DNA of 64,000 nt, from assembly GCA_009845995.1 (NCBI GenBank), contig VXYK01000013.1, positions 2,010-66,009 on the forward strand, in the 5' to 3' direction. The translations under genes were made by a program, and so were the position numbers. Positions 1-64,000 of this stretch are shown in pieces. Positions within the stretch are counted from its first letter, which is position 1. Each line of letters begins with the position of its first letter. This DNA is from Acidimicrobiaceae bacterium. GTDB lineage: Bacteria; Actinomycetota; Acidimicrobiia; Acidimicrobiales; Aldehydirespiratoraceae. Under the pieces are notes generated by a model, which did no database searches, had not been told where the DNA came from, and saw only the letters and a list, made by a program, of their open reading frames with translations.

Positions 1-888
1 GGAACCCCAATAGGCCGTGCCGGGGTTGGCACCGGCAACACCGAACTCCGAGAGCACCACCCGATCGCTGATCGTTCCCACCAGCGAAAGCGACCTGTCG
101 TACACGGTGATCGTGTGCTGATACATCATGTTCTGCGCGAAGAACAGATCGACCCCCGAAAACACCACAGACTTGGGAGTTATAGCTCCTCGTATCTCGC
201 CCACGTGCCGCAGAGTCAGACCATCTGAAGGCGGATCGCATCTCGGGCTGCTGGGATCCAACTCCACGCCCGGACTTCCTTTGTAGCGATACAAGAAGCT
301 GGCAAGTTGACCTCGGGTGATCGTGTCGCCTGGAGAGAACGTGGTGGCGCTGGTGCCCGTGGTGATCGATTCGGCGACCATCCAAGCGACCGGCTGTTGC
401 TGCCAAGGCGCGGTGACATCGGTGAACGGATGCATTTGCGCGGCGGGTCGGGCGGCTACCCGGTGCAGCATGGCCGCGAACTCGCCACGGGAAAGGGGCC
501 TGTCGGGATAGAACGCGGTTTGGGTCGCACCGACGACAGATCCCATACCGGCGAGCCAGGAGACCGCCCTCTGCTGGTAGGGGGCGACGACATCGTCGAA
601 TCCGTGCGCCGGAGCGTCGGGTTCTCCCTCCATGCGCCACAGGAATGTTGCGCCCTGACCCCGGGTCACAGGATCATCTGGAGAAAAACACGCCGCTGAA
701 GTTCCAGTGGTGATGCCGTTGTCGACCATCCACTGCACTGCATGCGCGAAGTATCGATCCTCATCGACGTCGCCAAATCCGGCGACGCCCTGCGCTGGCG
801 ACGGGGCGACAATCACTCCGCCGACCAATAACGCGGCGGTCAGACCAAGCAGAAAGCCCCGCACCACACCCGAACTTACAGTCCGCAC
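1..888 (-). CDS. Secreted protein with three SLH-like repeats (partial; C-terminus lies beyond the window edge)
   Basis: Not in the ORF track because it has a GTG start at 888 and no stop inside the window. My minus-strand translation starts VRTVSSGVVRGFLLGLTAALLVGGVIVAPSPAQG, which looks like a signal peptide. Three ~55-aa repeats follow, of the form F-x-DV..AV-W..GITTG..F-x-P..(V/I)TRGQ-x-A-x-FL-x-R. The frame stays open to position 1. Confidence 0.6.
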   Translation of the reverse strand, partial: MRTVSSGVVRGFLLGLTAALLVGGVIVAPSPAQGVAGFGDVDEDRYFAHAVQWMVDNGITTGTSAACFSPDDPVTRGQGATFLWRMEGEPDAPAHGFDDVVAPYQQRAVSWLAGMGSVVGATQTAFYPDRPLSRGEFAAMLHRVAARPAAQMHPFTDVTAPWQQQPVAWMVAESITTGTSATTFSPGDTITRGQLASFLYRYKGSPGVELDPSSPRCDPPSDGLTLRHVGEIRGAITPKSVVFSGVDLFFAQNMMYQHTITVYDRSLSLVGTISDRVVLSEFGVAGANPGTAYWGS

Positions 889-915
889 AAACCGGGGACA
901 AACGAAGGTCGTCGG

Positions 916-1866
916 CTAGGTTCGATCGATCAGGTGGGCCATCTCAACGACGAGCTGGGCCAACGGGGGCGCCGTGTAGTCGGGATCGTTGTCCCGGTAC
1001 ACCGCATGGACATTGACGGCGAGCCGCTCAGAATCGGTCCACTCGCCGAATTCGCCAAGTTCGATGTCCCGGGCCGCATCGGTGGCCGACATCCCGGCAG
1101 CCTGTCGCTCGGCCGCCTCTGTTTGGATGAAACGAAGGTAATCACTCACCATCTTGGGGCTTTCACGATCGGTGATTGGGCCATGGCCAGGAACGATCGT
1201 CTCAACATCAAGTGCGAGAATCCGTTCGCAGGCACGAATCCAGTTGTCGACAGGGCCGGCCCAGACGATCGGGGTCCCGTAGATGAACAGGATGTCGCCG
1301 CTGAAGACCGTCTTTGCATCGGGCACATAGGCGATGAGGTCACCGTTCGTGTGAGCGGGCCCGACCTCGATCAGATCGACCCTCGTCCCACCGACCGCAA
1401 GTTCGAGTTGATCGACGAATGTCCTGGTTGGTGGGGTTGCGACGATGCCCGAGAAATCGAACGCGCCAAAGGCTTCTCGCACGAACTGGTTGACGACCGG
1501 ATCACCGAGATCGGCCGTCGTGAGTTGCGCCAGCATTTCAGGCGAGTCCATTCCGAACTCTTCGAAACAGGCTTCGGTGGCGATTATCTCCGCGTCCACC
1601 AGTTGGTTGCCGAAGCAGTGGTCGCCGTTCGCGTGCGTGTTGACCAGCGTCTGGATCGGTCGAGTGCTGGTAATGCCGGCCATACCGTCGAGCATCTCTT
1701 GAGTCAGTCGAAGATCAAAAAGGGTGTCAACCAGAAGCGAGGCACCATCGCCTCCGACAAGCCCAGCGTTGTTCCAACCCCAGCTTCCGTCGGGTTGCAC
1801 CCAGGCCCAGACATCGTCGGCGACCTCGGCCAGTCCTCGTTCGTAGCCAACTGACATGTCGTACAC
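916..1866 (-). CDS. MBL-fold metallo-hydrolase
   Basis: 316-aa ORF with the HxHxDH zinc motif (NTHANGDHCFGN) and a downstream PGHGP histidine, typical of the metallo-beta-lactamase superfamily. Confidence 0.85.
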   Translation of the reverse strand: MYDMSVGYERGLAEVADDVWAWVQPDGSWGWNNAGLVGGDGASLLVDTLFDLRLTQEMLDGMAGITSTRPIQTLVNTHANGDHCFGNQLVDAEIIATEACFEEFGMDSPEMLAQLTTADLGDPVVNQFVREAFGAFDFSGIVATPPTRTFVDQLELAVGGTRVDLIEVGPAHTNGDLIAYVPDAKTVFSGDILFIYGTPIVWAGPVDNWIRACERILALDVETIVPGHGPITDRESPKMVSDYLRFIQTEAAERQAAGMSATDAARDIELGEFGEWTDSERLAVNVHAVYRDNDPDYTAPPLAQLVVEMAHLIDRT

Positions 1867-1880
1867 TCCCCCGCTTCAGG

Positions 1881-3347
1881 CTATTGGATCTGGCCGGCGA
1901 GACTAGCCGTCACACCGTAGCGATCCCGCGCGTTCGTGGCATCGGTAGCGGGGTCAACGCTCAAACCCGCACCAAGGTTCCACGCTTGCGCGACAACGCC
2001 GAGCGGGCTGGCAGTGCTGATCGCCGCGGCTTGGACCGCCGCGCCGACGGCCACGGTCTCGTCGTCGTGTGGCACAGTCACCGGGGCGTTGCGAAGGTCG
2101 GCCGCTCGCTGACGGTATGCGGCCGAACGCGACCCCCCACCGATCAACAGCAACCGACCCGACGTATCGACACCTGCTGCTGCCAGCGCGTCGAAACCAG
2201 AGAGCAGCCCGCACAGCACACCATCGTGCGCAGCCAAGGCCAGGTCTTCGGGGCTTGTGTCGTTGCGAAGGCCCGCGAACAGACCGCTCGCTGCAGGCAG
2301 GTTGGGGGTGCGTTCGCCATCGAAATACGGAATCAGCACGGGCGGCACCGCGGTCGGCGGCGCGGCCAGGGCGAGAGCGGACAGACCGGCAGCGTCTACC
2401 CCGAGCCAACGAGCGACCGTGTCTGTCACTTTGGTGGCGTTGAGCGTGCACACCAACGGCAGGAATTTGCCCGAGGCGTCGGCGAAGCCTGCCACCGCAC
2501 CCGACTCATCGGTCGTTGCGGTCAGCGACACCGAATACACGGTGCCGGAAGTACCAAGCGAAATCACCACATCGCCGGGCGACAAGGCGAGGCCGAGGGC
2601 AGCACCCATGTTGTCTCCGCTGCCGGGACCGACGACTACGCCCGAACCGAGCCCCAGCAGTGATGCCGCTTCGTCGCTCACTTCGCCTGCCGCCGCATCC
2701 GCCGCAAGCACTTCGGGAAGCCACGACTGCGCTGCGGCTCCGTCCGCGATCCCTGCCCGTTCGAGCATGTCCTCTCGGTAGACGTTGGCGCGAGGATCAA
2801 ACCAACCAGTGCCGGACGCGTCACCGCGATCCGTCACGTGACGACCGGTCAAGCGCCAAGTCAAGTAGTCGTGAGGGAGCATGATCTGAGCAATTCGGTC
2901 GGCAAGTTCAGGTTCGTGCTCGACCACCCAGGCCAACTTCGTAACGGTGAACGACGGCACCGGCACCGACCCGCATGCCTCGACCCAACTTGCTGCCCCA
3001 TATTCGGAGACCAGCCGCTCGGTTTGTGATGCCGATGTCGTGTCGTTCCAGAGCTTCGCCGGTCGTAGCGGCATTCCTGAGTCGTCAAGCAGCACCAGAC
3101 CGTGCTGCTGTCCCGCAACGCTGATCGCAACGACGTCTCGGCTAGAGCTCGACAACTGGGCGAAACACTCCACCAGCGCCACCCACCAAGACTCTGGGTG
3201 TTGTTCGCTCACCGGTGGCGAGGTGGGTGGGTGTGGAGCAGTCGCACGAGCCACCAGCACTCCCGAGTCGATGTCGCGGAGTTCTACCTTCGTGGACTGC
3301 GTCGAGGAATCAACCCCGGCTACCAATGCCCGCGAGGTTCGCGGCAC
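1881..3347 (-). CDS. xylB: Xylulokinase (FGGY carbohydrate kinase)
   Basis: N-terminus reads LVAGVDSSTQSTKV, as in actinobacterial xylulokinases, and the length is FGGY-like. It sits immediately downstream of xylA. I prefer the GTG at 3347, which overlaps the xylA TAG by 1 nt; the ORF track instead starts at a TTG at 3362. Confidence 0.85.
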   Translation of the reverse strand: MPRTSRALVAGVDSSTQSTKVELRDIDSGVLVARATAPHPPTSPPVSEQHPESWWVALVECFAQLSSSSRDVVAISVAGQQHGLVLLDDSGMPLRPAKLWNDTTSASQTERLVSEYGAASWVEACGSVPVPSFTVTKLAWVVEHEPELADRIAQIMLPHDYLTWRLTGRHVTDRGDASGTGWFDPRANVYREDMLERAGIADGAAAQSWLPEVLAADAAAGEVSDEAASLLGLGSGVVVGPGSGDNMGAALGLALSPGDVVISLGTSGTVYSVSLTATTDESGAVAGFADASGKFLPLVCTLNATKVTDTVARWLGVDAAGLSALALAAPPTAVPPVLIPYFDGERTPNLPAASGLFAGLRNDTSPEDLALAAHDGVLCGLLSGFDALAAAGVDTSGRLLLIGGGSRSAAYRQRAADLRNAPVTVPHDDETVAVGAAVQAAAISTASPLGVVAQAWNLGAGLSVDPATDATNARDRYGVTASLAGQIQ

Positions 3348-4678
3348 TACGAAACACTCCAAACATGCCGGTTGACCACATTTTCGAGATGCTCTTGACG
3401 GCCCGATCTGGGTGCGGGGTCAATGTTGTTTTTGGCAGCGCGATCAGCCAGGGTCGCCAAGTCAAGCGAACCTTCGAGAATGTCGCGCCCGAGATCTCGA
3501 CCCCAACCTGCATAGCGGGCATCGCGAGCGGCTTCGATGCCGCCTTCGTTGATCATCGATTCCGCTACCAGCAAAGATCGGGCCAACGTGTCGATACCGC
3601 CGACATGACCATGGAACAGGTCAGTGCGGTCCATGCTCTGGCGGCGCAACTTGGTGTCGAACAGAAACCCGCCTGTGTCGAATCCGCCGCCGAGCACGAT
3701 TTCATACAACGCCAGCGACATTTCGTCGACCGAGTTGGGGAACTGGTCGGTGTCCCAGCCGTTTTGGGGATCGCCGCGGTTGGCGTCGATGCTGCCGAAA
3801 ATGTTGTTCGCCATCGCGTATGCCACTTCGTGATGAAATGAGTGGCCGCCGAGGGTGGCGTGGTTCACCTCGATATTGACCTTGTACTCCCCCAGGAGAT
3901 CGTAACGATCAAGAAAACCATGGACGGACGAACAGTCGTAGTCATATTGATGCTTGGTCGGTTCCTGGGGTTTCGGTTCGATCAGAAGCGTCCCCGTGAA
4001 GCCGATTTCGTGCTTGTACTCAGCAACCATGGTCAAAAACCGGGCGAGCTGGTCTGCTTCTTGGGCCATGCGGGTGTTGAGCAGCGTCTCGTAGCCCTCA
4101 CGACCTCCCCACAACACATAGTTGTGACCACCCAGACGATGGGTTGCGTCAACCATGTTGCGAACTTGAGCCGCAGCATGCGCGAACACCTCGGGATCGG
4201 GGTTCGTGGCCGCGCCTGCTGCATAGCGAGGGTGCGAGAACAGGTTGGCGGTGCCCCACAGCAGTTCGACGCCGGTTTCAGCCATCTTCTCCGCAGCGCG
4301 CTCGACCATTGCGTCGAGGTTGGCCCTCGACTGCTTCAGCGTCTCCCCCTCCGGTGACATGTCGACGTCGTGAAACGAGAAGTATGGCGTGCCGAGCTTG
4401 GCGAAGAACTCGAAGGCCGCGTCCTGTTTGGCGCGGGCCGCCGCCATCGGGTCGACCCCGGCCTCGAGCCAGGGACGGTCGAACGTTCCGATCCCGAAAA
4501 TGTCCGAACCCGGCCAGTTGAAACTGTGCCAATAGCACACGCCTATGCGCAGGTGCTCCTCCATGCGTTTCCCGAGAACCAGGCGATTCGGGTCGTACAC
4601 CTGGTAGGCCAGACCCCCCTCGGGAGCGCCGGCACCAGCGAACGGGATCGGATCGGCAACGTCAGTAAAAAAGGTCAT
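3347..4678 (-). CDS. xylA: Xylose isomerase, class II (long form, 443 aa)
   Basis: [43 protein letters not shown] closely resembles the E. coli-type XylA N-terminal region. The ~440-aa length is characteristic of class II. Confidence 0.95.
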
Positions 4679-4690
4679 CGTGATCTCTCA

Positions 4691-4745
4691 TCGGTCTGTT
4701 CGGTATTCGGTCTATTCGGTCTTCGGTCTTCGGTCTACTAGGTCT
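4691..4745. repeat. Seven degenerate tandem copies of TCGGTCT (spacing 9,7,9,7,7,9) between the xylA start and the stop of the upstream oxidoreductase
   Basis: Read directly from the sequence: tcggtct g t tcggtat tcggtct at tcggtct tcggtct tcggtct ac taggtct. On the coding (minus) strand the unit is AGACCGA. Confidence 0.8.
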
Positions 4746-5847
4746 AGTCTCCGGGCGGGGCAGCCGGAAGCAGGCGGCCATCAAGTGCTGCACTGGCCAG
4801 CGCGACATCGGTCAGATGCTGAACACGGGCACCTGCTGCGAGATCGGGAGTGCATGCCCGACCGGCGGTGATGTCATCAACCCAACGACGAGCCATCACA
4901 TCGGTCGTTCGGAAGATGTCGCGATAGGTGTTGTGCACCGTGTCGAATCTCACGTTCGGCCATTGCTCGGCCAACTCGATCGCTCGAGCCGGGCCCGTGT
5001 CGCCTCGGGCCAGCACCCGAACCTCCTGGGTGGTGTCCCAGTCGCTGGTTGCGTAAATTGTGCCGTCGCTGCCGTGTGCATCGATGTGATGAGTCTGTTC
5101 GAATGGCGTTCCTTCCCAGCTAGCGGCGCAGGTTTGCAGGGTTCCGAGCGCTCCGTTGGCGAAACGCACGCTGATAATGCAGGAGTCCTCACCGCGCACG
5201 TAGTCCGAGCCGTCGGGCCGGGCGTCTCGCTCAACGAACGCCGCGCTCATACAACCCAGTTCAGCGATCGGACCGAACAACCACTCGGCGTAATAGAGCC
5301 AGTGAGAACCAAGATCGCCGATGACTCCCGAGCCGGCGATTTCTTTGTCGAAACGCCAGGTGTACGAAGGGTCGAAAGCGAACTCGGTGAAGTACCTCAG
5401 GTTGAGATGGTGCGGTGTACCCAGGAAACCTCCGTCGATCAAGCGTTTGGTCGCTGCAAAGATGGGCATGTACTGGTAGGTGAACGGGACCATCGTGGTG
5501 AGGTCGGTTCCGGCTGCTTCAGTTGCCATCAAGTCGGCCTCCGCAGCGCTCAACGCCAACGGTTTCTCGCACAGCACATGAACTCCCTCAGCTAACGCTT
5601 GTCGGGTGATCGGCGCGTGGGTTTCGTTGCTGCTGGCGACGATCACGGCATCGATTTCTCCGCTTGTCAGCAGCTCGCGCCAATCGGTGAAAACCAGGCC
5701 GATCCCCCACTGCTGCGCCCGGGCATGCGCAACCTCGGCGTTGCGACCGCAGATCGCCGCGATCCGACAACCCGAATGGCTCGCCAACGCAGGCAGGTAC
5801 ATCGAGTCGGTCCACCAGGACGTACCCACGATTCCGACCCGGATCAC
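4744..5847 (-). CDS. Gfo/Idh/MocA family oxidoreductase
   Basis: N-terminal Rossmann signature IRVGIVGTSWW, then an EKP motif (VLCEKPLA) typical of the family. GTG start at 5847. Confidence 0.85.
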   Translation of the reverse strand: MIRVGIVGTSWWTDSMYLPALASHSGCRIAAICGRNAEVAHARAQQWGIGLVFTDWRELLTSGEIDAVIVASSNETHAPITRQALAEGVHVLCEKPLALSAAEADLMATEAAGTDLTTMVPFTYQYMPIFAATKRLIDGGFLGTPHHLNLRYFTEFAFDPSYTWRFDKEIAGSGVIGDLGSHWLYYAEWLFGPIAELGCMSAAFVERDARPDGSDYVRGEDSCIISVRFANGALGTLQTCAASWEGTPFEQTHHIDAHGSDGTIYATSDWDTTQEVRVLARGDTGPARAIELAEQWPNVRFDTVHNTYRDIFRTTDVMARRWVDDITAGRACTPDLAAGARVQHLTDVALASAALDGRLLPAAPPGD

Positions 5848-5859
5848 CGGCCACCATGC

Positions 5860-6733
5860 TCAATAGGGCGAGACATCGCGACCGATCTGGACTGCAGCCT
5901 CAGCCTCGTCGAACAACTTGGGGTACGGGTAGTCCATGGCCATGAGCTGACGCAGCATGGGCGTGGCACGTTCAACAACCTCATCCCGCACCCCGGACAG
6001 CTGGTCTTCCAGGGGGGTGACGAACTTGGGCAGATATTCGATCAGGATTCCCGTTCGATCCTGGTCGGAGACGTTTGGCATCGCACAGTGCCAACACATG
6101 CCGTTGAAGATGACGCAGTCGCCAGGGTCGCCTTCCATTCGCGCGGCATCGGCGAAGAAACGCTCGCGATCGTCGGTTTCCGGGTAGATCAACTCACCCT
6201 GGGAGTACGGCAGGAAAGCAGTCGCACCTGTCTCCGGGGTAAAGGGATCGAGCAGCACTGTTGCCTGGCAGTTGAGCGGATAGCTCGAGTTGATCTTCAT
6301 CGGAAACGACGAGCGTTTGTAGAGGTCCCAATAGGGGTAGTCGATGTGGGGTTCTTGACCCGGACCTCCCGGCATCAGACGGTTGGCAGCGACTGAACCC
6401 ATGATGAACTCGTCGCCGAGGAAGGCACCCACGATCTTCATCACCAGCGGGTGTTGAACCATCCGTTCAAACACTTCGCCCTTGTTCAACAGGTTCCAGA
6501 CTCGGCGTTGGAGGTTGACCTGATCGGTACTGGCCCCCAAGAAGTGGGTCTCCTTGTCGTCCTCTTCGGCTGTGTAGTGATGGATCAAATCGCGGGCCTC
6601 TGAGATCACCTCGGATGGGAACGCCTGTTTGATGATGATCGCGCCTGAACCGCTGAGCATTTCTTCCAACAGATCGGGGAGCTGTTCTTCGATGCCGTCG
6701 GGATCAACGACCGCTATCGGACTCGTTGACACT
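5860..6733 (-). CDS. Phytanoyl-CoA dioxygenase (PhyH)-like Fe(II)/2-oxoglutarate oxygenase
   Basis: HxD iron motif in QEPHIDYPYWD and family-like overall composition. I place the start at GTG 6733, preceded by AAGGAGA directly after the lacI-type stop. The track ORF extends to 6783 and would overlap the regulator. Confidence 0.7.
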
Positions 6734-6742
6734 GTTCTCCTT

Positions 6743-7771
6743 TCATCGGATCTCCTCGAGCGTCCGACTCGACGCGGGACCACTGGTGCTGCGACACACG
6801 AGCGACGGAACCAGAAGATGGTGAACAGCTTCTTCGCGCTCCTCGTCGAGACGCTCGATCAGGTATCGCGCAGCGAGTTGGCCGAGCAGTTCGCAGGGTT
6901 GATCGACTGTTGTCAAGCTCATCTGGTGCAACGCCGCCATAGCGGTGTTGTCAAACCCCACGAGCGACACATCGTCGGGAACTTTCAGACCTTCGAACTG
7001 GAGCCGATCCAATACCCCTGTCGCCATCAGGTCGTTGGCCGCGAAAATCGCTGTGGGCATCTCGCCGTGGCTCAGGAGTTCATCCACACCAACAGTTCCG
7101 GCGTGTTCGCTGTACTCACCCGCGACGATACGAACGTGCTTGGACAGTCCCCGATGTTCCATTGCGGCTTTGTAACCCTCGCGGCGCCTGCGCGCTCCCG
7201 CACCTGGACCACCGTCAATATGAGCAATGCGACAGTGTCCGAGATCGACTAGGTGGTCCACCACCATTCGGGCTCCCAACCGGTCGTCGATGCTCACTGT
7301 GTCGTAGCTGTCGGAATCGGTGACTCGAGCCGCGACAACCAGGTTGGTCTCTTTTGCAAGCGCCTCGAGTTCAGCTTCGGGCAACTCGCTGCCCACCAGA
7401 ATGACTCCATCGGTTCGGAATTCGAGAAAGGTGTCAACAGCAGCTTGTTCGCTGGCCAAGTTTCTTAATCCCGTGTTGATCACGATTCGATAGCCGGCTT
7501 CGATCGCCGCTTCGTGGATTCCGTCGGTCATCTCGGCAAAAAAGGGATTGTGCAGGTCGTTGAGCACTAACCCGATCGTCATTGTGCGTCGACTGGCCAG
7601 GTGGTGGGCCATCAGATTCCGTCGGTAGCCGAGCTCTTCTGCGGCTTCAAGAACCGCCGCGCGAGATTGCTCGCTCACCCTCGGTGAATTGCGCATCACC
7701 AACGAAACCAGGGCCCGCGAAACGCCGGCGCGGCTTGCGACATCTTCCATGGTCGGCTGAACCAAGGCCAC
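6743..7771 (-). CDS. LacI family transcriptional regulator
   Basis: N-terminal HTH PTMEDVASRAGVSRALVSLVMRN, followed by a periplasmic-binding-protein-like sugar-binding core. Divergent from the inositol operon. Confidence 0.9.
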   Translation of the reverse strand: MALVQPTMEDVASRAGVSRALVSLVMRNSPRVSEQSRAAVLEAAEELGYRRNLMAHHLASRRTMTIGLVLNDLHNPFFAEMTDGIHEAAIEAGYRIVINTGLRNLASEQAAVDTFLEFRTDGVILVGSELPEAELEALAKETNLVVAARVTDSDSYDTVSIDDRLGARMVVDHLVDLGHCRIAHIDGGPGAGARRRREGYKAAMEHRGLSKHVRIVAGEYSEHAGTVGVDELLSHGEMPTAIFAANDLMATGVLDRLQFEGLKVPDDVSLVGFDNTAMAALHQMSLTTVDQPCELLGQLAARYLIERLDEEREEAVHHLLVPSLVCRSTSGPASSRTLEEIR

Positions 7772-7786
7772 GAACTCCTGTCACGC

Positions 7787-7846
7787 TTGACATCGACTAC
7801 AGAAAGAGTAATAGTTGGAGCGCTCTACAATCAATAGAGCGCTCTA
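7787..7846 (+). promoter_or_regulatory. Putative promoter (TTGACA 7787-7792, AATAGT 7810-7815) followed by two palindromic LacI-type operators (TTGGAGCGCTCTACAA 7815-7830; TAGAGCGCTCTA 7835-7846)
   Basis: The hexamers and palindromes were read directly. TAGAGCGCTCTA is a perfect 12-bp palindrome. The first site shares the AGAGCGCTCT core. Confidence 0.55.
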
Positions 7847-7886
7847 ACAAACTCCTGGAGGAGACGCGAGTGAGGCAACAGCGTTC

Positions 7887-8783
7887 ATGACGACTGTTTT
7901 GGAACGCACCGCTGCCGCGCCCATATCTTGGGGAGTGTGTGAAGTTCCCGGTTGGGGAATCCAACTTCCCGTTGAACGCGTGCTACGCGAAATGTCTGAA
8001 GTGGGGTTGCGCGCTACCGAATTGGGGTCGGTCGGCTATCTACCGACGAACCCTGCCGAACTCACACGAACGCTGCGCTCATTCGGGCTCGACCTCACCG
8101 GCGGCTTCAACTCGTTGGCACTCGCCGACGCAGCCCGGCGAGACGAGACCCTGCGACAAGTGCACCAGAGTGCGCAACTGCTCGCCGAAGCCGGCGCAAC
8201 CGACTACGTGACCTGTGTGGTCAGCGATCCCCAAGACTGGACCCGACCGGAACTCACAGATGCCCACTGGTCACAGATCTTCTCCATGCTCAACGAAGTA
8301 GGAGGCACAGTTGCCGGTTACGGACTCACCCAGATGCTGCACCCCCATGTGGATTCTCTGATCGAAACCGCCGCAGAAGTTCAACGGGTTCTCGACAATT
8401 CCGAAGTCCGCTGGGTTCTCGACACAGGACACCTCCTCATAGGCGGCTACGACCCCGTCGAGTTTGCCGAAAAATACGCCGAACGAGTATCGCTCGTTCA
8501 CCTCAAAGACCTCAGATTAGACATCGCGGCCCAGCTGAACGCCGGGTCCTTGACCCTGATGCAAGCGGTCCAGGCTGGGCTGTTTGTTCCGCTCGGACAA
8601 GGCGACGCTTCCATCGCCACCGTCGTGCAAGCGATGGAAGCACAGGGCTACGAGCGCTGGTACGTGATCGAACAAGACGTTGCCATCACCACCGGGGAAC
8701 CCCCCGAGGGTGAAGGCCCAATTCGTGACGTTCAAAGGAGCGTCGCGTTCATCCGGAGCTTGGAAACCGAGTCCGGCTCATAA
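7887..8783 (+). CDS. Sugar phosphate isomerase/epimerase TIM-barrel protein (IolE/MocC-like; candidate inosose dehydratase)
   Basis: 298 aa, matching IolE in size. N-terminus APISWGVCEVPGWG, and xylose-isomerase-like TIM barrel composition. First gene of the iol operon. Confidence 0.7.
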   Translation: MTTVLERTAAAPISWGVCEVPGWGIQLPVERVLREMSEVGLRATELGSVGYLPTNPAELTRTLRSFGLDLTGGFNSLALADAARRDETLRQVHQSAQLLAEAGATDYVTCVVSDPQDWTRPELTDAHWSQIFSMLNEVGGTVAGYGLTQMLHPHVDSLIETAAEVQRVLDNSEVRWVLDTGHLLIGGYDPVEFAEKYAERVSLVHLKDLRLDIAAQLNAGSLTLMQAVQAGLFVPLGQGDASIATVVQAMEAQGYERWYVIEQDVAITTGEPPEGEGPIRDVQRSVAFIRSLETESGS

Positions 8784-8846
8784 CGTATGAGACGAGCGGT
8801 TCCGGGAACGGACACTTGCAACCCCAAACAGGAGGGAATCCACAAA

Positions 8847-9836
8847 ATGAAGAAACTACGGTTTCTGTTAGCACTACTCGCGATCTTCTCGCTCTTCGCC
8901 GTTTCTTGCGGTGACGACGACAGCGCAGACGAACCGGCTCCAGCCGCAGGCACACCCGACAGCGGGCTGGTCTTTCACATGATCACGCACTCTGACGACG
9001 GGCCGTTCTGGTCAGTCGTCAAGCGCGGCGCTGAAGCCGCCGCCGCCCATGTCGGCGTGACGCTCGTCTGGAACCCGTCCAACAACGACCCTGGCGTTCA
9101 AGCCAGTGACATTGCCGCCGCTGTCGCCGCGAACTCCGACGGAATTGCGGCATCGCTGCCAAGTCCCGACCAGTTGATTCCGCCGCTGCAGGAGGCAGTC
9201 GCCGCTGGTATACCCGTCTACACCCTCAACTCGGGTGTGAACGACTACCAGGCAATCGGTGCCACCAGCCACGTCGGTCAGACCGAGGTGATCGCCGGTA
9301 ACGGCGCGGGCCTGCGCTTCAACGACCTCGGTGCCACCAAGGTGCTCTGCGGTATCCAGGAGCAGGACAACGTTGCTCTCGGCGAGCGCTGCGATGGTCT
9401 CGCTGAGACCTTCAACGGCGAAGTCGTCCAGGGCTTCATGGACCTCGACGCCAACCAGGTAGCCCAGGAGGGCGCCATCAACGCGGCCCTCGCGGCTGAC
9501 TCCGACATCGACGGCTTCCTCGGTGTTGGTCCGGTCATCGCCATGTCCGGGCTCAGCGCAGCCAAGGCACTCGGCAAGGATGTAGGCAGTTCGTTCCACG
9601 TGGGCGGTTTCGACATCACGCCGGACATCATCGATGCGATTGAAGCCGGCGAGGTTGCGTTCACCGTGGACCAGCAGCAGTACCTGCAGGGATACATCCC
9701 AGTCGTGCTGATGTTCCTCGAAGCAACCAACCAGAACACCCTCGGTGGCGGTCTCCCGATCCTCACCGGACCCGGCTTCGTGACCCCCGACAATGCCGCC
9801 GCCGTCAAGGCACTGGTAGCTGCCGGAACTCGATAG
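8847..9836 (+). CDS. Sugar ABC transporter substrate-binding lipoprotein (RbsB/MocB-like, PBP type 1)
   Basis: Start ATG 8847 has GGAGGG 11 nt upstream. Lipoprotein signal MKKLRFLLALLAIFSLFAVSCG (lipobox LFAVSC). Periplasmic binding protein fold. Confidence 0.85.
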   Translation: MKKLRFLLALLAIFSLFAVSCGDDDSADEPAPAAGTPDSGLVFHMITHSDDGPFWSVVKRGAEAAAAHVGVTLVWNPSNNDPGVQASDIAAAVAANSDGIAASLPSPDQLIPPLQEAVAAGIPVYTLNSGVNDYQAIGATSHVGQTEVIAGNGAGLRFNDLGATKVLCGIQEQDNVALGERCDGLAETFNGEVVQGFMDLDANQVAQEGAINAALAADSDIDGFLGVGPVIAMSGLSAAKALGKDVGSSFHVGGFDITPDIIDAIEAGEVAFTVDQQQYLQGYIPVVLMFLEATNQNTLGGGLPILTGPGFVTPDNAAAVKALVAAGTR

Positions 9837-9887
9837 TCAAAAAGAGCTGACCGAGTTCGCTCGATCAGCTAGCAATTACAGCTAATC

Positions 9888-9930
9888 GGAGTTGGGGTTG
9901 TCAGCCTGAGGGTTGGCAGCCCCAACTTCC
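9888..9930 (+). other. Intercistronic stem-loop between the SBP and permease genes
   Basis: GGAGTTGGGGTTGTCAG-cctgaggg-TTGGCAGCCCCAACTTCC: roughly 17 bp of pairing with one bulge and some G-U pairs. Confidence 0.5.
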
Positions 9931-10046
9931 GACCTCCCACCTCACATTTGAGGCACTCCCTGCTTGGGCGACGCTGGAGCCTTACGGGGTTTGAGAATAG
10001 TGTCCGGCGACATGCGCCCAAACGCTGGCGCACCGAAGGGGGAAAC

Positions 10047-12116
10047 ATGACAGACGTAGCGGCTCATCCCGACGCCGACGACGGTCAGCCCGATGAACGT
10101 CTTGCCTACCGAGGTGTCTTTACTCGGATGCTGGTCAGGCCTGAGATTGGGGCCGTTATCGGTTCCGCTGCCATCTGGCTGTTCTTTTGGGCGGTTTCGG
10201 AACAGTTCGGCACCGCCGGTGGTCTGTCTGGAGTACTCGACGTCTCAGCCACGCTCGGCATCATGGCCGTCGCGGTGGCCTTGTTGATGATCGGCGGAGA
10301 ATTCGACCTTTCCTCGGGTGCCGCCACCGGCGCTCTCGGCATCGTGACCATCTTGTTGGTCAAAGACATCGGCGAACTCGGCGGTGCAGGTTTGAGCCTC
10401 TTCATCGCCATACCTCTGTCGTTCGTGGTCGCAATGGCCCTCGGTTGGTACAACGGCACGGTCGTGGAGCGAACCGGTCTGCCGAGCTTCATTGTCACGC
10501 TGGCGACGTTCTTCGTGTTGCGCGGCTTCAAGCTCGGCTTCTCCAAACTCACGATCGACAACATCTCGGTGGGTCGCATCGACGAAGGCCACGGCTTCGA
10601 CTTCTGGCATCCGATCTTCGCTGGAGTCTGGGTCCGGAATGAACACGTCTGGGACACCCGCGACGTGGTCTACACCATCGGAATCCTGCTCGGTCTCGCT
10701 TTGTTCGTGCTCGCCATCTACGAGGGAAACTACCTGCGCAAGAAAGAAATGAACCCGGCGGGCTTGCTGATGTTCATAGCCGGGGTCGCCGGCACTGTCT
10801 TCGGGGTGGTGCTGATGCACTACACCTCAGGCGTTTCCAACGACATCATCTCAGGGTTGGTGATCGCGGCGTCGATGATCCTCGGGTTCATCGGGGTTGC
10901 CCTGTGGCGCTATGAACCCATCGCCGGTGACAACTCGATCCATCTGGATTCGAGGGTTCTGGAACTCGCCGGCCTCGGGATCGTTGTGATCGTGATCGGC
11001 GTTGTCTGCGCCCTGGTGGTGGACGTGGACGGGCAACAGACCATCCTCGACCGGCTCCCGGTTGTCGTCGAGTGGCTGATAACCGTCGCAACCTTAGCTC
11101 TCACCGGCGCAATAGCTTGGCGTCGCAGTGGAGGCGGGACTTCGGGCTCTGAACAACGGATGGCTCTGTTCCAAGCCGGCCGGGCCGGTCTGGTGGGCGC
11201 TATCTCAATGCTCGCCTTCATGTTCATGACGACCGAACAGGGCCTGCGGGCCATCCTGTTCGTCGGTCTGTCCACCACCGGTCTGATCTTGTTGGCGATG
11301 GCGGCTCTGCGGGCCCGCAAGAGTTCTCCGCTGTCAGGCTCGCTCATCCTGGCCCTCAATTCGCTGGTGATCGCGGCTCTGGCCCTGTTCATTCAAGCTG
11401 AGTCAGGTCACCCGAAGTTCCGCACTGAGATTTTCACCGTAATGATGTTCGGCGCCGCGTTGGTCTTGGCCTGGGCACTGGTGAGCAGCCACTACCAACA
11501 GCGCAAAGCTGCTGACCATGACGCCGACCGCTTGTCCACGCTCCTGTCGGTTGCAGGTCTCGTCGCGGTCCTTGTCGGGTTGATCTCACGTTTGTTGTGG
11601 ACCACAACCACCGAAAACGAGTCAGGCGTCGCTTTCGCCTCCTTCCGCATGAGCATCCTCTGGTTCATCGCTGTGACCGCCGTCGCAACCTTCGTGCTCG
11701 GACGCACCAAGTTCGGCAGCTGGATCTTCGCTGTGGGCGGCAACAAGGAAGCCGCACGCCAAGTGGGTGTGCCGGCAGCCAAGACCAAGACGCAACTGTT
11801 CATGATCGTCTCAGGTGCAGCCTGGTTGGTCGGCCTGTTGCTGGCCTTCCGCTTACAGACGCTTCAGTCCGGCACCGGCAACGGCTTGGAGTTCGAGTAC
11901 ATCATCGCCGCTGTTGTCGGTGGGACCGCGCTGACCGGCGGTTACGGCTCCGTGCTGGGCGCAGCCATCGGTGCCTTCATCATGGCCATGTCGAAACAGG
12001 GAATCGGTTTGGCGCTGTGGAACTCGGACTGGCGTTTCGCATTCCTTGGCGTGATCCTTCTCGGAGCGGTCATGGCCAACAACTTCATCAAGGCCAAAGC
12101 CGAGGCGGTCCGATGA
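10047..12116 (+). CDS. Sugar ABC transporter permease (RbsC/AraH family) with a ~350-aa membrane insertion
   Basis: N-terminal block LGIMAVAVALLMIGGEFDLSSGA ... GLPSFIVTLATFFVLRG. C-terminal block GRTKFGSWIFAVGGNKEAARQVGV ... AAVVGGTALTGGYGSVLGA. Together these match the two halves of a ~330-aa RbsC-type permease but are separated by many extra hydrophobic helices. ATG 10047 has GAAGGGGG upstream. Confidence 0.85.
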   Translation: MTDVAAHPDADDGQPDERLAYRGVFTRMLVRPEIGAVIGSAAIWLFFWAVSEQFGTAGGLSGVLDVSATLGIMAVAVALLMIGGEFDLSSGAATGALGIVTILLVKDIGELGGAGLSLFIAIPLSFVVAMALGWYNGTVVERTGLPSFIVTLATFFVLRGFKLGFSKLTIDNISVGRIDEGHGFDFWHPIFAGVWVRNEHVWDTRDVVYTIGILLGLALFVLAIYEGNYLRKKEMNPAGLLMFIAGVAGTVFGVVLMHYTSGVSNDIISGLVIAASMILGFIGVALWRYEPIAGDNSIHLDSRVLELAGLGIVVIVIGVVCALVVDVDGQQTILDRLPVVVEWLITVATLALTGAIAWRRSGGGTSGSEQRMALFQAGRAGLVGAISMLAFMFMTTEQGLRAILFVGLSTTGLILLAMAALRARKSSPLSGSLILALNSLVIAALALFIQAESGHPKFRTEIFTVMMFGAALVLAWALVSSHYQQRKAADHDADRLSTLLSVAGLVAVLVGLISRLLWTTTTENESGVAFASFRMSILWFIAVTAVATFVLGRTKFGSWIFAVGGNKEAARQVGVPAAKTKTQLFMIVSGAAWLVGLLLAFRLQTLQSGTGNGLEFEYIIAAVVGGTALTGGYGSVLGAAIGAFIMAMSKQGIGLALWNSDWRFAFLGVILLGAVMANNFIKAKAEAVR

Positions 12117-12150
12117 GCAACATTTCAGCTAGTGCAGAGGAGGTAAGCCG

Positions 12151-12939
12151 ATGAGCAACCTCATCGAACTCGACAACGTGGGCAAGTTCTACGGCAACAT
12201 CATCGCCCTGAAAGGAGTCACCACAACCGTGAACGCGGGCGAAGTCACCTGCGTGCTCGGCGACAACGGTGCAGGCAAATCCACCCTGATCAAGATCCTC
12301 TCGGGGGTACACGACCACAGCGAGGGAACCTACGTTTTTGAAGATGAAGAGTGCGCCTTCACCTCGCCCCGCCAAGCCCTTGACCGCGGTATCGCCGCCG
12401 TGTACCAGGACTTGGCGATGGTGCCGCTGATGTCGGTCTGGCGGAACTTCTTTCTCGGTGCCGAACCTACGATCGGTCGTTGGCCGATCCGCTGGGTCAA
12501 CAAGGCCAAGGCCAAGTCGATCGCCAAAGAAGAGATGGCCAAGATGGGCATCGACATCCGCGACACCGAACAACCAGTGGGCACGTTGTCTGGCGGAGAA
12601 CGCCAGTCGGTTGCCATCGCCCGGGCCGTCTATTTCGGCGCCAAGGTGCTGATTCTGGACGAGCCGACCTCCGCGTTGGGCGTCAAGCAGTCCGGAGTGG
12701 TGCTGCGATACATCGTTGAGGCTCGCAACCGAGGGTTGGGAGTGATCTTCATCACCCACAACCCGAGCCATGCCTACCCCGTCGGCGATCGTTTCCTGAT
12801 CCTCAATCGCGGTCACTCGATGGGGAACTTCGCCAAAGAAGACATCAGCCTGTCCGAGTTGACGCAACTCATGGCCGGAGGTGCCGAACTTGAACAACTC
12901 CAACATGAGCTTGAACAAGCAGTGTCGGGTGGCGCCTGA
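12151..12939 (+). CDS. ABC transporter ATP-binding protein (single NBD)
   Basis: Walker [10 protein letters not shown], signature LSGGERQ, Walker B VLILDEPT. Confidence 0.9.
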
Positions 12940-13918
12940 GTCCGCCCGTAGTCTCGAACTGCTCACCGTCGGACGAGTCAGTGTCGATATCTACGCGCAG
13001 CAACTCGGAGTGTCGATGACCGAAGCGACGACATTCCGCAAATCCATTGGTGGTACGTCGACCAATGTGGCGGTCGCAGCATCTCGTCTGGGGCATCACT
13101 GCGCAACAGTCACCCGCGTCGGAGACGACGAGTTCGGCGCGTATGTCCGCCATGCCCTCAAGCACACGTTCGGAGTTGACACACGCTTTGTGGGAACCGA
13201 CCCCGAACTGAAGACGCCGCTCGCTTTCGCTGAACTCAACCCGCCCGAAGATCCCAACATCATCTTTTACCGCGAACCCCGGGCGCCAGATCAGAACCTG
13301 GCGCTCGACGACGTGGACCTTGGTGTGGTACGAGAAGTACCGGTCTTCTGGGTTCCCGCTTCTCGCTTCGCCTGGGAACCGAGCCGCTCCACAGTCACCG
13401 CGATGCTGCGCGAGCGTCAGCGTCGGCCTCACACGGTTCTTGACCTTGACTGGCGGCCGATGTTCTGGGACTCCCCTACGGCGGCGAGCGAACAGATCTC
13501 ACCAATGCTTGACCACTTCAGCATCGCAATCGGCAACCGCGACGAGTGTGAAATCGCGGTCGGAACCCGCGAGCCGGATGAGGCCGCTGATCGCATGCTT
13601 GAACGAGGACTCAGTGCTGCGGTCGTCAAGCTGGGTGCAGATGGCGTAATGGTGGCTCTCGCCGATGGCACCCGCGAAACGATCGCACCGTTTCCAGTCG
13701 AAGTCGTATGCGGCCTCGGATCGGGCGACGCCTTCGGCGGGGCTTTCTGCCACGGGCTGCTCAACGACTGGGATCTGATCAGGACCGTTGAGTACGGAAA
13801 CGCGGCCGGCGCCATCGTCGCCAATCGCCTGATGTGTGCCGATGACATGCCGACGATCGATGAGATCGACGGTTTCCTCGTCTCCCGACTTTCAACGGAA
13901 CAAAGGCAGGCGATATGA
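12881..13918 (+). CDS. iolC: 5-dehydro-2-deoxygluconokinase (PfkB family)
   Basis: [18 protein letters not shown]-terminus and a PfkB GSGDAFGG motif, in iol context. The start is uncertain: GTG 12881, ATG 12905 and GTG 12929 are all in frame. Confidence 0.8.
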
Positions 13919-14925
13919 GCGCGCTGCCCACGATTTATGTCGACCGGACAATGCCCCCCGGTTTCGAAGAAATGTTCACCGACAGAGCCGCACTGATCGG
14001 GCCGGAAGTGTCAGCGCTTGTGAAGGCGCAGGGAGTGATCGCCAGCGGTTCGGTGTGGGACGGGCCGCGCATGGACACCGCTCCAATGCTCCAAGTCATC
14101 TCGCGGGCAGGAATCGGCTTCGACGCCGTGGATCTCGGGGCAGCCACCGAACGCGGAGTCGTTGTCTGCAACGCACCCGCGTCACCCACGGTTTCCACCG
14201 CTGAGCACACGATGGCCCTGCTGTTGCACGTCGCCAAGTCACTCAGCGCCAACCAGCGACGGCTGCGGGGCCATATCGGTGACTACTACGTCGACAACGA
14301 GGGCATCGAACTGGCCGGACGAACCCTCGGAGTGGTCGGTTACGGACCCATCGGCCGAAGGGTCGTCAAAGCGGCGCGCGGTCTCGACATGGAGGTCCTC
14401 GCCCATGATCCGTACCTCGACCCGAACGACGAAGACGTCGAACTGGTCTCGTTCAGCGAGCTTCTGGAACGCAGCGACGCGGTCAGTGCCCACTGTCCGT
14501 TGACCGACGAAACCCACGAGATCTTCAACCGCGACGCATTCGCCAAGATGCGCCGCGGTTCGCTGTTCATCAACGCCGCGCGCGGAGGCGTCGTCGATCA
14601 AGACGCCCTGGTAGAGGCTCTCGATTCGGGGCACATCGCGGGGGCGGGCCTGGACGTGACCGTGCCCGAACCGCTCCCTATCGATCACCCCCTGCAGGGA
14701 CGCGACAACGTGATAATCACCCCGCACATTGCTTCAGCAACCGACCTCGGCCGTCGCCGGATGTACCACGCGGCGCTCGAAAACGCGATGACATGCCTCA
14801 ACGGCAACCGCGTCACAACATGCGTCAACCCGGAGGTCTACGACCAGCCCGAGTTGCGCTTCAACAAGGCTCAATCACCAGTCTGCGGTACCGTCCGCAG
14901 CGACAACAAAGCGCAAAAGATATGA
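13915..14925 (+). CDS. D-isomer-specific 2-hydroxyacid dehydrogenase family protein
   Basis: NAD-binding GVVGYGPIGRRV, the catalytic-region motifs INAARGGVVD and ITPHIASAT, and an ATGA overlap with the next gene. Confidence 0.85.
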   Translation: MSALPTIYVDRTMPPGFEEMFTDRAALIGPEVSALVKAQGVIASGSVWDGPRMDTAPMLQVISRAGIGFDAVDLGAATERGVVVCNAPASPTVSTAEHTMALLLHVAKSLSANQRRLRGHIGDYYVDNEGIELAGRTLGVVGYGPIGRRVVKAARGLDMEVLAHDPYLDPNDEDVELVSFSELLERSDAVSAHCPLTDETHEIFNRDAFAKMRRGSLFINAARGGVVDQDALVEALDSGHIAGAGLDVTVPEPLPIDHPLQGRDNVIITPHIASATDLGRRRMYHAALENAMTCLNGNRVTTCVNPEVYDQPELRFNKAQSPVCGTVRSDNKAQKI

Positions 14926-16097
14926 CCCGCACCTCAATCGGTATTGGCGTTATCGGTTTTGGCTGGATGGGTCAGGCTCACTCCCGCTCTGCGAAACGGA
15001 TCCCTTCGCTGTTTCCAGAGCGGGAGTTTGACCCTCGCCTGGTCATCTGTTGCGACAATGTTCATGAGCGACGAACTGAGGCGCTTGAGAGCTTCGGGTT
15101 CGACCGTGTCGCCGCGGATTGGCAGAGCGTTGTTTCAGATCCCGAGGTTGACGTGGTCTATGTCACCGCACCGAACATGCTGCACGAACCCTTGGCGATC
15201 GCAGCAGCCGAAAACAACAAGCACGTCTTCTGTGAGAAACCGGTAGGGGGCACTCCTGAGCAAACTGTGCGAATCGACACCGCCGCGACTGCTGCCGGAG
15301 TCATAACCGGCGTTGGCTACAACTACCGTTGGGCGCCGCTGGTACAGCACGCCAAAGCGCTCATCGACTCAGGGACGCTCGGCCAGATCACCAACTATCG
15401 TGGACGCTTCTTCTCGATGTACGGCAGCGACCGGCTCGGCACACTGTCATGGCGTTACCTGATCGACCAGGCCGGGTACGGGGTGTCCTCAGACATCATG
15501 AGCCACGCTGTCGACCTGGCACACATGCTCGTGGGTCCCATAACCACAGTCATGGGGACCATGGAGACGTTCATAAAACAGCGGCCTCTTCCCGCAGCCA
15601 ACGGCACTCACTACGACCAGGGCAAACCAGGCGACCCAACCGGCGAGGTGACCAACGAGGACTACGCGGCAGCCATGGTCGTCTTCGAGAACGGTGCCCG
15701 CGGCACATTCGAATCGTCTCGCTCAATCGTCGGACCTGAGAGTCAAATGGCCTTCGACGTGTACGGCACCAAGGGCGCTCTGCGCTGGAACCTCGAGACG
15801 ATGAACGAACTCGAGGTCTTCATCGTCGACGACGAAGGCACAGCTCCACGCGGTTACACCAAGGTCTATTCCGGAGACCGCTACCCGTATCACGGACATT
15901 TTGTGCCCGGAGACGCCAACGGCATCGGCTATGAAGACCTCAAGGTCATCGAGAACTACGAATTCTTGAGTGCAGTAGCCAGAGGTGAGCAGCATCAGCC
16001 CGGTTTCGCCAATGCCGTCGACTACGTGAGCTTTCAGGATGCCTGGTTGCGCTCGTGCGAAACCGGCACCTGGACCAAGGTGGAGCGCTTGTCGTGA
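14922..16097 (+). CDS. Gfo/Idh/MocA family oxidoreductase
   Basis: Start ATG 14922 overlaps the previous stop. IGIGVIGFGWMGQAHS Rossmann signature and CEKP motif. The track ORF from 14793 is an N-terminal over-extension. Confidence 0.85.
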   Translation: MTRTSIGIGVIGFGWMGQAHSRSAKRIPSLFPEREFDPRLVICCDNVHERRTEALESFGFDRVAADWQSVVSDPEVDVVYVTAPNMLHEPLAIAAAENNKHVFCEKPVGGTPEQTVRIDTAATAAGVITGVGYNYRWAPLVQHAKALIDSGTLGQITNYRGRFFSMYGSDRLGTLSWRYLIDQAGYGVSSDIMSHAVDLAHMLVGPITTVMGTMETFIKQRPLPAANGTHYDQGKPGDPTGEVTNEDYAAAMVVFENGARGTFESSRSIVGPESQMAFDVYGTKGALRWNLETMNELEVFIVDDEGTAPRGYTKVYSGDRYPYHGHFVPGDANGIGYEDLKVIENYEFLSAVARGEQHQPGFANAVDYVSFQDAWLRSCETGTWTKVERLS

Positions 16098-16140
16098 CAC
16101 CGCCCTCCTTCAGCGCACCCGCGGCCCGAATGGAGCTGAG

Positions 16141-18006
16141 ATGAGAACAGTTCGACTCACCACGACCCAAGCCATCGTGAAATACTTGATGGCACAGAAG
16201 ATCATCATCGGTGACGAACCGAAACCGATATTCCCCGGCATGTTCGCCATCTTCGGGCACGGCAACGTCACCTGCCTGGGTACCGCCCTTGAAGAAGTCA
16301 AAGAGGACTTTCCCACCTGGAGAGGACAGAACGAACAGGGAATGGCACTGGCCGCGACTGCTTACGCCAAGGCCTCCAAACGTCGCCAAATCATGGTTGC
16401 AACTTCGTCTGTGGGTCCCGGCGCAACCAACATGGTGACAGCCGCGGCAGTCGCCATGGCCAACCGCATGCCTCTGCTCCTGCTTGCCGGCGACACCTTC
16501 CAGAGCCGTATCCCCGACCCGGTGCTTCAGCAGGTGGAGCAGTTCGGTGATCCGTCGACCACCGTCAACGACTCCTTCCGCCCGGTCGTGCGTTACTGGG
16601 ATCGCATCACACACCCGGCCCAGGTGGTGCACTCGCTGCCCCACGCCCTGCACACAATGCTCGATCCGGGAGACTGCGGGCCGGCGTTCATCGGGCTGCC
16701 ACAGGACATCGCCGCTGACGCCTACGACTACCCGGTGCGCTGCTTCGACGAGACGATCCACGAAATCCGCCGACCCCGACCCGACCGCTCCGAGTTGGCT
16801 CGCGCCACCGCGCTATTGAGCCAAGCCGAAAAGCCGCTGATCATCAGCGGTGGCGGTGTTCATTGGTCCGAGGCGGAAGCCGCACTCGCCGATTTCGTCG
16901 ACGCTCACAACGTTCCGGTGGTGGAAACAGTGGCGGGGCGAACCTGTCTTCCCCAATCCCATCGATTGCACGCGGGGACCATCGGCGTCACCGGATGCAC
17001 CTCAGCTAACGCGCTTGCCGCACAGGCCGATGTAGTGGTTGCGGTAGGCACTCGGCTGGGGGACTTCGCCACTGGCTCCTGGACCGTGTTCGCCAACGAA
17101 GCGGTCAAGATCATCGGCATCAACACGGCCCGCTTCGATGCCACCAAACACCTGGCGGTGCCGCTCGTCGCCGACGCCCGCGAGGCCCTGACCGAGCTGT
17201 CAGCCGCGCTCGGGAACTACCGATCCGCTGAGTCTTGGTCCGCCACCTGCGCCTCCGAAGCCGCCCAATACCACGCCTACATCGACAAGCTGGCAGCACC
17301 TGACGTTCCCTCGTCGCCGGTCGAATCACAGACGCTACCCACCTACGCGCAGGTGGTCGGCGTCGTCGATCGCGCAGCGGACGAACGCACCTATGCGCTC
17401 ACCGCCGCCGGCGGATTTCCCGGCGAGCTCGTCAACGGCTGGCGCTCTAACACCGTGCATTCATTCGACGCCGAATACGGCTATTCATGCATGGGCTACG
17501 AGATCTCGGGGGGCTGGGGGGCGAAGATGGCACTGCCGGACCGCGATGTCGTGGTCTTCGTTGGTGACGGCTCCTACATGATGATGAACAGCGACCTGTA
17601 CAGCTCTGTGCTATCGGGCCACAAGCTCATTGTCATCGTCTGCGACAACGGCGGATTCGCCGTGATCAACCGGCTTCAAACCAACCAGGGCGGCGTTCCG
17701 TTCAACAACCTCATCGCCGATTCCAAGATCGCGGAGGAGGTACGCGTCGATTTCGCGGCCCACGCCGCGGCCATGGGTGCCGAATCTGAGACCGTCTCCA
17801 CGGTCGCCGAACTGACCGAGGCTTTCGAACGGGCCCGAGCTGCCGACCGAAGCTACGTGATCGCGTTGCAGACTTCGGCCTACGACTGGACCGAAGGCGG
17901 TGCCTGGTGGGAAGTCGGAGTGCCGGAAGTCTCGAACCGTCAAGCAATCCGGGACGCCAGAGCTGAACTTGACGAAGGCAAAGCTGCACAGAGAGTGGGC
18001 TGGTGA
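16141..18006 (+). CDS. iolD: 3D-(3,5/4)-trihydroxycyclohexane-1,2-dione acylhydrolase (ThDP-dependent)
   Basis: MRTVRLTTTQAIVKYL N-terminus like IolD. ThDP motif GDGSYMMMNSDL. ~620 aa. GGAG upstream of ATG 16141. Confidence 0.9.
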   Translation: MRTVRLTTTQAIVKYLMAQKIIIGDEPKPIFPGMFAIFGHGNVTCLGTALEEVKEDFPTWRGQNEQGMALAATAYAKASKRRQIMVATSSVGPGATNMVTAAAVAMANRMPLLLLAGDTFQSRIPDPVLQQVEQFGDPSTTVNDSFRPVVRYWDRITHPAQVVHSLPHALHTMLDPGDCGPAFIGLPQDIAADAYDYPVRCFDETIHEIRRPRPDRSELARATALLSQAEKPLIISGGGVHWSEAEAALADFVDAHNVPVVETVAGRTCLPQSHRLHAGTIGVTGCTSANALAAQADVVVAVGTRLGDFATGSWTVFANEAVKIIGINTARFDATKHLAVPLVADAREALTELSAALGNYRSAESWSATCASEAAQYHAYIDKLAAPDVPSSPVESQTLPTYAQVVGVVDRAADERTYALTAAGGFPGELVNGWRSNTVHSFDAEYGYSCMGYEISGGWGAKMALPDRDVVVFVGDGSYMMMNSDLYSSVLSGHKLIVIVCDNGGFAVINRLQTNQGGVPFNNLIADSKIAEEVRVDFAAHAAAMGAESETVSTVAELTEAFERARAADRSYVIALQTSAYDWTEGGAWWEVGVPEVSNRQAIRDARAELDEGKAAQRVGW

Positions 18007-18818
18007 TGGCGCAGCGTTTCGCTGGGAAGGTTGCGCTGGTCACGGGTTCAACTCAAGGGGTCGGAGCCGCCTTGTCGGAGCTGATGGCCGACGAGGGACT
18101 CGCCGGCGCAGTGGTCACTGGTCGCAACGCAGAACGGGGATCGGCCGTGCAGGCAGCGCTCGAAGCCAAGGGTTGCCCAGCCATTTTCGTGTCTGCGGAC
18201 CTGGCGGACGCGGAGCAGGTCGATGCGCTCATCAGGGCTGCCGACAAACGCTTCGGGCGAATCGACCATTTGGCCAACTGCGGTGCGCTTACTGACCGCG
18301 GCAACCTTTGGGACACCAGCGTCGAGTTGTTCGACTCGATGATGGCGGTCAACGCACGCGCGCCGTTCCAACTGATTCAGGGAGTAGCCCGGATTGCCAG
18401 ACGCAACGGTACGGCAGCATCGGTAGTCAACGTCGGCAGCACATCAGGCCACGGCGGTCAGCCTTTCATCACCGCCTATTGCATCTCCAAGGGCGCCTTG
18501 ATGACCATGACCAAGAACCTGGCTTACCAGCTGATGCGGCACGGTATTCGGGTGGTCACGGTCAACCCGGGTTGGATGGACACGCCCGGCGAAGACGCGA
18601 CCCAACGCAAACACCACGGTGCCACCGACGGCTGGCTCGAAGCTGCTTCGGCAACGAGACCCTGGGGACGGTTGGTGTCGATCAACGAGCTCGTCAACAC
18701 CATGGCCTTTGTGCTCAGCGACGAGGCCGGGTTGATGAGCGGAACCATCATCGACCTCGACCAATCCGTGCAGGGAGCGGGAGACCCGCCGGTACCCCCC
18801 GCCGAGCTCGGCCCATGA
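18003..18818 (+). CDS. SDR family oxidoreductase
   Basis: TGSTQGVG cofactor motif and a YxxxK catalytic motif (YCISK). ATGA overlap with iolD. Confidence 0.85.
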   Translation: MMAQRFAGKVALVTGSTQGVGAALSELMADEGLAGAVVTGRNAERGSAVQAALEAKGCPAIFVSADLADAEQVDALIRAADKRFGRIDHLANCGALTDRGNLWDTSVELFDSMMAVNARAPFQLIQGVARIARRNGTAASVVNVGSTSGHGGQPFITAYCISKGALMTMTKNLAYQLMRHGIRVVTVNPGWMDTPGEDATQRKHHGATDGWLEAASATRPWGRLVSINELVNTMAFVLSDEAGLMSGTIIDLDQSVQGAGDPPVPPAELGP

Positions 18819-18864
18819 TCGCATTCTTCACGACGCACGCGAAGCCCCGGATCCGGGACCGGCG

Positions 18865-20337
18865 ATGACCGCCGTATTACGCGACTACAGCCTGGCTGGT
18901 CCCGAAAACCAGCGAGCCTGCGAGAAAGGACTCGCCAGCGCTCCATGGTGGACACCGCCCATCGACGAGGATCGGCTCACCGAGCTGATGGCGCGAAGCA
19001 ATGCTCGTGCCGCACGCGACACCGCGCTGTGGCTCGGCGGGATTGTCGCCTTGGCGGTCGTGATCGTGCTCAGCTGGTTCTCTTGGTATTCGCTGCCGCT
19101 GCTGTTCGTGTACGGAGCCCTCTACGGCGGAGCTGCTGACTCTCGTTGGCACGAATGCGGCCATGGGACTGCCTTCCGTTCCACGGTCGCCAACAACGTC
19201 ATCTACTACATTGCTTCGTTCATGCTCTGGCGCGAACCGACCATGTGGCGCTGGTCGCACTACCGCCATCACAGCGACACCATCATCGTGGGACGGGACG
19301 CTGAGATCATCTTTCCGCGCCCACCCAACGTGCGTTCACTCCCGCTCACGTTCTCCCATGTCGTCAACGGTCCCAAGATGCTGTGGCGCTTGCTTCAACA
19401 CGCAGCGGGTCGCATTGATCCCGACGCCGCCGATTTCATTCCGGTTTCCGAACATCGAAGGTTGATTCTCGAGGACCGGATATTCGCGGTGATTCTCGCC
19501 GCGGCCGTCGCTGGGTCACTCATCTTGTGGCACCCGTTGCCCGTGCTGTTGGTCGGGCTACCAACGATCTATGGTGCCTGGTTGGTCGTGTTTTTCGGGA
19601 TCACCCAACATGCCGGTCTGCAAGAAGATGTGCTCGATCATCGCCTGAATACCCGCACGGTTTACATGAACCCGCTGTTCAGGTTTCTTTACTCGAACAT
19701 GAACTATCACATTGAGCATCACCTCTTCCCGGGTGTGCCTTACCACGCGCTGCCCGCGCTTCACGAGGAGCTGAAGGACTCACTGCCACCGGCTCTGCCC
19801 AACACCCGGGCCGCTTACCGGGAATTGCTCGGGGCGATGCGCCGGCAATCAAAGGACGCCACCTGGGAGGTACCCGATCGGGGTATTCCCGATGTCCCGA
19901 ATGCCGGGCTGAGCCTGGTCGATCACGGCCCGATTGTTCCCGACGAACAGCAGACGGCCACAGCGTCCGCCGGCTCCGGCCCTGCCGATCTCGGAGCGGT
20001 GAACGAGATCGCGGTGGGGAGGGCGCGCCGCTGCGATATCGGCGAACGAACCTACGCTCTGTATCGGCTCAACGAGTCCGAGGTTGCAGTCAGCGACGGG
20101 CTGTGCACCCACGCTGCCGCGCATCTGGCCGAGGGTTTGATCCTTGACGGGGCAATCGAGTGTCCCAAGCACAACGGCCGGTTTGATCTGCGTACCGGCG
20201 AACCGTTGCGCAGACCAGCCAAAGACCCGCTGAATATCTATCCCTGCGAGGTTGTGGGAGGGCGGATAGTGGCGGACCTGTCCACCGCCGAGGCACCAAG
20301 CACCCAGAGTGCGAGCGACAATAAGGAGACGTCGTGA
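18865..20337 (+). CDS. Membrane di-iron oxygenase (fatty acid desaturase family) fused to a C-terminal Rieske [2Fe-2S] domain (MocD/MocE-like)
   Basis: His boxes HECGH, HYRHH and HIEHH, plus hydrophobic segments. The C-terminus carries CTH-x16-CPKH. The stop overlaps the iolG GTG (GTGA). Confidence 0.8.
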   Translation: MTAVLRDYSLAGPENQRACEKGLASAPWWTPPIDEDRLTELMARSNARAARDTALWLGGIVALAVVIVLSWFSWYSLPLLFVYGALYGGAADSRWHECGHGTAFRSTVANNVIYYIASFMLWREPTMWRWSHYRHHSDTIIVGRDAEIIFPRPPNVRSLPLTFSHVVNGPKMLWRLLQHAAGRIDPDAADFIPVSEHRRLILEDRIFAVILAAAVAGSLILWHPLPVLLVGLPTIYGAWLVVFFGITQHAGLQEDVLDHRLNTRTVYMNPLFRFLYSNMNYHIEHHLFPGVPYHALPALHEELKDSLPPALPNTRAAYRELLGAMRRQSKDATWEVPDRGIPDVPNAGLSLVDHGPIVPDEQQTATASAGSGPADLGAVNEIAVGRARRCDIGERTYALYRLNESEVAVSDGLCTHAAAHLAEGLILDGAIECPKHNGRFDLRTGEPLRRPAKDPLNIYPCEVVGGRIVADLSTAEAPSTQSASDNKETS

Positions 20338-21347
20338 ACGATGTGCGAGTCGGAGTATTGGGTGTCGGCCGGATAGGTCGGATGCACGCGGAGTTGATCC
20401 AACGCCGTGCCGATGGCGCCTCACTGGTCGCGGTGTACGACGTGTTCAGCGAAAGCGCACAGAGTGTCGCTGCAGAGTTCGGCGCTCGCGTGGCCGCGTC
20501 ACCCGACGAGTTGATCAACGCAACCGATGTCGACGCGGTAGCAGTGTGCACACCCACCGACACCCACATCGACTTTTTGGTCGCTGCGGCGCAGGCAGGC
20601 AAACCGGCCTTCATCGAGAAGCCTCTCTCGCTGGATCTTTCTGAAGTTGATCGTGGTATCGCTGCCGCCGAAGCCACTGGAATCGCTGTGCAAATCGGTT
20701 TCAACCGCCGTTTCGATCCGAGCCACAAGTCGGTGCGGGACACCGTGGCCAACGGTGAGATCGGCGACGTGCAGATGGTGCGGATCACCAGCCGTGACCC
20801 CGCTCCCCCGCCTCTCTCCTATCTCGACGGATCGGGTGGGATCTTCCTGGACATGACCATCCACGACTTCGACATGGCCCGTTATGTGACCGGCAGCGAA
20901 GTGGTCGAGGTGTACGCCACGGGTGCGGTGATGGTTGATCCCGCCATCGGTGAGGCGGGGGATCTCGACACGGTGGTTGTGGTCATGACCCACGAAAACG
21001 GTGCGATAACCACCATCGACAACAGCCGTCAGGCCGTATACGGCTACGACCAGAGGGTCGAGGCGTTCGGTTCTGCCGGGATCGTGGCCTCGGACAATCC
21101 CGGCGTGACCACCACCACGAGACGGACCGCCGCAGGTTCGGCGGGTTCAACCATCCCGTATTTCTTCTTGGACCGCTACATACCCTCGTATCTGGCCGAA
21201 TGGACGGATTTTGTGGCGATGGTCCGCAACGGTGCGCCCTCGCCGGTCACTTTGCACGATGGACGGGCCCCGCTCGTGATCGGGCTGGCCGCCTGGCGTT
21301 CGTTTCACGAGGGTCGCCCGGTCAAGACCAAGGAGATCACACCATGA
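20334..21347 (+). CDS. iolG: Inositol 2-dehydrogenase (Gfo/Idh/MocA family)
   Basis: VRVGVLGVGRIGRMH Rossmann signature and an EKP motif. 337 aa. Sits between the oxygenase and iolB. Confidence 0.8.
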   Translation: MNDVRVGVLGVGRIGRMHAELIQRRADGASLVAVYDVFSESAQSVAAEFGARVAASPDELINATDVDAVAVCTPTDTHIDFLVAAAQAGKPAFIEKPLSLDLSEVDRGIAAAEATGIAVQIGFNRRFDPSHKSVRDTVANGEIGDVQMVRITSRDPAPPPLSYLDGSGGIFLDMTIHDFDMARYVTGSEVVEVYATGAVMVDPAIGEAGDLDTVVVVMTHENGAITTIDNSRQAVYGYDQRVEAFGSAGIVASDNPGVTTTTRRTAAGSAGSTIPYFFLDRYIPSYLAEWTDFVAMVRNGAPSPVTLHDGRAPLVIGLAAWRSFHEGRPVKTKEITP

Positions 21348-22213
21348 CCGCTGATTCCGCAGCGCCCGTTTCCGGGGCCAACGCGTCAGGGCCCATTCGA
21401 CCCGGCGTCGGCCCGGGCCGGATCCTGGAAATCACCCCTGAGGTCGCGAACTGGACTTACCTGAGCTTCTCAGTTCTTGAACTGAGCGCGGACACTACTT
21501 TCACCGAGACCGCCGAAGACAGAGAAACCGCGATCGTGCCTCTGAGCGGATCGGGTCAAGTTCGTGCTGGTGGCGAAGTCTTCGATCTGGCCCGCTCTTC
21601 AGTTTTTGCGCAGAAACCCCACATTGTCTATTTGCCGCCCGGTGTCGAGTTCGCCATCGCCACCAGCGGTTCGTTCACTTGCGCCGTGGGATCTGCGCCT
21701 GCGGAGGGGAAGCTGCCGTTGCGGTTGATCCGGCCAGATGAGATGCGCAGCGAGATTCGCGGTGGAGGCGCAGCTCATCGTCAGGTGGTCCACGCGCTGG
21801 CGTCACCGTTGCCCGCCGAACGACTGATCCTCTATGAGGTGTACGTGCCGAGGGGAACCTGGTCGGGCTGGCCGCCCCACTGTCATGACGGGCGCGACGG
21901 ATCTCCATACCTCGAGGAGGTCTACTACTTCCGGCTCGACCGACCCGAAGGTTATGCACAGCATCGGAATTGGCGTTCCGACGAAGGTTTCGACGAGACC
22001 GTGGTGATCAACGACGGAGATGTGGCCCTAGTGCCGAAGGGTTACCACACCTCGGTGGCGTGCCCCGGATCGAACATGTACTTCCTCAACTACCTGGCCG
22101 GTGAACTCGAAGGCAGCGAACGCGCCACTCCCCCGTGCTTTGCCGCCGAGCACACTTGGATCGAGAGCGACTGGACGGCGGGTGAGTGGGGTCTCCCCGT
22201 CGTCACCTCGTGA
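21344..22213 (+). CDS. iolB: 5-deoxy-glucuronate isomerase (cupin)
   Basis: ATG 21344 overlaps the iolG stop. Cupin region PPHCHDGRDGSPYLEEVYYFR is like IolB. Confidence 0.8.
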   Translation: MTADSAAPVSGANASGPIRPGVGPGRILEITPEVANWTYLSFSVLELSADTTFTETAEDRETAIVPLSGSGQVRAGGEVFDLARSSVFAQKPHIVYLPPGVEFAIATSGSFTCAVGSAPAEGKLPLRLIRPDEMRSEIRGGGAAHRQVVHALASPLPAERLILYEVYVPRGTWSGWPPHCHDGRDGSPYLEEVYYFRLDRPEGYAQHRNWRSDEGFDETVVINDGDVALVPKGYHTSVACPGSNMYFLNYLAGELEGSERATPPCFAAEHTWIESDWTAGEWGLPVVTS

Positions 22214-22237
22214 GCATCGCTTGATGAGCCTGGTTCC

Positions 22238-23095
22238 ATGAGCCTCGACGGCATTTCGCAAAACGGCCGGTTCTGCGTGTTGGCGATCGACCATCGTGAT
22301 TCATTGCGCAAGTTCTTGTCGCCCGCTGATCTCGATGCTGTTTCTGCAGATCAGCTCACCACCCTGAAAACAGATATCGTGCGCGAGCTTGCACCGATGG
22401 CCACCGGTGTGATGCTCGAACCCGAGTATTCGATCCCGCAGGTTTTAGACGCCGGAGCTCTGCCTGCAGGCATCGGTTTCGTAGCCGCTCTTGAGTCACA
22501 GGGCTACCTCGGTGAGTTGGGTTCTGCGCCCACGACTGTGCTCGATGGCTGGTCCGTCGAGGCTGCCGCGGCCAGTGGCGCGGCTGCCACCAAGCTGTTG
22601 TTGCCGTACCATCCCGACCGTGCTCTGGCCGCCGACCAGCGAGCGGTTGCCGCAGAGGTGATCGCCGAGTGCCGCCGACTCGGAATCCCGCTGGTCCTTG
22701 AACCGTTGTTTTACGATCTCGACAGTCCCAGCGACAGGCGCCGTGTCGTCATCGAAACCGCCCGCCAGTTCGCAGCAGCCGACCCTCATCTGCTGAAGCT
22801 GCCGTTCCCTGTCGATCCAACCCTTGAGCCTGACCGCAGAGTTTGGCTCGACGCCTGCGAGGAGATGAACGCGCTGATTTCCATGCCTTGGACATTGCTG
22901 TCCGGCGGCGGTGACTTCGAGTCGTTCTTCGCGCAGGTCGAGATTGCGCTCGAGGCCGGTGCGGCGGGCTGCATGGTCGGCCGCGCCCTCTGGGGCGAAG
23001 CAGCCCGCGCCTCCAGTACCGACCGCCCCTCGATCCTCACCAATCTCATTGCCCCCCGCCTCTTCCGCCTCCATTCCCTGATCTGCGACAGGTAG
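22238..23095 (+). CDS. Class I aldolase of the LacD/DeoC-like family; candidate 5-dehydro-2-deoxyphosphogluconate aldolase
   Basis: N-terminus NGRFCVLAIDHRDSLRKFL resembles tagatose-bisphosphate/sulfofructose-phosphate aldolase family members. Last gene of the iol operon. Confidence 0.65.
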   Translation: MSLDGISQNGRFCVLAIDHRDSLRKFLSPADLDAVSADQLTTLKTDIVRELAPMATGVMLEPEYSIPQVLDAGALPAGIGFVAALESQGYLGELGSAPTTVLDGWSVEAAAASGAAATKLLLPYHPDRALAADQRAVAAEVIAECRRLGIPLVLEPLFYDLDSPSDRRRVVIETARQFAAADPHLLKLPFPVDPTLEPDRRVWLDACEEMNALISMPWTLLSGGGDFESFFAQVEIALEAGAAGCMVGRALWGEAARASSTDRPSILTNLIAPRLFRLHSLICDR

Positions 23096-23241
23096 CGCTC
23101 ACGATTCGGCATTCCGATTGGGACTATTTTATGAATTATCAGTATTTTCCAGTATAGCTTGCTCAGTCGTGTACAATGAGATTCCAAGAACAAGCGTTAG
23201 CAGAGTACGCTAGAAACAACATTGCGCTAAGGGGACGAGCG

Positions 23242-23445
23242 ATGGCCACAAAGCACTTGCAGCACGGGCGCACCTCCGATGGCGACATGGAAGACCAAGA
23301 GCAAACTCTGACTATTGAGGATCTCAAGGCCAGCACTGGCAAAGGGCCGCGCCTGGACCCCGAGGACATCGCCAACACCTACTACAGCGACGAGGAATTC
23401 CTCGCCGCGCTCGAGGCTAGGCGCAATGAAACTCCAACCGCGTAA
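23242..23445 (+). CDS. Small acidic hypothetical protein (67 aa)
   Basis: ATG 23242 is preceded by AAGGGGA. I recognise no family. It lies in an AT-richer gap after the iol operon. Confidence 0.35.
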   Translation: MATKHLQHGRTSDGDMEDQEQTLTIEDLKASTGKGPRLDPEDIANTYYSDEEFLAALEARRNETPTA

Positions 23446-23494
23446 GCGGCCGTCCATTCCCACTCACTCCTGATCCAGCGAGGTTTCTGGCGGG

Positions 23495-23989
23495 TCAGGC
23501 GGCTTCGCTGGTTCCCCCGTTCGACTCCGGGTCTGTGGTCGTGGACAAACCGATCCTGAGGATGCCTTCGATGCGTGCCAGCCGCTCGCGGGTATCGCCG
23601 AGGCTGGACGCCATGTTGTTGAGACTCTCTACGACCGCATCGTGGTTGCGTTCGGCAACACGTTTGTATTCGGCGAGATCGGTCGTCGATTTCTCGCTCT
23701 CCTGCTCGATCAACCGACGGTTCTTCCCGCACTCCCGCTCGATCAACTCACGATTCTTCTCTGTCGACCGCTCGATCAACTCACGATTCTTCCCGCATTC
23801 CCGCTCGATCAACTCACGATTCCTCTCGCTCGCCTGAGTGATGAGTTGGCGGGTTTGGGTGCTTTCGCGGTGTTGGACGCGTATTGAGCTGACCATGAGT
23901 GTGGTGAGCGTCGCGAACATCACACCGAAGGCCGCGCCGAGGGTCGTCAACACCGCTGTGTCGATTCCTGTTCCCGCCATGGTTTCCAT
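23495..23989 (-). CDS. Membrane-anchored coiled-coil protein with 11-residue repeats (hypothetical)
   Basis: N-terminal hydrophobic helix AVLTTLGAAFGVMFATLTTLMV, then RNRELIERECGKN-type 11-aa units repeated four times, then a further helical segment. Confidence 0.55.
   Translation of the reverse strand: METMAGTGIDTAVLTTLGAAFGVMFATLTTLMVSSIRVQHRESTQTRQLITQASERNRELIERECGKNRELIERSTEKNRELIERECGKNRRLIEQESEKSTTDLAEYKRVAERNHDAVVESLNNMASSLGDTRERLARIEGILRIGLSTTTDPESNGGTSEAA
23705..23836. repeat. Four tandem 33-bp repeats (CTCGATCAACTCACGATTCTTCCCGCATTCCCG-like), in frame within the 23495-23989 ORF
   Basis: Units at 23705-23737, 23738-23770, 23771-23803 and 23804-23836, read directly. A few substitutions per unit. 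Confidence 0.9.
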
Positions 23990-24176
23990 GGAGCGACCCT
24001 ACACCACCACCAATTACGGCACAACTTGAAACAACATAATAAGCATTGTGAATAAGCCAACTACAATCCTGTGGCCGATATTCTGGTGCTTGACGGAGGG
24101 TCGAAAGGTAGTGTTGGCGGGCTTGCGGTCTGGGGTGACCAGAGCTGATCTTGCTTGTTGACGAGGACTGAGAACT

Positions 24177-25409
24177 GTGTCAGAAACACGCGTGAGTCGG
24201 ATGATTCCTGTCGGCTTGTTCACGCTCGCGGCCTCGATCGGGATGGTGTTCGCGCTTCTGCATGAACTGCGCGACGCACATGATCTGAGCGGAGGTGCGA
24301 TCGGCTGGATCGCCGGAGTCTCCTTTTTTGCCGCGGTTGCCTCGCAACTCCTGATCGCCCCGTTCGCAGACCGCGGCTACGCCCGCAGGGTCATGGCGCT
24401 TTCGATCCTCGGCGGCGCGATCGCCTCAATCACGTTCGCGTTGGCGTCGGAACCATGGCAGTTCGTCTTTGCCCGGATCGCTGCCGGGCTTGCCTTCGGT
24501 GCCTTCCTGCCCGCCGCGCAAGCTGTGTTCACCGCAGCCGACCCCGAGCGCGCCGGACAACACCTCGGTCGACTCGCCGGCATTCAAACCGCTGGTTTCA
24601 TCATCGGCCCGGGTATCGGCGCCGGACTGGTTGCGGCCTGGGGTCTTGATGCTCCGTTCTATTGCCTTGCCGTTGCCCTCATACTGCTCATCGGTCCGGT
24701 TGCGACGATCCATGTCAACGAAGTCGTCTCTGATGAACCTCCGCTCGGGGCACTGCGAACCGCAGCCGACATGGTTTTGACAATGGCAAGGATCAGTCGT
24801 CGTCGAGAAGCCTTGGCCGCGGCGATCTTGAGCGCTGCGCTGATAATGCCGGCCGGGATGTACGAAGCGATCTGGGCAATATTCCTGCAAGACTTGGGCG
24901 CTTCAACCACATTCATTGGCATCAGCCTGGTGCTGTACGGATTGCCGTTCATGATTGCCGCGCCCATCGGCGGGCGACTTGCAGACCGCCACGGACCGAT
25001 GCGGATCGCAACGTTTGCGCTGGTAATGATCATCCCACTCACCGTGGTCTACGGACATCTCACCGTGCCGTTGCTATTGATGAGCCTGGCGATGATCGAA
25101 GGCGCCGCCAACGGTCTCGGAATGCCCTCGGCCCAGACGCTCATGGCCATTTCCACCAAAGACGGGGAGCGGGCCACAGGGCAGGGACTCGCGGCTGCGA
25201 CGGGGCAACTCGCCGCCGGGATGAGCGCGCTCATAGCCCCCAGGCTCTTCGAGAATTACGGACCGGAATGGACCTTCTTCTGGGTAGCTGTGGGAATCCT
25301 GGTGCTGAGCTCACTCGGGTTGGCGGTCGGGTTCAGCGGCCGCACCAGGAGACAAACCGTTCCTATTCGCACCTTTGGTTTGTTGCGAATCCGCGGCGGC
25401 GGTCGCTAA
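24177..25409 (+). CDS. MFS transporter
   Basis: 410 aa with ~12 hydrophobic segments and an MFS loop motif (ADRGYARRV / GRLADRHGP). The start could instead be ATG 24201. Confidence 0.85.
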   Translation: MSETRVSRMIPVGLFTLAASIGMVFALLHELRDAHDLSGGAIGWIAGVSFFAAVASQLLIAPFADRGYARRVMALSILGGAIASITFALASEPWQFVFARIAAGLAFGAFLPAAQAVFTAADPERAGQHLGRLAGIQTAGFIIGPGIGAGLVAAWGLDAPFYCLAVALILLIGPVATIHVNEVVSDEPPLGALRTAADMVLTMARISRRREALAAAILSAALIMPAGMYEAIWAIFLQDLGASTTFIGISLVLYGLPFMIAAPIGGRLADRHGPMRIATFALVMIIPLTVVYGHLTVPLLLMSLAMIEGAANGLGMPSAQTLMAISTKDGERATGQGLAAATGQLAAGMSALIAPRLFENYGPEWTFFWVAVGILVLSSLGLAVGFSGRTRRQTVPIRTFGLLRIRGGGR

Positions 25410-25429
25410 GCGGCTGGCCCGATCAACCC

Positions 25430-26608
25430 TCAAACAGCCCGCTCTGTCAACGCCAGACCGTTGCTGCGCATGATCTTGCGGATCTCCGAGGAGTCGAAAC
25501 CCTCCAGATCGTGAACAAAATCGGTGGGTTCGGGTAGGCCCTCAGCATGCGGCCAGTCCGAGCCGAACAGCATGTGGTCTGCGCCGATCTTGCCTCGCAG
25601 GTCCAACAGATCGTCCTCGTAATAGGGCGACACCCAGACCTGTCGACAGAACACTTCAATCGGATCCTCGGCGAACATGTGCTTCTGCTGCCGATAGGTC
25701 TTGTCGAACTTCTTGAACAGCGGCTGGACCCATTCTGAGCCGGTTTCGATGGTGGCAACCCGAATATTGGTGTGCTCGCTCAACACGCCTTCGCCAATCA
25801 ACGAAGCCAACGCATCGCTGATCGGTGAGTAGGTGAGCAGCGACTTGAACGCGTTTTGGCGGAACGACTCGAACTCGGTGGTCATCCCCCAGTAGTCGCT
25901 CAAGAACTCATAACCGGCGTCACCTGAGTGCATGGCGAGGGTGATGCCGTGCTGGTTCATTTTCTTCCAGAAGGGGTCATGGGCGGGGTCGCCGAGCGAC
26001 CGTCGTCCACCTTTCCCGTCCGGCACCGACGACGGGCGCATGTTGACCACACGCACATCCCGTTCGATCATCCAGTCGAGTTGATCGAGAGCCCAGTCGA
26101 CATCGGCGAGAGTGACGTATCCCGCGGCGAAGATCCGATTCTTGTACGAATATCCCCAGTCTTCGTGAATCCACTTGTTGAACGCCGCGAAAGCTGTCAG
26201 CACAGCTTCGGTGTCGTGGTCGAGCGAAGACTCCATCCCCACCCCGAGGGTCGGGAACAGGAAGCACGCCTCAAGATTCTGACGGTCCATAACCGACAGC
26301 CGCTTGTCGCGATCACGGTACTCATCGGGAATCGGCACAAGTTCACCGAACGCGGCAACGATGTCGTCTTTGGCTACCTTGCCTCGGAAGTAGTCGTCAA
26401 GGCAGCCCGGCCGGGCGACGGGGTCAAAGGTCGGGTTGGGAATGAACCGGTTGACTTTGCCCCCCACAAGCAAACGCTTCCGCCCGTTGATCTCGGCCCA
26501 CTGCATGCACCGCTTGTGCATCTTCGGGTCGACATGGCGGATGAAGGCGTCCTCCGCCTCGTAATAGTGGTTGTCAGCGTCGAACGCCTGGAAATCAAGT
26601 GCAGCCAT
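25430..26608 (-). CDS. Amidohydrolase-2 family metal-dependent hydrolase/decarboxylase
   Basis: AFDADNHYYE N-terminal metal motif, FGSDWPH near the C-terminus, ACMSD/LigW-like. Confidence 0.8.
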   Translation of the reverse strand: MAALDFQAFDADNHYYEAEDAFIRHVDPKMHKRCMQWAEINGRKRLLVGGKVNRFIPNPTFDPVARPGCLDDYFRGKVAKDDIVAAFGELVPIPDEYRDRDKRLSVMDRQNLEACFLFPTLGVGMESSLDHDTEAVLTAFAAFNKWIHEDWGYSYKNRIFAAGYVTLADVDWALDQLDWMIERDVRVVNMRPSSVPDGKGGRRSLGDPAHDPFWKKMNQHGITLAMHSGDAGYEFLSDYWGMTTEFESFRQNAFKSLLTYSPISDALASLIGEGVLSEHTNIRVATIETGSEWVQPLFKKFDKTYRQQKHMFAEDPIEVFCRQVWVSPYYEDDLLDLRGKIGADHMLFGSDWPHAEGLPEPTDFVHDLEGFDSSEIRKIMRSNGLALTERAV

Positions 26609-26659
26609 GAAGCCACTCTACGCACGCCGCGCAAACGGGCGAAAGTTGACGCTCACGCG

Positions 26660-27829
26660 CTACAGGTCGTAGATCGCGGCCGCGTTGTCGTGGAGGATCT
26701 TCTGCAGCGTGGCGTCATCAAGCGAGGACAATGCGCCGGTGGCGTAGTCACGGGGATACTGCGCCGGTGTGGCTGGACCCGGGAACTGGCAGGTCGGGTG
26801 GGGATAATCGGTCTCGTACAAGATGTTGTCCGGATAGTTCTCAATCGCGAACCTGGCCGAAGCCTGCTCAAACCAGAAGCAACCGTAGATCTGTCGCCTG
26901 AAATACTCGCTTGGCAACATGTCGTATTCGGGGTGCTCCACCGTCACCCCGCCGTTGCGCCACTGCCAGTCAAAGGACTCAAGCGCACCCGGGATCCAGC
27001 CGGCCCCGCTTTCCACCGAGACCAGCGTCAGTTCGGGGAAGCGATGGCACACACCGCCGAAGATCAGGTCCGCGATGCAGCGCATGTTGTCGAGAAAGAT
27101 CAACGACGACACCTTGGCGAAGTTGGTCATCCAGCCCATATCGGCTGTGTCTTGGAGTTGCGTGCCCATTGATCCGCCACCCACATGAAAGCTCACCGAG
27201 ACTCCCGCTTCTTGGGCGACCGACCAAATCGGGTCCCAGTGCCTCGAAGCCAGCGCCGGCATTCCATGGTCTTGGGGTTGGTTGCAGAAGTTGATGGCGC
27301 GGTGGCCTGCCTCCACACAACGGGTGATCTCGGCGACCGCGAAGTCGATGTCCCAAAACGGCACCGCAGTCACGCCGACAAGCCGGTCACGGTCAGCAGC
27401 GGTCCAGTCGGTCACCCAATCGTTGAAGGCGCGTACGCATTCCTTGACCACCTCCGGTTCGCCCATCTTCATGAAGTAGGCGTTGCCGAAACCGCCGACA
27501 TTGGGGTAGAGGACCTGGGCGCGTATGCCTTGATCGTCCATGAACTTGAGCCGTTCACCGCTGTCGTACATCGACGGATGGATCTCTTCAAAGGTGTTGG
27601 GCACCTTCAAGGGCATGAGACCGTCGAAGCCCGCCATCGAATAGAAGCCGGGCTGCCCCAAGCGGTTTCCGTCACACATCCAGACGTCCTGCCCATTGAT
27701 GCGTTCGACATGGGGGACCTTGTCGTGCATGTACGCCGGGGTTCGCGCCGTCCACACATCGGGCGGTTCGGTCACATGGGTATCGACGTCGATGACATCG
27801 AACCGTTCGAAGAGATCTGCAGTGCTCAC
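26660..27829 (-). CDS. Amidohydrolase-2 family metal-dependent hydrolase/decarboxylase
   Basis: VIDVDTHVTEP metal motif and YETDYPH near the C-terminus. I prefer GTG 27829 (VSTADLFERF). The track start at 27922 adds an Arg/Gly-rich extension that runs through two stable hairpins. Confidence 0.8.
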   Translation of the reverse strand: MSTADLFERFDVIDVDTHVTEPPDVWTARTPAYMHDKVPHVERINGQDVWMCDGNRLGQPGFYSMAGFDGLMPLKVPNTFEEIHPSMYDSGERLKFMDDQGIRAQVLYPNVGGFGNAYFMKMGEPEVVKECVRAFNDWVTDWTAADRDRLVGVTAVPFWDIDFAVAEITRCVEAGHRAINFCNQPQDHGMPALASRHWDPIWSVAQEAGVSVSFHVGGGSMGTQLQDTADMGWMTNFAKVSSLIFLDNMRCIADLIFGGVCHRFPELTLVSVESGAGWIPGALESFDWQWRNGGVTVEHPEYDMLPSEYFRRQIYGCFWFEQASARFAIENYPDNILYETDYPHPTCQFPGPATPAQYPRDYATGALSSLDDATLQKILHDNAAAIYDL

Positions 27830-27880
27830 AGCTACAAGACTCGCGCCACCGCGGCCCCTAACGCCATTTAAGCGCAAATC

Positions 27881-27930
27881 AGTCCCAAAAGGGACTCGGG
27901 TCCGGTTAGCTGTTGGTGCCAACCGGACCC
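27881..27930. other. Two adjacent stable stem-loops in the leader region of the amidohydrolase gene
   Basis: AGTCCC-aaaa-GGGACT (27881-27896) and GGGTCCGGTT-13 nt-AACCGGACCC (27898-27930), read directly. Confidence 0.45.
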
Positions 27931-28200
27931 TGTTTTCCCTGGAGGGGGACGGGAATGAAGTTCCCGAGTCTGAAGCATCCGGCCCTGCGCCCAGATGACC
28001 TCGAACCCAGACACAACATTAGTACAAAATCCTCACCTTGTTCAACATTTAAGCAAAGAAACCGCAATGAAAAAGTAAAGAACTGGGGAAAACTACACCT
28101 TGGTTTCATTGAAACATCATGAAACTTATCTAACTGTTCCGCCGACCAACACCGAAAATACTTCACTCGCGTTTCGATAGTCGTCACACAATGCAGCTTC

Positions 28201-28218
28201 GCCCCCATCGTCGGGGGC
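28201..28218 (-). terminator. GC-rich hairpin immediately downstream of the SDR gene (possible tail-less intrinsic terminator)
   Basis: GCCCCC-atcgtc-GGGGGC lies 14 nt after the stop at 28232. There is no U-tract. Confidence 0.35.
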
Positions 28219-28231
28219 CTGAGTGTTGGGC

Positions 28232-29023
28232 CTATGTGTCGAAGAACTCGCCGGCGTTCACCAACATGCGCTGCCCGGTGATCATCCGTGCCCGATCCGA
28301 AGCGAAGAACACCGCCGCTTCGGCCACATCCGCGTCCGTGGGCATCACCCGCAGCGCCATGCCCTGCGCGATTTCGTCTCGTACCTCTTCTGCGGTGATA
28401 CCCCTTTCAGACGCTTGCCACTCGCAGTACATCTGTACGTTGGGCCCCCACATCCAGGTGGGAATGACGGTGTTCACACGGATGCCTTGCGGGCCGAGTT
28501 CCGAGGCCATATTTCGAGCCATAGCGAGCAACGCGGACTTGGCGGCCGCGTAGGCGAACTGCGGGATTGCAGGCACCGGCTTGAGCGACGCTTGCGAACC
28601 GATCAGCACGACCGAGCCACCGTTCTCATTCGCCGCGAGTGCCGACGTGACCGAGCGGACCACATTGACAGCACCCAGCGCGTTGATCTCAAGAACCGTC
28701 CGCAAGCCGTCATCATCGAGGTCGGCGAACGCCCCCATCGTTGCATCCATCGCCGCAACGTTGATCACCGCGTCGAGCCTGCCGAAGCGTTCCACACCAG
28801 CGCTGACAGCAGCTTCCAGCGACTCCAGATCCATCATGTCGGCCCCGGCTACAAGTATCCGTTCACCTGTGGGGTCGAGTTCGGCCGCCGCTGCCTCCAG
28901 TCGCTCCAGATTGCGAGCGACCGCGATCACGTTGGCACCATCGCGCAGTGCCGCCGCAGCACACGACCTGCCGAGTCCGGGCCCAACCCCTACCACCATT
29001 ACTGTCGAGTCTTGAAGAATCAT
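28232..29023 (-). CDS. SDR family oxidoreductase
   Basis: VVGVGPGLGRS cofactor motif and YAAAK (YxxxK) catalytic motif. 263 aa. Confidence 0.9.
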   Translation of the reverse strand: MILQDSTVMVVGVGPGLGRSCAAAALRDGANVIAVARNLERLEAAAAELDPTGERILVAGADMMDLESLEAAVSAGVERFGRLDAVINVAAMDATMGAFADLDDDGLRTVLEINALGAVNVVRSVTSALAANENGGSVVLIGSQASLKPVPAIPQFAYAAAKSALLAMARNMASELGPQGIRVNTVIPTWMWGPNVQMYCEWQASERGITAEEVRDEIAQGMALRVMPTDADVAEAAVFFASDRARMITGQRMLVNAGEFFDT

Positions 29024-29035
29024 TGTTCTGCTCCT

Positions 29036-29839
29036 TTACCAGAGTTGGTCGGTGTAGGTGTCGGTTCCCACGATCGTCGGCAGGAACGGCGCGGCAAATA
29101 CCACTTCACCGAGACCGCTGGCCGTGAGATCGTCGGCGTAGGTATGGAATCGATCCCAGACAGCGGTCGGTTCGTCGTCGAGGAAGAAACACTGCAACTG
29201 GCGATCGGTGGGCCCTGGCGGCATGCCCAGATCCATCGGCGCATGGTCCGTGTCGCCGCTGCCAGAGTCCTGGTAGTGCCAGGACACCATGCTCGCGACC
29301 GGAGAGTCTTTCATCAACGCCGGCAGCGCCTCGTCGTCGAGATGAGCCACCAACTGCGCCTCGCTCACACCCTCCGCCGGGTCGACCGCCACCACTCCGA
29401 GTCCTTTGTAGGGGTGGTCCAAAGCCAACTCGATCGGGACAGGATCATCGTCGCGATAGTGGTAACCAGGGCGTTCCAACAGCACGGTGTGCGCATGAAC
29501 CCGGTTAGGAAAGCCCCGGTTGTTGCTGTAGAGCCACACCACCTGATCCGCGCCCCAGGCGAAGTGTTCCACGTGGCCTCCTTCGAGAACGTAATAGATC
29601 GCCAGATAGGAACCAGCCTCAACTGGACTGGCGACCGGTGTGTCGCCGCGAGGGAAGCGCAGATCCTTCAGTTCTTTGGTCGCAACCCAACGCTTCCCCG
29701 CAAAAAGCTTCGGGCCGATCATGCAACCCGCGTAGAAATGGTCCCGTTCATACCAGCGGTTGTATTCGACTTCGTAGCCCTTTTTGGGGTCGACCATCGT
29801 GAACAACATGGAACCGACTCTGATCGGATAATCGTTCAT
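29036..29839 (-). CDS. Conserved hypothetical protein (267 aa)
   Basis: ATG 29839 is preceded by AGGGAG. It begins MNDYPIRVGSMLFTMVDPKKGYEVEYNRWYERDHF. I cannot name a family with confidence. It is co-directional with, and tightly spaced between, the SDR and MaoC genes. Confidence 0.65.
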   Translation of the reverse strand: MNDYPIRVGSMLFTMVDPKKGYEVEYNRWYERDHFYAGCMIGPKLFAGKRWVATKELKDLRFPRGDTPVASPVEAGSYLAIYYVLEGGHVEHFAWGADQVVWLYSNNRGFPNRVHAHTVLLERPGYHYRDDDPVPIELALDHPYKGLGVVAVDPAEGVSEAQLVAHLDDEALPALMKDSPVASMVSWHYQDSGSGDTDHAPMDLGMPPGPTDRQLQCFFLDDEPTAVWDRFHTYADDLTASGLGEVVFAAPFLPTIVGTDTYTDQLW

Positions 29840-29911
29840 CCCTACTCCCTTTGATCTGGGTGACTCTGTGCTTGGGTGACTCTGGCGTCGTAGTCGCGAA
29901 AGTTCCAGCAA

Positions 29912-30382
29912 TTAGCTATCAAAAACGATCCGGCCGATCCATTCGGCAATCAACGCAGGCTTGGAAACTCCCTCAATCTCGATGGTAATCACGCGGGTGG
30001 TGTTGATCGCCGCGCCTTTCAGCTCCACTTTGCTGATCACGCTGCCGGCTCGAACTCGGCTCCCCGACATGACCGGATTCAAGAACCGCACCCGGTCACA
30101 GCCGTAGTTGATGCCCATCATCACACCGTCGAGCGGTGGGAGGTCCTGATCGATGGAGGTGGTGAGATACGTCAGCATCGACAGCGTCAAGAATCCGTGG
30201 GCAATCGTTCCGCCGAACACGGGCGTAGCGCGCTCAGGATCAACGTGGATGAACTGATGGTCGATGGTGCAATCGGCGAACTGGTTGATCTGTTCCTGGG
30301 TGATCTCAAACCAGTCGCCGTGGCCCTCATCGAAACCCTCTTTGGCTTTGAGAAGTTCGTAGGCGTTTGCTGCATTGCTCAT
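29912..30382 (-). CDS. MaoC-like (R)-specific enoyl-CoA hydratase / hotdog-fold dehydratase
   Basis: 156 aa. The segment DHQFIHVDPERA...GGTIAHGFLTLS is typical of MaoC dehydratases. Confidence 0.85.
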   Translation of the reverse strand: MSNAANAYELLKAKEGFDEGHGDWFEITQEQINQFADCTIDHQFIHVDPERATPVFGGTIAHGFLTLSMLTYLTTSIDQDLPPLDGVMMGINYGCDRVRFLNPVMSGSRVRAGSVISKVELKGAAINTTRVITIEIEGVSKPALIAEWIGRIVFDS

Positions 30383-30493
30383 CAGGGTCTCCCCGGTTGA
30401 TTGTCTGATTCGATTGTCTTGACCGTCGTGACTCTAGAACGAACCCGCGCCGAGCAACACTTCGAGCAGCGCTAGTGCTCATATGCTCAGAGG

Positions 30494-31791
<1,298 letters not shown>

Positions 31792-31795
<4 letters not shown>

Positions 31796-34239
31796 TCGCC
31801 GGTTGCCAGGTCGATCTCCAGCACGCCCTCGGCCACCAGACTCTCGATCTCTGAGTCGTCGAGGCCCAACCATTCCGAAGCGATTTCGCGGGTGTGCTCG
31901 CCGAGCCCCGGAGCCGGGAAGATGTCGGGGGCATCCATGGCTGAGGCATGGAATGCGGCACCCTCGAAGATCATGTTGCCGATCGGGGGTTGATACATGC
32001 GATGCAGGTAACCGCGGGCCTCCAGGTGAGCATCCGTGGATTGCGAACTTGCGGTGTGCATGACCCCCGCGGGAACTCCCCCGGCGAGACAGACGTCGGC
32101 CACTTCCGCGTTGGACATGGTGCCGGTCCACTCCGAGATCTTCTCGTCGACGGTGGCTTCGTTGGCACGGCGCCCCTGCTCGTCGGCAAGCTCCGGACTC
32201 GCGGCCCAGGCCGGTGACCCCATCACCTCGACCAGTGCTTGCCATTCGCGGTCGTTGCGCACACAGATCGCGGCCCAGTCGTCGTTGCCGGCGCACCGGT
32301 ACAGTCCCCAGGGCGAACCGTGGTCGGAATGATTGCCGCGGGGTTGCACTGAACCGGGTACCAGTGATTCCTTCGCCAGCAGATCGCCGATCGTGGACAC
32401 CGCTTGTTCAACCTGGCAAACCTCCACGTGTGCTCCGCCGGTTGCGGAGTTTCGCTGTTGGCCGAGCAGGTGAGCCATCACCGCCACAGCGCAGACTCGA
32501 CCCGCGAGATGATCGGGATAGATCGCTTGGTTTCCTGCTGGTTCGGGGTGGTTCTCATAGTTCCAAAGGTGAGCTAAACCGCCGGTCACCTGGGTATTCG
32601 GACCGTAACCGAACCAGTCGGCCCATAAACCCCGCGATCCCATGAGCTGACTTGAAACCATCACCACATCAGGGTTCTCAGCGGTCATCACGTCGTAGGA
32701 GAGTCCCATACTGTCCATCGTTCCGGTGGAGTTGTTCTCGATGACTACCTCGGCGTCTCGAACCATCTGTCGCAACAGCTCAAGCCCTCGCTCGGTCTTG
32801 GCATTGACACCAAGGCTGCGCTTGGAACGGTTCGACGAAGCGAACGACGGAGACATTTCCCCGCCGAGCACGGCCCGGATGAAGTCGATATAGCTGCGGC
32901 TCTCGATCTTGACGACATCGGCGCCGTACTCGCCGAACATCCGGCCGCATTCCACGCCGACCCCGCCATGCCCGAAGTCCATCACTCGCACGCCCCTCAG
33001 AGGCAGCGCTTTGCCTGTCGGGTGGTCAGCTTCTGACTGTGCCCACTCGCCGGCGATTATGGCAAGTTCCTGGTCGCGCATCTCCGGACCGGTGCCGCAC
33101 CACAGCGAGGCGAACACTTCCCAGGTGTGTTCGCCGACATGGGGAGGGCGTCCCGTGGGGCCACAGCGCTCACCGTCGACCTCGAACCAACCCGAAGGCA
33201 ATTTCATTGTCCGGCCATCGTCGATCGTCACGTGATCGAAGGTATTGCGGCTCTCGAAATGCGGATTGACCAGCACATCGTCGGGTTTCAAGAACGGAGT
33301 GCAGACAATCCCCCGTGCTTGGGCCTGTTCAGACACCTCGGCCATGGTCATGGTCGAGAACAGTTCGGCGTACAGGGGGTTGAGTACTGCATCTGCGATC
33401 ATCAGACGTCCGATGAAAGTGTCGAGTTCGGGATCCTGGAGATAGTCGGGTTCGCCCAACCAGGAGCGGATGGCATGCCACTGGCGCGGGCTGAGCACGA
33501 TCAGGCGGACGAATCCGTCCGCGCACGGAATGATCGTGTAGACGACTCCCGGTCCGGCTCGTTGCTCTGAAGACGGCTGACCGGCATCGGCCGAGCGGCT
33601 CCAGTTCGACAGCGACCAGTCCGTGATCTGGGCCACGCTCTCGTTGACCGACGCGTCGATGACCTGGCCGGCACCTGTGTTCTTGCGCTGCCAAAGAGCA
33701 CACAAGATCCCGAATGCGGTGGTGAAAGAGGCGGTGTCATCTGCGATGTTCCCCGGCGGGAGGATCGGGCCTCCCTCGTGGGTGCCTGCCTTAAAGGCCA
33801 TCCCACCGGTTGCTTCGAGAACCGCGTTGGGTACGTCACGGCCGGCCCAGGGACCGGTTCGGCCATAGGCCGTGATGGAAGCCACGATCAGGTGAGGGTT
33901 TTCTGCCAAGAGTTCGTCCGCGTCGAGTCGGGGATCGATGTGTGTTCCCGGCTCTGCCGAGTCGATCACCACATCGCTCGCATAAATGAGCCCATGAAGC
34001 GAATCGAGGTCGTCATCATCGGAGAAATCGACCACGGCGCTGCGCTTGCCGCAGTTGCGGAAAGTCCAGAACAACGAATGGTCACCGTCGATCGGTGCCA
34101 TTCTGCGTGAGGGCGAACCACCCGGAGGTTCGATCCGGATGACGTCAGCACCCAGATCGCTCAGAATGCGGCCACAAAGTTCGCCGCGTTCAACGGTCAG
34201 GTCGACAACTTGAATCCCGGTAAGTGGACGAAGGACCAC
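31792..34239 (-). CDS. Tandem-fused family III CoA-transferase (two CaiB/BaiF domains, 815 aa)
   Basis: Two copies of the family N-terminal signature: LTGIQVVDLT...LSDLGADVIRIEPPGG and LRGVRVMDFG...FGEYGADVVKIESRSY, each followed by a ~400-aa domain. Confidence 0.85.
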
Positions 34240-34305
34240 ATTCCCCCCTTGAAGCTCAGCGCTGATCGTAGAGCCACCAACGGGACTTACCCAAACGATG
34301 CGTGA

Positions 34306-35490
34306 TCAGCCGCGGGGGAGGTTGAGGATGCGCTCGGCGATGATGTTGCGCTGTATCTCGGAGGAACCGGCTGAGATCGTGCTGCCGAAAGTGGCGAAAT
34401 AGCCTTCGATGAGCCCCAGATCGCTGCGCCTGCCATCGGTGATCGCCAACGACGCCGGGCCGCACCACGCGGCCGCCACCCGACCGAGATCACGCCGCAA
34501 CTCGCTGGCATACATCTTCATGAGTGCCTGCTCAGGGGCGGTACCACCCTTCACGAAGCGGGCGAAACCGCGGTAACCCAGGGCTCGAGCGCACTGCGCT
34601 TCGACATAGAAGCCCACAATGTCGTCGGCTGCGAGCACCTGCTCGCGCTGGTTCAACGGCGCCATGATCTCAGGGGCCATCTCCAGCAGTTGTGCCATCG
34701 CAGACTCCACGCCCATCACCGAGTTGAGCCACACCATCGAGCGCTCATGAGCCAACGAGCCACCCGCCATCTTCCAACCGTCGTTCAGTTCGCCGACGAG
34801 GTTGGATACCGGAACGATCACGTCGTCGAGGAACACCTCGGACAGATCGGGATATTCGGGATGAACAATCTCCTTGAGTGGCCGGATGGTCACCCCTTCG
34901 GTGTCCAACGGCAGCAGCACAATGGAGATGCCGCGATGTTTTGGAGCATCAGGGTCAGTGCGACAGAACAAGAAGCAGAAATCGGCGTAACCAGCCCCCG
35001 AGGTCCAGACTTTCTGCCCGTTGATGACGAAACGGTCACCGTCGAGCAAAGCACGGGTCTTCAAGTTGGCCAGATCGCTTCCGGCGTCGGGTTCGCTCAT
35101 CCCCAGACATGCGGTCAACTCGCCGCGCAGCAACGGCATGGCGTACGCATCGATCTGCTCTGCCGTGCCGTAGTCCACGAGCGACGGGGCGACTATTCCG
35201 AGTCCCTGGGGATTGGTGGTACGGGGCACCTCGGAGCGGTTCAGCTCCTCCAAATAGACGAGCGTCTCGATCGGCGCTGCGTTTCTTCCTCCCAGATGCG
35301 GTGGCCATCCAGGAACCAACCAGCCTCCCTCGAACATCCGCCTGGTCCAGGCTCTGGCCCAACCGGGACTATGCCCGCTTGAACGGGCGGGGTCGTCGGC
35401 CATCTCCTGATCCGATGGACGGTTGAGGTCCAACCATTGTAGAAACTCGGCTCGAAACTCCTCCACGCTCTCGTCGAATCGCAGCTTCAT
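34306..35490 (-). CDS. Acyl-CoA dehydrogenase
   Basis: ATG 35490 overlaps the upstream ACAD stop (ATGA). ACAD middle-domain and C-terminal GSSEIQRNIIAERIL motifs are present. The track ORF to 35670 is an over-extension. Confidence 0.85.
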   Translation of the reverse strand: MKLRFDESVEEFRAEFLQWLDLNRPSDQEMADDPARSSGHSPGWARAWTRRMFEGGWLVPGWPPHLGGRNAAPIETLVYLEELNRSEVPRTTNPQGLGIVAPSLVDYGTAEQIDAYAMPLLRGELTACLGMSEPDAGSDLANLKTRALLDGDRFVINGQKVWTSGAGYADFCFLFCRTDPDAPKHRGISIVLLPLDTEGVTIRPLKEIVHPEYPDLSEVFLDDVIVPVSNLVGELNDGWKMAGGSLAHERSMVWLNSVMGVESAMAQLLEMAPEIMAPLNQREQVLAADDIVGFYVEAQCARALGYRGFARFVKGGTAPEQALMKMYASELRRDLGRVAAAWCGPASLAITDGRRSDLGLIEGYFATFGSTISAGSSEIQRNIIAERILNLPRG

Positions 35491-36626
35491 GACGCCACCA
35501 CCGCGGAGAGACCCAACAGCTCGGCGAGTCTTGTTCGATGCCACGAAGCGGAGCCGCACAAGACATCGCCGACCTTGGCTCGCTTCAATAAGAAGTGAAG
35601 ATCGTTCTCCCAGGTGTACCCGATCCCGCCATGAAGTTGCAGGCCCTCTTCGGCCAGCAGCCTCTGACAATCGCCCGACGACACTTTGGCGACATGGCTC
35701 GCCTCGCTGCGACGGGCATCGTCCTCGGCAATGGCCAGTGCCGCGAAATAGCAGATGGCATTGGCTTTCTCGACCGCCAGGTACATGTCCGCAAAACGAT
35801 GTTTCAACGCTTGGAACGAGCCGATGACGCGATCGTACTGTTCACGCACCTTGGCGTACTCCAGCGTGACCTCGAAGATCCTGCGGCAGGCGCCGACCGT
35901 GTGCAGAGCCATCGCCACGACAGCTTGCTCTGCGGCCCGTGCAATTTCAGTGCCCGCATCCCCCGCAGACAGCACCGTGGCCGGCGCCGCGTCAAACCTC
36001 ACGTCCGCCAAACCAAGTGCCGGATCAATGACCGGCGGTGTGGTTGCCTCGGCATCGGCTCTCTTGACCAGAAACGCCCCGAGGTGGTGGCTTTGCTCAC
36101 TGCCCGGTAGACGGGCCACAACAACGAACGAGTCGACTTCAGAACCGGCGAGCACAGCTGTCTTTTCTCCGGTCACGGTCAGCGAGTCGCCCTCGCCAGA
36201 AGCGGTGGCGTTGATCGAACCGGGCGACCAGCGCCCGTTCTCAGCAAACGCCAGCGAACCCGTACGGGTCCCCGCGACAACATCCGCCAACAAGTCACCG
36301 ATCTCTGTGCTCGGGGCGCTGCGGTGTACCTCGACAAGCAGCGGCGCGAACTGGGTGACGGTGGCGAGCAGAGGAGTCGGCGCGCTGACCCTGCCCAGTT
36401 CCTCCGCGAGGATGCCCAACTCGACAAACCCCATGCCGAGACCCCCGAACTGTTCGGGAACGCACAAAGCAGGCCAGCCAAGCTCAACCATCTGCTTCCA
36501 CAGAGCACTGGCGTCATCGGTGCCCTCATAGACACCGCGAACTACCGAAGCGGGACACTCACGGGCAAGCACCGCACGAACATTGTCCCTCAGATCAATC
36601 TGGTCGTCGCTCAGTTCCAGGTCCAC
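35487..36626 (-). CDS. Acyl-CoA dehydrogenase
   Basis: MDLELSDDQIDLRDNVR N-terminus and the C-terminal LQLHGGIGYTWENDLHFLLKRAK motif, typical of actinobacterial FadE proteins. Confidence 0.85.
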   Translation of the reverse strand: MDLELSDDQIDLRDNVRAVLARECPASVVRGVYEGTDDASALWKQMVELGWPALCVPEQFGGLGMGFVELGILAEELGRVSAPTPLLATVTQFAPLLVEVHRSAPSTEIGDLLADVVAGTRTGSLAFAENGRWSPGSINATASGEGDSLTVTGEKTAVLAGSEVDSFVVVARLPGSEQSHHLGAFLVKRADAEATTPPVIDPALGLADVRFDAAPATVLSAGDAGTEIARAAEQAVVAMALHTVGACRRIFEVTLEYAKVREQYDRVIGSFQALKHRFADMYLAVEKANAICYFAALAIAEDDARRSEASHVAKVSSGDCQRLLAEEGLQLHGGIGYTWENDLHFLLKRAKVGDVLCGSASWHRTRLAELLGLSAVVAS

Positions 36627-36629
36627 GGA

Positions 36630-37823
36630 TCAACCGAGTTCGGTGCCGTAGATGCCGACGAAACTGACCATCTCGCCGGGGTAACCCCCCAAGTTGTGGG
36701 TCAACCCGAGGGTCCGGTCACCAGCGGTGATCTTGCGATCATCGGGGGCAGCGCCACGCAGTTGCAGCCAAACCTCATAGAGCATGCGGAGGCCCGATGC
36801 CCCCACCGGATGACCGAAGGACTTGAGGCCGCCGTCGGTGTTGACCGGGAGCCGCCCATCCAGCGCGAAGGCGCCGTCGAGCACATCACGATAGGCCTCA
36901 CCCCGGTCGGAGAAACCAAGGTCTTCCATCAACACCAGTTCGGTCGGAGTGAAGCAGTCATGCACCTCAGCCATGGCGATCTCGGTCCTCGGATCGGTCA
37001 CACCGGCCTGCGAATACGCATCGTCGGCTGCCCATTTCGACTCGTTGAGCGTGGTGTAGTCGTAGTCGGGATCGAGCGACCCGGCGCCGGTGCCGGCAAC
37101 ACACGAGAGAGCCTTGATGTACAACGGGTCGTCGCAATATTTGTGGGCGTCTTCGGCTCGGCACATGATCGCTCCCGCAGCTCCGTCCGCCACGCCCGCG
37201 CAGTCGAACACCGACAACCTTCCCGCTACTGCGGCCATTCGGCAGATCTGTTCCGCGGACGTCTCGCGCCGGAACTGCGCCAACGGGTTGCGGGCGCCGT
37301 TGTAGTGGTTCTTTTCGGCGATCTTGGCTACGGCGTAACGAAGATCGTCTTCATCAATGGAGTACTTGGCCGCGTAGGCGGGAAGTATCAAGCTGAACAT
37401 CGCCGCCGCGGTGAGGGTTCGCTGCGTGCCGTCAGTCGGAATCGGGAATGCGTTGAGGCCCTGGTAGCCGCCGTCCTTGACTTTTTCGGCACCCAAGGTC
37501 ATCGCCAGGTCATACGCTCCTGAGGCCACTGCGTAGGCGGCCTGGCGCATCGCCTCAGACCCGGTCGCGCAGTAGTTCTCCACACGGGTGATCGGCTTGC
37601 CGTGGATCTTGAGCGGGCCGCCCATGGCCAAGCCGGAGGCCGCCGACTGGGACGTTCCGAACCAGAAAGCGTCGATGTCGTCTTGGGTAACTCCCGCGGA
37701 GGCATAGGTCGCTTGTGCCCCGTCGATGATCAGGTCGTCGAGCGAGGAATCCCAATGCTCGGCGAAGGGCGTGCAGCCCACGCCGATGATCGCCACCTGG
37801 TCCTTGATTCCGCGTGATCCCAT
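36630..37823 (-). CDS. SCPx-type thiolase / lipid-transfer protein-like acetyl-CoA acyltransferase
   Basis: VAIIGVGCTPF N-terminus, nucleophile region VENYCATGSEAMRQA, C-terminal GLTHNLGG. ATG 37823 overlaps the upstream stop by 1 nt. Confidence 0.85.
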   Translation of the reverse strand: MGSRGIKDQVAIIGVGCTPFAEHWDSSLDDLIIDGAQATYASAGVTQDDIDAFWFGTSQSAASGLAMGGPLKIHGKPITRVENYCATGSEAMRQAAYAVASGAYDLAMTLGAEKVKDGGYQGLNAFPIPTDGTQRTLTAAAMFSLILPAYAAKYSIDEDDLRYAVAKIAEKNHYNGARNPLAQFRRETSAEQICRMAAVAGRLSVFDCAGVADGAAGAIMCRAEDAHKYCDDPLYIKALSCVAGTGAGSLDPDYDYTTLNESKWAADDAYSQAGVTDPRTEIAMAEVHDCFTPTELVLMEDLGFSDRGEAYRDVLDGAFALDGRLPVNTDGGLKSFGHPVGASGLRMLYEVWLQLRGAAPDDRKITAGDRTLGLTHNLGGYPGEMVSFVGIYGTELG

Positions 37824-39250
37824 CAGTCCTCCCGTGTCGGGTCGGCACTGCGAACGGGTCGTGCTTTCCAAAAGTAGTTGTGGATCTCGTCGCTGGTGTA
37901 CAACCGTCGAAAGGTCGGTTCGACCCGCTGACCAACCTCGACCTCGTGCGCGGCGACATCTGTGAGTTCCAACGGCGCCCGTCCTCCCCCATCGAAGTCG
38001 ACCACCGCAAAAACCACCGGTGGACTAGGTGAATACACAAGTTTGTCGACGGTGAAACTGGCGATGGTGCCCTCTGTGTCGGCCAGCGCCACCGGTTCCA
38101 TGTCGTCGACCGCGCCGCCCTTCTCGGAAACCCGCGCAGGCGGGAGGTGGATCATCTGACTGGAACGATCTCGGGTGCCGACGAACCCGAACTTCCACGC
38201 TCCACGACGGTGAGCAGCACTGGCTGAAGGGCGATTGGGTGCCGGTCGGTTGGGCGGCTCCACCGCAACCATCTGACGCCACGACAGATACTTGCCGTAG
38301 CTCACCGACCCACCCGCGGCTATCTGTGCCGAAACTGTCGAGGAGACATCGTGGTCAACGATTGCTTCGGTGGTTCGCAGCACCACGGCTTCCACGCCGT
38401 CGGCAAGCACAACAAGCATGATGACCTCGTTGGGACCTGCTGCCTCAAGCGCTGACGCGAGCATCAACGCGCAATGAGCGGTGCCGGTATTGCCGACCGT
38501 GCCTGCCAAGTCGTCGACGATCTTGTCGGTGGCGACTCCCAGCCGAGCCCGGTTGCGTTGAACGGCCCGGCTGTGCATCCCGGTCAATGCCAGGTGGTCC
38601 ACATCATCGGTGCTGATACCAGCGTCCGCCAGAGCCGCGGCGAACGCTTCTTGGATCAACGGCGCATAGGCGACCTCGCCGAACCGTTCCTCCCAAACCC
38701 GCGACCGTGGTGCGCCGGGAATCCGCCAACGTTCCAGAATCTCGTCGGTAGCGACCCCAGAACCTACATACTCAGCGATCACCGTGCCCGCCGTGTCGTC
38801 GCCGACCAGCAGCGCCGCGGCACCATCGCCGCCTGCCGCTTCGTCGCTGGAAGTGGCCATGCCGTCGCGAATGTCCGACGACACGACCAGAATTGTGCCC
38901 AGCCCCGTCAGCGCCGTGCGCAACGTTCCGATACCAGAGCGAAGCGCTCCGCCCATATCGAGAGCACCCACCGACGGCGCCAGACGCAGGGCCGCATGGA
39001 TGGCCGTGGCATTGGTCTTTTCGAGATATGCCGGTGTGGACGTGGCGAACCAGAGAGAGTCCACGGTGACGTCTCCGGCGTTGCGCAGAGCGTTGCGGGC
39101 AGCCTCTGCCCCCATGGTCGTGGTGTCCTCGTCGTAGGACGCTACTGAGCGCGTTCCCCGTCCTCCGCCCTTGCCGAACAGGGCCGCGATCTCTGATCGA
39201 TCAAGACGGTGATGTGGAACGTGGACCCCGGCGGCGATGATGCCACGCAT
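37823..39250 (-). CDS. HMG-CoA synthase-like (thiolase-fold) domain fused to a C-terminal DUF35 OB-fold domain
   Basis: The N-terminal ~345 aa align by eye with HMGCS/KAS-III-like proteins. The C-terminal ~120 aa (GTIASFTVDKLVYSPSPPVVFAVVDFDGGGR...VEVGQRVEPTF) look like the DUF35 OB fold. No zinc-ribbon cysteines are seen. Confidence 0.7.
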   Translation of the reverse strand: MRGIIAAGVHVPHHRLDRSEIAALFGKGGGRGTRSVASYDEDTTTMGAEAARNALRNAGDVTVDSLWFATSTPAYLEKTNATAIHAALRLAPSVGALDMGGALRSGIGTLRTALTGLGTILVVSSDIRDGMATSSDEAAGGDGAAALLVGDDTAGTVIAEYVGSGVATDEILERWRIPGAPRSRVWEERFGEVAYAPLIQEAFAAALADAGISTDDVDHLALTGMHSRAVQRNRARLGVATDKIVDDLAGTVGNTGTAHCALMLASALEAAGPNEVIMLVVLADGVEAVVLRTTEAIVDHDVSSTVSAQIAAGGSVSYGKYLSWRQMVAVEPPNRPAPNRPSASAAHRRGAWKFGFVGTRDRSSQMIHLPPARVSEKGGAVDDMEPVALADTEGTIASFTVDKLVYSPSPPVVFAVVDFDGGGRAPLELTDVAAHEVEVGQRVEPTFRRLYTSDEIHNYFWKARPVRSADPTRED

Positions 39251-39351
39251 GCGCTCTCCTGTGGCTTAACAGCCTCGTTCAGATGTGACAGTGCGCCTCA
39301 GAGGTTATCCGTTGACACCGTGTACCCCAGCATTCGCTGTGCAACCCGGCA

Positions 39352-40197
39352 CTATCGGCTTGTGCGGAGCTCGCTGATCCGGCGGCGGGCGATCCCGAGA
39401 TCATCGGGATTGGTCACTCCGACCCACGCTTCGGCGGTCGGGATCACCACCACCTTCAACTCCGAGGACGACATGAGTTCATCGACCATCGAGGGAAGCA
39501 GAAACTCTGCTTTTTCGTCACTGCCGTGTTTGCGCATGAACCGCTCGAACCCGGCTTGGAGCTGGTCGAAGATCTGCTCTGGTAAAGCCCAGAAGTTCAT
39601 GGACACGACCGCATCGGGCGCCAGCAGTCCAGGCGGATCGGTCGCAGTGATTGAACCGTCTCGTTGCCGACTGATGCCATGGGTCTCAACGAGCTCCACC
39701 AGTTCGTCTCCCTCAACCGTGCAAATGCCCCGGCTGACCTCGCCAATCTCTGGAAGGGTTCGTTCCAGACGAAACCCCCCGAGCAGTGCCTGTCCGGCCT
39801 CGAGCACGCTGGTTCGAGCGACCACAGAGTCATATGTGGAACGGCCGTAATAGTCATCGGCATTGCAAACAATGAACGGACCATCCACCTCCGCAGCCGC
39901 AGCTAGCACCGCGTGCGCGGTCCCCCACGGCTTGGCGCGCGGCGGTCCGTGCTCATCCTGACAGACGTAGCTGATTTCGAGATCCCCGTAGCGGTCACCA
40001 ATATGGCGCTGCACATCGTCTTTGATGTCACTGCGGACGATCAGCACGACCCTGCCCACACCGGCGTCGACCGCGTCGCGGATCGCATAGTCAATAAAGG
40101 CCTCACCGTCGGCGCCGACTACCGCAAGCTGTTTGGTGCCGCCGAATCGCGAGCCGAGACCCGCTGCCATTACAACCAGAGAAACCATGCCCGACAC
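39352..40197 (-). CDS. Sugar/polyol-phosphate nucleotidyltransferase
   Basis: N-terminal VVMAAGLGSRFGGTKQL nucleotide-binding loop, KPWGTAHAV, and the CNADDYYG motif. 281 aa. Confidence 0.7.
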   Translation of the reverse strand: MSGMVSLVVMAAGLGSRFGGTKQLAVVGADGEAFIDYAIRDAVDAGVGRVVLIVRSDIKDDVQRHIGDRYGDLEISYVCQDEHGPPRAKPWGTAHAVLAAAAEVDGPFIVCNADDYYGRSTYDSVVARTSVLEAGQALLGGFRLERTLPEIGEVSRGICTVEGDELVELVETHGISRQRDGSITATDPPGLLAPDAVVSMNFWALPEQIFDQLQAGFERFMRKHGSDEKAEFLLPSMVDELMSSSELKVVVIPTAEAWVGVTNPDDLGIARRRISELRTSR

Positions 40198-40199
40198 GG

Positions 40200-41150
40200 T
40201 CAGAACGCTGCGCCGTGCGGTTCGAAGACAACCTTGATCGCCCCCGAGGAGCGGTCCCGCGCCGTGGCGAATGCCTCCGTTGCACCATCAAGGGGATACC
40301 GGTGCGAGATCAAGGCATCGCCGAGTTGGGGCATCTCCGAGAGCAGCGCCGCGGCGCTGGAAATCTCGCGTTCTCCAGCGGTTTGGCTGTACATCATCGC
40401 GGGGACAAGCGTGACCTCCGCCATGAGGATCGTCATGTCCAGTTCCACCGGATCCCAGAATGATCCGACCATGCAGACCCGTCCCCCGTATCGGCATCGC
40501 CTCACCGATTCAAGCAGCGAGGACGTGGAACCGACAGCATCGAAGACCACGTCGTAGCCGTCGCTCACCTCGACATTGGCCCCGATCGATTGCGCCGCTG
40601 TCGCCTGGTGGTCGTGGCGGGCGCTGATGTCGGCGTCGAAACCTGCTCGGCGCAAAGCCGCCGCCGTCGCCAGGCCTATCGGACCGGCTCCAATTATCCC
40701 GACCCGTTCCCCCGCCTGCATTCGCGCGCGGTTCACCGCGTGGACGGCCACAGCCAGATTCTCGACAAGCGAGGCATCGGTCACCTTGATCCCGCTGGGG
40801 AGGCGGACCAGAGCTTCTGGCGGTGCCAACAGGTATTCGCCCATGCCTCCGTCGCTGAACACGCCGATTATGTCTGCACCGGCGTCGCAGCGATGCCGTT
40901 CGCCTTCTTTGCAGTTCCCGCAGTGACCGCATGAGCGCAGCGGTTCGACAGCAACGGGGGTGCCGTCGTCGAGGTGCCCTGAGATCTCGTGACCGAGCAC
41001 CCTGCCCTCGGCCATTTTGTTGTCGATCATGTGGAGGTCCGATCCGCAGATCCCTACAGCAGCGACCTTGACGCGGAACTGGTTCGGGTCTGAGGGCGTC
41101 GGCGCATCGGTCAGCGTCGGTTGCCCGTCGATGACCCGAACGACTTTCAT
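40200..41150 (-). CDS. Zinc-dependent medium-chain alcohol/polyol dehydrogenase
   Basis: Catalytic Zn ligands in GICGSDLH and GHEISG. Structural Zn cluster CGHCGNCKEGERHRC. NAD motif GIIGAGPIG. Confidence 0.85.
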   Translation of the reverse strand: MKVVRVIDGQPTLTDAPTPSDPNQFRVKVAAVGICGSDLHMIDNKMAEGRVLGHEISGHLDDGTPVAVEPLRSCGHCGNCKEGERHRCDAGADIIGVFSDGGMGEYLLAPPEALVRLPSGIKVTDASLVENLAVAVHAVNRARMQAGERVGIIGAGPIGLATAAALRRAGFDADISARHDHQATAAQSIGANVEVSDGYDVVFDAVGSTSSLLESVRRCRYGGRVCMVGSFWDPVELDMTILMAEVTLVPAMMYSQTAGEREISSAAALLSEMPQLGDALISHRYPLDGATEAFATARDRSSGAIKVVFEPHGAAF

Positions 41151-41189
41151 CAGCGTTCGGCTCTCGTCGGCTCGGCTGCGATCACCAGT

Positions 41190-41798
41190 TCACCAATCGA
41201 TCAAATCCCGCACATGATGCGTTTCGTTGATGGACCGAACCGACCGGATGCCAACAAATGCTGCCTGCACCCGGCTGATGCTGCAATAGTCAACGACCAT
41301 CGCCAGTGGGTCCGGGAACTTGAGAATGGACCTGAGGAACACCATCGTGGTCATGCCGTGGCAGAAGGCGACAACCGTCTTGGACCGGTTGTTGTCGATC
41401 ACATTGTTGAAACCACGCAGCACACGTTCCTCGAAGGCGTCGAGCCCGTCGCTGAAGATGGTTTCGTGGAGGTCCCCCTCAAACATCTCGGCGACGACGG
41501 GATCGTTGATGTCCATCTCCTCAGTCGGGACATAGGCTTTGTTGCGGTGATCGGACTCCTTCAGATCGTCGATCAACTCGATCTCCAGGCCGAGCATTTC
41601 AGCCAAGGGCATCGCTGTCTGGTGTGCTCGTAGCATCGTTGAGGCGACAACGTGGTCGATCCCCTCGTTCATCAAGTATTCGGCGGTTCTCTTGGCTTGC
41701 TGATGGCCGAGTTCTGACAACGGCGGATCGGCCGTCTCATGTTCACCGTCAACAACGTGACGTGTCGGTCGGCCGTGTCGAACAATAATCAAATCCAC
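41190..41798 (-). CDS. Histidine phosphatase family protein (phosphoglycerate mutase-like)
   Basis: MDLIIVRHGRP RHG motif at the N-terminus, and a later CHG region. Confidence 0.8.
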   Translation of the reverse strand: MDLIIVRHGRPTRHVVDGEHETADPPLSELGHQQAKRTAEYLMNEGIDHVVASTMLRAHQTAMPLAEMLGLEIELIDDLKESDHRNKAYVPTEEMDINDPVVAEMFEGDLHETIFSDGLDAFEERVLRGFNNVIDNNRSKTVVAFCHGMTTMVFLRSILKFPDPLAMVVDYCSISRVQAAFVGIRSVRSINETHHVRDLIDW

Positions 41799-41882
41799 GG
41801 ATATGCACCCTACGGCGACAACGCTCGATCAACGAACTCAGACCGACAATCCGGCGGCTTCCGATAGCGGCCGTCAAGGCGC

Positions 41883-42734
41883 TCAGGGCCAGCCGGCACC
41901 GGGGACCTCCACCCGAACTGTCTCGATTCGGCCCTGACTTGTGCCGCCTACACGGTCCGGATGAGAATCGGGGGCTGTCACCAGAAACAGCGTGCGTCCG
42001 TCTTCGCCACCCAACATGCAGGCAAAACAACTCAACTCAGTCTCCACTCGATGAGTGATCTCGCCCCCCTCAAGTACCCGCAAGGCTGCCTTGCCGATCG
42101 CATCAGCGAACCAGATCCCGTCTTCCGCGTCGTAGCAGCAGCCATCGGGGGCAGTTCCGTGCACCTCCGCCCACACTCTCCGGTTCGAGAGACGTCCAGC
42201 TTCGCCGATGTCGAACGCCTGGAACTCCCCGCCGAAACTCTCACCCACGATGAACGTGCTCTGATCGGGAGTGATGACCGACCCGTTGGGGAACTTCAGG
42301 TCAGCCGCCGCGGCTTCCACCGTGCCATCGGGTTGAACCAAAGCCAGCGTGGCCGGGACAAGCTCGAGCCCGGCGTGGAGATCAGCGCCGAAATTGCCCA
42401 CGTAGGCGCGGCCTTCGGCGTCCACGACCATGTCATTGCAGTGGAAGGTGGCCACTTCGGACAGATCGGCGTGCTCGCGCAATTCGGTGCCGTCGTAGCG
42501 AAGCAGTTTCCGGTCCAGCATCGACACCAGCAACAGATCACCGTTTGGGAGCCAGCCCAAGCCCGATGGTTGCCCCGACATCTCCAGCACGACCTCAACC
42601 GAACCGTCAAGTGAGACCGCCTTCACAGCATGTTGATAGAAATCCGAGAACCACAAGCGGCCGTCGTGCCACCGAGGGCCCTCACCAAAATCAATTCCTC
42701 CAACCAACGGTTCTGGACGCTCAAGTATCTCCAT
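41883..42734 (-). CDS. SMP-30/gluconolactonase/LRE family protein
   Basis: 283 aa with EGPRWHDGRLWFSD and repeated beta-propeller blades (NDMVVD, PNGSVITPD). Confidence 0.8.
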   Translation of the reverse strand: MEILERPEPLVGGIDFGEGPRWHDGRLWFSDFYQHAVKAVSLDGSVEVVLEMSGQPSGLGWLPNGDLLLVSMLDRKLLRYDGTELREHADLSEVATFHCNDMVVDAEGRAYVGNFGADLHAGLELVPATLALVQPDGTVEAAAADLKFPNGSVITPDQSTFIVGESFGGEFQAFDIGEAGRLSNRRVWAEVHGTAPDGCCYDAEDGIWFADAIGKAALRVLEGGEITHRVETELSCFACMLGGEDGRTLFLVTAPDSHPDRVGGTSQGRIETVRVEVPGAGWP

Positions 42735-42809
42735 CCCGGAACCATAGCCCCGTTGGTGTTCGACTCAAGGACCGGGCTTTTGGCTTCAGAAGACGGGAGA
42801 CACGTGGCG

Positions 42810-43892
42810 TCAGAACACGGGAGACACGCCCAGGCCGGGGGATTGGGGAAGGTGCAGTCTGCCGCCTTCGAGGTTGAGGCGGGGGGCCGTGTCTTCGGCG
42901 AGCAGGGTTGAGGTGGCCAAGCCGTGAGCCACTTCCGGCAGGACGGCCGCGGCGAAATGGGCTGCGTGGGCTACTCCTACGGCGCTGTCGATCATGGAGG
43001 TGACCACTGCTCCGGCGCCGGTCTCTTCGGCCATGGCTAAGGCGGCCATGGCCAGGTCAGACCCGCCGAGAGCTTGTGGCTTCACGATCACGACTCTGAT
43101 CGCATCTGTTTTCAGCGCCGCGGCTATATCGCCGACCGTTACAGCCGACTCGTCGACGGCCACTGGGACCACACCTGCAGCACCGACTACGGCTATGCCG
43201 TCGATACCAGCTGTGGGTTCTTCACAAAAGGTGATGTCGTAGTCAGCCATCCTTCGCAACGTGTCAACCGCAGTTTCGATATCCCAGCCGCCGTTGGCAT
43301 CAAGCCGGAGTTCGATGTCGTCGCCTATCGCTGATCGCGTGGCCGCCACTCGGGCCACGTCAGTATTCGAGTCTGTGGCGGCGACCTTCAGTTTGACGGC
43401 GGAGATTCCTTCACTTGCCAGTTCCGCCGCAGCTGCAGCCACTCGTTCTGGTTGGAGGTCCGAGATCAACCCGTTGACCGATACCGAGTGAGGCAACGCC
43501 TCCCGTGGCACGGAGCCGAATCGACCGTTGAGAAGCGAGCCAAGACTCACCCCGTCACTCTGAGCAGCCAAATCAAGGGACGCTCCGGCTATCGCTGCAC
43601 GGGCGTGGGGATGAGTTTCAAGTTCAGCGAGAATCTCCGTCAAACGAGGGTCGTCGACACTGTCGCACTCGCTCAACCGCGGGGCAACCGACTCCAGCCC
43701 TCTCCTGCAGTCATCACAAGATTCTCGCGACCAACCGGGTAACGGGGCTGCCTCTCCCCAGCCGACATGTACGCCGTCACTGATCGCAAACAGCACCCCG
43801 TCTCGGTACTCGTGAACTCCGTGCGCGGTGACCAACGGCGATGCCAGCGCAAGCCGGTAGTCGCGCAGTTCGGTGGTCAGGCCCATGGTCAA
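42810..43892 (-). CDS. menC: o-Succinylbenzoate synthase (enolase superfamily)
   Basis: Enolase-superfamily metal/base motifs (AVKLKV, RLDANGGW, FCEEP). Overlaps menH inside a men gene string. Confidence 0.75.
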   Translation of the reverse strand: MTMGLTTELRDYRLALASPLVTAHGVHEYRDGVLFAISDGVHVGWGEAAPLPGWSRESCDDCRRGLESVAPRLSECDSVDDPRLTEILAELETHPHARAAIAGASLDLAAQSDGVSLGSLLNGRFGSVPREALPHSVSVNGLISDLQPERVAAAAAELASEGISAVKLKVAATDSNTDVARVAATRSAIGDDIELRLDANGGWDIETAVDTLRRMADYDITFCEEPTAGIDGIAVVGAAGVVPVAVDESAVTVGDIAAALKTDAIRVVIVKPQALGGSDLAMAALAMAEETGAGAVVTSMIDSAVGVAHAAHFAAAVLPEVAHGLATSTLLAEDTAPRLNLEGGRLHLPQSPGLGVSPVF

Positions 43893-44719
43893 TCCAAGCC
43901 CATCTGGCGACGGATCACCGCCGCGACCGCGTCGGGTTGCTCTAGATGTGCAGCGTGGCCTGCGTCGTCGATCACAGCGATCTCAGCTCGCGGCATTCGC
44001 GCAGCCAGTTCGACGGAGATCTGCGCGTATTTCGGGTCTTCGACGCCAGTGACGAACACCGTGGGAACGGCGCATGACCTGAGTTCGTCGTGCAACGGTG
44101 CCATCGATCCGGTGCCCGCGGCACCCAAGCTCCGAACCAACCCCACCGCCGAGTTGCGCAACCGCTGCGCCCTCGCCGCTGCCAGAAAGTCCTCCGCGAG
44201 ACGTGCCTGTGTGGCAAACAGCGGATTCGCCATCCAGTTGTCGACGAACTGCTCGAGGCCATCACGCTCAATGCTCTTGGCCAACGCTGCGTCGGACTGT
44301 CGACGAGCAGCTCTTTCGGCTTCTGTGGCCAAACCCGCCGAAGCGCCGATGAGCGTGAGCGAGCGCAGCAGCTCCAGACGTCGGCAAGCAAGTGTCAGCG
44401 CTACCCTGCCGCCCATCGAATAGCCGACCAGATGAAACGGGACGCTCCCATAACTCTCGCCAATTGCTGCGATATGTGCAGCCATCGCATCGACCGAATA
44501 GCTCGCTTCGTCAAGCGGACAACTGCTGCGACCATGACCGACCAGGTCGGGGGCAACTACCTCCGCTTCAGGCTCCAGCCGTTGAGCCAAGCCCTCCATC
44601 GTGGTGCCATCCCCCGTGAAGCCATGCAGCAGAACCACAGTCGGTCCGCTCCCACGGCGCTCGACATGGAGATCCACCCCCTGAGAGACCGTCACTGTGT
44701 TCACTGAAATAGCGTTCAC
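43889..44719 (-). CDS. menH: 2-succinyl-6-hydroxy-2,4-cyclohexadiene-1-carboxylate synthase (alpha/beta hydrolase)
   Basis: VVLLHGFTGDG, nucleophile elbow GYSMGGRVAL, and a C-terminal GHAAHLE. Positioned between menD and menC. Confidence 0.75.
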   Translation of the reverse strand: MNAISVNTVTVSQGVDLHVERRGSGPTVVLLHGFTGDGTTMEGLAQRLEPEAEVVAPDLVGHGRSSCPLDEASYSVDAMAAHIAAIGESYGSVPFHLVGYSMGGRVALTLACRRLELLRSLTLIGASAGLATEAERAARRQSDAALAKSIERDGLEQFVDNWMANPLFATQARLAEDFLAAARAQRLRNSAVGLVRSLGAAGTGSMAPLHDELRSCAVPTVFVTGVEDPKYAQISVELAARMPRAEIAVIDDAGHAAHLEQPDAVAAVIRRQMGLD

Positions 44720-44731
44720 GCGTAGCCCATT

Positions 44732-46540
44732 TCACGAGATGGCAGCGTTGACGGCGCTAGCGATCGCTTGGTGTTGAGCCAGGTCGGCGTCGGGATCTAC
44801 CGGAACCAGTAAAACGTCCACACCGGGCGTATTTCGCTCGCAGCTTGAGCGGAGCGCTTCGGCGAGTTCGGACTCTGAGGTCACCTCGCTGATGCGGACC
44901 CCGCCGACACCGCTGAAGTCGGCCAGGTTCAGTTCGTGGGGAGTCCGAAAGAGCGTCTCGAAGTCCACTTCCCGGCCGCGAGACGCAATCGGAAGCGCCG
45001 CGAAGATACCTCCGCCGTTGTTGTCAACGCACACGACCGTCAGATGCAGGCCACAGCGAGCCGCGCTGAAGAGGGCGCCGAGATCGTGCAGCAGGGCAAG
45101 ATCGCCTATGTAGAGCGCGACGGGACCGTCGTGTTGTGATGCCAAGCCCAACGCAGTCGAGGTGATGCCGTCGATGCCGCTGGCCCCGCGGTTACCGACG
45201 AAATCAATACGAGGACCATCGGTGGCCACAAACGAGTCGAGCTCGCGTACTGGCATTGAGTTGGAGGCCATCAACAAAGTCCCGGAGGGGACCGTCTCGG
45301 TCAGAACCGACGTGACCAGAGCGCTGAGCAACGGACCTCGCCCGAGCTCCTCGGTTATGACTCGGCCGGCGACCAGATCCAGTTCCTTCCAGCGGTCACA
45401 CCAAGCCGACTCTTGGCGCACCGCGGCCCCAACCGCCGACAGCACCGCGACCGGGTCCGCCGCCACATGACGCGTGACAATGAACGAGGGGTCTTGCCAG
45501 CGATTTGCGGGGTCGATCAGGAGCACATGGGTGGGCCGGTGAGCTTCAAGCCACAACCGCAGGGGTTTGGTGGTCGGGGTTCCTCCGAGCCGAATTACCA
45601 CGTCAGGGCACAGTTCCTCGACAACTCCGGCGTGGCGAAGTATGTGATCTGCGTTGGCAATCACGGTCGCGGGCGAATCGCCACGGGCGCGACGGGTACC
45701 CGCGATCGGTTCGCCGATAACAGGCCACGCGGTGGCAGCGCTCAACGCCAGCGCCGCTGACACGACTTCATTCTGGGCTTCGACTCCCCTGGCGGCATCG
45801 GGGCCCACGATGATCACGCCACGTTCGTAAGACACCAGATCTGCCAGCGGGTTGCTTTCGCCGGGCGCGTTGCTGTTGCCGGGCGTAGCCGGAGCCCTTA
45901 CGTTGCCTTTGCCGGGCGTAGCCGGAGCCCTCCAGGCGCTTTCGCCGGGCGCGGTGCTAGCGCCGGGCGTAGCCGGAGCTGGTGCGTCGACTACGGGAAC
46001 TGCAGCGATTGGTTCCAACGGTTCGCGCAGGGGCCAGTTGAGATGGACCGGCCCGGGGTCGATCCCGGTCGCAGAGACCACCGCACGATGGGCGATGAGT
46101 CGGCCCTGAGTCGGAGTCCACTCACCAGCGACCGCCAGATCGGCTGCCCACCGGGTAGCTGCACCATAAATCTTGACTTGGTCGATGGTTTGGGGGGAAC
46201 CCCAGTCTCGCAACTCAGGGGGGCGATCAGCGGTACAGACGATCATCGGCACGCCCGCGTGGTGCGCTTCGATGACCGCCGGAAGGTAATTCGCCGCCGC
46301 GGTACCCGAGGTACTCACCAGCACCGACGGCCGACCCGTGCGGCGGGCTTGGCCGAGCGCAAAGAACCCTGCTGATCGTTCGTCGAGTTGAATCCAAGTG
46401 CGGAGTCTGGGTTGGGCATGCAAAGTAAGAGCCAATGGCGTCGACCTCGAGCCGGGGCTGATCACCACATCGGTCACCCCCTGCTCAACCAGCCCCGCAG
46501 CAAACGAAGCGACCGTGTCGTAGACGAGATCAGAAACCAC
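44732..46540 (-). CDS. menD: 2-succinyl-5-enolpyruvyl-6-hydroxy-3-cyclohexene-1-carboxylate synthase (ThDP-dependent)
   Basis: VVISPGSRSTPLALTL ... LDERSAGFFALG ... STSGTAAANYLPAVIEA are classic MenD N-terminal motifs. ThDP motif GDLALLHD. Confidence 0.9.
   Translation of the reverse strand: MVSDLVYDTVASFAAGLVEQGVTDVVISPGSRSTPLALTLHAQPRLRTWIQLDERSAGFFALGQARRTGRPSVLVSTSGTAAANYLPAVIEAHHAGVPMIVCTADRPPELRDWGSPQTIDQVKIYGAATRWAADLAVAGEWTPTQGRLIAHRAVVSATGIDPGPVHLNWPLREPLEPIAAVPVVDAPAPATPGASTAPGESAWRAPATPGKGNVRAPATPGNSNAPGESNPLADLVSYERGVIIVGPDAARGVEAQNEVVSAALALSAATAWPVIGEPIAGTRRARGDSPATVIANADHILRHAGVVEELCPDVVIRLGGTPTTKPLRLWLEAHRPTHVLLIDPANRWQDPSFIVTRHVAADPVAVLSAVGAAVRQESAWCDRWKELDLVAGRVITEELGRGPLLSALVTSVLTETVPSGTLLMASNSMPVRELDSFVATDGPRIDFVGNRGASGIDGITSTALGLASQHDGPVALYIGDLALLHDLGALFSAARCGLHLTVVCVDNNGGGIFAALPIASRGREVDFETLFRTPHELNLADFSGVGGVRISEVTSESELAEALRSSCERNTPGVDVLLVPVDPDADLAQHQAIASAVNAAIS
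45855..45981. repeat. Imperfect tandem repeats inside menD: GCCGGGCGTAGCCGGAGC three times, and a ~42-bp block duplicated with an 84-bp period
   Basis: Copies at 45878-45895, 45911-45928 and 45962-45979. CTTTCGCCGGGCGCG occurs at 45855 and 45939. They encode the APATPG-rich segment of MenD. Confidence 0.8.
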
Positions 46541-48560
46541 TTGACGCTTCCATCACATCAAGCAGGGCGCGGAGCTTCACACCCGTTTCGGCCAACTCGT
46601 CGGCCGAAACCGACTCGGCGACCACCCCTGCACCCGAGAACAACACCGCCGCCGAACCGCTCACCAAGGCGGATCTCAGAGCCACGCACAACTCTCCGTT
46701 GCCATCGAGATCACACCAGCCGACCGGTGCCGCGTACCAACCTCGATCAAACCCTTCGCGCGCAAGGATCCAGTCAACTGCTGTCTCGGTCGGGGTGCCC
46801 GCAACCGCAGGCGTGGGGTGCAGCACACTGGCGACGCGCAGCACATCCATATCACTTACACCACCCGTTCTTCGCTGAACCTGCGCGGTGATCGGAGTGC
46901 GAAGGTGCAGCACCCGGGCCAAGCGCATGACCTCAGGTTCGGGGTGAAATTTGCCCTGTAGCCCAAGCACTTCGAGTCTTCCGATGATGTCGTCAACAAC
47001 AAACTGATGCTCGGCCCTTGTCTTGGGCGAACTCATCAACTCAGCGACCAGACTCTCATCGGTCTGTGCTATCGCGCCGGTGCTGACCGTGCCGGCGACC
47101 GCTTCAGTCCGGACTGCAGGGCCATCAAGCGCGACGAGCTGCTCAGGACTGGCACCGAGAAACTGTCGGTCACCGACCGCAATGGAGAACACCGCGCAGT
47201 TCTGGTAGCGATGCCGAAGCCGATGCAACACATCAATGGGGTCGACGATGTCTTCTTCGTGGATCCGCGCCAGCACCACTTTGCGAAACTCATCGTCAGC
47301 GATCGCATCAGCCGCATCGTCGACAAGGCTCAGGTAGCGCTGATCATCGGCAACTACGTCACCCGAGGTCACTTCAAAGGGGCCGGTCAGCGGCTCGGGC
47401 AAATCAGCTGCGAAGACATCAAGGCGCTCATCGAGGGCGGTGGTGACTCGCGTCTCGTCTTCACCGTCGCCCACTTTGGCGGCTGCCAACAGCCAAGTGC
47501 CGTCGGGGCGATCAACAACCGTGATCTTTGGGAGCACCCAACGGGCGTCAGGGAAACCAGCCCAATCAGGGCTGGCGGTTCGCCCCTCGAGGGGCAACTC
47601 TACGGACTGTTCCGCGCACGTAAACGAGAATCCGCCGACGAGGACCGGCGCGGGAGCATCTCTGGGTCCGACTCGTTGGGTTCGCACCGCGAGCGCTGCC
47701 CGCGCAGCCGAGGCTGCCGAGAAGCGTCCGTCACCAACGGGGGCAATGGTTTCGACCGCACCGAGACCTACCAAAGAGAGATCGAAATCCGGGCGAATCC
47801 AGAGAGTCCGATGATGTTCAGATGACGCAGCGAACACCGCGACGGGATCGAGCCGTTCGGCCAATCGCCTGCCAACAACGATGGTGCCCCCACCAATGGC
47901 AGCGTCGTCGCTGAGGCGGGCGAGGGCGCGGCTTACCAGCGTTTGCTCGAAGTGGCGGGCAACGAGTCCGGAAACGACAGGGACGAGACGTGCCAGCAAC
48001 CCCACGAGTTCGTCGCGATCACCACCCTGGTGATCTGAGTGACGCTTGAACAGTTCGATCGAGTCGTCGACGACGTCTTCTACGTGAGTGGCGTGGCGCA
48101 TTGCCAGGGCCGTCAATTCTTCGAAACTCACGCCTGAGGCAACCAGGGTGCGGGCGGCGGCGAGCATCTCGACTGCGTCGGGTGAGAAGCGTTGCTCAGC
48201 ACCCTCACCGGTGGGCGTGATCAAACCGGCTCCGACCACGATGTCGATCATGAACTCGGGGATTTCTGCTCGTCGCGCCAGTTCGGTCCGGTCCAGGTCG
48301 GGGTCCGCGGCGTTGCGGTTTGCCAGATCGGCAAGAAGTCCAGAAGCATCACCGGTGGACAGTTCCTTGATCTGGGCCAGCGTGAAACCGCGGTCGGAGA
48401 GGTCGTGTATTTGCCGCAGGCGAGTCAGGTGGGAGTCGTTGTATACGGCGATGCGGCCCTGCCGCGCCGGTGGTGCGAGTAGTTTGCGGCGCTGGTAGTA
48501 GCGGATCGTGTCGACACCGACATTGCCAGCTTCAGCCAGCTCTTCAACTCGGTAGTTCAC
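46530..48560 (-). CDS. menF: MerR-family HTH domain fused to isochorismate synthase
   Basis: From GTG 48560: VNYRVEELAEAGNVGVDTIRYYQRRKLLAPPARQGRIAVYNDSHLTRLRQIHDLSDRGFTLAQIKEL (MerR HTH). A ~200-aa helical region follows, then a ~450-aa chorismate-binding domain (SPEQLV, LHPTPAVAGTP, RGWYAAPVGW, GAGVVAES). One uninterrupted frame. Overlaps menD by 11 nt. Confidence 0.8.
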   Translation of the reverse strand: MNYRVEELAEAGNVGVDTIRYYQRRKLLAPPARQGRIAVYNDSHLTRLRQIHDLSDRGFTLAQIKELSTGDASGLLADLANRNAADPDLDRTELARRAEIPEFMIDIVVGAGLITPTGEGAEQRFSPDAVEMLAAARTLVASGVSFEELTALAMRHATHVEDVVDDSIELFKRHSDHQGGDRDELVGLLARLVPVVSGLVARHFEQTLVSRALARLSDDAAIGGGTIVVGRRLAERLDPVAVFAASSEHHRTLWIRPDFDLSLVGLGAVETIAPVGDGRFSAASAARAALAVRTQRVGPRDAPAPVLVGGFSFTCAEQSVELPLEGRTASPDWAGFPDARWVLPKITVVDRPDGTWLLAAAKVGDGEDETRVTTALDERLDVFAADLPEPLTGPFEVTSGDVVADDQRYLSLVDDAADAIADDEFRKVVLARIHEEDIVDPIDVLHRLRHRYQNCAVFSIAVGDRQFLGASPEQLVALDGPAVRTEAVAGTVSTGAIAQTDESLVAELMSSPKTRAEHQFVVDDIIGRLEVLGLQGKFHPEPEVMRLARVLHLRTPITAQVQRRTGGVSDMDVLRVASVLHPTPAVAGTPTETAVDWILAREGFDRGWYAAPVGWCDLDGNGELCVALRSALVSGSAAVLFSGAGVVAESVSADELAETGVKLRALLDVMEASSGF

Positions 48561-48586
48561 ATCGACTCTCGGGGTTGTCCAACAAG

Positions 48587-48615
48587 GCGAGTCAATTATA
48601 AGAGTGTTTACTCGC
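48587..48615 (-). promoter_or_regulatory. Dyad GCGAGT-N17-ACTCGC enclosing a TATAAT hexamer (minus strand, 48600-48595), ~35 nt upstream of the MerR-menF start
   Basis: Read directly. Candidate promoter with an autoregulatory operator. Confidence 0.4.
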
Positions 48616-48658
48616 TGAGTCTCTACTCCAAAGTTTGTTGTTCGTGCTGAACCCCCTG

Positions 48659-49051
48659 TTACCAGCCGATGCGGTGGCGGAATGATCGAGCTCCCTCGCA
48701 TCGGGCACCCAGTTGTTCTGCACGGGCGATCAGGGCACGGTCTGACGACACGATGGTCACCGCGTTGTCGCCTCCGCTGTCGGATTCGCCGCAGTTGAGC
48801 TCCGTGAGAAGCGCAATGATCTCATCGTCGGCAGCATCAGGATCTGAACGTCCCGCGTAGCGCAACTCAACATTGCCCCGTGTGCCAGCGTGCAGGCCGG
48901 GAGCGGGGCGGCCATCAGCGACCACGACTACCCACTCTTCCAAGTCAGCGGCCACCAGCGCGTCGACGAGCTGAGCCAGCGCGCGGTCACGGTCCTTCCA
49001 CCAGCCATCGGGCTTGGATCCGACCACATTCATGGCATCAACCACGATCAT
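48659..49051 (-). CDS. NYN/PIN-like domain protein (YacP-like predicted RNA-binding nuclease)
   Basis: 130 aa. MIVVDAMNVVGSKPDGWW ... VVVVADG ... ADDEII ... TIVSSDRALIARA is typical of the small actinobacterial NYN-domain family. Confidence 0.65.
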   Translation of the reverse strand: MIVVDAMNVVGSKPDGWWKDRDRALAQLVDALVAADLEEWVVVVADGRPAPGLHAGTRGNVELRYAGRSDPDAADDEIIALLTELNCGESDSGGDNAVTIVSSDRALIARAEQLGARCEGARSFRHRIGW

Positions 49052-49092
49052 TCCCCAACCGTGTCACACAGCGTGCGTACCATCGACTCCTG

Positions 49093-52000
49093 ATGCCGAT
49101 TACTCTCGAAATCACCGGTTACGGAGAACCGGCGCACGCGGCGCTCGCAAACACCGTCGAGCGCTACAAGCGCGAAGACCCTCTGAGTCCGGTGAGTGTC
49201 ATCGTGTGGTCCAACTACATGGGGATCGCCGCTCGTCGTGGACTCGGGCAGCGCCGCGGCGTAGCAGCAGTCAACTTCCTTACGCCCTACAGGCTCGCCG
49301 AACTGCTCGGATCTGCCGCGGTGGCCGCCACGGGTAGACGGCCGATCTCAACCCCGGTTCTGGCGGGCGCCGTGCGCGCGGCGCTCAGCGATGCACCGGG
49401 CCGTTTCGAGGGAGTTCACACCCACCCGGCAACCGAACGGTCGCTGGTCAGAGCTCACCGGACCCTTTCAGAACTGCCGGCAGACACGCTGCGCAAGATC
49501 TCCGGTGCATCACACCGCACCGCTGATGTGGTTCGCGTGTACCACGCCGTCAATCGCAGAATCGAAGCCGACTATTCCAACGAGCAGGATCTGGTCGACG
49601 CTGCGATCGACACAATCGCCAGCGGAACTCCGATTCCTGCCGAGCTGGGACGACCCATTCTCTTCCTTCCGCAGCGAACCGGCAACAACCAGATCCGCCT
49701 GCTGCGCGCCCTCGGCCGGCACAGGGGATTACACATCATCGCCGCAGTCTCAGGCGTTGCCGACGCCGACGCCACAACACAGCTCACCGTCGAACAACTT
49801 GGGGCTGAGTGGTCGCCGCCACCATCGGTCACAGCGCCTGTCGCCGACCGGGCGCTCAGCGTTTCGGACGCCGACGAAGAAGTGCGCCATGCAGTGCGCA
49901 GCATCGTGGACGCATCACTCGAGGGAATCCCCTTCAACCGTTGCGCGGTGCTGTACGGCAGTCACGACCCCTACGCCCGGATGATCGCGGACGCTTTCGA
50001 CGCAGCAAGAATCGAATGGTTCGGAAAATCTGTGCAATCCACCGAATCTTCGCTGTTGGGTCGAGCACTGCTCGGCATGCTCGGGTTGATCGATCACGAC
50101 TTTTCTCGGCACGACGTCTGTGCATGGTTGGCGAGTGCGCCGGTGCGACGCACCGACAAAAGACCTGTTCCGGCGGCTGCTTGGGAAAGGGCCACACGGG
50201 CGGCCGGCATCGTGTCGGGGCTCGATCAGTGGATCAGTCGCCTGGCCCGCTTGGTCGACGACTTGAACGCAGATGCTCAACTCTTCGAGCACGACGAAGA
50301 GCAAGAGTGGCGCGTTCGCCGCTTGCGCAAAGAAGCCGCGCACGCCTCCGAGTTGGCTGCGTTCATCACCAAACTGGCAGCCGACCTCCATCCCGGCGAC
50401 AGCCAGAGATCATGGTCGGGCATCGCCGGCTGGTGCACCAAACTGCAGCGCACCTACTTCGGCAACGAGGCGTCCCGCGACGACTGGCCGTTACATGAGC
50501 GACGTGCGGCAGAGCGCATCGACGCCGCGATCTCCAGGATCGGCGACCTGGACGGGATCGACCCGAATCCCAGCTTGACTGCTTTCCGCCGAGCGCTGGA
50601 ACTCGAACTTGCCGACGATCTGGGCGTCCAGGGAACCTTCGGTCACGGGGTGCTGATCGGCCCTCTTCATCTGGGGGTCGGACTCGAACTGGACCACGTG
50701 ATCGTGCTCGGGTTGGCTGAGGGGACCACCCCTGAACGTCGCCGGGACGACCCGCTGTTGCCCGATCACATCCGCGCGGTCGCAGGACCTGCACTTCCGA
50801 CCCGGGCGGAGAGCACACAGGACACGCACCGGGCCTTGCTGGCCGTAATGGCGGCTGCTGAGCACACGATGTTCACGTTTCCCCGCGGGGATCTTCGCCG
50901 GAACGCTCAGCGAGCTCCGAGCCGCTGGTTGCTCGATACGTGTGAAGCGCACGACGGTGTGCGGCCGACAGCGGACGATCTCGCCCGCAGCACCGGCGAC
51001 TGGTTCGTTGAGGTGCCTTCCTTCGTGGCCGGGTTGCGCTCCATCTCGTTTCCGGCTCACAACCAGGAATATGACATGCGTGCCGTTCTTGACTGGGCCG
51101 AAGACGGCCACGACATCTCCGATTCACCACTGGTGCAGCAACGCCGAGAACTGAGCCTCGGAGCGAGTCTCATCTCGAGTCGTAATTCGAATCGCTTCAC
51201 ACGCTACGACGGCAATCTGCGCCAAAGCCTCAGCGCAACCGCGCTGGAGTCTCTGAAGGCGAAGGGACAAGTGACTTCTGCGAGCAGGCTCGAAATGTGG
51301 GCCAAATGTCCACACGCCTTCTTTGTGCGTCACATCCTCGGCATAAACCCTGTCGAGGATCCCGAGGAGCAGTACCGGATCAGTCCTCTGGAGTTGGGCA
51401 CGCTCTTTCATCTGGCGCTGGAGCGCTGGATCGAACAGGCACGCGCCAAGGGGACACTGCCTGCCGCGTCGGAGCCATGGAGCGACGACGAGGTCGACCT
51501 CCTCATTGAGATCGGCCGGCAGGAGGCTGTCCGGCTCGAGAACCGAGGCCTCGTCGGGCGAGCGGTCTACTGGCAGCGGGACAAACAGGTCTTTCTCGAC
51601 GATCTCCGCAGATTCAGCCTGTTTGACTTTGAGCAGCGCTCCGAACGCGCGACCAGCTCGATTGCTTCGGAACTCCGGTTCGGTCTGCCCATGAGCGATC
51701 AGGGACCGATCGCCATCTCGCTTCCCGACGGCCGAACGCTCAATCTACGCGGTGCCATTGATCGAGTGGATGAGGACCCAGAGGGAAATCTGCTGGTAAT
51801 CGACTACAAAACGGGTTCCGCAAGGACGTTCAAGAAGCTTGACGAGGATCCGCTCAGAGGCGGCACCAGCCTCCAACTCTTGCTCTATGCCCTGGCCGCT
51901 CGGATATTGCTCGATCGCGCTGACGCGCCCACGTTCGGTTCGTACTGGTTCGTCACGCGCCGAGGCGGGTTCCGACCGCAGGGCTATTCGATAACTCCAG

Positions 52001-52227
52001 AACTGGAAGCCGGAGGGCTGCGCATGATCGCCGACATCATCGACTGCATCGAATCGGGGCTGTTCCCCGCGCACCCCGCACCGCCAAAATTTCGTCCTTG
52101 GGTCGACTGCTACTTCTGTGAGCCCGACGGTTTGGGCCTCTCTCATCAATACTCGGACTGGCTGCGCATGCACGGTGATCCCGAACTTCAGCCCTATCTC
52201 GAGATCAACGGAGACGACCATGACTGA
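49093..52227 (+). CDS. AddB-like helicase-nuclease subunit (PD-(D/E)XK nuclease; no Walker A seen)
   Basis: ATG 49093. The track ORF from 48880 is an Arg/Pro-rich over-extension antisense to the NYN gene. The C-terminal nuclease motif is GAIDRVDEDPEGNLLVIDYKTG. Cysteines in AKCPHAFF and VDCYFCEPDG fit an Fe-S/RecB-type nuclease domain. Overlaps the next gene by 8 nt. Confidence 0.75.
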   Translation: MPITLEITGYGEPAHAALANTVERYKREDPLSPVSVIVWSNYMGIAARRGLGQRRGVAAVNFLTPYRLAELLGSAAVAATGRRPISTPVLAGAVRAALSDAPGRFEGVHTHPATERSLVRAHRTLSELPADTLRKISGASHRTADVVRVYHAVNRRIEADYSNEQDLVDAAIDTIASGTPIPAELGRPILFLPQRTGNNQIRLLRALGRHRGLHIIAAVSGVADADATTQLTVEQLGAEWSPPPSVTAPVADRALSVSDADEEVRHAVRSIVDASLEGIPFNRCAVLYGSHDPYARMIADAFDAARIEWFGKSVQSTESSLLGRALLGMLGLIDHDFSRHDVCAWLASAPVRRTDKRPVPAAAWERATRAAGIVSGLDQWISRLARLVDDLNADAQLFEHDEEQEWRVRRLRKEAAHASELAAFITKLAADLHPGDSQRSWSGIAGWCTKLQRTYFGNEASRDDWPLHERRAAERIDAAISRIGDLDGIDPNPSLTAFRRALELELADDLGVQGTFGHGVLIGPLHLGVGLELDHVIVLGLAEGTTPERRRDDPLLPDHIRAVAGPALPTRAESTQDTHRALLAVMAAAEHTMFTFPRGDLRRNAQRAPSRWLLDTCEAHDGVRPTADDLARSTGDWFVEVPSFVAGLRSISFPAHNQEYDMRAVLDWAEDGHDISDSPLVQQRRELSLGASLISSRNSNRFTRYDGNLRQSLSATALESLKAKGQVTSASRLEMWAKCPHAFFVRHILGINPVEDPEEQYRISPLELGTLFHLALERWIEQARAKGTLPAASEPWSDDEVDLLIEIGRQEAVRLENRGLVGRAVYWQRDKQVFLDDLRRFSLFDFEQRSERATSSIASELRFGLPMSDQGPIAISLPDGRTLNLRGAIDRVDEDPEGNLLVIDYKTGSARTFKKLDEDPLRGGTSLQLLLYALAARILLDRADAPTFGSYWFVTRRGGFRPQGYSITPELEAGGLRMIADIIDCIESGLFPAHPAPPKFRPWVDCYFCEPDGLGLSHQYSDWLRMHGDPELQPYLEINGDDHD

Positions 52228-55200
52228 CGCGTCGCAAACCTCCGAGACGGTCAGCGAGCCCGATCTTGGTGGCCAACGCCTTCCTGCGGACGAAGAGCAG
52301 CGTCTTCGAACACGCAATGAAAGAACCAAGAGTCTGTTCGTCGAGGCCGGTGCCGGCACCGGCAAGACCCGCGCCCTGGTTGACCGGGTGGAGGCACTGG
52401 TTCTCGAAGACGGAGTGGCCATGGAGACGATTGCCATGATCACGTTCACCGAAAAAGCAGCTACCGAACTTCGCGACCGCATTCGTCAACGTTTCGAACG
52501 TTCCGACCATCCGCTCGCCCTAGCCGCTCTCCAACAACTCGACGGTGCAGCGGTCGGAACGCTGCATTCGTTCGCCCAACGAATCCTTGCCGAGCACCCT
52601 GTCGAAGCGGGCCTTCCCCCCGGTATCGAAGTCCTTGATGAGATCGGCTCCCAAGTCGAGTTCGAGTACCAGTGGCAGCAGTTCCTCGACGAACTCCTCG
52701 AAGACCAATCGGTGGCCCGGTCTCTGCTGTCGCTGGAAACAGCGGGCGTGAAGCTCGATCATCTCCGGTCCTTGGCTCTGCAACTTTCCGACAACTGGGA
52801 CCTGATTGAAGAACGCCTCGATCTGACGCCGCCCCAACCCGAATCAATCGACACCGTTGATCTGCTCCAATGCTTCGACGAGGTGCTCGAGCTTCGCCGC
52901 TACTGCACCGATCCCTCAGACAAGCTCTTTGTCCACTTCGATCGGATTGCAGAGAATCGAGATGAACTGTCGAGCGCGTTCGACCACATTGAGGCGCTAG
53001 CGCTGGCCACCGACATGGGCCGTGAAAAAAGCGGTGCCACCAGGGCAGTCAAGCCGGGAGCAGCCGGCAGAGCAGCGAACTGGCGAATCGATGTTGAGCT
53101 GGTCAAGGTTGCGGTGAAGGATCTTGGCGAACAGTGCGACGAAGCGGTCCGGAAGGTGACAAGCGCAGCGCTGGGCTATGTCGGTGCCCGAATCGGCCGC
53201 TTTGTTCTAAACACAGTCGAAGAACGCCGCAAAACCGGACGTCTGCAGTTTCACGACCTGCTGGTGCGGGCCCGGCAACTCTTGCGCGACAAAGACGTAG
53301 GTGCCGAGGTTCGAGCCTCGCTCCACCAAAAGTTCACTCACCTCCTCCTCGACGAGTTTCAAGACACCGATCCGATCCAAATCGAGCTTGCCGTGCTGAT
53401 CGCTACCACCGAGAGCGATGTGGGCGGTCGCGAATGGAACGATCTGGAGGCGGCGCCCGGTCGGTTGTTCCTCGTCGGTGACCCCAAACAGTCGATATAC
53501 CGCTTCCGGCGGGCAGACATCGGTGTGTACTTGGCGGCCCGTGAACGGTTCACCGAACGCGCTGCATTGACCGTCAACTTCCGCACTGTGAATCCCATCA
53601 TCAAGTGGATCAACGATGTCTTTTCTGAGCTGATCCGCTACACACCCGGCAGCCAGCCAGAGTATGTGGCTCTGTCCCCGCATCGTCTTGATGTCGACAC
53701 AACGGGTCCCTCCGTGGCGATTCTGGGCGCCGAACCCATCCAAGGCGCGCTGACCGCCGCGGAACTACGCACTGCGGAGTCCGATGATGTCGCCGCGACA
53801 GTGGCAGAGGTTCTGGCAGGCAATGCTCCCTGGAAGGTCGAAGACTCCACTGGACGATGGCGGGCGGCCCGACCCAGCGACGTCTGCATTCTGTTGCCGT
53901 CTCGGATCAGCCTGGCCAGTCTTGAGCGCGCCCTGGAAGCAAACGGCGTCCCCTACCGAGCCGAAACTTCCAGTCTTGTCTACGCCACACGCGAGGTGCG
54001 TGAGCTCATGCTCACACTTCGCGCCGTCTGCGACCCAACCGACGAATTGGCCGCGGTTTCCGCTCTACGTTCCTTCGTCTACGGATGCGGAGACGACGAC
54101 CTGGCCAACTGGCGTCTCGAACACAACGGCCATTTCTCCTTGCACAACCCGATGGTTGCCGACCACCGCGGCCATCCAGTCGCCGACGCGCTCTCCCATC
54201 TCGCGACGCTTCACGATGAACGTCATTGGATGACCCCGGCGGGGTTGCTCGAGCGCGTTGTCCGCGAGCGCGCGGTGCTCGAAAGCGCGGTCGCGACGGG
54301 TGCCCCGAGGGACGTCTGGCGGCGATTGCGTTTCGTGGTCGATCAGGCAAGGGCATGGGCCGATGCAGGGGGCACCGATCTTCGGGCCTACCTGGAGTGG
54401 GCGCGCCGGCAGGGGCTCGACAATGCTCGGGTTTCCGAAACGGTTCTTCCCGAGACCGATGATGACAGCGTCAGGATCATGACGATTCATGGCGCCAAGG
54501 GGTTGGAGTTTCCCATCACAGTGATGGCGGGCATGACCACCATGTTCAAGAAGCCTCAACGAGGCCCCGCGGTACATTTTCCGCCCGGCCAACCCGCTCA
54601 GTTGAAGATCTCAAGCAGGGTCACCTCCGAACGGTTCGACGAGTGGAAAGCCTTCAACGACACGATGGACGAACACGAAAGGTTGCGACTGCTCTACGTC
54701 GCGGCAACTCGCGCCCGCGACCATCTGATCGTCTGTTTGCATCGTCCCAGCGCCGGACGGAGGAGCACAACGAGCGCGACGGTGCTGGCAGAGCACGCTC
54801 TGGACTGCGAATCTGCCACTCCGTTCGTTCCCACAGGTACCGGAATCGAGCCACTCAAAAGGGCCGACCGCCGTCCGTTGCTCGACAAGGAGCAATGGGT
54901 CGCCAGACGATCCGAAGCGACCGCCGACTCAAGCCGCCGAAGGGTGGTTTCCGCTACCAGACTGGCGAAGGAAGTCAGCGAGGCCGTTGATCTTGAGCCC
55001 GGGCTCAACAAGCCTCCGCGTAATCTTGATCTGCCGCCTTGGCTCAAGGGGCGTTACGGGAGTGACTTCGGGCGCGCCGTGCACGGCGTTCTACAAGTTG
55101 TCGATCTCGCCACCGGAGCCGGACTGCGCGAAGCTTCGGCGGCCCAGGCGGCGGCTGAAGGTGTCAACAACCAACGATCCGCAGTTGAACGGGTGGCCCG

Positions 55201-55609
55201 CGCTGCCATCGATTCGCAGGTGGCACAACAGGCCTCGGCCACCGAGTACTGGCGCGAAGTCTGGGTGGCCGCCACTGTCGGCGATTGCCTTATGGAAGGG
55301 TTTATCGATCTCCTCTACCGCGACGGTTCCGGTCTGGTTGTCGTTGACTGGAAAACCGACCGAGTCGACGATGACGACGACATCGCCACAAAATTGGACC
55401 GTTACCGCCTGCAGGGTGCCAGCTACGTTGCCGCGTTGGAAGCTGCCACCGCGCTGACTGTCGAACGAATGGTCTTCGTCTTTCTCAGCGAGGACGGCGC
55501 GATCGAACGAGAACTCCCCAGCCTGCGTAGCGCCGTTGCCGAGGTGCAGCAGCGAACACACGAACTAGCTGAACTGTCAGGTCTCAACACCCGACATCCA
55601 GACCTGTAG
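52220..55609 (+). CDS. UvrD/Rep-type helicase with C-terminal PD-(D/E)XK nuclease (AddA/RecB-like subunit)
   Basis: Walker A AGAGTGKT, LLDEFQDTDPIQ (motif II), VGDPKQSIYRFRRAD (motif III), IHGAKGLEF and LLYVAATRAR (motif VI). C-terminus GFIDLLYRDGSGLVVVDWKTD. Confidence 0.9.
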   Translation: MTDASQTSETVSEPDLGGQRLPADEEQRLRTRNERTKSLFVEAGAGTGKTRALVDRVEALVLEDGVAMETIAMITFTEKAATELRDRIRQRFERSDHPLALAALQQLDGAAVGTLHSFAQRILAEHPVEAGLPPGIEVLDEIGSQVEFEYQWQQFLDELLEDQSVARSLLSLETAGVKLDHLRSLALQLSDNWDLIEERLDLTPPQPESIDTVDLLQCFDEVLELRRYCTDPSDKLFVHFDRIAENRDELSSAFDHIEALALATDMGREKSGATRAVKPGAAGRAANWRIDVELVKVAVKDLGEQCDEAVRKVTSAALGYVGARIGRFVLNTVEERRKTGRLQFHDLLVRARQLLRDKDVGAEVRASLHQKFTHLLLDEFQDTDPIQIELAVLIATTESDVGGREWNDLEAAPGRLFLVGDPKQSIYRFRRADIGVYLAARERFTERAALTVNFRTVNPIIKWINDVFSELIRYTPGSQPEYVALSPHRLDVDTTGPSVAILGAEPIQGALTAAELRTAESDDVAATVAEVLAGNAPWKVEDSTGRWRAARPSDVCILLPSRISLASLERALEANGVPYRAETSSLVYATREVRELMLTLRAVCDPTDELAAVSALRSFVYGCGDDDLANWRLEHNGHFSLHNPMVADHRGHPVADALSHLATLHDERHWMTPAGLLERVVRERAVLESAVATGAPRDVWRRLRFVVDQARAWADAGGTDLRAYLEWARRQGLDNARVSETVLPETDDDSVRIMTIHGAKGLEFPITVMAGMTTMFKKPQRGPAVHFPPGQPAQLKISSRVTSERFDEWKAFNDTMDEHERLRLLYVAATRARDHLIVCLHRPSAGRRSTTSATVLAEHALDCESATPFVPTGTGIEPLKRADRRPLLDKEQWVARRSEATADSSRRRVVSATRLAKEVSEAVDLEPGLNKPPRNLDLPPWLKGRYGSDFGRAVHGVLQVVDLATGAGLREASAAQAAAEGVNNQRSAVERVARAAIDSQVAQQASATEYWREVWVAATVGDCLMEGFIDLLYRDGSGLVVVDWKTDRVDDDDDIATKLDRYRLQGASYVAALEAATALTVERMVFVFLSEDGAIERELPSLRSAVAEVQQRTHELAELSGLNTRHPDL

Positions 55610-55640
55610 TTCCTTGGGTCGGAATTATCTCCCCGGTCTC

Positions 55641-56231
55641 TCAGCGGCGACGGACCCGCTCACTCAGTTCTTCGGAGAGTCGCGCAATTCGAACGCCCAA
55701 CTCGGTGCGCTCTGCGACATCGATCTCCCCGATGTCGAGATCGAACGCGTCCAGAACCAACTCCAGCGACGACCGGGCCAGTTCCGCGCCTGCACTGGTC
55801 AGTTCGATGAGGACGCGGCGCTTGTCGTCGGGATCAGCGATGCGTCGAACCGACCCGCGATCCTCGAGGCGACGAATGGTCTTGGTCGTTCCGCCAGTCG
55901 TTTGCACCAGTCGATCAGCAAGCTCGCCGGCGGTGAGCCGGTGGGGTGGACCCTCGATACGAAGTGCGCTCAAAAGGGTGAACTCTGAGGTGTCGAGTCC
56001 TTCGTCCAGCAGAATGTCGGACAACAGCGCTTCAAGTTGACGGCCAGTTCTGAAAGCCCATAGCAAGACTACGAAGGTTGCGCGATGTCGTTCGCCGACC
56101 ATGGGCACCAGCGATTCCAGTGCGGTGCTCCATCTGTGGTCACCGGCCGACCGCGTCTTTGGGTCGCCCGCAGATGCACCCAGCGAGCCCAGTAGATCAG
56201 CGTTCAGTTCATTTGAGGTCTCATCGGACAC
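55641..56231 (-). CDS. MarR family transcriptional regulator
   Basis: Winged-helix region LTAGELADRLVQTTGGTTKTIRRLEDRGSVRRIADPDDKRRVLIELT. Divergent from the P450 gene. Confidence 0.85.
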   Translation of the reverse strand: MSDETSNELNADLLGSLGASAGDPKTRSAGDHRWSTALESLVPMVGERHRATFVVLLWAFRTGRQLEALLSDILLDEGLDTSEFTLLSALRIEGPPHRLTAGELADRLVQTTGGTTKTIRRLEDRGSVRRIADPDDKRRVLIELTSAGAELARSSLELVLDAFDLDIGEIDVAERTELGVRIARLSEELSERVRRR

Positions 56232-56300
56232 ATCCGCAGGTTAGCCAGTTTCCACCGGTCAACCCAAGGGACTCCGTGCGTCCCCAGAATAATTCAATAA

Positions 56301-56406
56301 CTTCCCAGGAAGACTGTTGACATTACTTCCCAGGAAGGTACAATGCTTCCTAGAAAGGTTCTCAGAAAGGTTTCTGGAAAGGTTCTCAGAAAGGTTCTTA
56401 GGAAGG
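56301..56406 (+). promoter_or_regulatory. Promoter TTGACA (56317-56322)-N16-TACAAT (56339-56344), two identical CTTCCCAGGAAG palindromes (56301-56312, 56326-56337), and five contiguous 12-bp palindromic units (56346-56405)
   Basis: Read directly: CTTCCTAGAAAG GTTCTCAGAAAG GTTTCTGGAAAG GTTCTCAGAAAG GTTCTTAGGAAG. These are probable MarR operators. Confidence 0.6.
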
Positions 56407-56418
56407 TACAACACGAAA

Positions 56419-57786
56419 ATGGCCACCACAAACTCCGAGTCGACAACTGGCGTTCGCTTCGAAGACATCGACTTCACCGATGTTGGTGCTTTTGCTGAAA
56501 GGTGCCCCCACGACTGGTTCAGTTTCCTGCGGGAGAACGCCCCGGTTTGGCAGCACCCGGCAAATGAGCGGTCAGACTATGAACCGTTCTGGTGTGTGAC
56601 CTCGTATGAGCACATCCAACAGGTACATCGGTCCGGCACGTTGTTCAGCCATCAGACCGGCCCGGGACGCAACGGCGCCGGCGGCATCACGATGAACGAC
56701 CAGGAACCCGAGCGGGGGCCGGGTCTGCAGATGGTGATGACCGATCCGCCTGCTCACACTCGGTACCGCAAGCTCGTCAACCGAGGGTTCACCCCGAGGG
56801 TCGTGCACCGCTTGACTGATGCTTTCCGGTTGCGTACCACAACGATCCTCGATCAGGTGACACCGTTGGGGTCTTGCGATTTCGTCACAAGGGTTGCCTC
56901 CGAACTTCCGTTGATCGCCATCGCTGAGATCGTCGGTGTGCCCCAAGAAGATCGCCATCTGCTGTTCGAGTGGAGCAACCGGGCTGTCGGAGGCGCCGAC
57001 GACACCGACGACGCATACGCCGCCATGTTCGAGATGGGGATCTACGCCCACGGTCTGACCGAACGCAAACGCAAAGAACCCGCCGATGACCTGTGGACCA
57101 AACTCACCGAAGCTGTGGTCACCATGGAGGACGGTTCCAGAGTCGAACTGACCGAGACCGAACGGGACCTCTTCTTCATTCTGTTGATCATCGCCGGCAA
57201 CGAAACAACCCGCAACAGCATCTCCAAGGGCATGCTTGCCTTCTTCGACAACCCCGATCAGTGGCAACGCTGGTTGGAACATCCTGAGCTGGCCGACAAG
57301 ATGGTCGACGAAGTTCTGCGTTTCACCAGCCCTGTCAATTTCTTTCGCCGCACCGCAACAGCGGACACCGAACTCGGCGGTCAGCGTATCGCGGCTGGTG
57401 AGAAGGTTCTGTTGTGGTATCCGTCAGGCAACCGTGACAAAGCCGAGTTCGGCCCGACCGCTGACGAGTTCGACATCGGACGTACCCCCAACCATCACAT
57501 GGCTTTCGGCGCCAGCGGAGCGCACTTCTGTCTGGGCGCCAACCTCGCGAAACTAGAGATCAAGATCGTCTTTGAAGAACTCGCCAAGCGAATCCCCGAC
57601 ATTCGCCTGGCTGGAGACATCGAACGGCTCCGCGCCAATCTCGTCGACAGCATCAAACACATCCCCGTCGAGTACACCCCCAGCCCCGCGGTGCTCGGGT
57701 CGCCGAGCACCAACGGGCACCCACCGCTAGACGATCTTGCCAGCGTGTCCTGCCCAGTAGGGGTCTTTGAGTCGGCGCTTGTATAG
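56419..57786 (+). CDS. Cytochrome P450
   Basis: Heme-binding FGASGAHFCLG, EXXR (EVLR), and I-helix IIAGNETT. ATG 56419. The track extension from 56317 translates the repeat array and begins at the TTGACA -35 box. Confidence 0.9.
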   Translation: MATTNSESTTGVRFEDIDFTDVGAFAERCPHDWFSFLRENAPVWQHPANERSDYEPFWCVTSYEHIQQVHRSGTLFSHQTGPGRNGAGGITMNDQEPERGPGLQMVMTDPPAHTRYRKLVNRGFTPRVVHRLTDAFRLRTTTILDQVTPLGSCDFVTRVASELPLIAIAEIVGVPQEDRHLLFEWSNRAVGGADDTDDAYAAMFEMGIYAHGLTERKRKEPADDLWTKLTEAVVTMEDGSRVELTETERDLFFILLIIAGNETTRNSISKGMLAFFDNPDQWQRWLEHPELADKMVDEVLRFTSPVNFFRRTATADTELGGQRIAAGEKVLLWYPSGNRDKAEFGPTADEFDIGRTPNHHMAFGASGAHFCLGANLAKLEIKIVFEELAKRIPDIRLAGDIERLRANLVDSIKHIPVEYTPSPAVLGSPSTNGHPPLDDLASVSCPVGVFESALV

Positions 57787-59289
57787 CTTGCCGTTCGGGT
57801 CGCGGGGCATCTCGGTCGTGTAGTCGATGGACCGGGGCAACTTCTGCTTGGCGATCTGACCGCGAAGCCAAGCCATGATGGTCTCGGTGGTTTCGTCACT
57901 GGGTTCCCACCCAGCAGCAAGCTCGACAGTCGCTTTGATCTCCTCGCCTGTATCGGGGTTGGGGATCCCGAACACGGCCACATCGGCTACAGCTTCATGC
58001 TGCACCAGCGCGCCTTCGATTTCGGCAGGATAGATGTTGACTCCGGCGGCGATGATCATGTCATTGGCTCGGTCGTTGAGGAACAGAAACCCGTCATCGT
58101 CGAGATAGCCGATGTCGCCGACGGTGAAAAAACCCCGCAGGCGGCTCTTCTTCGTCTTCTCCTCATCACCCTTGTACTCAAAGACATTGCCCGGCATCTT
58201 CATGTAGACGGTGCCTGACTCGAACGGCGGAAGTTCGTCCCCCTGCTGGTCGACAACGATCACCTCGGCGCCCGGCCACGGCTTTCCAACCGTGCCGGGC
58301 TTGGCGAGCCATTCCTGGGGACCGACGATCGTTCCGCCGCCTTCGGTGGCTGCGTAGTACTCCCAGATCGAGTCGCCCCACCATTGGATCATCTTGCGCT
58401 TGGTCTCGATCGGACATGGCGCCGCGGCATGGACCATGCGGCGCAACGACGAGACATCGTACGCTTCTCGAACTTCATCGGGCAGTTGCAACAACCGGTT
58501 GAACATGGTCGGCACCATGTGTGAGTGGGTCACCCGGTAACGCTCGATTCGCTCCAACAGACCTTCGGGGGTCCAGCGATCCATGAGGACCACCGTGTGA
58601 CCCATGTGCAACGACATGGTCGTCCAGTTGTTGACCGCAGTGTGATACGTGGGCGCCTGGGTGATCTGCACATTGTCGTCGTGGGGCATTGTGCCGAAGA
58701 GCATGAACAATCCGCCGGAGCCGGCGGAAATCTCATCGACATCTCCGTCTGCCAACGCACGCCTCACACCTTTGGGACGCCCGGTGGTGCCCGAGGTGTA
58801 GAACATGTATGAGCCGGGATACAGCTCATCGGGACGTTCGCCTGACTGACCGGAGATCAGGTCGCTGAAGGGCCTGAATCCCGCCACCGGACCCACCGAG
58901 AATCGGTTCGCTTCGGCAGTGACGCAGTCACCGAGCACGCGAACAGCCTCAGCCTCGAAACGATCAGACACGATCAGGGCCTTCGTCTCCGCGTCGTTGA
59001 CGATGTAGCTGATCTCCGGCCCGACAAGATGCCAGTTGATCGTCGTTACAAAAAAGCCCCCTTGAAATGCCGCGAGGCACACCGCCACCTGCTCAAAGCT
59101 GTTGGGCAGCACGGTCGTGACCTGATCACCCCGTTGTAACCCAGCGGCTCGCAGACCATGGACAATCTTGTTGGTGAGCTCATACAACTCGCCGTAGGTC
59201 ATCTGGTTGTGATCCGCGTCAACCAGAGCGAGATGTTCAGGATCTGCTTCGGCGATTTTCCAGAATCCGGTGATGTCAGTGTTGGCCAT
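57727..59289 (-). CDS. Acyl-CoA synthetase / AMP-dependent ligase
   Basis: MFYTSGTTGRPKGV AMP-binding motif, plus GDIGYLDDDGFLFLNDR and PNGKLYKR C-terminal motifs. Confidence 0.9.
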   Translation of the reverse strand: MANTDITGFWKIAEADPEHLALVDADHNQMTYGELYELTNKIVHGLRAAGLQRGDQVTTVLPNSFEQVAVCLAAFQGGFFVTTINWHLVGPEISYIVNDAETKALIVSDRFEAEAVRVLGDCVTAEANRFSVGPVAGFRPFSDLISGQSGERPDELYPGSYMFYTSGTTGRPKGVRRALADGDVDEISAGSGGLFMLFGTMPHDDNVQITQAPTYHTAVNNWTTMSLHMGHTVVLMDRWTPEGLLERIERYRVTHSHMVPTMFNRLLQLPDEVREAYDVSSLRRMVHAAAPCPIETKRKMIQWWGDSIWEYYAATEGGGTIVGPQEWLAKPGTVGKPWPGAEVIVVDQQGDELPPFESGTVYMKMPGNVFEYKGDEEKTKKSRLRGFFTVGDIGYLDDDGFLFLNDRANDMIIAAGVNIYPAEIEGALVQHEAVADVAVFGIPNPDTGEEIKATVELAAGWEPSDETTETIMAWLRGQIAKQKLPRSIDYTTEMPRDPNGKLYKRRLKDPYWAGHAGKIV

Positions 59290-59365
59290 GCTGCAAATGA
59301 TCCTGTCCGCGACGCAATCGCGCCAATTCGACTACTCACCTACGCTGGTGGCTACTGTGAAATCC

Positions 59366-60193
59366 ATGGCCGACGACCGCCCTCTCGAAGAACAGATCCG
59401 CCTGACGTACCGAGGGAAGGTGGCCTGGGTGACCATTGACCGCCCCGAAGTCGGCAACGCGCTCAATCCCCCGTGCCGCGATCGCCTCCGCGACATTTTC
59501 AAAGAGCTCAACTCCAACCATCGGGCGCGGGCGGCGGTGTTGACCGCTACCGGCGACAAGCTGTTCTGCCCCGGCGCCGATCTCAGTCACAAGTACCAGA
59601 GTGATCGGGCCGACGATCTCCCCGAGCGGGTGATAGGCGACCCGCGTCAAACGATGCTCGACGGGCAATACACGCTGTTCCCTGCCATCCTCGACTGCGA
59701 GATTCCGGTTATAGCAGCAGTCAATGGGACCGCAGCGGGGATGGGAGCGCATCTCGCCCTCGCCTGCGACCTGGTGATTTGCTCTGAGAAAGCCAAGTTT
59801 GTTGAGGTTTTTGCTCGCCGAGGGCTCGTGCCTGATGCGCTTGGGCCGTGGTTGTTGCCGCGCATCATTGGAGTACGCCGCACCATGGAGCTCATGCTCT
59901 TCGCCGAGGACCTGCTTCCGGATCAGGCACTCGAATGGGGGCTTGTCAACAAGGTGGTAGGACCCGATGAATTGGAGTCAGCGGCAAGCGACTGGGCCGA
60001 GCGGCTTGCTGCTGGTCCCACCCGATCATTCGGTTTCACCAAATGGCTGGTCAACCAGAGCCTTGATAGCGACAGGGCCACAATGGCCCATAACGAAGCC
60101 CTGGCAGTGGAACTGAACACCTATACAGCGGACTCTGAAGAAGGAGTCGCCAGTTTCCGCGAACGCCGAGAACCGAAATGGAAGGGCTACTGA
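59366..60193 (+). CDS. Enoyl-CoA hydratase/isomerase (crotonase family)
   Basis: VAWVTIDRPEVGNAL and AAVNGTAAGMGAHLALACD oxyanion-hole regions. ATG 59366. Confidence 0.9.
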   Translation: MADDRPLEEQIRLTYRGKVAWVTIDRPEVGNALNPPCRDRLRDIFKELNSNHRARAAVLTATGDKLFCPGADLSHKYQSDRADDLPERVIGDPRQTMLDGQYTLFPAILDCEIPVIAAVNGTAAGMGAHLALACDLVICSEKAKFVEVFARRGLVPDALGPWLLPRIIGVRRTMELMLFAEDLLPDQALEWGLVNKVVGPDELESAASDWAERLAAGPTRSFGFTKWLVNQSLDSDRATMAHNEALAVELNTYTADSEEGVASFRERREPKWKGY

Positions 60194-61386
60194 AACTCCA
60201 CGGCCAGTCGCTCAACCCCGCGAATGGTGATGCGTTGTCTCCATACTTCCTCGCCAACAGACCAACTCTGGTACCGACTCAGCAGGCGTTCCAGAACCAC
60301 CTGTCCCTCAAGCCGGGCCAGAGCCGCGCCGAGACAGTAGTGGATCCCGGACCCGAACGAGAGAAGCTGGGTGTCGCTACGAGTGATGTCGAAGCGGTCG
60401 GGATCGGCGCAAACGAACGGGTCGCGGTTCGCCGCGGCCAGCAACATGAGCGTTGTCGAACCCGTCGGAATCGTGATGTCACCGACTTCGATATCTGCGA
60501 ACGTGTAACGGCCATCAACTTGGACGGGAGGGTCGTAGCGCAGCACCTCTTCCACCGCAGCCGGAATCAGGGAATGATCGTTTCGCAGCAACTGCAGCTG
60601 ATCCGGGTGAGCTACCAAGGCTCTCACCATGTTGCTGAGCAACTGCGTGGTCGTCTCAAAACCAGCCGCATAGATCAACAACACGTTTGAGATCACTTCG
60701 TTCTCACTCAACCGGTCTTCTCCGTCGCTGGCCTGAATCAGACCCGTGAGCAGATCATCTTGAGGGTCGGCTCTCCGTGTCTCGATCAGATCAGAGAAGT
60801 ACGCCCGGGCTTGTCGAGATGCTGCTTCTGCTCTGTCGATCTCTTCTGGGGTCGAAACCGGTTCAAGGGTGGCAGACAGATCAGCGATGAGCGGCCGAAG
60901 CCAGTCACGGTCGGCTTGCGGCACACCCACCAGCGCACTGATCACGTTTGCCGGCAGCGGGAAAGCCACGGTGTCGACAAAGTCACCGCTACCGCCCAGT
61001 TCATCGAGGAGTTCATCGGTCATGGCCGCAACCTCTGGACGCAACCGTTCGACTCGTCGTGGTGTGAACGCCCGACTGACAAGACCTCGAATTCGCGTGT
61101 GGTCCGGTGGGTTCAGAAACAACATTGAAACGGCAGCTTGTTCGACCTCCCGACGAGGACTGCCGTCGATCGACACCGGTCCCACGGACGCCTGGTCCGG
61201 TGGGCTTCCGCAACGAGGATCTCTCAACAAGTTTCTGGCGTTCTCAAATCCAGAAATTACCCAGGTACCGCTGGTTTGGGTTCGAAACAGCGGTGCCGTC
61301 TCGCGCAGCTGCCGATAAAGCGGGTAAGGGTCAGCTATCGCCGACGGATCAACCATCAAAGTCATCAGCAGGTCGTCAGGAGTCAC
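60187..61386 (-). CDS. Cytochrome P450
   Basis: Heme-binding FGSGIHYCLG, EXXR (EVLR), and I-helix AAGFETT. Confidence 0.9.
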   Translation of the reverse strand: MTPDDLLMTLMVDPSAIADPYPLYRQLRETAPLFRTQTSGTWVISGFENARNLLRDPRCGSPPDQASVGPVSIDGSPRREVEQAAVSMLFLNPPDHTRIRGLVSRAFTPRRVERLRPEVAAMTDELLDELGGSGDFVDTVAFPLPANVISALVGVPQADRDWLRPLIADLSATLEPVSTPEEIDRAEAASRQARAYFSDLIETRRADPQDDLLTGLIQASDGEDRLSENEVISNVLLIYAAGFETTTQLLSNMVRALVAHPDQLQLLRNDHSLIPAAVEEVLRYDPPVQVDGRYTFADIEVGDITIPTGSTTLMLLAAANRDPFVCADPDRFDITRSDTQLLSFGSGIHYCLGAALARLEGQVVLERLLSRYQSWSVGEEVWRQRITIRGVERLAVEFQ

Positions 61387-61406
61387 TGCCAGGAAACGTT
61401 ACTGGT

Positions 61407-62324
61407 TCATCGAGCCAGTGCCGCAGCGATCTCAGCGGCGACGCGTGCGTTGTCTTGGGCCAAAGCAAGGTTGGCCTCGACGCTGACCCCGTCGGTCGCC
61501 GCGGCGATCGCGTCGAGAAGCACCGGTGTAACCGCAGGCCCGCGCAAACTCTGCTGTTCTACCAAGGCGAGCGCCGAGCCAAGCGCCCGGTCGATCGGCT
61601 CAGGATCAAGTTCTGCGCCCACCGGTATCGGGTTCGCCACGAGAATGCCGCCCGGATGACCAACGGCCGCCGAGGCTCGCAGCATGGCCGCCACATCGTC
61701 GCCGCTGTTCACGACAGTCGGCACGTCAAGCCCGCTGTCGCGTACATAGAACGCGGGAAAGCGATCTGTCCGCCAACCGGCCACCGGCACCGCCAGGGTC
61801 TCCAGATATTCCAGCGTGCGCGGCAAGTCCAGAAAGGCCTTGGCACCTGCGGACACCGTGACCACCCGATGGCGAGACAGGGCGACAAGGTCCCCGCTCA
61901 CGTCACCAGTGACCTCAGCGCCGCGGTGAACCCCGCCGATTCCACCCGTGGCGAAAACTTCTATGCCTGCACGTGCCGCCAGAGTCAACGAAGCGCTGAC
62001 GGTCGTGACTCCAACATCAAGGCCGCCCGAAACAGCCCCAGCCAAGTCTCGAGCGGCAACTTTCCGGGTACCAGCAAAGACTCGATCAAGGTCACTCGTT
62101 TCGACACCCACCACAGCCACACCGTCGACCACAGCAGTCAGCGCCGGGACCGCGCCGCCGTCGCGGACCGCTGTGACACAACGATCAAAGCACTCCCGAT
62201 TGGCTGGCGACGGCATGCCCAGGCCGCTGAAGATCGTGGACTCGAAAGCCACGACCCGACGGTGCCCCTCCAGCGCCGCGGCGACTTCGTCGCCAACTCG
62301 AAAGAACTTTGTACCTTCGGCCAC
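61407..62324 (-). CDS. psuG: Pseudouridine-5'-phosphate glycosidase
   Basis: VVAFESTIFSGLGMPSPANRE and ATGGIGGVHRGAE motifs typical of the PsuG/IndA family. 305 aa. Confidence 0.85.
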   Translation of the reverse strand: MAEGTKFFRVGDEVAAALEGHRRVVAFESTIFSGLGMPSPANRECFDRCVTAVRDGGAVPALTAVVDGVAVVGVETSDLDRVFAGTRKVAARDLAGAVSGGLDVGVTTVSASLTLAARAGIEVFATGGIGGVHRGAEVTGDVSGDLVALSRHRVVTVSAGAKAFLDLPRTLEYLETLAVPVAGWRTDRFPAFYVRDSGLDVPTVVNSGDDVAAMLRASAAVGHPGGILVANPIPVGAELDPEPIDRALGSALALVEQQSLRGPAVTPVLLDAIAAATDGVSVEANLALAQDNARVAAEIAAALAR

Positions 62325-62406
62325 GACCGAAGCCTATGGCCTCTGTTGCAGGTAGTGCAGACACATGGGTAGGCAGGCAAGCGCAGAGTGCGCTATCAAT
62401 AACCCC

Positions 62407-64000
62407 GTGATCGAGACACTCAAACAGACATGGGCGGAACTAACCGCGAAAGGTTCTCCTTTCGCATGGTCAACTCAAGAGGTTCGCGGCATCCCGATGC
62501 GAGTCTTCGACACCGCCCCTCCAAATATGCGATTTGTTTGGGAGCTGTCGGCTCAATTCGCCGACCGGCCCTACATCGTGTTTGAAGACGAGACCATCAC
62601 GTACGGCGAAGCGCACGCGATGGTCCGATCACTGGCCCACTACCTGGTCAACGAGCATGGTGTCGGTGCCGGCGACCGGGTCGCGATCGCCATGCGCAAC
62701 TACCCTGAGTGGGCTTTGGCCTATTGGGCAACGATAGTAGTCGGTGCTTCCGCGGTGGGAGTCAACGCTTGGTGGACCGCATCCGAACTCGAATATGCAC
62801 TCAACGATTCACGTCCCAAGGTGCTGATCGCCGATGACGAACGTCTCGAACGGGTACTGGAGGTGCTCCCGGCGGTACGAGCCGAAGCGCCCATGCACAT
62901 CATTTCGGTGCGCAGTGAACGGGAATTGCCCGACGACGCCTCGCGCTGGCCAGACCATGTCATCATCTCCGGCGCACCAGATGAACTTCCACCCGCTGAG
63001 ATCGCACCCGACGACGACATATGCATCTTCTACACCTCGGGAACGACCGGTTTTCCCAAGGGAGCGCAACTGACCCATCGCGGTTCGGTGCACAACGTGC
63101 TGCACCTCGCTTTCGCCAACGCCGCCGCTGCGGCGGCAACCGCCAAGATCGCCGCGGCCGAAAGCGGTGCTGCCGGCGGCGACGACTCCGGTGCCCCGGG
63201 TCAAGACGACGAACCCGCCCAAGCGGTCATCATGGTGCCCACACCGTTGTTTCATGTGACGGCCAACAACTGCGTGCTTCATCCCGCAACCATCTCCGGC
63301 GGCAAGATGGTGATGATGTACCGGTGGGATACGGCACGAGCGATCGAGTTGATCGAACGCGAAAGCGTGAACATGTTCACCGGCGTGCCGACCATGAGCC
63401 GCGAAATGTTGGCACACCCTGATTGGCGGACCCGTGACACATCCAGCTTGGCTGCGTTGGGCGGCGGCGGCGCGGCCATCCAACCAGACCTCGTTGAGAA
63501 GATCGACAACGCACCCGGAGACGTCAAGCCGGCGACCGGTTATGGGCTCACCGAAACCAGCGGCGTTATCACCGCAGTGAGCAATGCCTTCTTTTCGGCT
63601 AGGCCAACCTCGGCCGGCCTAGTCATGCCGACTTTCGAATACAAAGTGATCGACGCCGACGGCGACGAGGTGCCGACAGGAGAGCGAGGGGAGCTGTGTG
63701 TCAAAGGACCTGCGGTCGTCAAGGGTTATATCAACCGCCCGGAAGCGACGGCCGAGGCCATTGTTGACGGCTGGTTTCGCACTGGAGACATCGTCTACAT
63801 CGATTCGGATGAGTTCGTTCACATCGTCGACCGGGCCAAGGACATGGTGTTGCGCGGCGGCGAAAACGTCTACTGCGCTGAGGTGGAGGCAGCGATCTAC
63901 GAACACCCTGATGTGGCCGAGGCTGCCGTGTTCGGGGTGCCCGACGACCGGCTCGGTGAAGCAGTCGGCGCAGCAATTTATTTGGCAGACGACGCCACTA
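62407..64000 (+). CDS. Adenylate-forming acyl-CoA synthetase/ligase (partial; continues past the window end)
   Basis: Not in the ORF track because there is no stop. GTG 62407 gives VIETLKQTWAELTAKGSPFAW. The AMP motif FYTSGTTGFPKGAQLTHR is in frame near 63028. Later TGYGLTETSG and GWFRTGDI also appear. Confidence 0.85.
   Translation, partial: MIETLKQTWAELTAKGSPFAWSTQEVRGIPMRVFDTAPPNMRFVWELSAQFADRPYIVFEDETITYGEAHAMVRSLAHYLVNEHGVGAGDRVAIAMRNYPEWALAYWATIVVGASAVGVNAWWTASELEYALNDSRPKVLIADDERLERVLEVLPAVRAEAPMHIISVRSERELPDDASRWPDHVIISGAPDELPPAEIAPDDDICIFYTSGTTGFPKGAQLTHRGSVHNVLHLAFANAAAAAATAKIAAAESGAAGGDDSGAPGQDDEPAQAVIMVPTPLFHVTANNCVLHPATISGGKMVMMYRWDTARAIELIERESVNMFTGVPTMSREMLAHPDWRTRDTSSLAALGGGGAAIQPDLVEKIDNAPGDVKPATGYGLTETSGVITAVSNAFFSARPTSAGLVMPTFEYKVIDADGDEVPTGERGELCVKGPAVVKGYINRPEATAEAIVDGWFRTGDIVYIDSDEFVHIVDRAKDMVLRGGENVYCAEVEAAIYEHPDVAEAAVFGVPDDRLGEAVGAAIYLADDAT

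Follow-up and report, generated by a model that had tools for sequence, protein, structure and literature searches.

Catabolism of rhizopine (3-O-methyl-scyllo-inosamine) in Rhizobium leguminosarum and Sinorhizobium meliloti involves the products of mocD, mocE and mocF, which were proposed to act as a ferredoxin oxygenase complex channelling rhizopine to inositol degradation (model of Bahar et al. 1998, relayed in PMC10107442 and PMC5789663). Scyllo-inosamine, a compound without a methyl group, is reported to induce the mocD promoter 93-fold. For more than 25 years, the literature has referred to the MocD family as 'rhizopine demethylase', yet to our knowledge no member has been assayed biochemically, and the demethylase role is a model dating from 1998. 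As a reference we used the moc locus on pRLa11 of R. leguminosarum A1, which encodes, in this order, an iolE-like protein, a Gfo dehydrogenase, a binding protein, MocR, a desaturase, a Rieske protein and a FAD reductase. Its regulator passed the MocR equivalog NF052281 (751 bits, cut-off 650). The Rieske protein passed TIGR02377 (178 vs 136), and because both curated models were passed, the locus was accepted as a genuine moc locus. Right after mocDEF, it carries a homologue of PanB-like hydroxymethyltransferases and purU.

Here we describe a gene from a sponge-associated actinobacterium of the class Acidimicrobiia that combines the two families of MocD and MocE, in the same order, in a single polypeptide. 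It lies in a stretch of 64,000 nucleotides, called the window below. The gene (18865–20337, + strand) begins with ATG and encodes 490 aa. This start is considered correct because the N-terminus (MT..RDYSLxGP) aligned with the homologues and with MocD from residue 1. Pfam identified FA_desaturase (PF00487) at aa 73–311 (E 7.8e-36, 124.6 bits vs a cut-off of 29.7) and Rieske at aa 377–460 (E 1.6e-13, 50.8 bits vs 20.3), so that the two domains which an earlier note on this DNA had expected in one chain were both found there above the cut-offs. The AF2 model of the protein had a mean pLDDT of 87.3 and a pTM of 0.76. The same note had suspected a high-GC Gram-positive host, which agrees with the relatives in the Acidimicrobiia and with the window GC content of 61%.

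The membrane di-iron FA_desaturase catalytic domain (aa 73–311; 19081–19797, + strand, as are all features of this gene) was recognized by Pfam, hydrophobic stretches and AF2 helices. Two hydrophobic hairpins at aa 49–83 and 200–247, visible in both the sequence and the AF2 model, flank the His boxes, and helices were modelled at residues 46–69, 76–99, 194–221 and 238–249. In an alignment of 100 homologues, the invariant residues were H96, E97 and H100 of His box 1 (HECGH, aa 96–100; 19150–19164), H132, R134, H135 and H136 of His box 2 (HYRHH, aa 132–136; 19258–19272), and H282, E284, H285 and H286 of His box 3 (HIEHH, aa 282–286; 19708–19722). Q248-H249 (19606–19611), which follow the second membrane hairpin, were also invariant and may supply a further iron ligand; they belong to the TQHAG motif, the most conserved peptide, which was chosen as the query for a genome scan. 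The inter-domain linker (aa ~337–376; 19873–19992) was variable in alignments and had AF2 pLDDT values below 50 for aa 357–370. Its counterpart in the split system is the C-terminal tail of MocD plus the N-terminus of MocE, and MocD (361 aa) and MocE (105 aa) together approximate the length of the fusion. The Rieske [2Fe-2S] ferredoxin domain (aa 377–470; 19993–20274), supported by Pfam, NCBIfam, Foldseek and invariant ligands, has its cluster ligands C414/H416 (nt 20104–20112) and C433/H436 (nt 20161–20172) in the motifs CTH (414–416) and CPKH (433–436), with 16 residues separating H416 from C433. All His and Cys residues of the His boxes and Rieske motifs were invariant in the 100-homologue alignment, and every motif that had been read from this single ORF was located in the translation.

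Both halves resembled proteins of the moc locus. Residues 1–330 aligned with pRLa11 MocD from residue 1 and free of gaps, with 158/330 (48%) identity (E 9e-107) that included the 45 N-terminal residues specific to the family, and residues 389–473 shared 46% identity with MocE over 85 aa (E 2e-25). The domain order is collinear with the mocD-mocE gene order, and the fusion and rhizopine MocDE share the N-terminal extension, the His boxes and the Rieske ligands. No curated MocD model exists for comparison, and likeness to MocD was judged against the pRLa11 protein. For the Rieske domain, the best NCBIfam match was MocE_fam_FeS (TIGR02377; 88.0 bits, model positions 9–100), which is below the curated cut-off of 136.15, whereas genuine MocE proteins reached 178 and 185 bits. 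Foldseek matched this domain to the ferredoxins of carbazole, naphthalene and biphenyl dioxygenases (target TM-scores of 0.83–0.93, rmsd ~1 Å); such ferredoxin components carry electrons from a FAD reductase to the oxygenase. By comparison, models for lipid desaturases, carotenoid hydroxylases and GntB gave only E-values of 1e-7 to 1e-9 (~1e-8 for lipid desaturases), far under their cut-offs, and the curated lipid desaturase, carotene hydroxylase and DesA/DesB models scored 22–32 bits vs cut-offs of 475–500. The assignment of the N-terminal domain to the MocD type rather than to lipid desaturases, and of the Rieske part to the MocE-like proteins, thus held.

Approximately 8000 database proteins matched at E ≤ 1e-5, and the best 120 of these all contained both domains. 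The fused architecture is far beyond chance. In Acidimicrobiia the fusion is the usual form and is represented by thousands of sequences, many from sponge symbionts, which the databases label 'fatty acid desaturase'. The fusion that the earlier note had regarded as unusual is therefore real, but it is not rare, being the norm in this class.

The fusion gene sits in the middle of an inositol operon on the + strand. The first gene of the operon encodes an iolE-like TIM-barrel dehydratase (7887–8783), which was below the TIGR04379 cut-off (171 vs 290 bits) and 29% identical to MocC/IolE of the moc locus. It is followed by an ABC importer recognized by Pfam (8787–12939), consisting of a binding protein (8787–9836), a permease with two BPD_transp_2 stretches (9948–12116) and an ATPase (12151–12939). 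The only NCBIfam match of the binding protein was 'rhizopine catabolism ABC transporter SBP' (183 bits vs a cut-off of 420), and its best PDB match was 4ru1 (E 8e-54). Next are iolC for 5-dehydro-2-deoxygluconokinase (12881–13918; TIGR04382, 346 bits vs 300; the true start is possibly ATG 12905), a D-2-hydroxyacid dehydrogenase family gene (13915–14925; Pfam 2-Hacid_dh_C), a second Gfo/Idh/MocA dehydrogenase gene (14922–16097), iolD (16141–18006; TIGR04377, 834 bits vs 715) and, directly upstream of the fusion gene, a short-chain dehydrogenase gene (18006–18818; Pfam adh_short; NF004847 subfamily, 342 bits vs 240). The second Gfo/Idh/MocA protein resembled scyllo-inositol and levoglucosan dehydrogenases (LevoglcsnDh model, 309 bits vs a cut-off of 650), with PDB matches to 6a3f (E 3e-75) and the scyllo-inositol dehydrogenase 5ya8 (E 1e-53). 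Downstream are iolG for inositol 2-dehydrogenase (20334–21347; TIGR04380 equivalog, 412 bits vs 355), iolB for 5-deoxy-glucuronate isomerase (21344–22213; TIGR04378, 237 bits vs 205) and a gene of the DeoC/LacD aldolase family (22238–23095; Pfam DeoC; tagatose-bisphosphate aldolase-like, below cut-off), which is likely the 2-deoxy-5-keto-gluconate-6-phosphate aldolase of the pathway. A LacI-family gene (6743–7771, − strand; Pfam LacI and Peripla_BP_3) is divergently oriented and likely encodes the repressor of the operon.

The iolG, iolB, iolC and iolD genes passed curated equivalogs. They run in the same direction as the fusion gene (+ strand), and their frames overlap or nearly touch. Four-base ATGA overlaps were found between iolC and the hydroxyacid dehydrogenase gene, between the latter and the second Gfo/Idh/MocA gene, and between iolG and iolB, while iolD and the short-chain dehydrogenase gene share one base (TGATG). 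At the junction of the fusion gene and iolG (20322–20337, + strand), an AAGGAG Shine-Dalgarno sequence (20322–20327) sits 6 nt upstream of the GTG of iolG (20334–20336), which overlaps the stop of the oxygenase gene (TGA, 20335–20337) as GTGA. The iolG start is called at 20334 by ENA and 9 nt later, at 20343, by NCBI, and the gap is ≤5 nt either way. The stop/start overlap that had placed the oxygenase within the inositol operon was thus seen. No aldehyde dehydrogenase gene (as expected for iolA, malonate-semialdehyde dehydrogenase) was found among the window ORFs scanned, and genes for aminotransferases or ammonia metabolism were absent from the operon. In the window, xylA and xylB, both of which passed equivalogs, belong to the divergent operon.

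Both the rhizopine locus and the window operon contain an iolE-like TIM barrel, a Gfo/Idh/MocA dehydrogenase and a CUT2 binding protein. The earlier note had called these neighbours MocA-, MocB- and MocC-like, which stands at the superfamily level, but they are only 26–30% identical to the moc-locus proteins and match canonical iol genes; iolG, a binding protein of the inositol type and a dehydratase resembling iolE are the better reading. The two systems differ in further respects. The rhizopine oxygenase consists of two polypeptides and is encoded with the MocF reductase, while the window protein is a single chain with no MocF-type neighbour. The rhizopine regulator is MocR, of which no homologue was found in the window or the 80 related loci, and that of the window is of the LacI type. 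The PanB-like and purU neighbours of the rhizopine locus are absent from the window operon, and the hosts are rhizobia in one case and marine or sponge Acidimicrobiia in the other.

To examine the conservation of the inositol linkage, we surveyed the synteny of 80 homologue loci, all from the class Acidimicrobiia, of which 61 had adequate flanking sequence. At least three of six core iol genes were present at 52 of the 61 well-flanked loci, in agreement with the link to inositol genes claimed earlier, while six had none and showed heterogeneous contexts. The iolG gene was directly downstream of the fusion gene in 57/80 loci, with the frames overlapping or nearly touching, and the DeoC/LacD-family gene followed iolB in 57 loci. 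The second Gfo/Idh/MocA gene (62/80 loci) was among the genes that most often accompanied the fusion; the hydroxyacid dehydrogenase gene was present in 51/80, and the short-chain dehydrogenase gene was the upstream neighbour in 31/80 and absent from many. The iol synteny was kept down to 53% protein identity, with accessory genes varying. Because all 80 loci came from one class, part of this synteny reflects shared descent instead of independent association. In some Ilumatobacteraceae loci, the fusion gene was found with xylA/xylB and no core iol gene.

The redox partner is not encoded locally. A tblastn search with two MocF queries gave no match at E ≤ 1e-3 in the window and no MocF-type reductase at any of the 80 loci, FNR-type reductase modules were absent as well, and Pfam showed no reductase among the large window ORFs scanned, consistent with the earlier reading of the window. 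Neither the window nor the surroundings of the 80 homologues contained genes for formaldehyde or C1 handling.

Split relatives are also found outside rhizopine loci. Clusters resembling mocDEF in S. meliloti (pSymB 'mocD'), R. leguminosarum, Burkholderia, Acidiphilium and Pseudomonas syringae PG3 encode proteins with 44–51% identity to the fusion. Like the window, they have an adjoining LacI-family regulator gene (seen beside the split genes of Rhizobium, Sinorhizobium, Burkholderia and Acidiphilium) and TIM-barrel and Gfo/Idh/MocA neighbours, but they consist of separate genes, usually include mocF (not in Burkholderia YI23) and lie outside a complete iol operon. The PanB-like gene of the genuine moc locus follows two of these clusters (L001 and L002), and it also stands beside a fusion gene with 60% identity in an Actinomycetota MAG.

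A third architecture, new here, is FA_desaturase–Rieske–FNR/NqrF-like reductase. Proteins of this type, of ~760 aa, are common among the Verrucomicrobiota, Acidobacteriota and Planctomycetota. These three-domain relatives have 47% identity over residues 5–476, with the first two domains in the same order, and the top ferredoxin model for the Rieske domain was again MocE_fam_FeS, just under the cut-off (126 bits vs 136). Unlike the fusion, they carry their own NAD(P)H reductase module and should be self-sufficient, which would show that the family is driven by NAD(P)H through the Rieske domain. Their contexts contain sugar-uptake and polysaccharide genes, not iol genes. One lies within a cluster of AraC, RhaM, RhaT, the oxygenase gene and an aldose epimerase with a fucosidase nearby, and another is flanked by a gene of the URO-D family and, in the opposite direction, by a sugar transporter gene with DUF1638, RACo and AraC genes behind it, a neighbourhood of the corrinoid-methyltransferase type.

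Comparable series of architectures are known for AlkB, which belongs to the same histidine-ligated membrane di-iron superfamily. A natural AlkB–rubredoxin fusion from Fontimonas thermophila has a cryo-EM structure (PMC10113152), and a review described a three-domain ferredoxin–reductase–AlkB and found no ferredoxin-fused desaturase as of its writing (PMC8918992). AlkB thus occurs, as does the MocD family, in split, carrier-fused and carrier-plus-reductase-fused forms, and is likewise prone to database mis-naming. However, the carrier in AlkB fusions is a rubredoxin or a plant-type ferredoxin and not a Rieske [2Fe-2S] domain, the substrate is an alkane where the context of the fusion points to a polar carbohydrate, and the window protein had no detectable sequence match to any solved AlkB. 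In marine Bacteroidota, a P450 (CYP236A-type) with a ferredoxin and a ferredoxin reductase O-demethylates 6-O-methyl-D-galactose (PMC6292453, PMC9400963). If the window protein is a demethylase, the logic would be the same, namely an O2-dependent, ferredoxin-fed enzyme that frees a methyl-blocked carbohydrate and releases formaldehyde. The P450 is nevertheless a soluble haem-thiolate enzyme of unrelated fold with proven activity, while the fusion is a predicted membrane di-iron enzyme that would act by demethylation.

Taken together, we propose that the fusion is a MocD-type membrane non-haem di-iron monooxygenase with a MocE-type Rieske domain that demethylates an O-methyl-inositol for the iol pathway, a reading to which we assign a probability of roughly 55%. 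A substituted cyclitol would enter through the ABC importer of the operon. An NAD(P)H-dependent flavoprotein reductase, presumably encoded elsewhere in the genome, would reduce the Rieske cluster, which would hand single electrons to a di-iron centre held by the three His boxes at the cytoplasmic face of the four-helix membrane domain. The reduced centre could then activate O2 and hydroxylate a C–H bond of the cyclitol. The most likely target would be the methyl of an O-methyl-inositol, giving a hemiacetal that breaks down to formaldehyde and free inositol, and iolG, translated right after the oxygenase, would oxidise the freed inositol into the iolE-D-B-C-aldolase pathway. Among the possible functions, removal of the O-methyl group from a methylated cyclitol has the best support, although it is inferred here as it is for MocD itself. 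The PanB-like and purU genes and the corrinoid-methyltransferase-type neighbours can be seen as hints for methyl removal. No methylated cyclitol is known to us to be plentiful as a substrate where these bacteria live, in sponges or in the sea.

The same type of enzyme in the same operon role could instead oxidise another modified cyclitol, for example by hydroxylating a deoxy-inositol (quercitol/viburnitol type) to inositol, by acting on a C-methyl-inositol (laminitol/mytilitol type), or by oxidative deamination of an inosamine to an inosose via a carbinolamine. The position between the iolD/short-chain dehydrogenase genes and iolG indicates cyclitols and not which substituent they bear, and this alternative also fits the induction of the mocD promoter by methyl-free scyllo-inosamine, the Acidimicrobiia loci devoid of C1-handling genes, and the polar-substrate hydroxylase GntB (acting on L-arginine) as the nearest functionally defined NCBIfam relative, a weak match at E 2e-9. 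We consider it unlikely, as the methyl-related neighbours in rhizobia and beside a three-domain relative indicate methyl groups and the operon lacks aminotransferase and ammonia-related genes. It is quite improbable that the enzyme acts on a methylated sugar (such as an O-methylated pentose or deoxyhexose of algal or plant polysaccharides) and that the iol link reflects a shared transporter and regulator in a mixed carbohydrate island, given that iolG and the iol core accompany the fusion gene at most loci and that the substrate of the genuine moc system is an inositol derivative. Sugar genes are nonetheless frequent around the family: xylA/xylB in the divergent operon of the window and directly after the cluster in Ilumatobacteraceae, an SBP-ABC-Gfo-oxygenase-xylA-xylB arrangement with no core iol gene at two loci (L031 and L053), the rhamnose-type genes, aldose epimerase and sugar transporters adjoining three-domain relatives, and mocDEF beside a second xylA in P. 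syringae from woody hosts (PMC5132102); sugar O-demethylation by an oxygenase, a ferredoxin and a reductase is moreover established for the P450 acting on 6-O-methyl-galactose (PMC6292453).

The database name and the PF00487 membership would suit a lipid desaturase or hydroxylase of the ordinary membrane type, or a carotenoid or alkane oxygenase, that is in the operon by accident, as nearly all characterized members of this superfamily use lipophilic substrates. The minimal scores of the curated lipid models, the 48% identity to MocD including its specific N-terminus, the iol synteny down to 53% identity and the stop/start overlaps throughout the operon make such an accident highly implausible. 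Similarly, the lack of a local reductase in the window and at all 80 loci might suggest a protein that is inactive or decaying for want of a partner, but none of the metal ligands varies among 100 homologues, the gene has an unbroken reading frame and its AF2 model reaches a pLDDT of 87. In Burkholderia, too, mocD-mocE lacks a mocF companion, bacterial oxygenases usually have their redox partners encoded at other sites, and the two P450 genes in the window are likewise partnerless, so that loss of activity is scarcely to be expected.

Beyond this locus, and more tentatively than the O-methyl-inositol reading itself, MocD-type enzymes might form a large unrecognised oxygenase family that frees cyclitols and polar carbohydrates of methyl ethers or of comparable blocking groups, as a non-haem counterpart of the P450 sugar demethylases in split, ferredoxin-fused and self-sufficient forms. 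The two-domain form of sponge and marine Acidimicrobiia might then be the standard gate into inositol catabolism for a cyclitol, methylated or modified in another way, from the host or algae; from its place in the middle of the inositol operon, the fusion probably sets which cyclitol these abundant bacteria eat. The substrates known for other membrane di-iron enzymes are lipophilic, and a clade acting on polar cyclitols or sugars would, if true, broaden the known scope of this fold. Rhizopine signalling circuits are being engineered for crops, which makes the true activity of MocDE-type enzymes practically relevant. The three-domain relatives should need only NAD(P)H and O2, making the chemistry of the family directly testable for the first time. 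The top whole-protein match in this group was nqrF, NCBI names its members 'NADH:ubiquinone reductase subunit F', and the label 'Na+-NQR subunit F' for such proteins misleads metabolic reconstructions.

Sequence comparison establishes that the fusion joins in one chain a membrane di-iron oxygenase of the MocD type and its own MocE-like Rieske ferredoxin. Its ORF (18865–20337, + strand) opens at an ATG and specifies a 490-residue protein, in which Pfam recognized FA_desaturase at residues 73–311 (E 7.8e-36) and Rieske [2Fe-2S] at residues 377–460 (E 1.6e-13). The motifs named in the earlier note were all found, with HECGH at residues 96–100, HYRHH at 132–136, HIEHH at 282–286, CTH at 414–416, and CPKH at 433–436. 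In an alignment of 100 homologues, all candidate metal ligands were invariant, as were Q248-H249 and the polar residues D258, H259, R260, R264, R273, N278, and N280. Hydrophobic hairpins at about residues 49–83 and 200–247 bracket His boxes 1 and 2, which is the layout of the whole desaturase superfamily. The AlphaFold2 model from the 100-sequence alignment had a mean pLDDT of 87.3 and a pTM of 0.76, with disorder only at residues 357–370 and in the C-terminal tail. In Foldseek, the C-terminal domain matched the ferredoxins of carbazole, naphthalene, toluene, and biphenyl dioxygenases (target TM-score 0.83–0.93, rmsd ~1 Å). Such ferredoxin components shuttle electrons from FAD reductases to oxygenases, the role that we propose for the Rieske domain. 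No solved structure close to the catalytic domain was found; the sequence search of structures matched Rieske ferredoxins only. The best non-Rieske matches in Foldseek were chains of the algal Ycf2-FtsHi complex (TM-score 0.53–0.57, 14% identity), which were uninformative.

In plasmid tblastn searches, the whole fusion aligned in order with pairs of neighbouring genes from Rhizobium, Sinorhizobium, Burkholderia, and others. The pairs are annotated as 'fatty acid desaturase' and 'MocE family 2Fe-2S ferredoxin', with an FAD-dependent oxidoreductase as the usual next gene. A rhizopine locus was identified on the Rhizobium leguminosarum A1 plasmid pRLa11 (L084), with the gene order iolE-like, Gfo, SBP, PLP-type regulator, desaturase, Rieske, and FAD reductase. 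Its regulator passed the curated MocR equivalog (751 vs 650) and its Rieske protein passed the MocE subfamily model (178 vs 136). The proposed likeness to MocD and MocE held against this locus: residues 1–330 of the fusion were 48% identical to pRLa11 MocD without gaps (E 9e-107), and residues 389–473 were 46% identical to pRLa11 MocE (E 2e-25). MocD (361 aa) and MocE (105 aa) together sum roughly to the length of the fusion, whose inter-domain 'linker' corresponds to the MocD tail plus the MocE N-terminus. The Rieske domain is MocE-like, yet at 88 bits it falls outside the curated MocE subfamily (cut-off 136).

Databases name the fusion proteins 'fatty acid desaturase'. Curated models for GntB, lipid desaturases, and carotene hydroxylases gave 22–37 bits on the fusion against cut-offs of 380–500, and identity as a lipid desaturase, carotenoid enzyme, or alkane oxygenase was rejected. 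Given these weak scores beside the similarity to MocD, the N-terminal domain is of the MocD type and not a lipid desaturase.

The genes around the fusion resemble the moc locus less closely. The neighbours described earlier as MocA-, MocB-, and MocC-like were 26–30% identical to the genuine moc proteins (BLASTP), so these parallels are generic and were dropped as specific evidence. The binding protein of the operon scored 183 bits on the 'rhizopine SBP' model, far under the cut-off of 420; a second binding protein of the moc locus (SBP2, L084 16493–17506) scored 138 bits, and MocB itself gave no match to this model. A Sinorhizobium meliloti LMB1 locus was rejected as a moc locus, being by ORF layout only a pSymB-type cluster. 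Two apparent single-piece rhizobial tblastn matches were inspected individually. In R. leguminosarum pRL23b5 (L001), mocD and mocE proved to be separate genes that share a reading frame, with 21 nt between them, and in Ensifer sp. PDNC004 the ORF list gave two ORFs of 363 and 105 aa. In one Acidimicrobiia MAG, a ChbG/HpnK-family deacetylase gene lies ~2 kb downstream of the fusion (L068 13441–14193), and its product is 51% identical to one within the rhizobial moc locus (L084 4001–4894).

The fusion is not the oddity that the earlier note took it for. A protein search yielded ~8000 candidates at E ≤ 1e-5, and the best 120 of these had both domains throughout and lengths of roughly 420–545 residues, with Acidimicrobiales, Ilumatobacteraceae, and Candidatus Poriferisocius among the named sources. 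A genome scan gave 589 relatives, of which the best 80 all came from Acidimicrobiia MAGs, many of sponge origin; the closest of these 80 (84–89%) were labelled Candidatus Aldehydirespiratoraceae or Acidimicrobiaceae. The window sequence recurs unchanged in contig VXQR01000029.1 of assembly GCA_009838925.1 (NCBI) and in metagenome scaffolds. In Acidimicrobiia the fusion is thus the ordinary form and not a curiosity of one genome. We found no paper describing a desaturase-Rieske fusion or giving one a function, and a review notes that a ferredoxin-fused desaturase had yet to be reported (PMC8918992). The MocD/MocE kind itself is already known, and a carrier fusion by itself would not astonish a specialist; what is new is that it is fused, lies within a canonical iol operon, and occurs in Actinomycetota.

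A further architecture emerged when 1.84 billion cluster representatives were scanned in full with HMMER, which gave 6933 matches at E ≤ 1e-3 and 272 at E ≤ 1e-30. Among the best matches was a 760-residue protein with Pfam FA_desaturase, Rieske, and NAD_binding_1 domains, whose C-terminal 275 residues passed the nqrF model and whose Rieske part scored 126 bits on the MocE model. Searching with this protein recovered more than 120 clusters of 755–806 residues with the same three domains, from Limisphaerales/Verrucomicrobiae, Candidatus Sulfotelmatobacter, Acidobacteriaceae, and Thermoguttaceae; such proteins occur commonly in Verrucomicrobiota, Acidobacteriota, and Planctomycetota, under the NCBI name 'NADH:ubiquinone reductase (Na+-transporting) subunit F'. 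Genes of this type lie at L088 192–2474, L089 8001–10292, L090 8001–10268, L092 8001–10277, and L093 7001–9283. One context was AraC-RhaM-RhaT-[gene]-aldose epimerase, followed by Gfo/Idh/MocA and TIM barrel genes near an alpha-L-fucosidase. Another held an amino-acid permease, a beta-helix/GH120 gene, a sugar transporter, and an alginate-lyase-like gene, and in a third (URO-D-[gene]-sugar transporter-DUF1638-RACo-AraC) the gene stood beside a corrinoid methyl-transfer system. Three further contexts were uninformative, and where informative the contexts were carbohydrate-related. In a rough neighbour-joining tree, the split, two-domain, and three-domain forms were interleaved, which suggests repeated fusion in several events. 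The same series of split, carrier-fused, and carrier-plus-reductase-fused forms exists for AlkB, which occurs with separate partners, fused to rubredoxin, and fused to ferredoxin and reductase, the last also mis-annotated (PMC8918992). The three-domain protein should be a self-sufficient form under an NqrF label and makes the old MocD question directly testable.

The fusion sits in one tightly packed operon on the + strand. The operon begins with an iolE-like TIM barrel gene (7887–8783; 171 bits, below the iolE cut-off of 290), a CUT2 ABC importer (8787–12939; Pfam), iolC (to 13918; 346 vs cut-off 300), a D-2-hydroxyacid dehydrogenase gene (2HADH, 13915–14925; Pfam), and a second Gfo/Idh/MocA dehydrogenase gene (14922–16097), whose product is like levoglucosan and scyllo-inositol dehydrogenases. 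It continues with iolD (16141–18006; 834 vs 715), a short-chain dehydrogenase gene (SDR, 18006–18818; Pfam, NF004847), the fusion, iolG (20334–21347; 412 vs 355), iolB (21344–22213; 237 vs 205), and a DeoC-family aldolase gene (22238–23095; Pfam), while a LacI-family regulator gene (6743–7771) is divergent from the operon. Four-base ATGA overlaps join iolC/2HADH, 2HADH/Gfo, and iolG/iolB, and iolD and the SDR gene share a single base (TGATG). The GTGA overlap noted between the fusion and iolG is present, the stop TGA at 20335–20337 overlapping a GTG at 20334. Public calls of the iolG start differ, ENA placing it at 20334 (overlapping) and NCBI 9 nt later at 20343; an AAGGAG at 20322–20327, 6 nt 5' of the GTG, favours the start at 20334 and hence the overlap, and the two genes nearly touch under either call. 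By these assignments the canonical inositol pathway appears essentially complete even without the fusion, which is the sole operon gene without an assigned step. The 46-nt gap before the fusion, the only sizeable one in that part of the operon, contains a 12-nt perfect palindrome, CCCGGATCCGGG (18846–18857), 8 nt 5' of the ATG, and no clear Shine-Dalgarno sequence was seen in it. The ABC permease ORF (9948–12116, +; 722 aa) matches BPD_transp_2 at two separate places, and a rhizobial permease of 366 aa aligns to it twice; either a tandem fusion of permeases or a pair of genes read as a single ORF may explain this.

To survey the neighbourhood, window proteins were used as tblastn queries against the 80 best loci, all of which belong to one class (Acidimicrobiia). 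iolG directly followed the fusion in 57 of the 80, and the upstream neighbour was a short-chain dehydrogenase in 31 and iolD in 27. Flanks of 5 kb or more on each side were available at 61 loci; three or more of the six core iol genes were present in 52 of these, and none in six. The identification in the earlier note thus withstands both of the tests set there to refute it, similarity to MocD and linkage of homologues to inositol genes, and the fusion is a conserved member of the Acidimicrobiia inositol operon. SDR and 2HADH genes were present or absent among loci, xylA/xylB were appended in Ilumatobacteraceae, and protein identity to the fusion fell to 53%, which argues that the fusion is kept in the iol cluster not just by recent common descent. 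Four loci without iol genes (L041, L049, L059, and L082) had unrelated neighbours (hydrolases, a 2OG oxygenase, FG-GAP, ABC permeases) and no common partner or reductase. Two Ilumatobacteraceae loci (L031 and L053) had the layout SBP-ABC-Gfo-[fusion]-xylA-xylB and lacked the core iol genes altogether, which keeps a sugar substrate in play.

In the window, true xylA (3347–4678) and xylB (1881–3362) genes belong to the divergent operon behind the LacI regulator (1881–6783, − strand), together with a PhyH-family dioxygenase gene (5860–6783) and a third Gfo/Idh/MocA gene (4744–5847); in the Ilumatobacteraceae loci, xylA/xylB come directly after the iol/fusion cluster. In Pseudomonas syringae from woody hosts, mocDEF is reported to lie beside a second xylA (PMC5132102).

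The reported lack of a visible reductase was confirmed. Two rhizobial MocF queries found no homologue by tblastn in the window (E ≤ 1e-3) or in the 80 loci, the FNR-like modules of three three-domain relatives had no local match, and Pfam detected no flavoprotein reductase among the large window ORFs. Burkholderia sp. YI23 likewise has mocD-mocE without mocF. With none in the window or the 80 loci, the reductase partner must be encoded elsewhere in the genome. From family knowledge, electrons from NAD(P)H would pass through this trans-acting flavoprotein to the Rieske cluster and on to a di-iron site on the cytoplasmic face, where the favoured reaction would be O-demethylation of a methyl-inositol, a substrate suggested by the gene context. 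Two cytochrome P450 genes in the window (56317–57786, +; 60187–61386, −) have no adjoining ferredoxin or reductase gene, and their products, like the fusion, must rely on redox partners from elsewhere.

The enzyme very probably acts on a cyclitol or sugar substrate for the operon; that its reaction is O-demethylation has nearly an even chance. We give the combined statement a probability of 0.55. A pathway that begins with a dehydrogenase is most obviously blocked by a methyl ether, which favours O-demethylation. So do the one-carbon genes that accompany mocDEF in rhizobia: in three of three rhizobial loci (L084 and the pSymB-type clusters L001 and L002), a PanB-like gene comes after mocDEF, and the genuine moc locus has purU as well. 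The genes concerned lie at L084 11747–13483, L001 11682–12497, L002 11863–12663, and L014 668–1444 (−). The PanB-like protein was rejected as a true PanB (123 bits vs cut-off 272), and together with purU it may represent one-carbon handling tied to the oxygenase. A copy 60% identical adjoins a two-domain fusion in an Actinomycetota MAG, which points the same way, as do the corrinoid methyltransferase neighbours of the three-domain relative. The 1998 MocDEF model, as cited in later papers, proposes demethylation and likewise favours it (Bahar et al. 1998, in PMC10107442 and PMC5789663). Marine Bacteroidota face the same problem with the methyl group of 6-O-methyl-galactose, which a P450 handles (PMC6292453).

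Against O-demethylation, we count that methyl-free scyllo-inosamine induces the mocD promoter and that no C1 genes were found in the Acidimicrobiia loci. We also count against it that, to our knowledge, no MocD-family member has been assayed. Among published bacterial demethylases of pinitol or methyl-inositols, none was found to involve the MocD-type family, and in an enterobacterium demethylation was judged unnecessary for pinitol use (PMC9788770). The family-wide picture would be one of polar substrates for a 'lipid' fold in three architectures.

A myo-inositol-1-phosphate synthase gene (30494–31795, +) lies 7 kb downstream of the catabolic operon, and the organism appears to synthesize inositol as well as break it down. 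An ORF of 723 aa (46530–48701, −) has a MerR-type HTH at its N-terminus together with a chorismate-binding domain like that of isochorismate synthase and would be an unusual regulator-enzyme fusion if its start is real. It heads a menaquinone-type row of MenD-like (44732–46540), hydrolase (43889–44719), and MenC-like (42810–43892) genes. Two adjacent genes at 48880–55609 (+), encoding 1115 and 1163 aa with PD-(D/E)XK nuclease and UvrD-helicase domains, are by domain content an AddAB/AdnAB-type helicase-nuclease pair.

Follow-up and report, generated by a model that had tools for sequence, protein, structure and literature searches.

A MerR-type regulatory module joined in frame to isochorismate synthase: a candidate regulator of its own menaquinone operon in Acidimicrobiia

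Introduction

What does a DNA-binding domain of the MerR family do on the enzyme that opens a biosynthetic operon? A preliminary description of a 64,000-nucleotide stretch of contig VXYK01000013.1 from an Acidimicrobiaceae bacterium (the whole stretch is called the window here) had noted a MerR-type domain fused to isochorismate synthase (MenF), the first gene product of a men operon. It proposed that transcription might be coupled directly to the pathway or, alternatively, that the enzyme fold had been recruited as a sensor. Text searches of the literature revealed no described case of a MerR domain joined to isochorismate synthase or MenF, nor did they, including those on men-operon regulators, turn up a transcriptional regulator dedicated to menaquinone biosynthesis. 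The reading that we favor, with a probability of about 0.7, is that of a single bifunctional polypeptide that would act both as a dedicated men-operon regulator and as isochorismate synthase, thereby controlling its own operon. All readings presented here were derived from sequences of uncultured organisms.

The fused frame and its operon

The fused regulator-menF gene (46530..48560, minus strand) comprises 676 codons plus a stop and begins with GTG. The frame is uninterrupted, as had been reported, and encodes four parts: a MerR winged helix (R1), a second winged helix (R2), a helical hairpin, and MenF. The gene order is fused menF-menD-menH-menC. The start of menD (44732..46540, minus strand, GTG start; TIGR00173, 411.6 bits versus a cut-off of 244.2) shares 11 nt with the end of menF, and menH (43889..44719, minus strand; TIGR03695, 232.7 bits versus 208.55) is followed by the last operon gene, menC (42810..43892, minus strand; TIGR01927, 139.5 bits versus 130.55). 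The open reading frame beyond menC is SMP-30/gluconolactonase-like. In this 95.5%-complete genome the fused gene is the only isochorismate synthase; the two other chorismate-binding genes encode TrpE and a PabB-like fusion.

Two genes might have been merged through a frameshift error in sequencing or an overlooked stop codon, and a single indel could indeed join the corresponding genes of relatives, which lie in different frames and overlap by only 4 to 10 nt. However, a search of related genomes for the same architecture, as the preliminary description had suggested, recovered the single fused frame in 28 full-length loci, 27 of which belong to other species-level genomes, and in 11 further loci that lack the MerR head. 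These sequences stem from many studies, include closed chromosomes, and form a supported clade in trees; homologs of the fused protein are 660 to 690 amino acids long. An artifact is therefore extremely improbable, and the proposed transcription factor/enzyme fusion at the head of a men operon is real.

Architecture of the N-terminal module

R1 (residues 1 to 70; 48351..48560, minus strand) is a canonical MerR winged helix-turn-helix, in agreement with the original assignment. Pfam MerR_1 matched residues 3 to 67 with 72.7 bits (cut-off, 21.6), MerR, CadR, and MtaN were found as sequence matches in the PDB, and the AlphaFold model reached a pLDDT of about 90. Residues V16, D17, T18, R20, Y21, Y22, and Q23 are invariant in 30 fused orthologs, and those of the recognition helix (VDTIRYYQRRKLL) stay invariant even at 36% overall identity. 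A short linker helix follows (residues 71 to 87; 48300..48350, minus strand), predicted by AlphaFold at 72/73 to 82/83 with low to moderate confidence, and occupies the place of the long coiled-coil helix of canonical MerR proteins. The long antiparallel dimerization helix is absent from this position in the AlphaFold prediction, in which the long helices (146 to 177 and 182 to 222) come after R2 and not after R1. Since R1 lacks the canonical coiled coil, its oligomeric state is a guess.

The second helical region, R2 (residues 88 to 157; 48090..48299, minus strand), had been suspected to be a degenerate MerR repeat. This was supported by a profile-profile comparison of R1 and R2, which aligned in register (hhalign, E 4.9e-5), by sub-threshold MerR_1 matches in 13/14 orthologous repeat-2 pieces (Pfam, best E 2.9e-5), and by the helix-helix-wing-helix-helix order that AlphaFold predicts for R2 as for R1 (pLDDT of 85 to 95 in the N-terminal model). 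The "recognition" helix of R2, PEFMIDIVVGAG, contains no basic residue. Its best PDB profile match was the C-terminal domain of Rv1828 (5ydc), a mycobacterial protein of the FtsR family, a marginal similarity with an E value of 0.0027 over 72 positions; Foldseek gave a TM score of 0.57 for 5ydc and matched SCO5550 (2dg6) over 231 columns. R2 continues into the hairpin (residues 158 to 222; 47895..48089, minus strand) that is built by the two long AlphaFold helices. Invariant hairpin residues are P194, L199, V200, H203, F204, T207, L208, R211, A212, and R215. In the models the hairpin is nearly continuous with the first MenF strand, the helix ending at 216/222 and the strand beginning at 225. 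Among 1.84 billion representatives, R2 and hairpin define a family of no more than 302 clusters; both are highly conserved, even in fused proteins without R1.

The MenF domain

Residues 225 to 676 (46533..47888, minus strand) constitute a complete MenF domain according to TIGR00543, the alignment to 2eua, and Foldseek. Pfam Chorismate_bind covered residues 406 to 662 with 211.9 bits, so that both domains expected from a profile search were recovered, and the NCBIfam isochorismate synthase model TIGR00543 scored 290.8 bits against a cut-off of 224.75. The Foldseek matches 3bzm, 3bzn, and 2eua all had E values of about 1e-23 (3bzm, 1.8e-23 with a TM score of 0.78). A phmmer alignment to 2eua equated the catalytic residues K427 and E473 with K190 and E240 of E. 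coli MenF, and the Mg2+-binding glutamates E517 and E655/E658 with E284 and E413/E416. The check for catalytic Lys/Glu conservation proposed earlier thus had a clear outcome: K427 and E473, together with E517, A585, R629, E655, and E658, are invariant in 42 sequences. With all catalytic and Mg2+-binding residues intact, the domain is predicted to be an active isochorismate synthase.

Enzyme folds are frequently recruited as sensors in one-component regulators, and this background would fit a protein that is solely a transcription factor with a catalytically dead, MocR/GabR-type chorismate-binding fold. However, each of the seven residues named above is invariant, the TIGR00543 score exceeds its cut-off, and the genome holds no second isochorismate synthase although menD, menH, and menC lie directly downstream. 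We consider such a dead sensor very improbable, and the earlier suggestion that the fold serves only for sensing was not sustained.

Split, fused, and headless loci

The N-terminal 220 residues occur in many other Acidimicrobiia as a stand-alone MerR-type regulator of about 250 amino acids, consisting of the MerR winged helix, the MerR-like R2, and the helical hairpin. The module matched frames of about 240 to 330 amino acids over their full length in many genomes of the class; these are annotated in their sources as "MerR family transcriptional regulator" and adjoin menF, ubiE-menF, or menF-menD. At several split loci the end of the regulator overlaps the start of menF by 4 to 10 nt. Because the stand-alone regulator lies directly upstream of menF or ubiE-menF in relatives, the window protein arose by fusion of neighboring genes, and comparison of the loci shows that regulator and menF became one frame in the window's clade, in which 31/31 loci are fused (tree support, 99). 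The fused lineage consists of uncultured Acidimicrobiia.

The MerR head was lost from fused proteins at least two times, with R2 and hairpin remaining. No MerR gene was found within 4 kb of the 11 R1-less fused loci, and no stand-alone copy of the regulator was detected elsewhere in the R1-less lineages in the 7 genomes checked. Repeated loss of R1 indicates that some lineages can do without DNA binding.

A candidate operator in the menF promoter

Upstream of the fused gene we found a candidate operator (48602..48628, both strands) that is conserved across loci. It comprises two 12-bp palindromes that are 3 nt apart, a distal one (GAGTAGAGACTC, 48617-48628) and a proximal one (GAGTAAACACTC, 48602-48613), with the consensus (G)GAGT-N4-ACTC(C); the entire 27-mer is identical on both strands. 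One nucleotide downstream lies a -10 box, TATAAT (48595..48600, minus strand), and the palindromic dyad sits within the core promoter of the candidate target gene, between the -35 and -10 positions. The transcript would start at about 48588 and have a leader of about 28 nt. In many orthologs the start codon is found 6 nt past the -10 box; these mRNAs would be leaderless, with translation beginning at the MerR N terminus. The mean match to TTGACA was equally weak at either spacing (2.55/6 at 17 bp and 2.78/6 at 19 bp; range, 2.5 to 3.2).

At nearly every regulator-bearing locus a palindrome is located 1 nt from the -10 box, and the operator abuts this box in 58 aligned promoters; in the fused clade the palindrome is doubled. 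In its exact form, the double site has a single match in the 3.26-Mb genome (expected number, 0.0005). When 1.06 Mb of loci were searched with a loose form of the proximal pattern, 55 matches resulted; 50 lay at the expected position upstream (48 regulator-bearing and 2 MerR-less loci). Genome-wide, the loose pattern had only 7 matches, and the combination of a good -10 box and a long gene occurred only at menF. The idea that the fused protein is a transcription regulator is now supported by this conserved putative operator at its own promoter.

Alternatively, the MerR domain may have ceased to regulate anything after the fusion, the protein being purely an enzyme and the palindrome being bound by another factor or forming a mere part of the promoter. 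Such a vestigial role would agree with the at least two losses of R1 from a gene that persisted, and with the relic of the proximal palindrome that two MerR-less loci (L020 and L023) retain. It is, however, difficult to reconcile with DNA-contact residues that are invariant across deep divergence, and with a double operator (up to 4 mismatches) that is present upstream of 29/30 MerR-bearing loci but of 0/11 MerR-less loci, i.e., missing in lineages without the head. Moreover, the stand-alone regulator is accompanied by the same motif, the proximal palindrome being conserved in 28/30 split loci. We therefore regard a functionless head as quite improbable.

Proposed mechanism

In the bifunctional reading that we prefer, R1 would bind the (G)GAGT-N4-ACTC(C) palindromes as dimers. 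Since the candidate sites occupy the menF promoter between the -35 region and a point 1 nt short of the -10 box, the protein would control its own operon, menF-menD-menH-menC; the genome has no other good site, and the regulon would consist of this one operon. Repression by occupancy is somewhat favored over MerR-style activation by DNA distortion. R2 and hairpin would represent the inherited C-terminal domain of the regulator, related to that of Rv1828/FtsR, and probably supply dimerization and ligand sensing. The MenF domain would convert chorismate into isochorismate by means of K427 and E473. As a guess, the ligand might be lipophilic and arise late in the pathway, as do DHNA and (demethyl)menaquinone; the whole basis of this proposal is the distant similarity to Rv1828 (E 0.0027) and the entry of fatty acids for Rv1828 in a review table (PMC9909328).

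The fusion need not make MenF the sensor, and the N-terminal module is older and self-contained as a regulator, with a C-terminal domain of its own. Alternatively, MenF itself might sense, so that its turnover, or whether chorismate, isochorismate, or Mg2+ is bound, would alter DNA binding through R2 and hairpin, and operon transcription would follow substrate supply or flux. The persistence of the covalent link through the whole window clade, the almost straight passage from the hairpin into the first MenF strand, and the conservation of R2 and hairpin where R1 was lost, which suggests joint work with MenF, would all be in line with this true trigger enzyme. However, an unfused regulator exists with the operator kept, and the regulator must therefore either possess its own functional sensor or do without one. 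We consider sensing by MenF unlikely, although coupling of pathway flux to transcription via the enzyme, as originally proposed, is possible. As a tentative and rather unlikely possibility, the R2-hairpin unit may bind a pathway metabolite ((demethyl)menaquinone or DHNA) or read the catalytic state of MenF, with one signal setting both menFDHC transcription (via R1) and MenF activity. Such a flux or end-product switch that also acts on MenF would explain why R2 and hairpin were retained on the enzyme after loss of the head.

Discussion

The locus presents a candidate regulator family for menaquinone biosynthesis, a pathway with few known regulators. Its members would offer a precise and directly testable candidate operator, a single-operon regulon, and natural variants, namely split and fused forms as well as fused ones devoid of the DNA-binding head. 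This series leads from a local regulator to a part of the controlled enzyme and on to a leftover sensor domain as an enzyme appendage. If the domains influence each other, the protein would add a new, MerR-based case to the trigger enzymes and serve as a simple system for studying MerR heads that work without the usual coiled coil.

As an enzyme, the protein resembles E. coli MenF (2eua and 3bzm) in its fold (TM scores of 0.78 to 0.80), catalytic Lys/Glu, Mg2+ ligands, active-site residues, and role in opening the classical men pathway. It differs by an identity of only about 26% and by its 224-residue N-terminal regulatory module. MocR/GabR-like regulators contain an enzyme-like domain without catalysis, whereas the catalytic residues are kept here.

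As a regulator, it may resemble the actinobacterial MerR regulators FtsR/Rv1828/SCO5550, in which a degenerate winged-helix-like unit opens the helical C-terminal domain behind an N-terminal MerR winged helix. FtsR/Rv1828 controls ftsZ via a 25-bp inverted repeat, AACCCTAAAGTAAAGGTTGAGGGTA (PMC6683498); in contrast, the window protein has the men operon as its putative target, with GAGT-N4-ACTC as the motif. No enzyme is fused to FtsR, and its similarity to the window protein is marginal. Regulation of ftsZ through the FtsR inverted repeat was not seen for the window gene, which heads a men operon with a different motif. Canonical MerR activators (MerR, CueR, SoxR, and BmrR) share the winged helix above the Pfam cut-off and a dyad inside the core promoter, and an over-long 19- to 20-bp spacer, by which DNA distortion can activate, is essential for them (PMC9909328). 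Unlike these, the window protein has no long coiled-coil helix directly behind R1, and its palindrome is short, doubled in the window clade, and abuts the -10 box.

In GlnR, which was among the weak PDB matches, and TnrA of Bacillus, the activity of a MerR-family DNA-binding domain is linked to a key enzyme of the pathway under its control, as it may be here. Their partner, glutamine synthetase, is made as a protein of its own and attaches to the C-terminal tail of the regulator, whereas the enzyme is covalently joined here. The trigger enzymes PutA, BirA, and NadR use ribbon-helix-helix (RHH) or other winged-helix or helix-turn-helix domains and different enzymes; what the window protein would share with them is a DNA-binding domain and a pathway enzyme in one polypeptide, predicted to act on its own operon.

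The fused gene and its operon

The MerR-MenF product (MenF, isochorismate synthase) had been described as encoded in one uninterrupted frame, and this frame was recovered at 46530-48560 of the minus strand, with 676 codons plus a stop and a GTG start. A longer frame from ATG 48701 was rejected; it overlaps the upstream open reading frame (ORF) and begins upstream of the promoter. The GTG start is right, given homologue lengths of 660 to 690 amino acids (aa). Pfam detected both expected domains, MerR_1 at residues 3-67 (72.7 bits; cutoff, 21.6) and Chorismate_bind at residues 406-662 (211.9 bits). The isochorismate synthase model TIGR00543 (NCBIfam) scored 290.8 bits against a cutoff of 224.75, and NF005459, a longer NCBIfam model, covered residues 231-672. 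The plain database annotation of homologues is "isochorismate synthase." Near the junction of the two parts, potential internal start codons are limited to TTG233, GTG242, and TTG263, none with a purine-rich ribosome-binding site upstream, which argues weakly against a free MenF. On the same strand follow menD (44732-46540), with an 11-nt overlap between its start and the menF stop, menH (43889-44719), and menC (42810-43892), all with model scores above the cutoff. The next gene past menC, a SMP-30/gluconolactonase-like ORF, lies outside the men pathway. Within menD, a Pro/Ala/Gly-rich repetitive insert (APATPGASTAPGESAWRAPATPGKGNVRAPATPGNSNAPGESNP) is encoded at 45850-45990, between the MenD ThDP domains. 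A 130-aa ORF (48659-49051, minus strand) without a match in Pfam or NCBIfam is located directly upstream of the operator; its stop lies 30 nt before the distal palindrome, and transcription from it may read through into menF. A large divergent ORF (49093-52227, plus strand) is AddB-like with a C-terminal PD-(D/E)XK nuclease domain and is unrelated to the fusion.

Conservation of the MenF domain

Residue equivalences were counted from a phmmer alignment with E. coli MenF (2eua). The catalytic Lys and Glu correspond to K427 (K190 in E. coli) and E473 (E240), the Mg2+-binding Glu residues to E517 (E284), E655 (E413), and E658 (E416), and two further active-site residues to A585 (A344) and R629 (R387); these roles follow the MenF literature. 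None of these residues, including the catalytic pair whose conservation was in question, varied among 42 aligned homologues. In the PDB, the AlphaFold model of the whole protein (mean pLDDT, 74.6) came closest to MenF structures (3bzm: E 1.8e-23; TM, 0.78). In the organism's own genome (3.26 Mb, 95.5% complete), the fused gene is one of three for chorismate-binding proteins, the remaining ones encoding TrpE and a PabB-like fusion, and the fused protein is therefore the sole candidate isochorismate synthase. The invariant catalytic residues and the position as the genome's only candidate both speak against a reading of the enzyme fold as a dead sensor. The PabB-like protein (L082:787-2931, on contig C11) is itself a 714-aa fusion whose C-terminal ~200 residues match PRK07546 "hypothetical protein" models.

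The N-terminal module contains two MerR-like winged helices

The DNA-binding head belongs to the MerR family. Residues 1-230 were modeled separately (pLDDT, 79.9); the predictions are monomeric and reach only moderate confidence for the hairpin, the helical region at residues 158-222. The MerR helix-turn-helix proposed for the N-terminus appeared as a canonical MerR winged helix at residues 1-70 (R1), with helices 5-11 and 16-24, a wing, and helices 42-56 and 61-68. Between R1 and the second region, R2 (residues 88-157), lies one short helix (73-82); in R2, helices 91-98 and 102-110, a wing, and helices 127-141 and 146-177 follow in the same order of elements as in R1. One more long helix, 182-222, comes after R2. 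The preliminary description had read R2 as a degenerate MerR repeat, and a profile-profile comparison bore this out by aligning R1 and R2 in register (E 4.9e-5). MerR_1 matched orthologous R2 pieces in 13 of 14 cases, all below the threshold, and Pfam reported two MerR_1 stretches in stand-alone relatives. On these comparisons, R2 is homologous to MerR heads and degenerate. The DNA-contact residues of R1 (V16, D17, T18, R20, Y21, Y22, and Q23) are invariant over deep divergence. The R2 counterpart of the recognition helix, PEFMIDIVVGAG, is without basic residues, and R2 would thus not be expected to bind DNA.

A profile of R2 plus hairpin, compared with PDB sequences, matched best the C-terminal domain of Mycobacterium tuberculosis Rv1828 (5ydc; E 0.0027), and the Foldseek matches also include SCO5550 (2dg6) and 5ydc. 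The R2-hairpin domain is rare: a threshold of E ≤ 0.001 yielded 302 clusters from 1.84 billion representatives. The proteins in these clusters are mostly 225 to 285 aa long and carry the domain at residues ~90-235; those that have a name in their source are called "MerR family transcriptional regulator" and come from Acidimicrobiales. Most homologues have a precomputed match to the Pfam family PF28507 in their middle region, apparently from a newer Pfam release.

Split, fused, and MerR-less loci

In a class-level survey, the profile of residues 1-230 was run against 401 genomes. Many of them gave matches spanning this whole profile, in frames of only ~240 to 330 aa, and the profile of the full-length protein was found in a single frame in just 4 of the 401, all from the organism's own family. 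The fetched loci of the split type place the stand-alone regulator directly upstream of men genes in two arrangements: either its frame runs 4 to 10 nt into menF or a menF-menD fusion, which starts in a different frame, or ubiE/menG stands between it and menF. The fused architecture was looked for in related genomes, and a scan of species-representative genomes yielded 28 full-length fused loci, including the one studied here. Identity in the N-terminal module ranges from 36 to 92%, with Ca. Aldehydirespiratoraceae, Ca. Microthrix, and Ca. Poriferisodalis among the record titles. The same scan found 11 further fused loci that start at R2 and are without R1 (MerR-less). Two Ca. Microthrix loci (L038 and L042), listed as matching residues 4-671, were rejected as fusions; a stop and a 30-nt gap separate regulator and menF, and stitched tblastn coverage can give such a split pair the look of a fusion. 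No MerR gene was detected within 4 kb of the MerR-less fusions, and no stand-alone N-terminal module was detected elsewhere in the 7 MerR-less genomes checked.

Comparison of these loci shows, at the level of sequence, that a self-contained regulator gene adjoining menF became joined to it. In the tree built from the N-terminal module, the window's clade (31 members; support, 99) contains only fused forms, and split forms are interspersed with a second fused group (Poriferisodalis, L033). This tree needs three changes between the fused and split states, with a single fused clade not rejected (AU p 0.20), and well-supported branches of the MenF tree force at least two. The MerR-less forms occupy two places in the MenF-domain tree, and a forced single clade was rejected (AU p 0.0015, for a group named after the first tree was seen); at least two losses of R1 have therefore occurred. 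Since R2 and the hairpin were kept on MenF after the loss of R1, they seem to do something for the enzyme.

Two other gene fusions or neighborhoods were observed among the fetched loci. Some Acidimicrobiia with a split regulator encode MenF and MenD as a 1020-aa fusion (L084:3714-6776 and L085:3714-6776) comprising Chorismate_bind and three ThDP-enzyme domains. Regulator-module paralogues (~250 aa, ~30% identical) are encoded immediately ahead of ~790-aa proteins that contain two stretches of CoA-transferase family III (L116:3268-5655, L117:3199-5601, and L119:3266-5626), so men operons are not the only ones that the wider family serves.

A conserved palindromic element at the promoter

Alignment of the upstream regions revealed an element of the fused clade, GAGT-N4-ACTC-N3-GAGT-N4-ACTC, followed after 1 nt by a -10 box with the consensus cTAcAAT. 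At the locus studied here, the putative double operator GAGTAGAGACTCAGCGAGTAAACACTC occupies 48602-48628, the -10 box TATAAT occupies 48595-48600, and the GTG start codon occupies 48558-48560. The double element (≤4 mismatches) was present upstream of 29 of 30 MerR-bearing loci and of 0 of 11 MerR-less loci. The palindrome nearer the -10 box (proximal palindrome), together with this box, follows the pattern (g)GAG[TC]-N4-[AG]CTC(c) upstream of 28 of 30 stand-alone regulators. A scan of both strands across the fetched loci (1.06 Mb) gave 55 occurrences of the proximal pattern; 50 lay upstream at the position expected (48 regulator-bearing loci and 2 MerR-less). As comparison of the upstream regions shows, the palindrome and the R1 head occur together, and loci without the head lack the palindrome. 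The MerR-less loci L020 and L023 keep GAGCCGAGACTC-G-TAGCAT ~70 nt upstream of the R2 start, which resembles a remnant of the proximal palindrome and -10 box. A different dyad, GCGAGT-N17-ACTCGC around TATAAT (48587-48615), was rejected as not conserved, even between the window and its closest relative; its downstream arm is gone in the 88%-identical relative L001. What is conserved is the element upstream of the -10 box. Many orthologues have their start codon 6 nt past the -10 box, and on these predicted leaderless mRNAs translation would begin at the MerR N-terminus. The leader predicted for the window's gene is ~28 nt.

The exact double element occurs once in the organism's own genome, against 0.0005 occurrences expected. 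A wider regulon was rejected; near-matches of the double operator stayed at chance level (1 versus 0.65 expected at ≤2 mismatches and 11 versus 9.8 expected at ≤3 mismatches). The loose proximal pattern gave 7 matches genome-wide, with a good -10 box and a long gene only at menF and no other convincing promoter. Because the palindromes fill the protein's own promoter, we infer that its own operon is the only target under its control in the genome.

Proposed action of the protein

R1 dimers would bind the palindromes, which take up the -35 region and the rest of the promoter as far as the -10 box. The half-site centers of GGAGT-N4-ACTCC are ~10 bp apart, a distance that would suit a dimer in successive major grooves. 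Classical MerR activation requires a spacing of 19 to 20 bp (PMC9909328). Here, the candidate -35 hexamers show a poor match to TTGACA whether the spacing is 17 or 19 bp, to an equal degree, and a MerR-type 19-bp spacer was indistinguishable from one of 17 bp. We lean toward repression over activation, at about 60:40, because in the fused clade the -35 region lies beneath the sites and because autorepression suits a biosynthetic operon with the regulator as its first product.

R2 and the hairpin presumably provide dimerization and ligand sensing. For Rv1828, a review table gives fatty acids as the ligand (PMC9909328). Another Foldseek match is the adenylyl cyclase Rv1264, by way of its helical regulatory domain, which binds a fatty acid. 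From these two ligands a lipophilic pathway product, such as menaquinone, would be a reasonable guess, and no more, for the ligand of the fused protein.

Comparison with known systems

Literature searches for a fusion of MerR with MenF or isochorismate synthase, for PF28507, and for a men operon regulator of this kind found no description. The closest architecture is that of FtsR/Rv1828/SCO5550, whose target and motif differ from those of the protein described here. Like logic is found in bifunctional trigger enzymes (PutA, BirA, and NadR) and in the pairing of GlnR/TnrA with glutamine synthetase.
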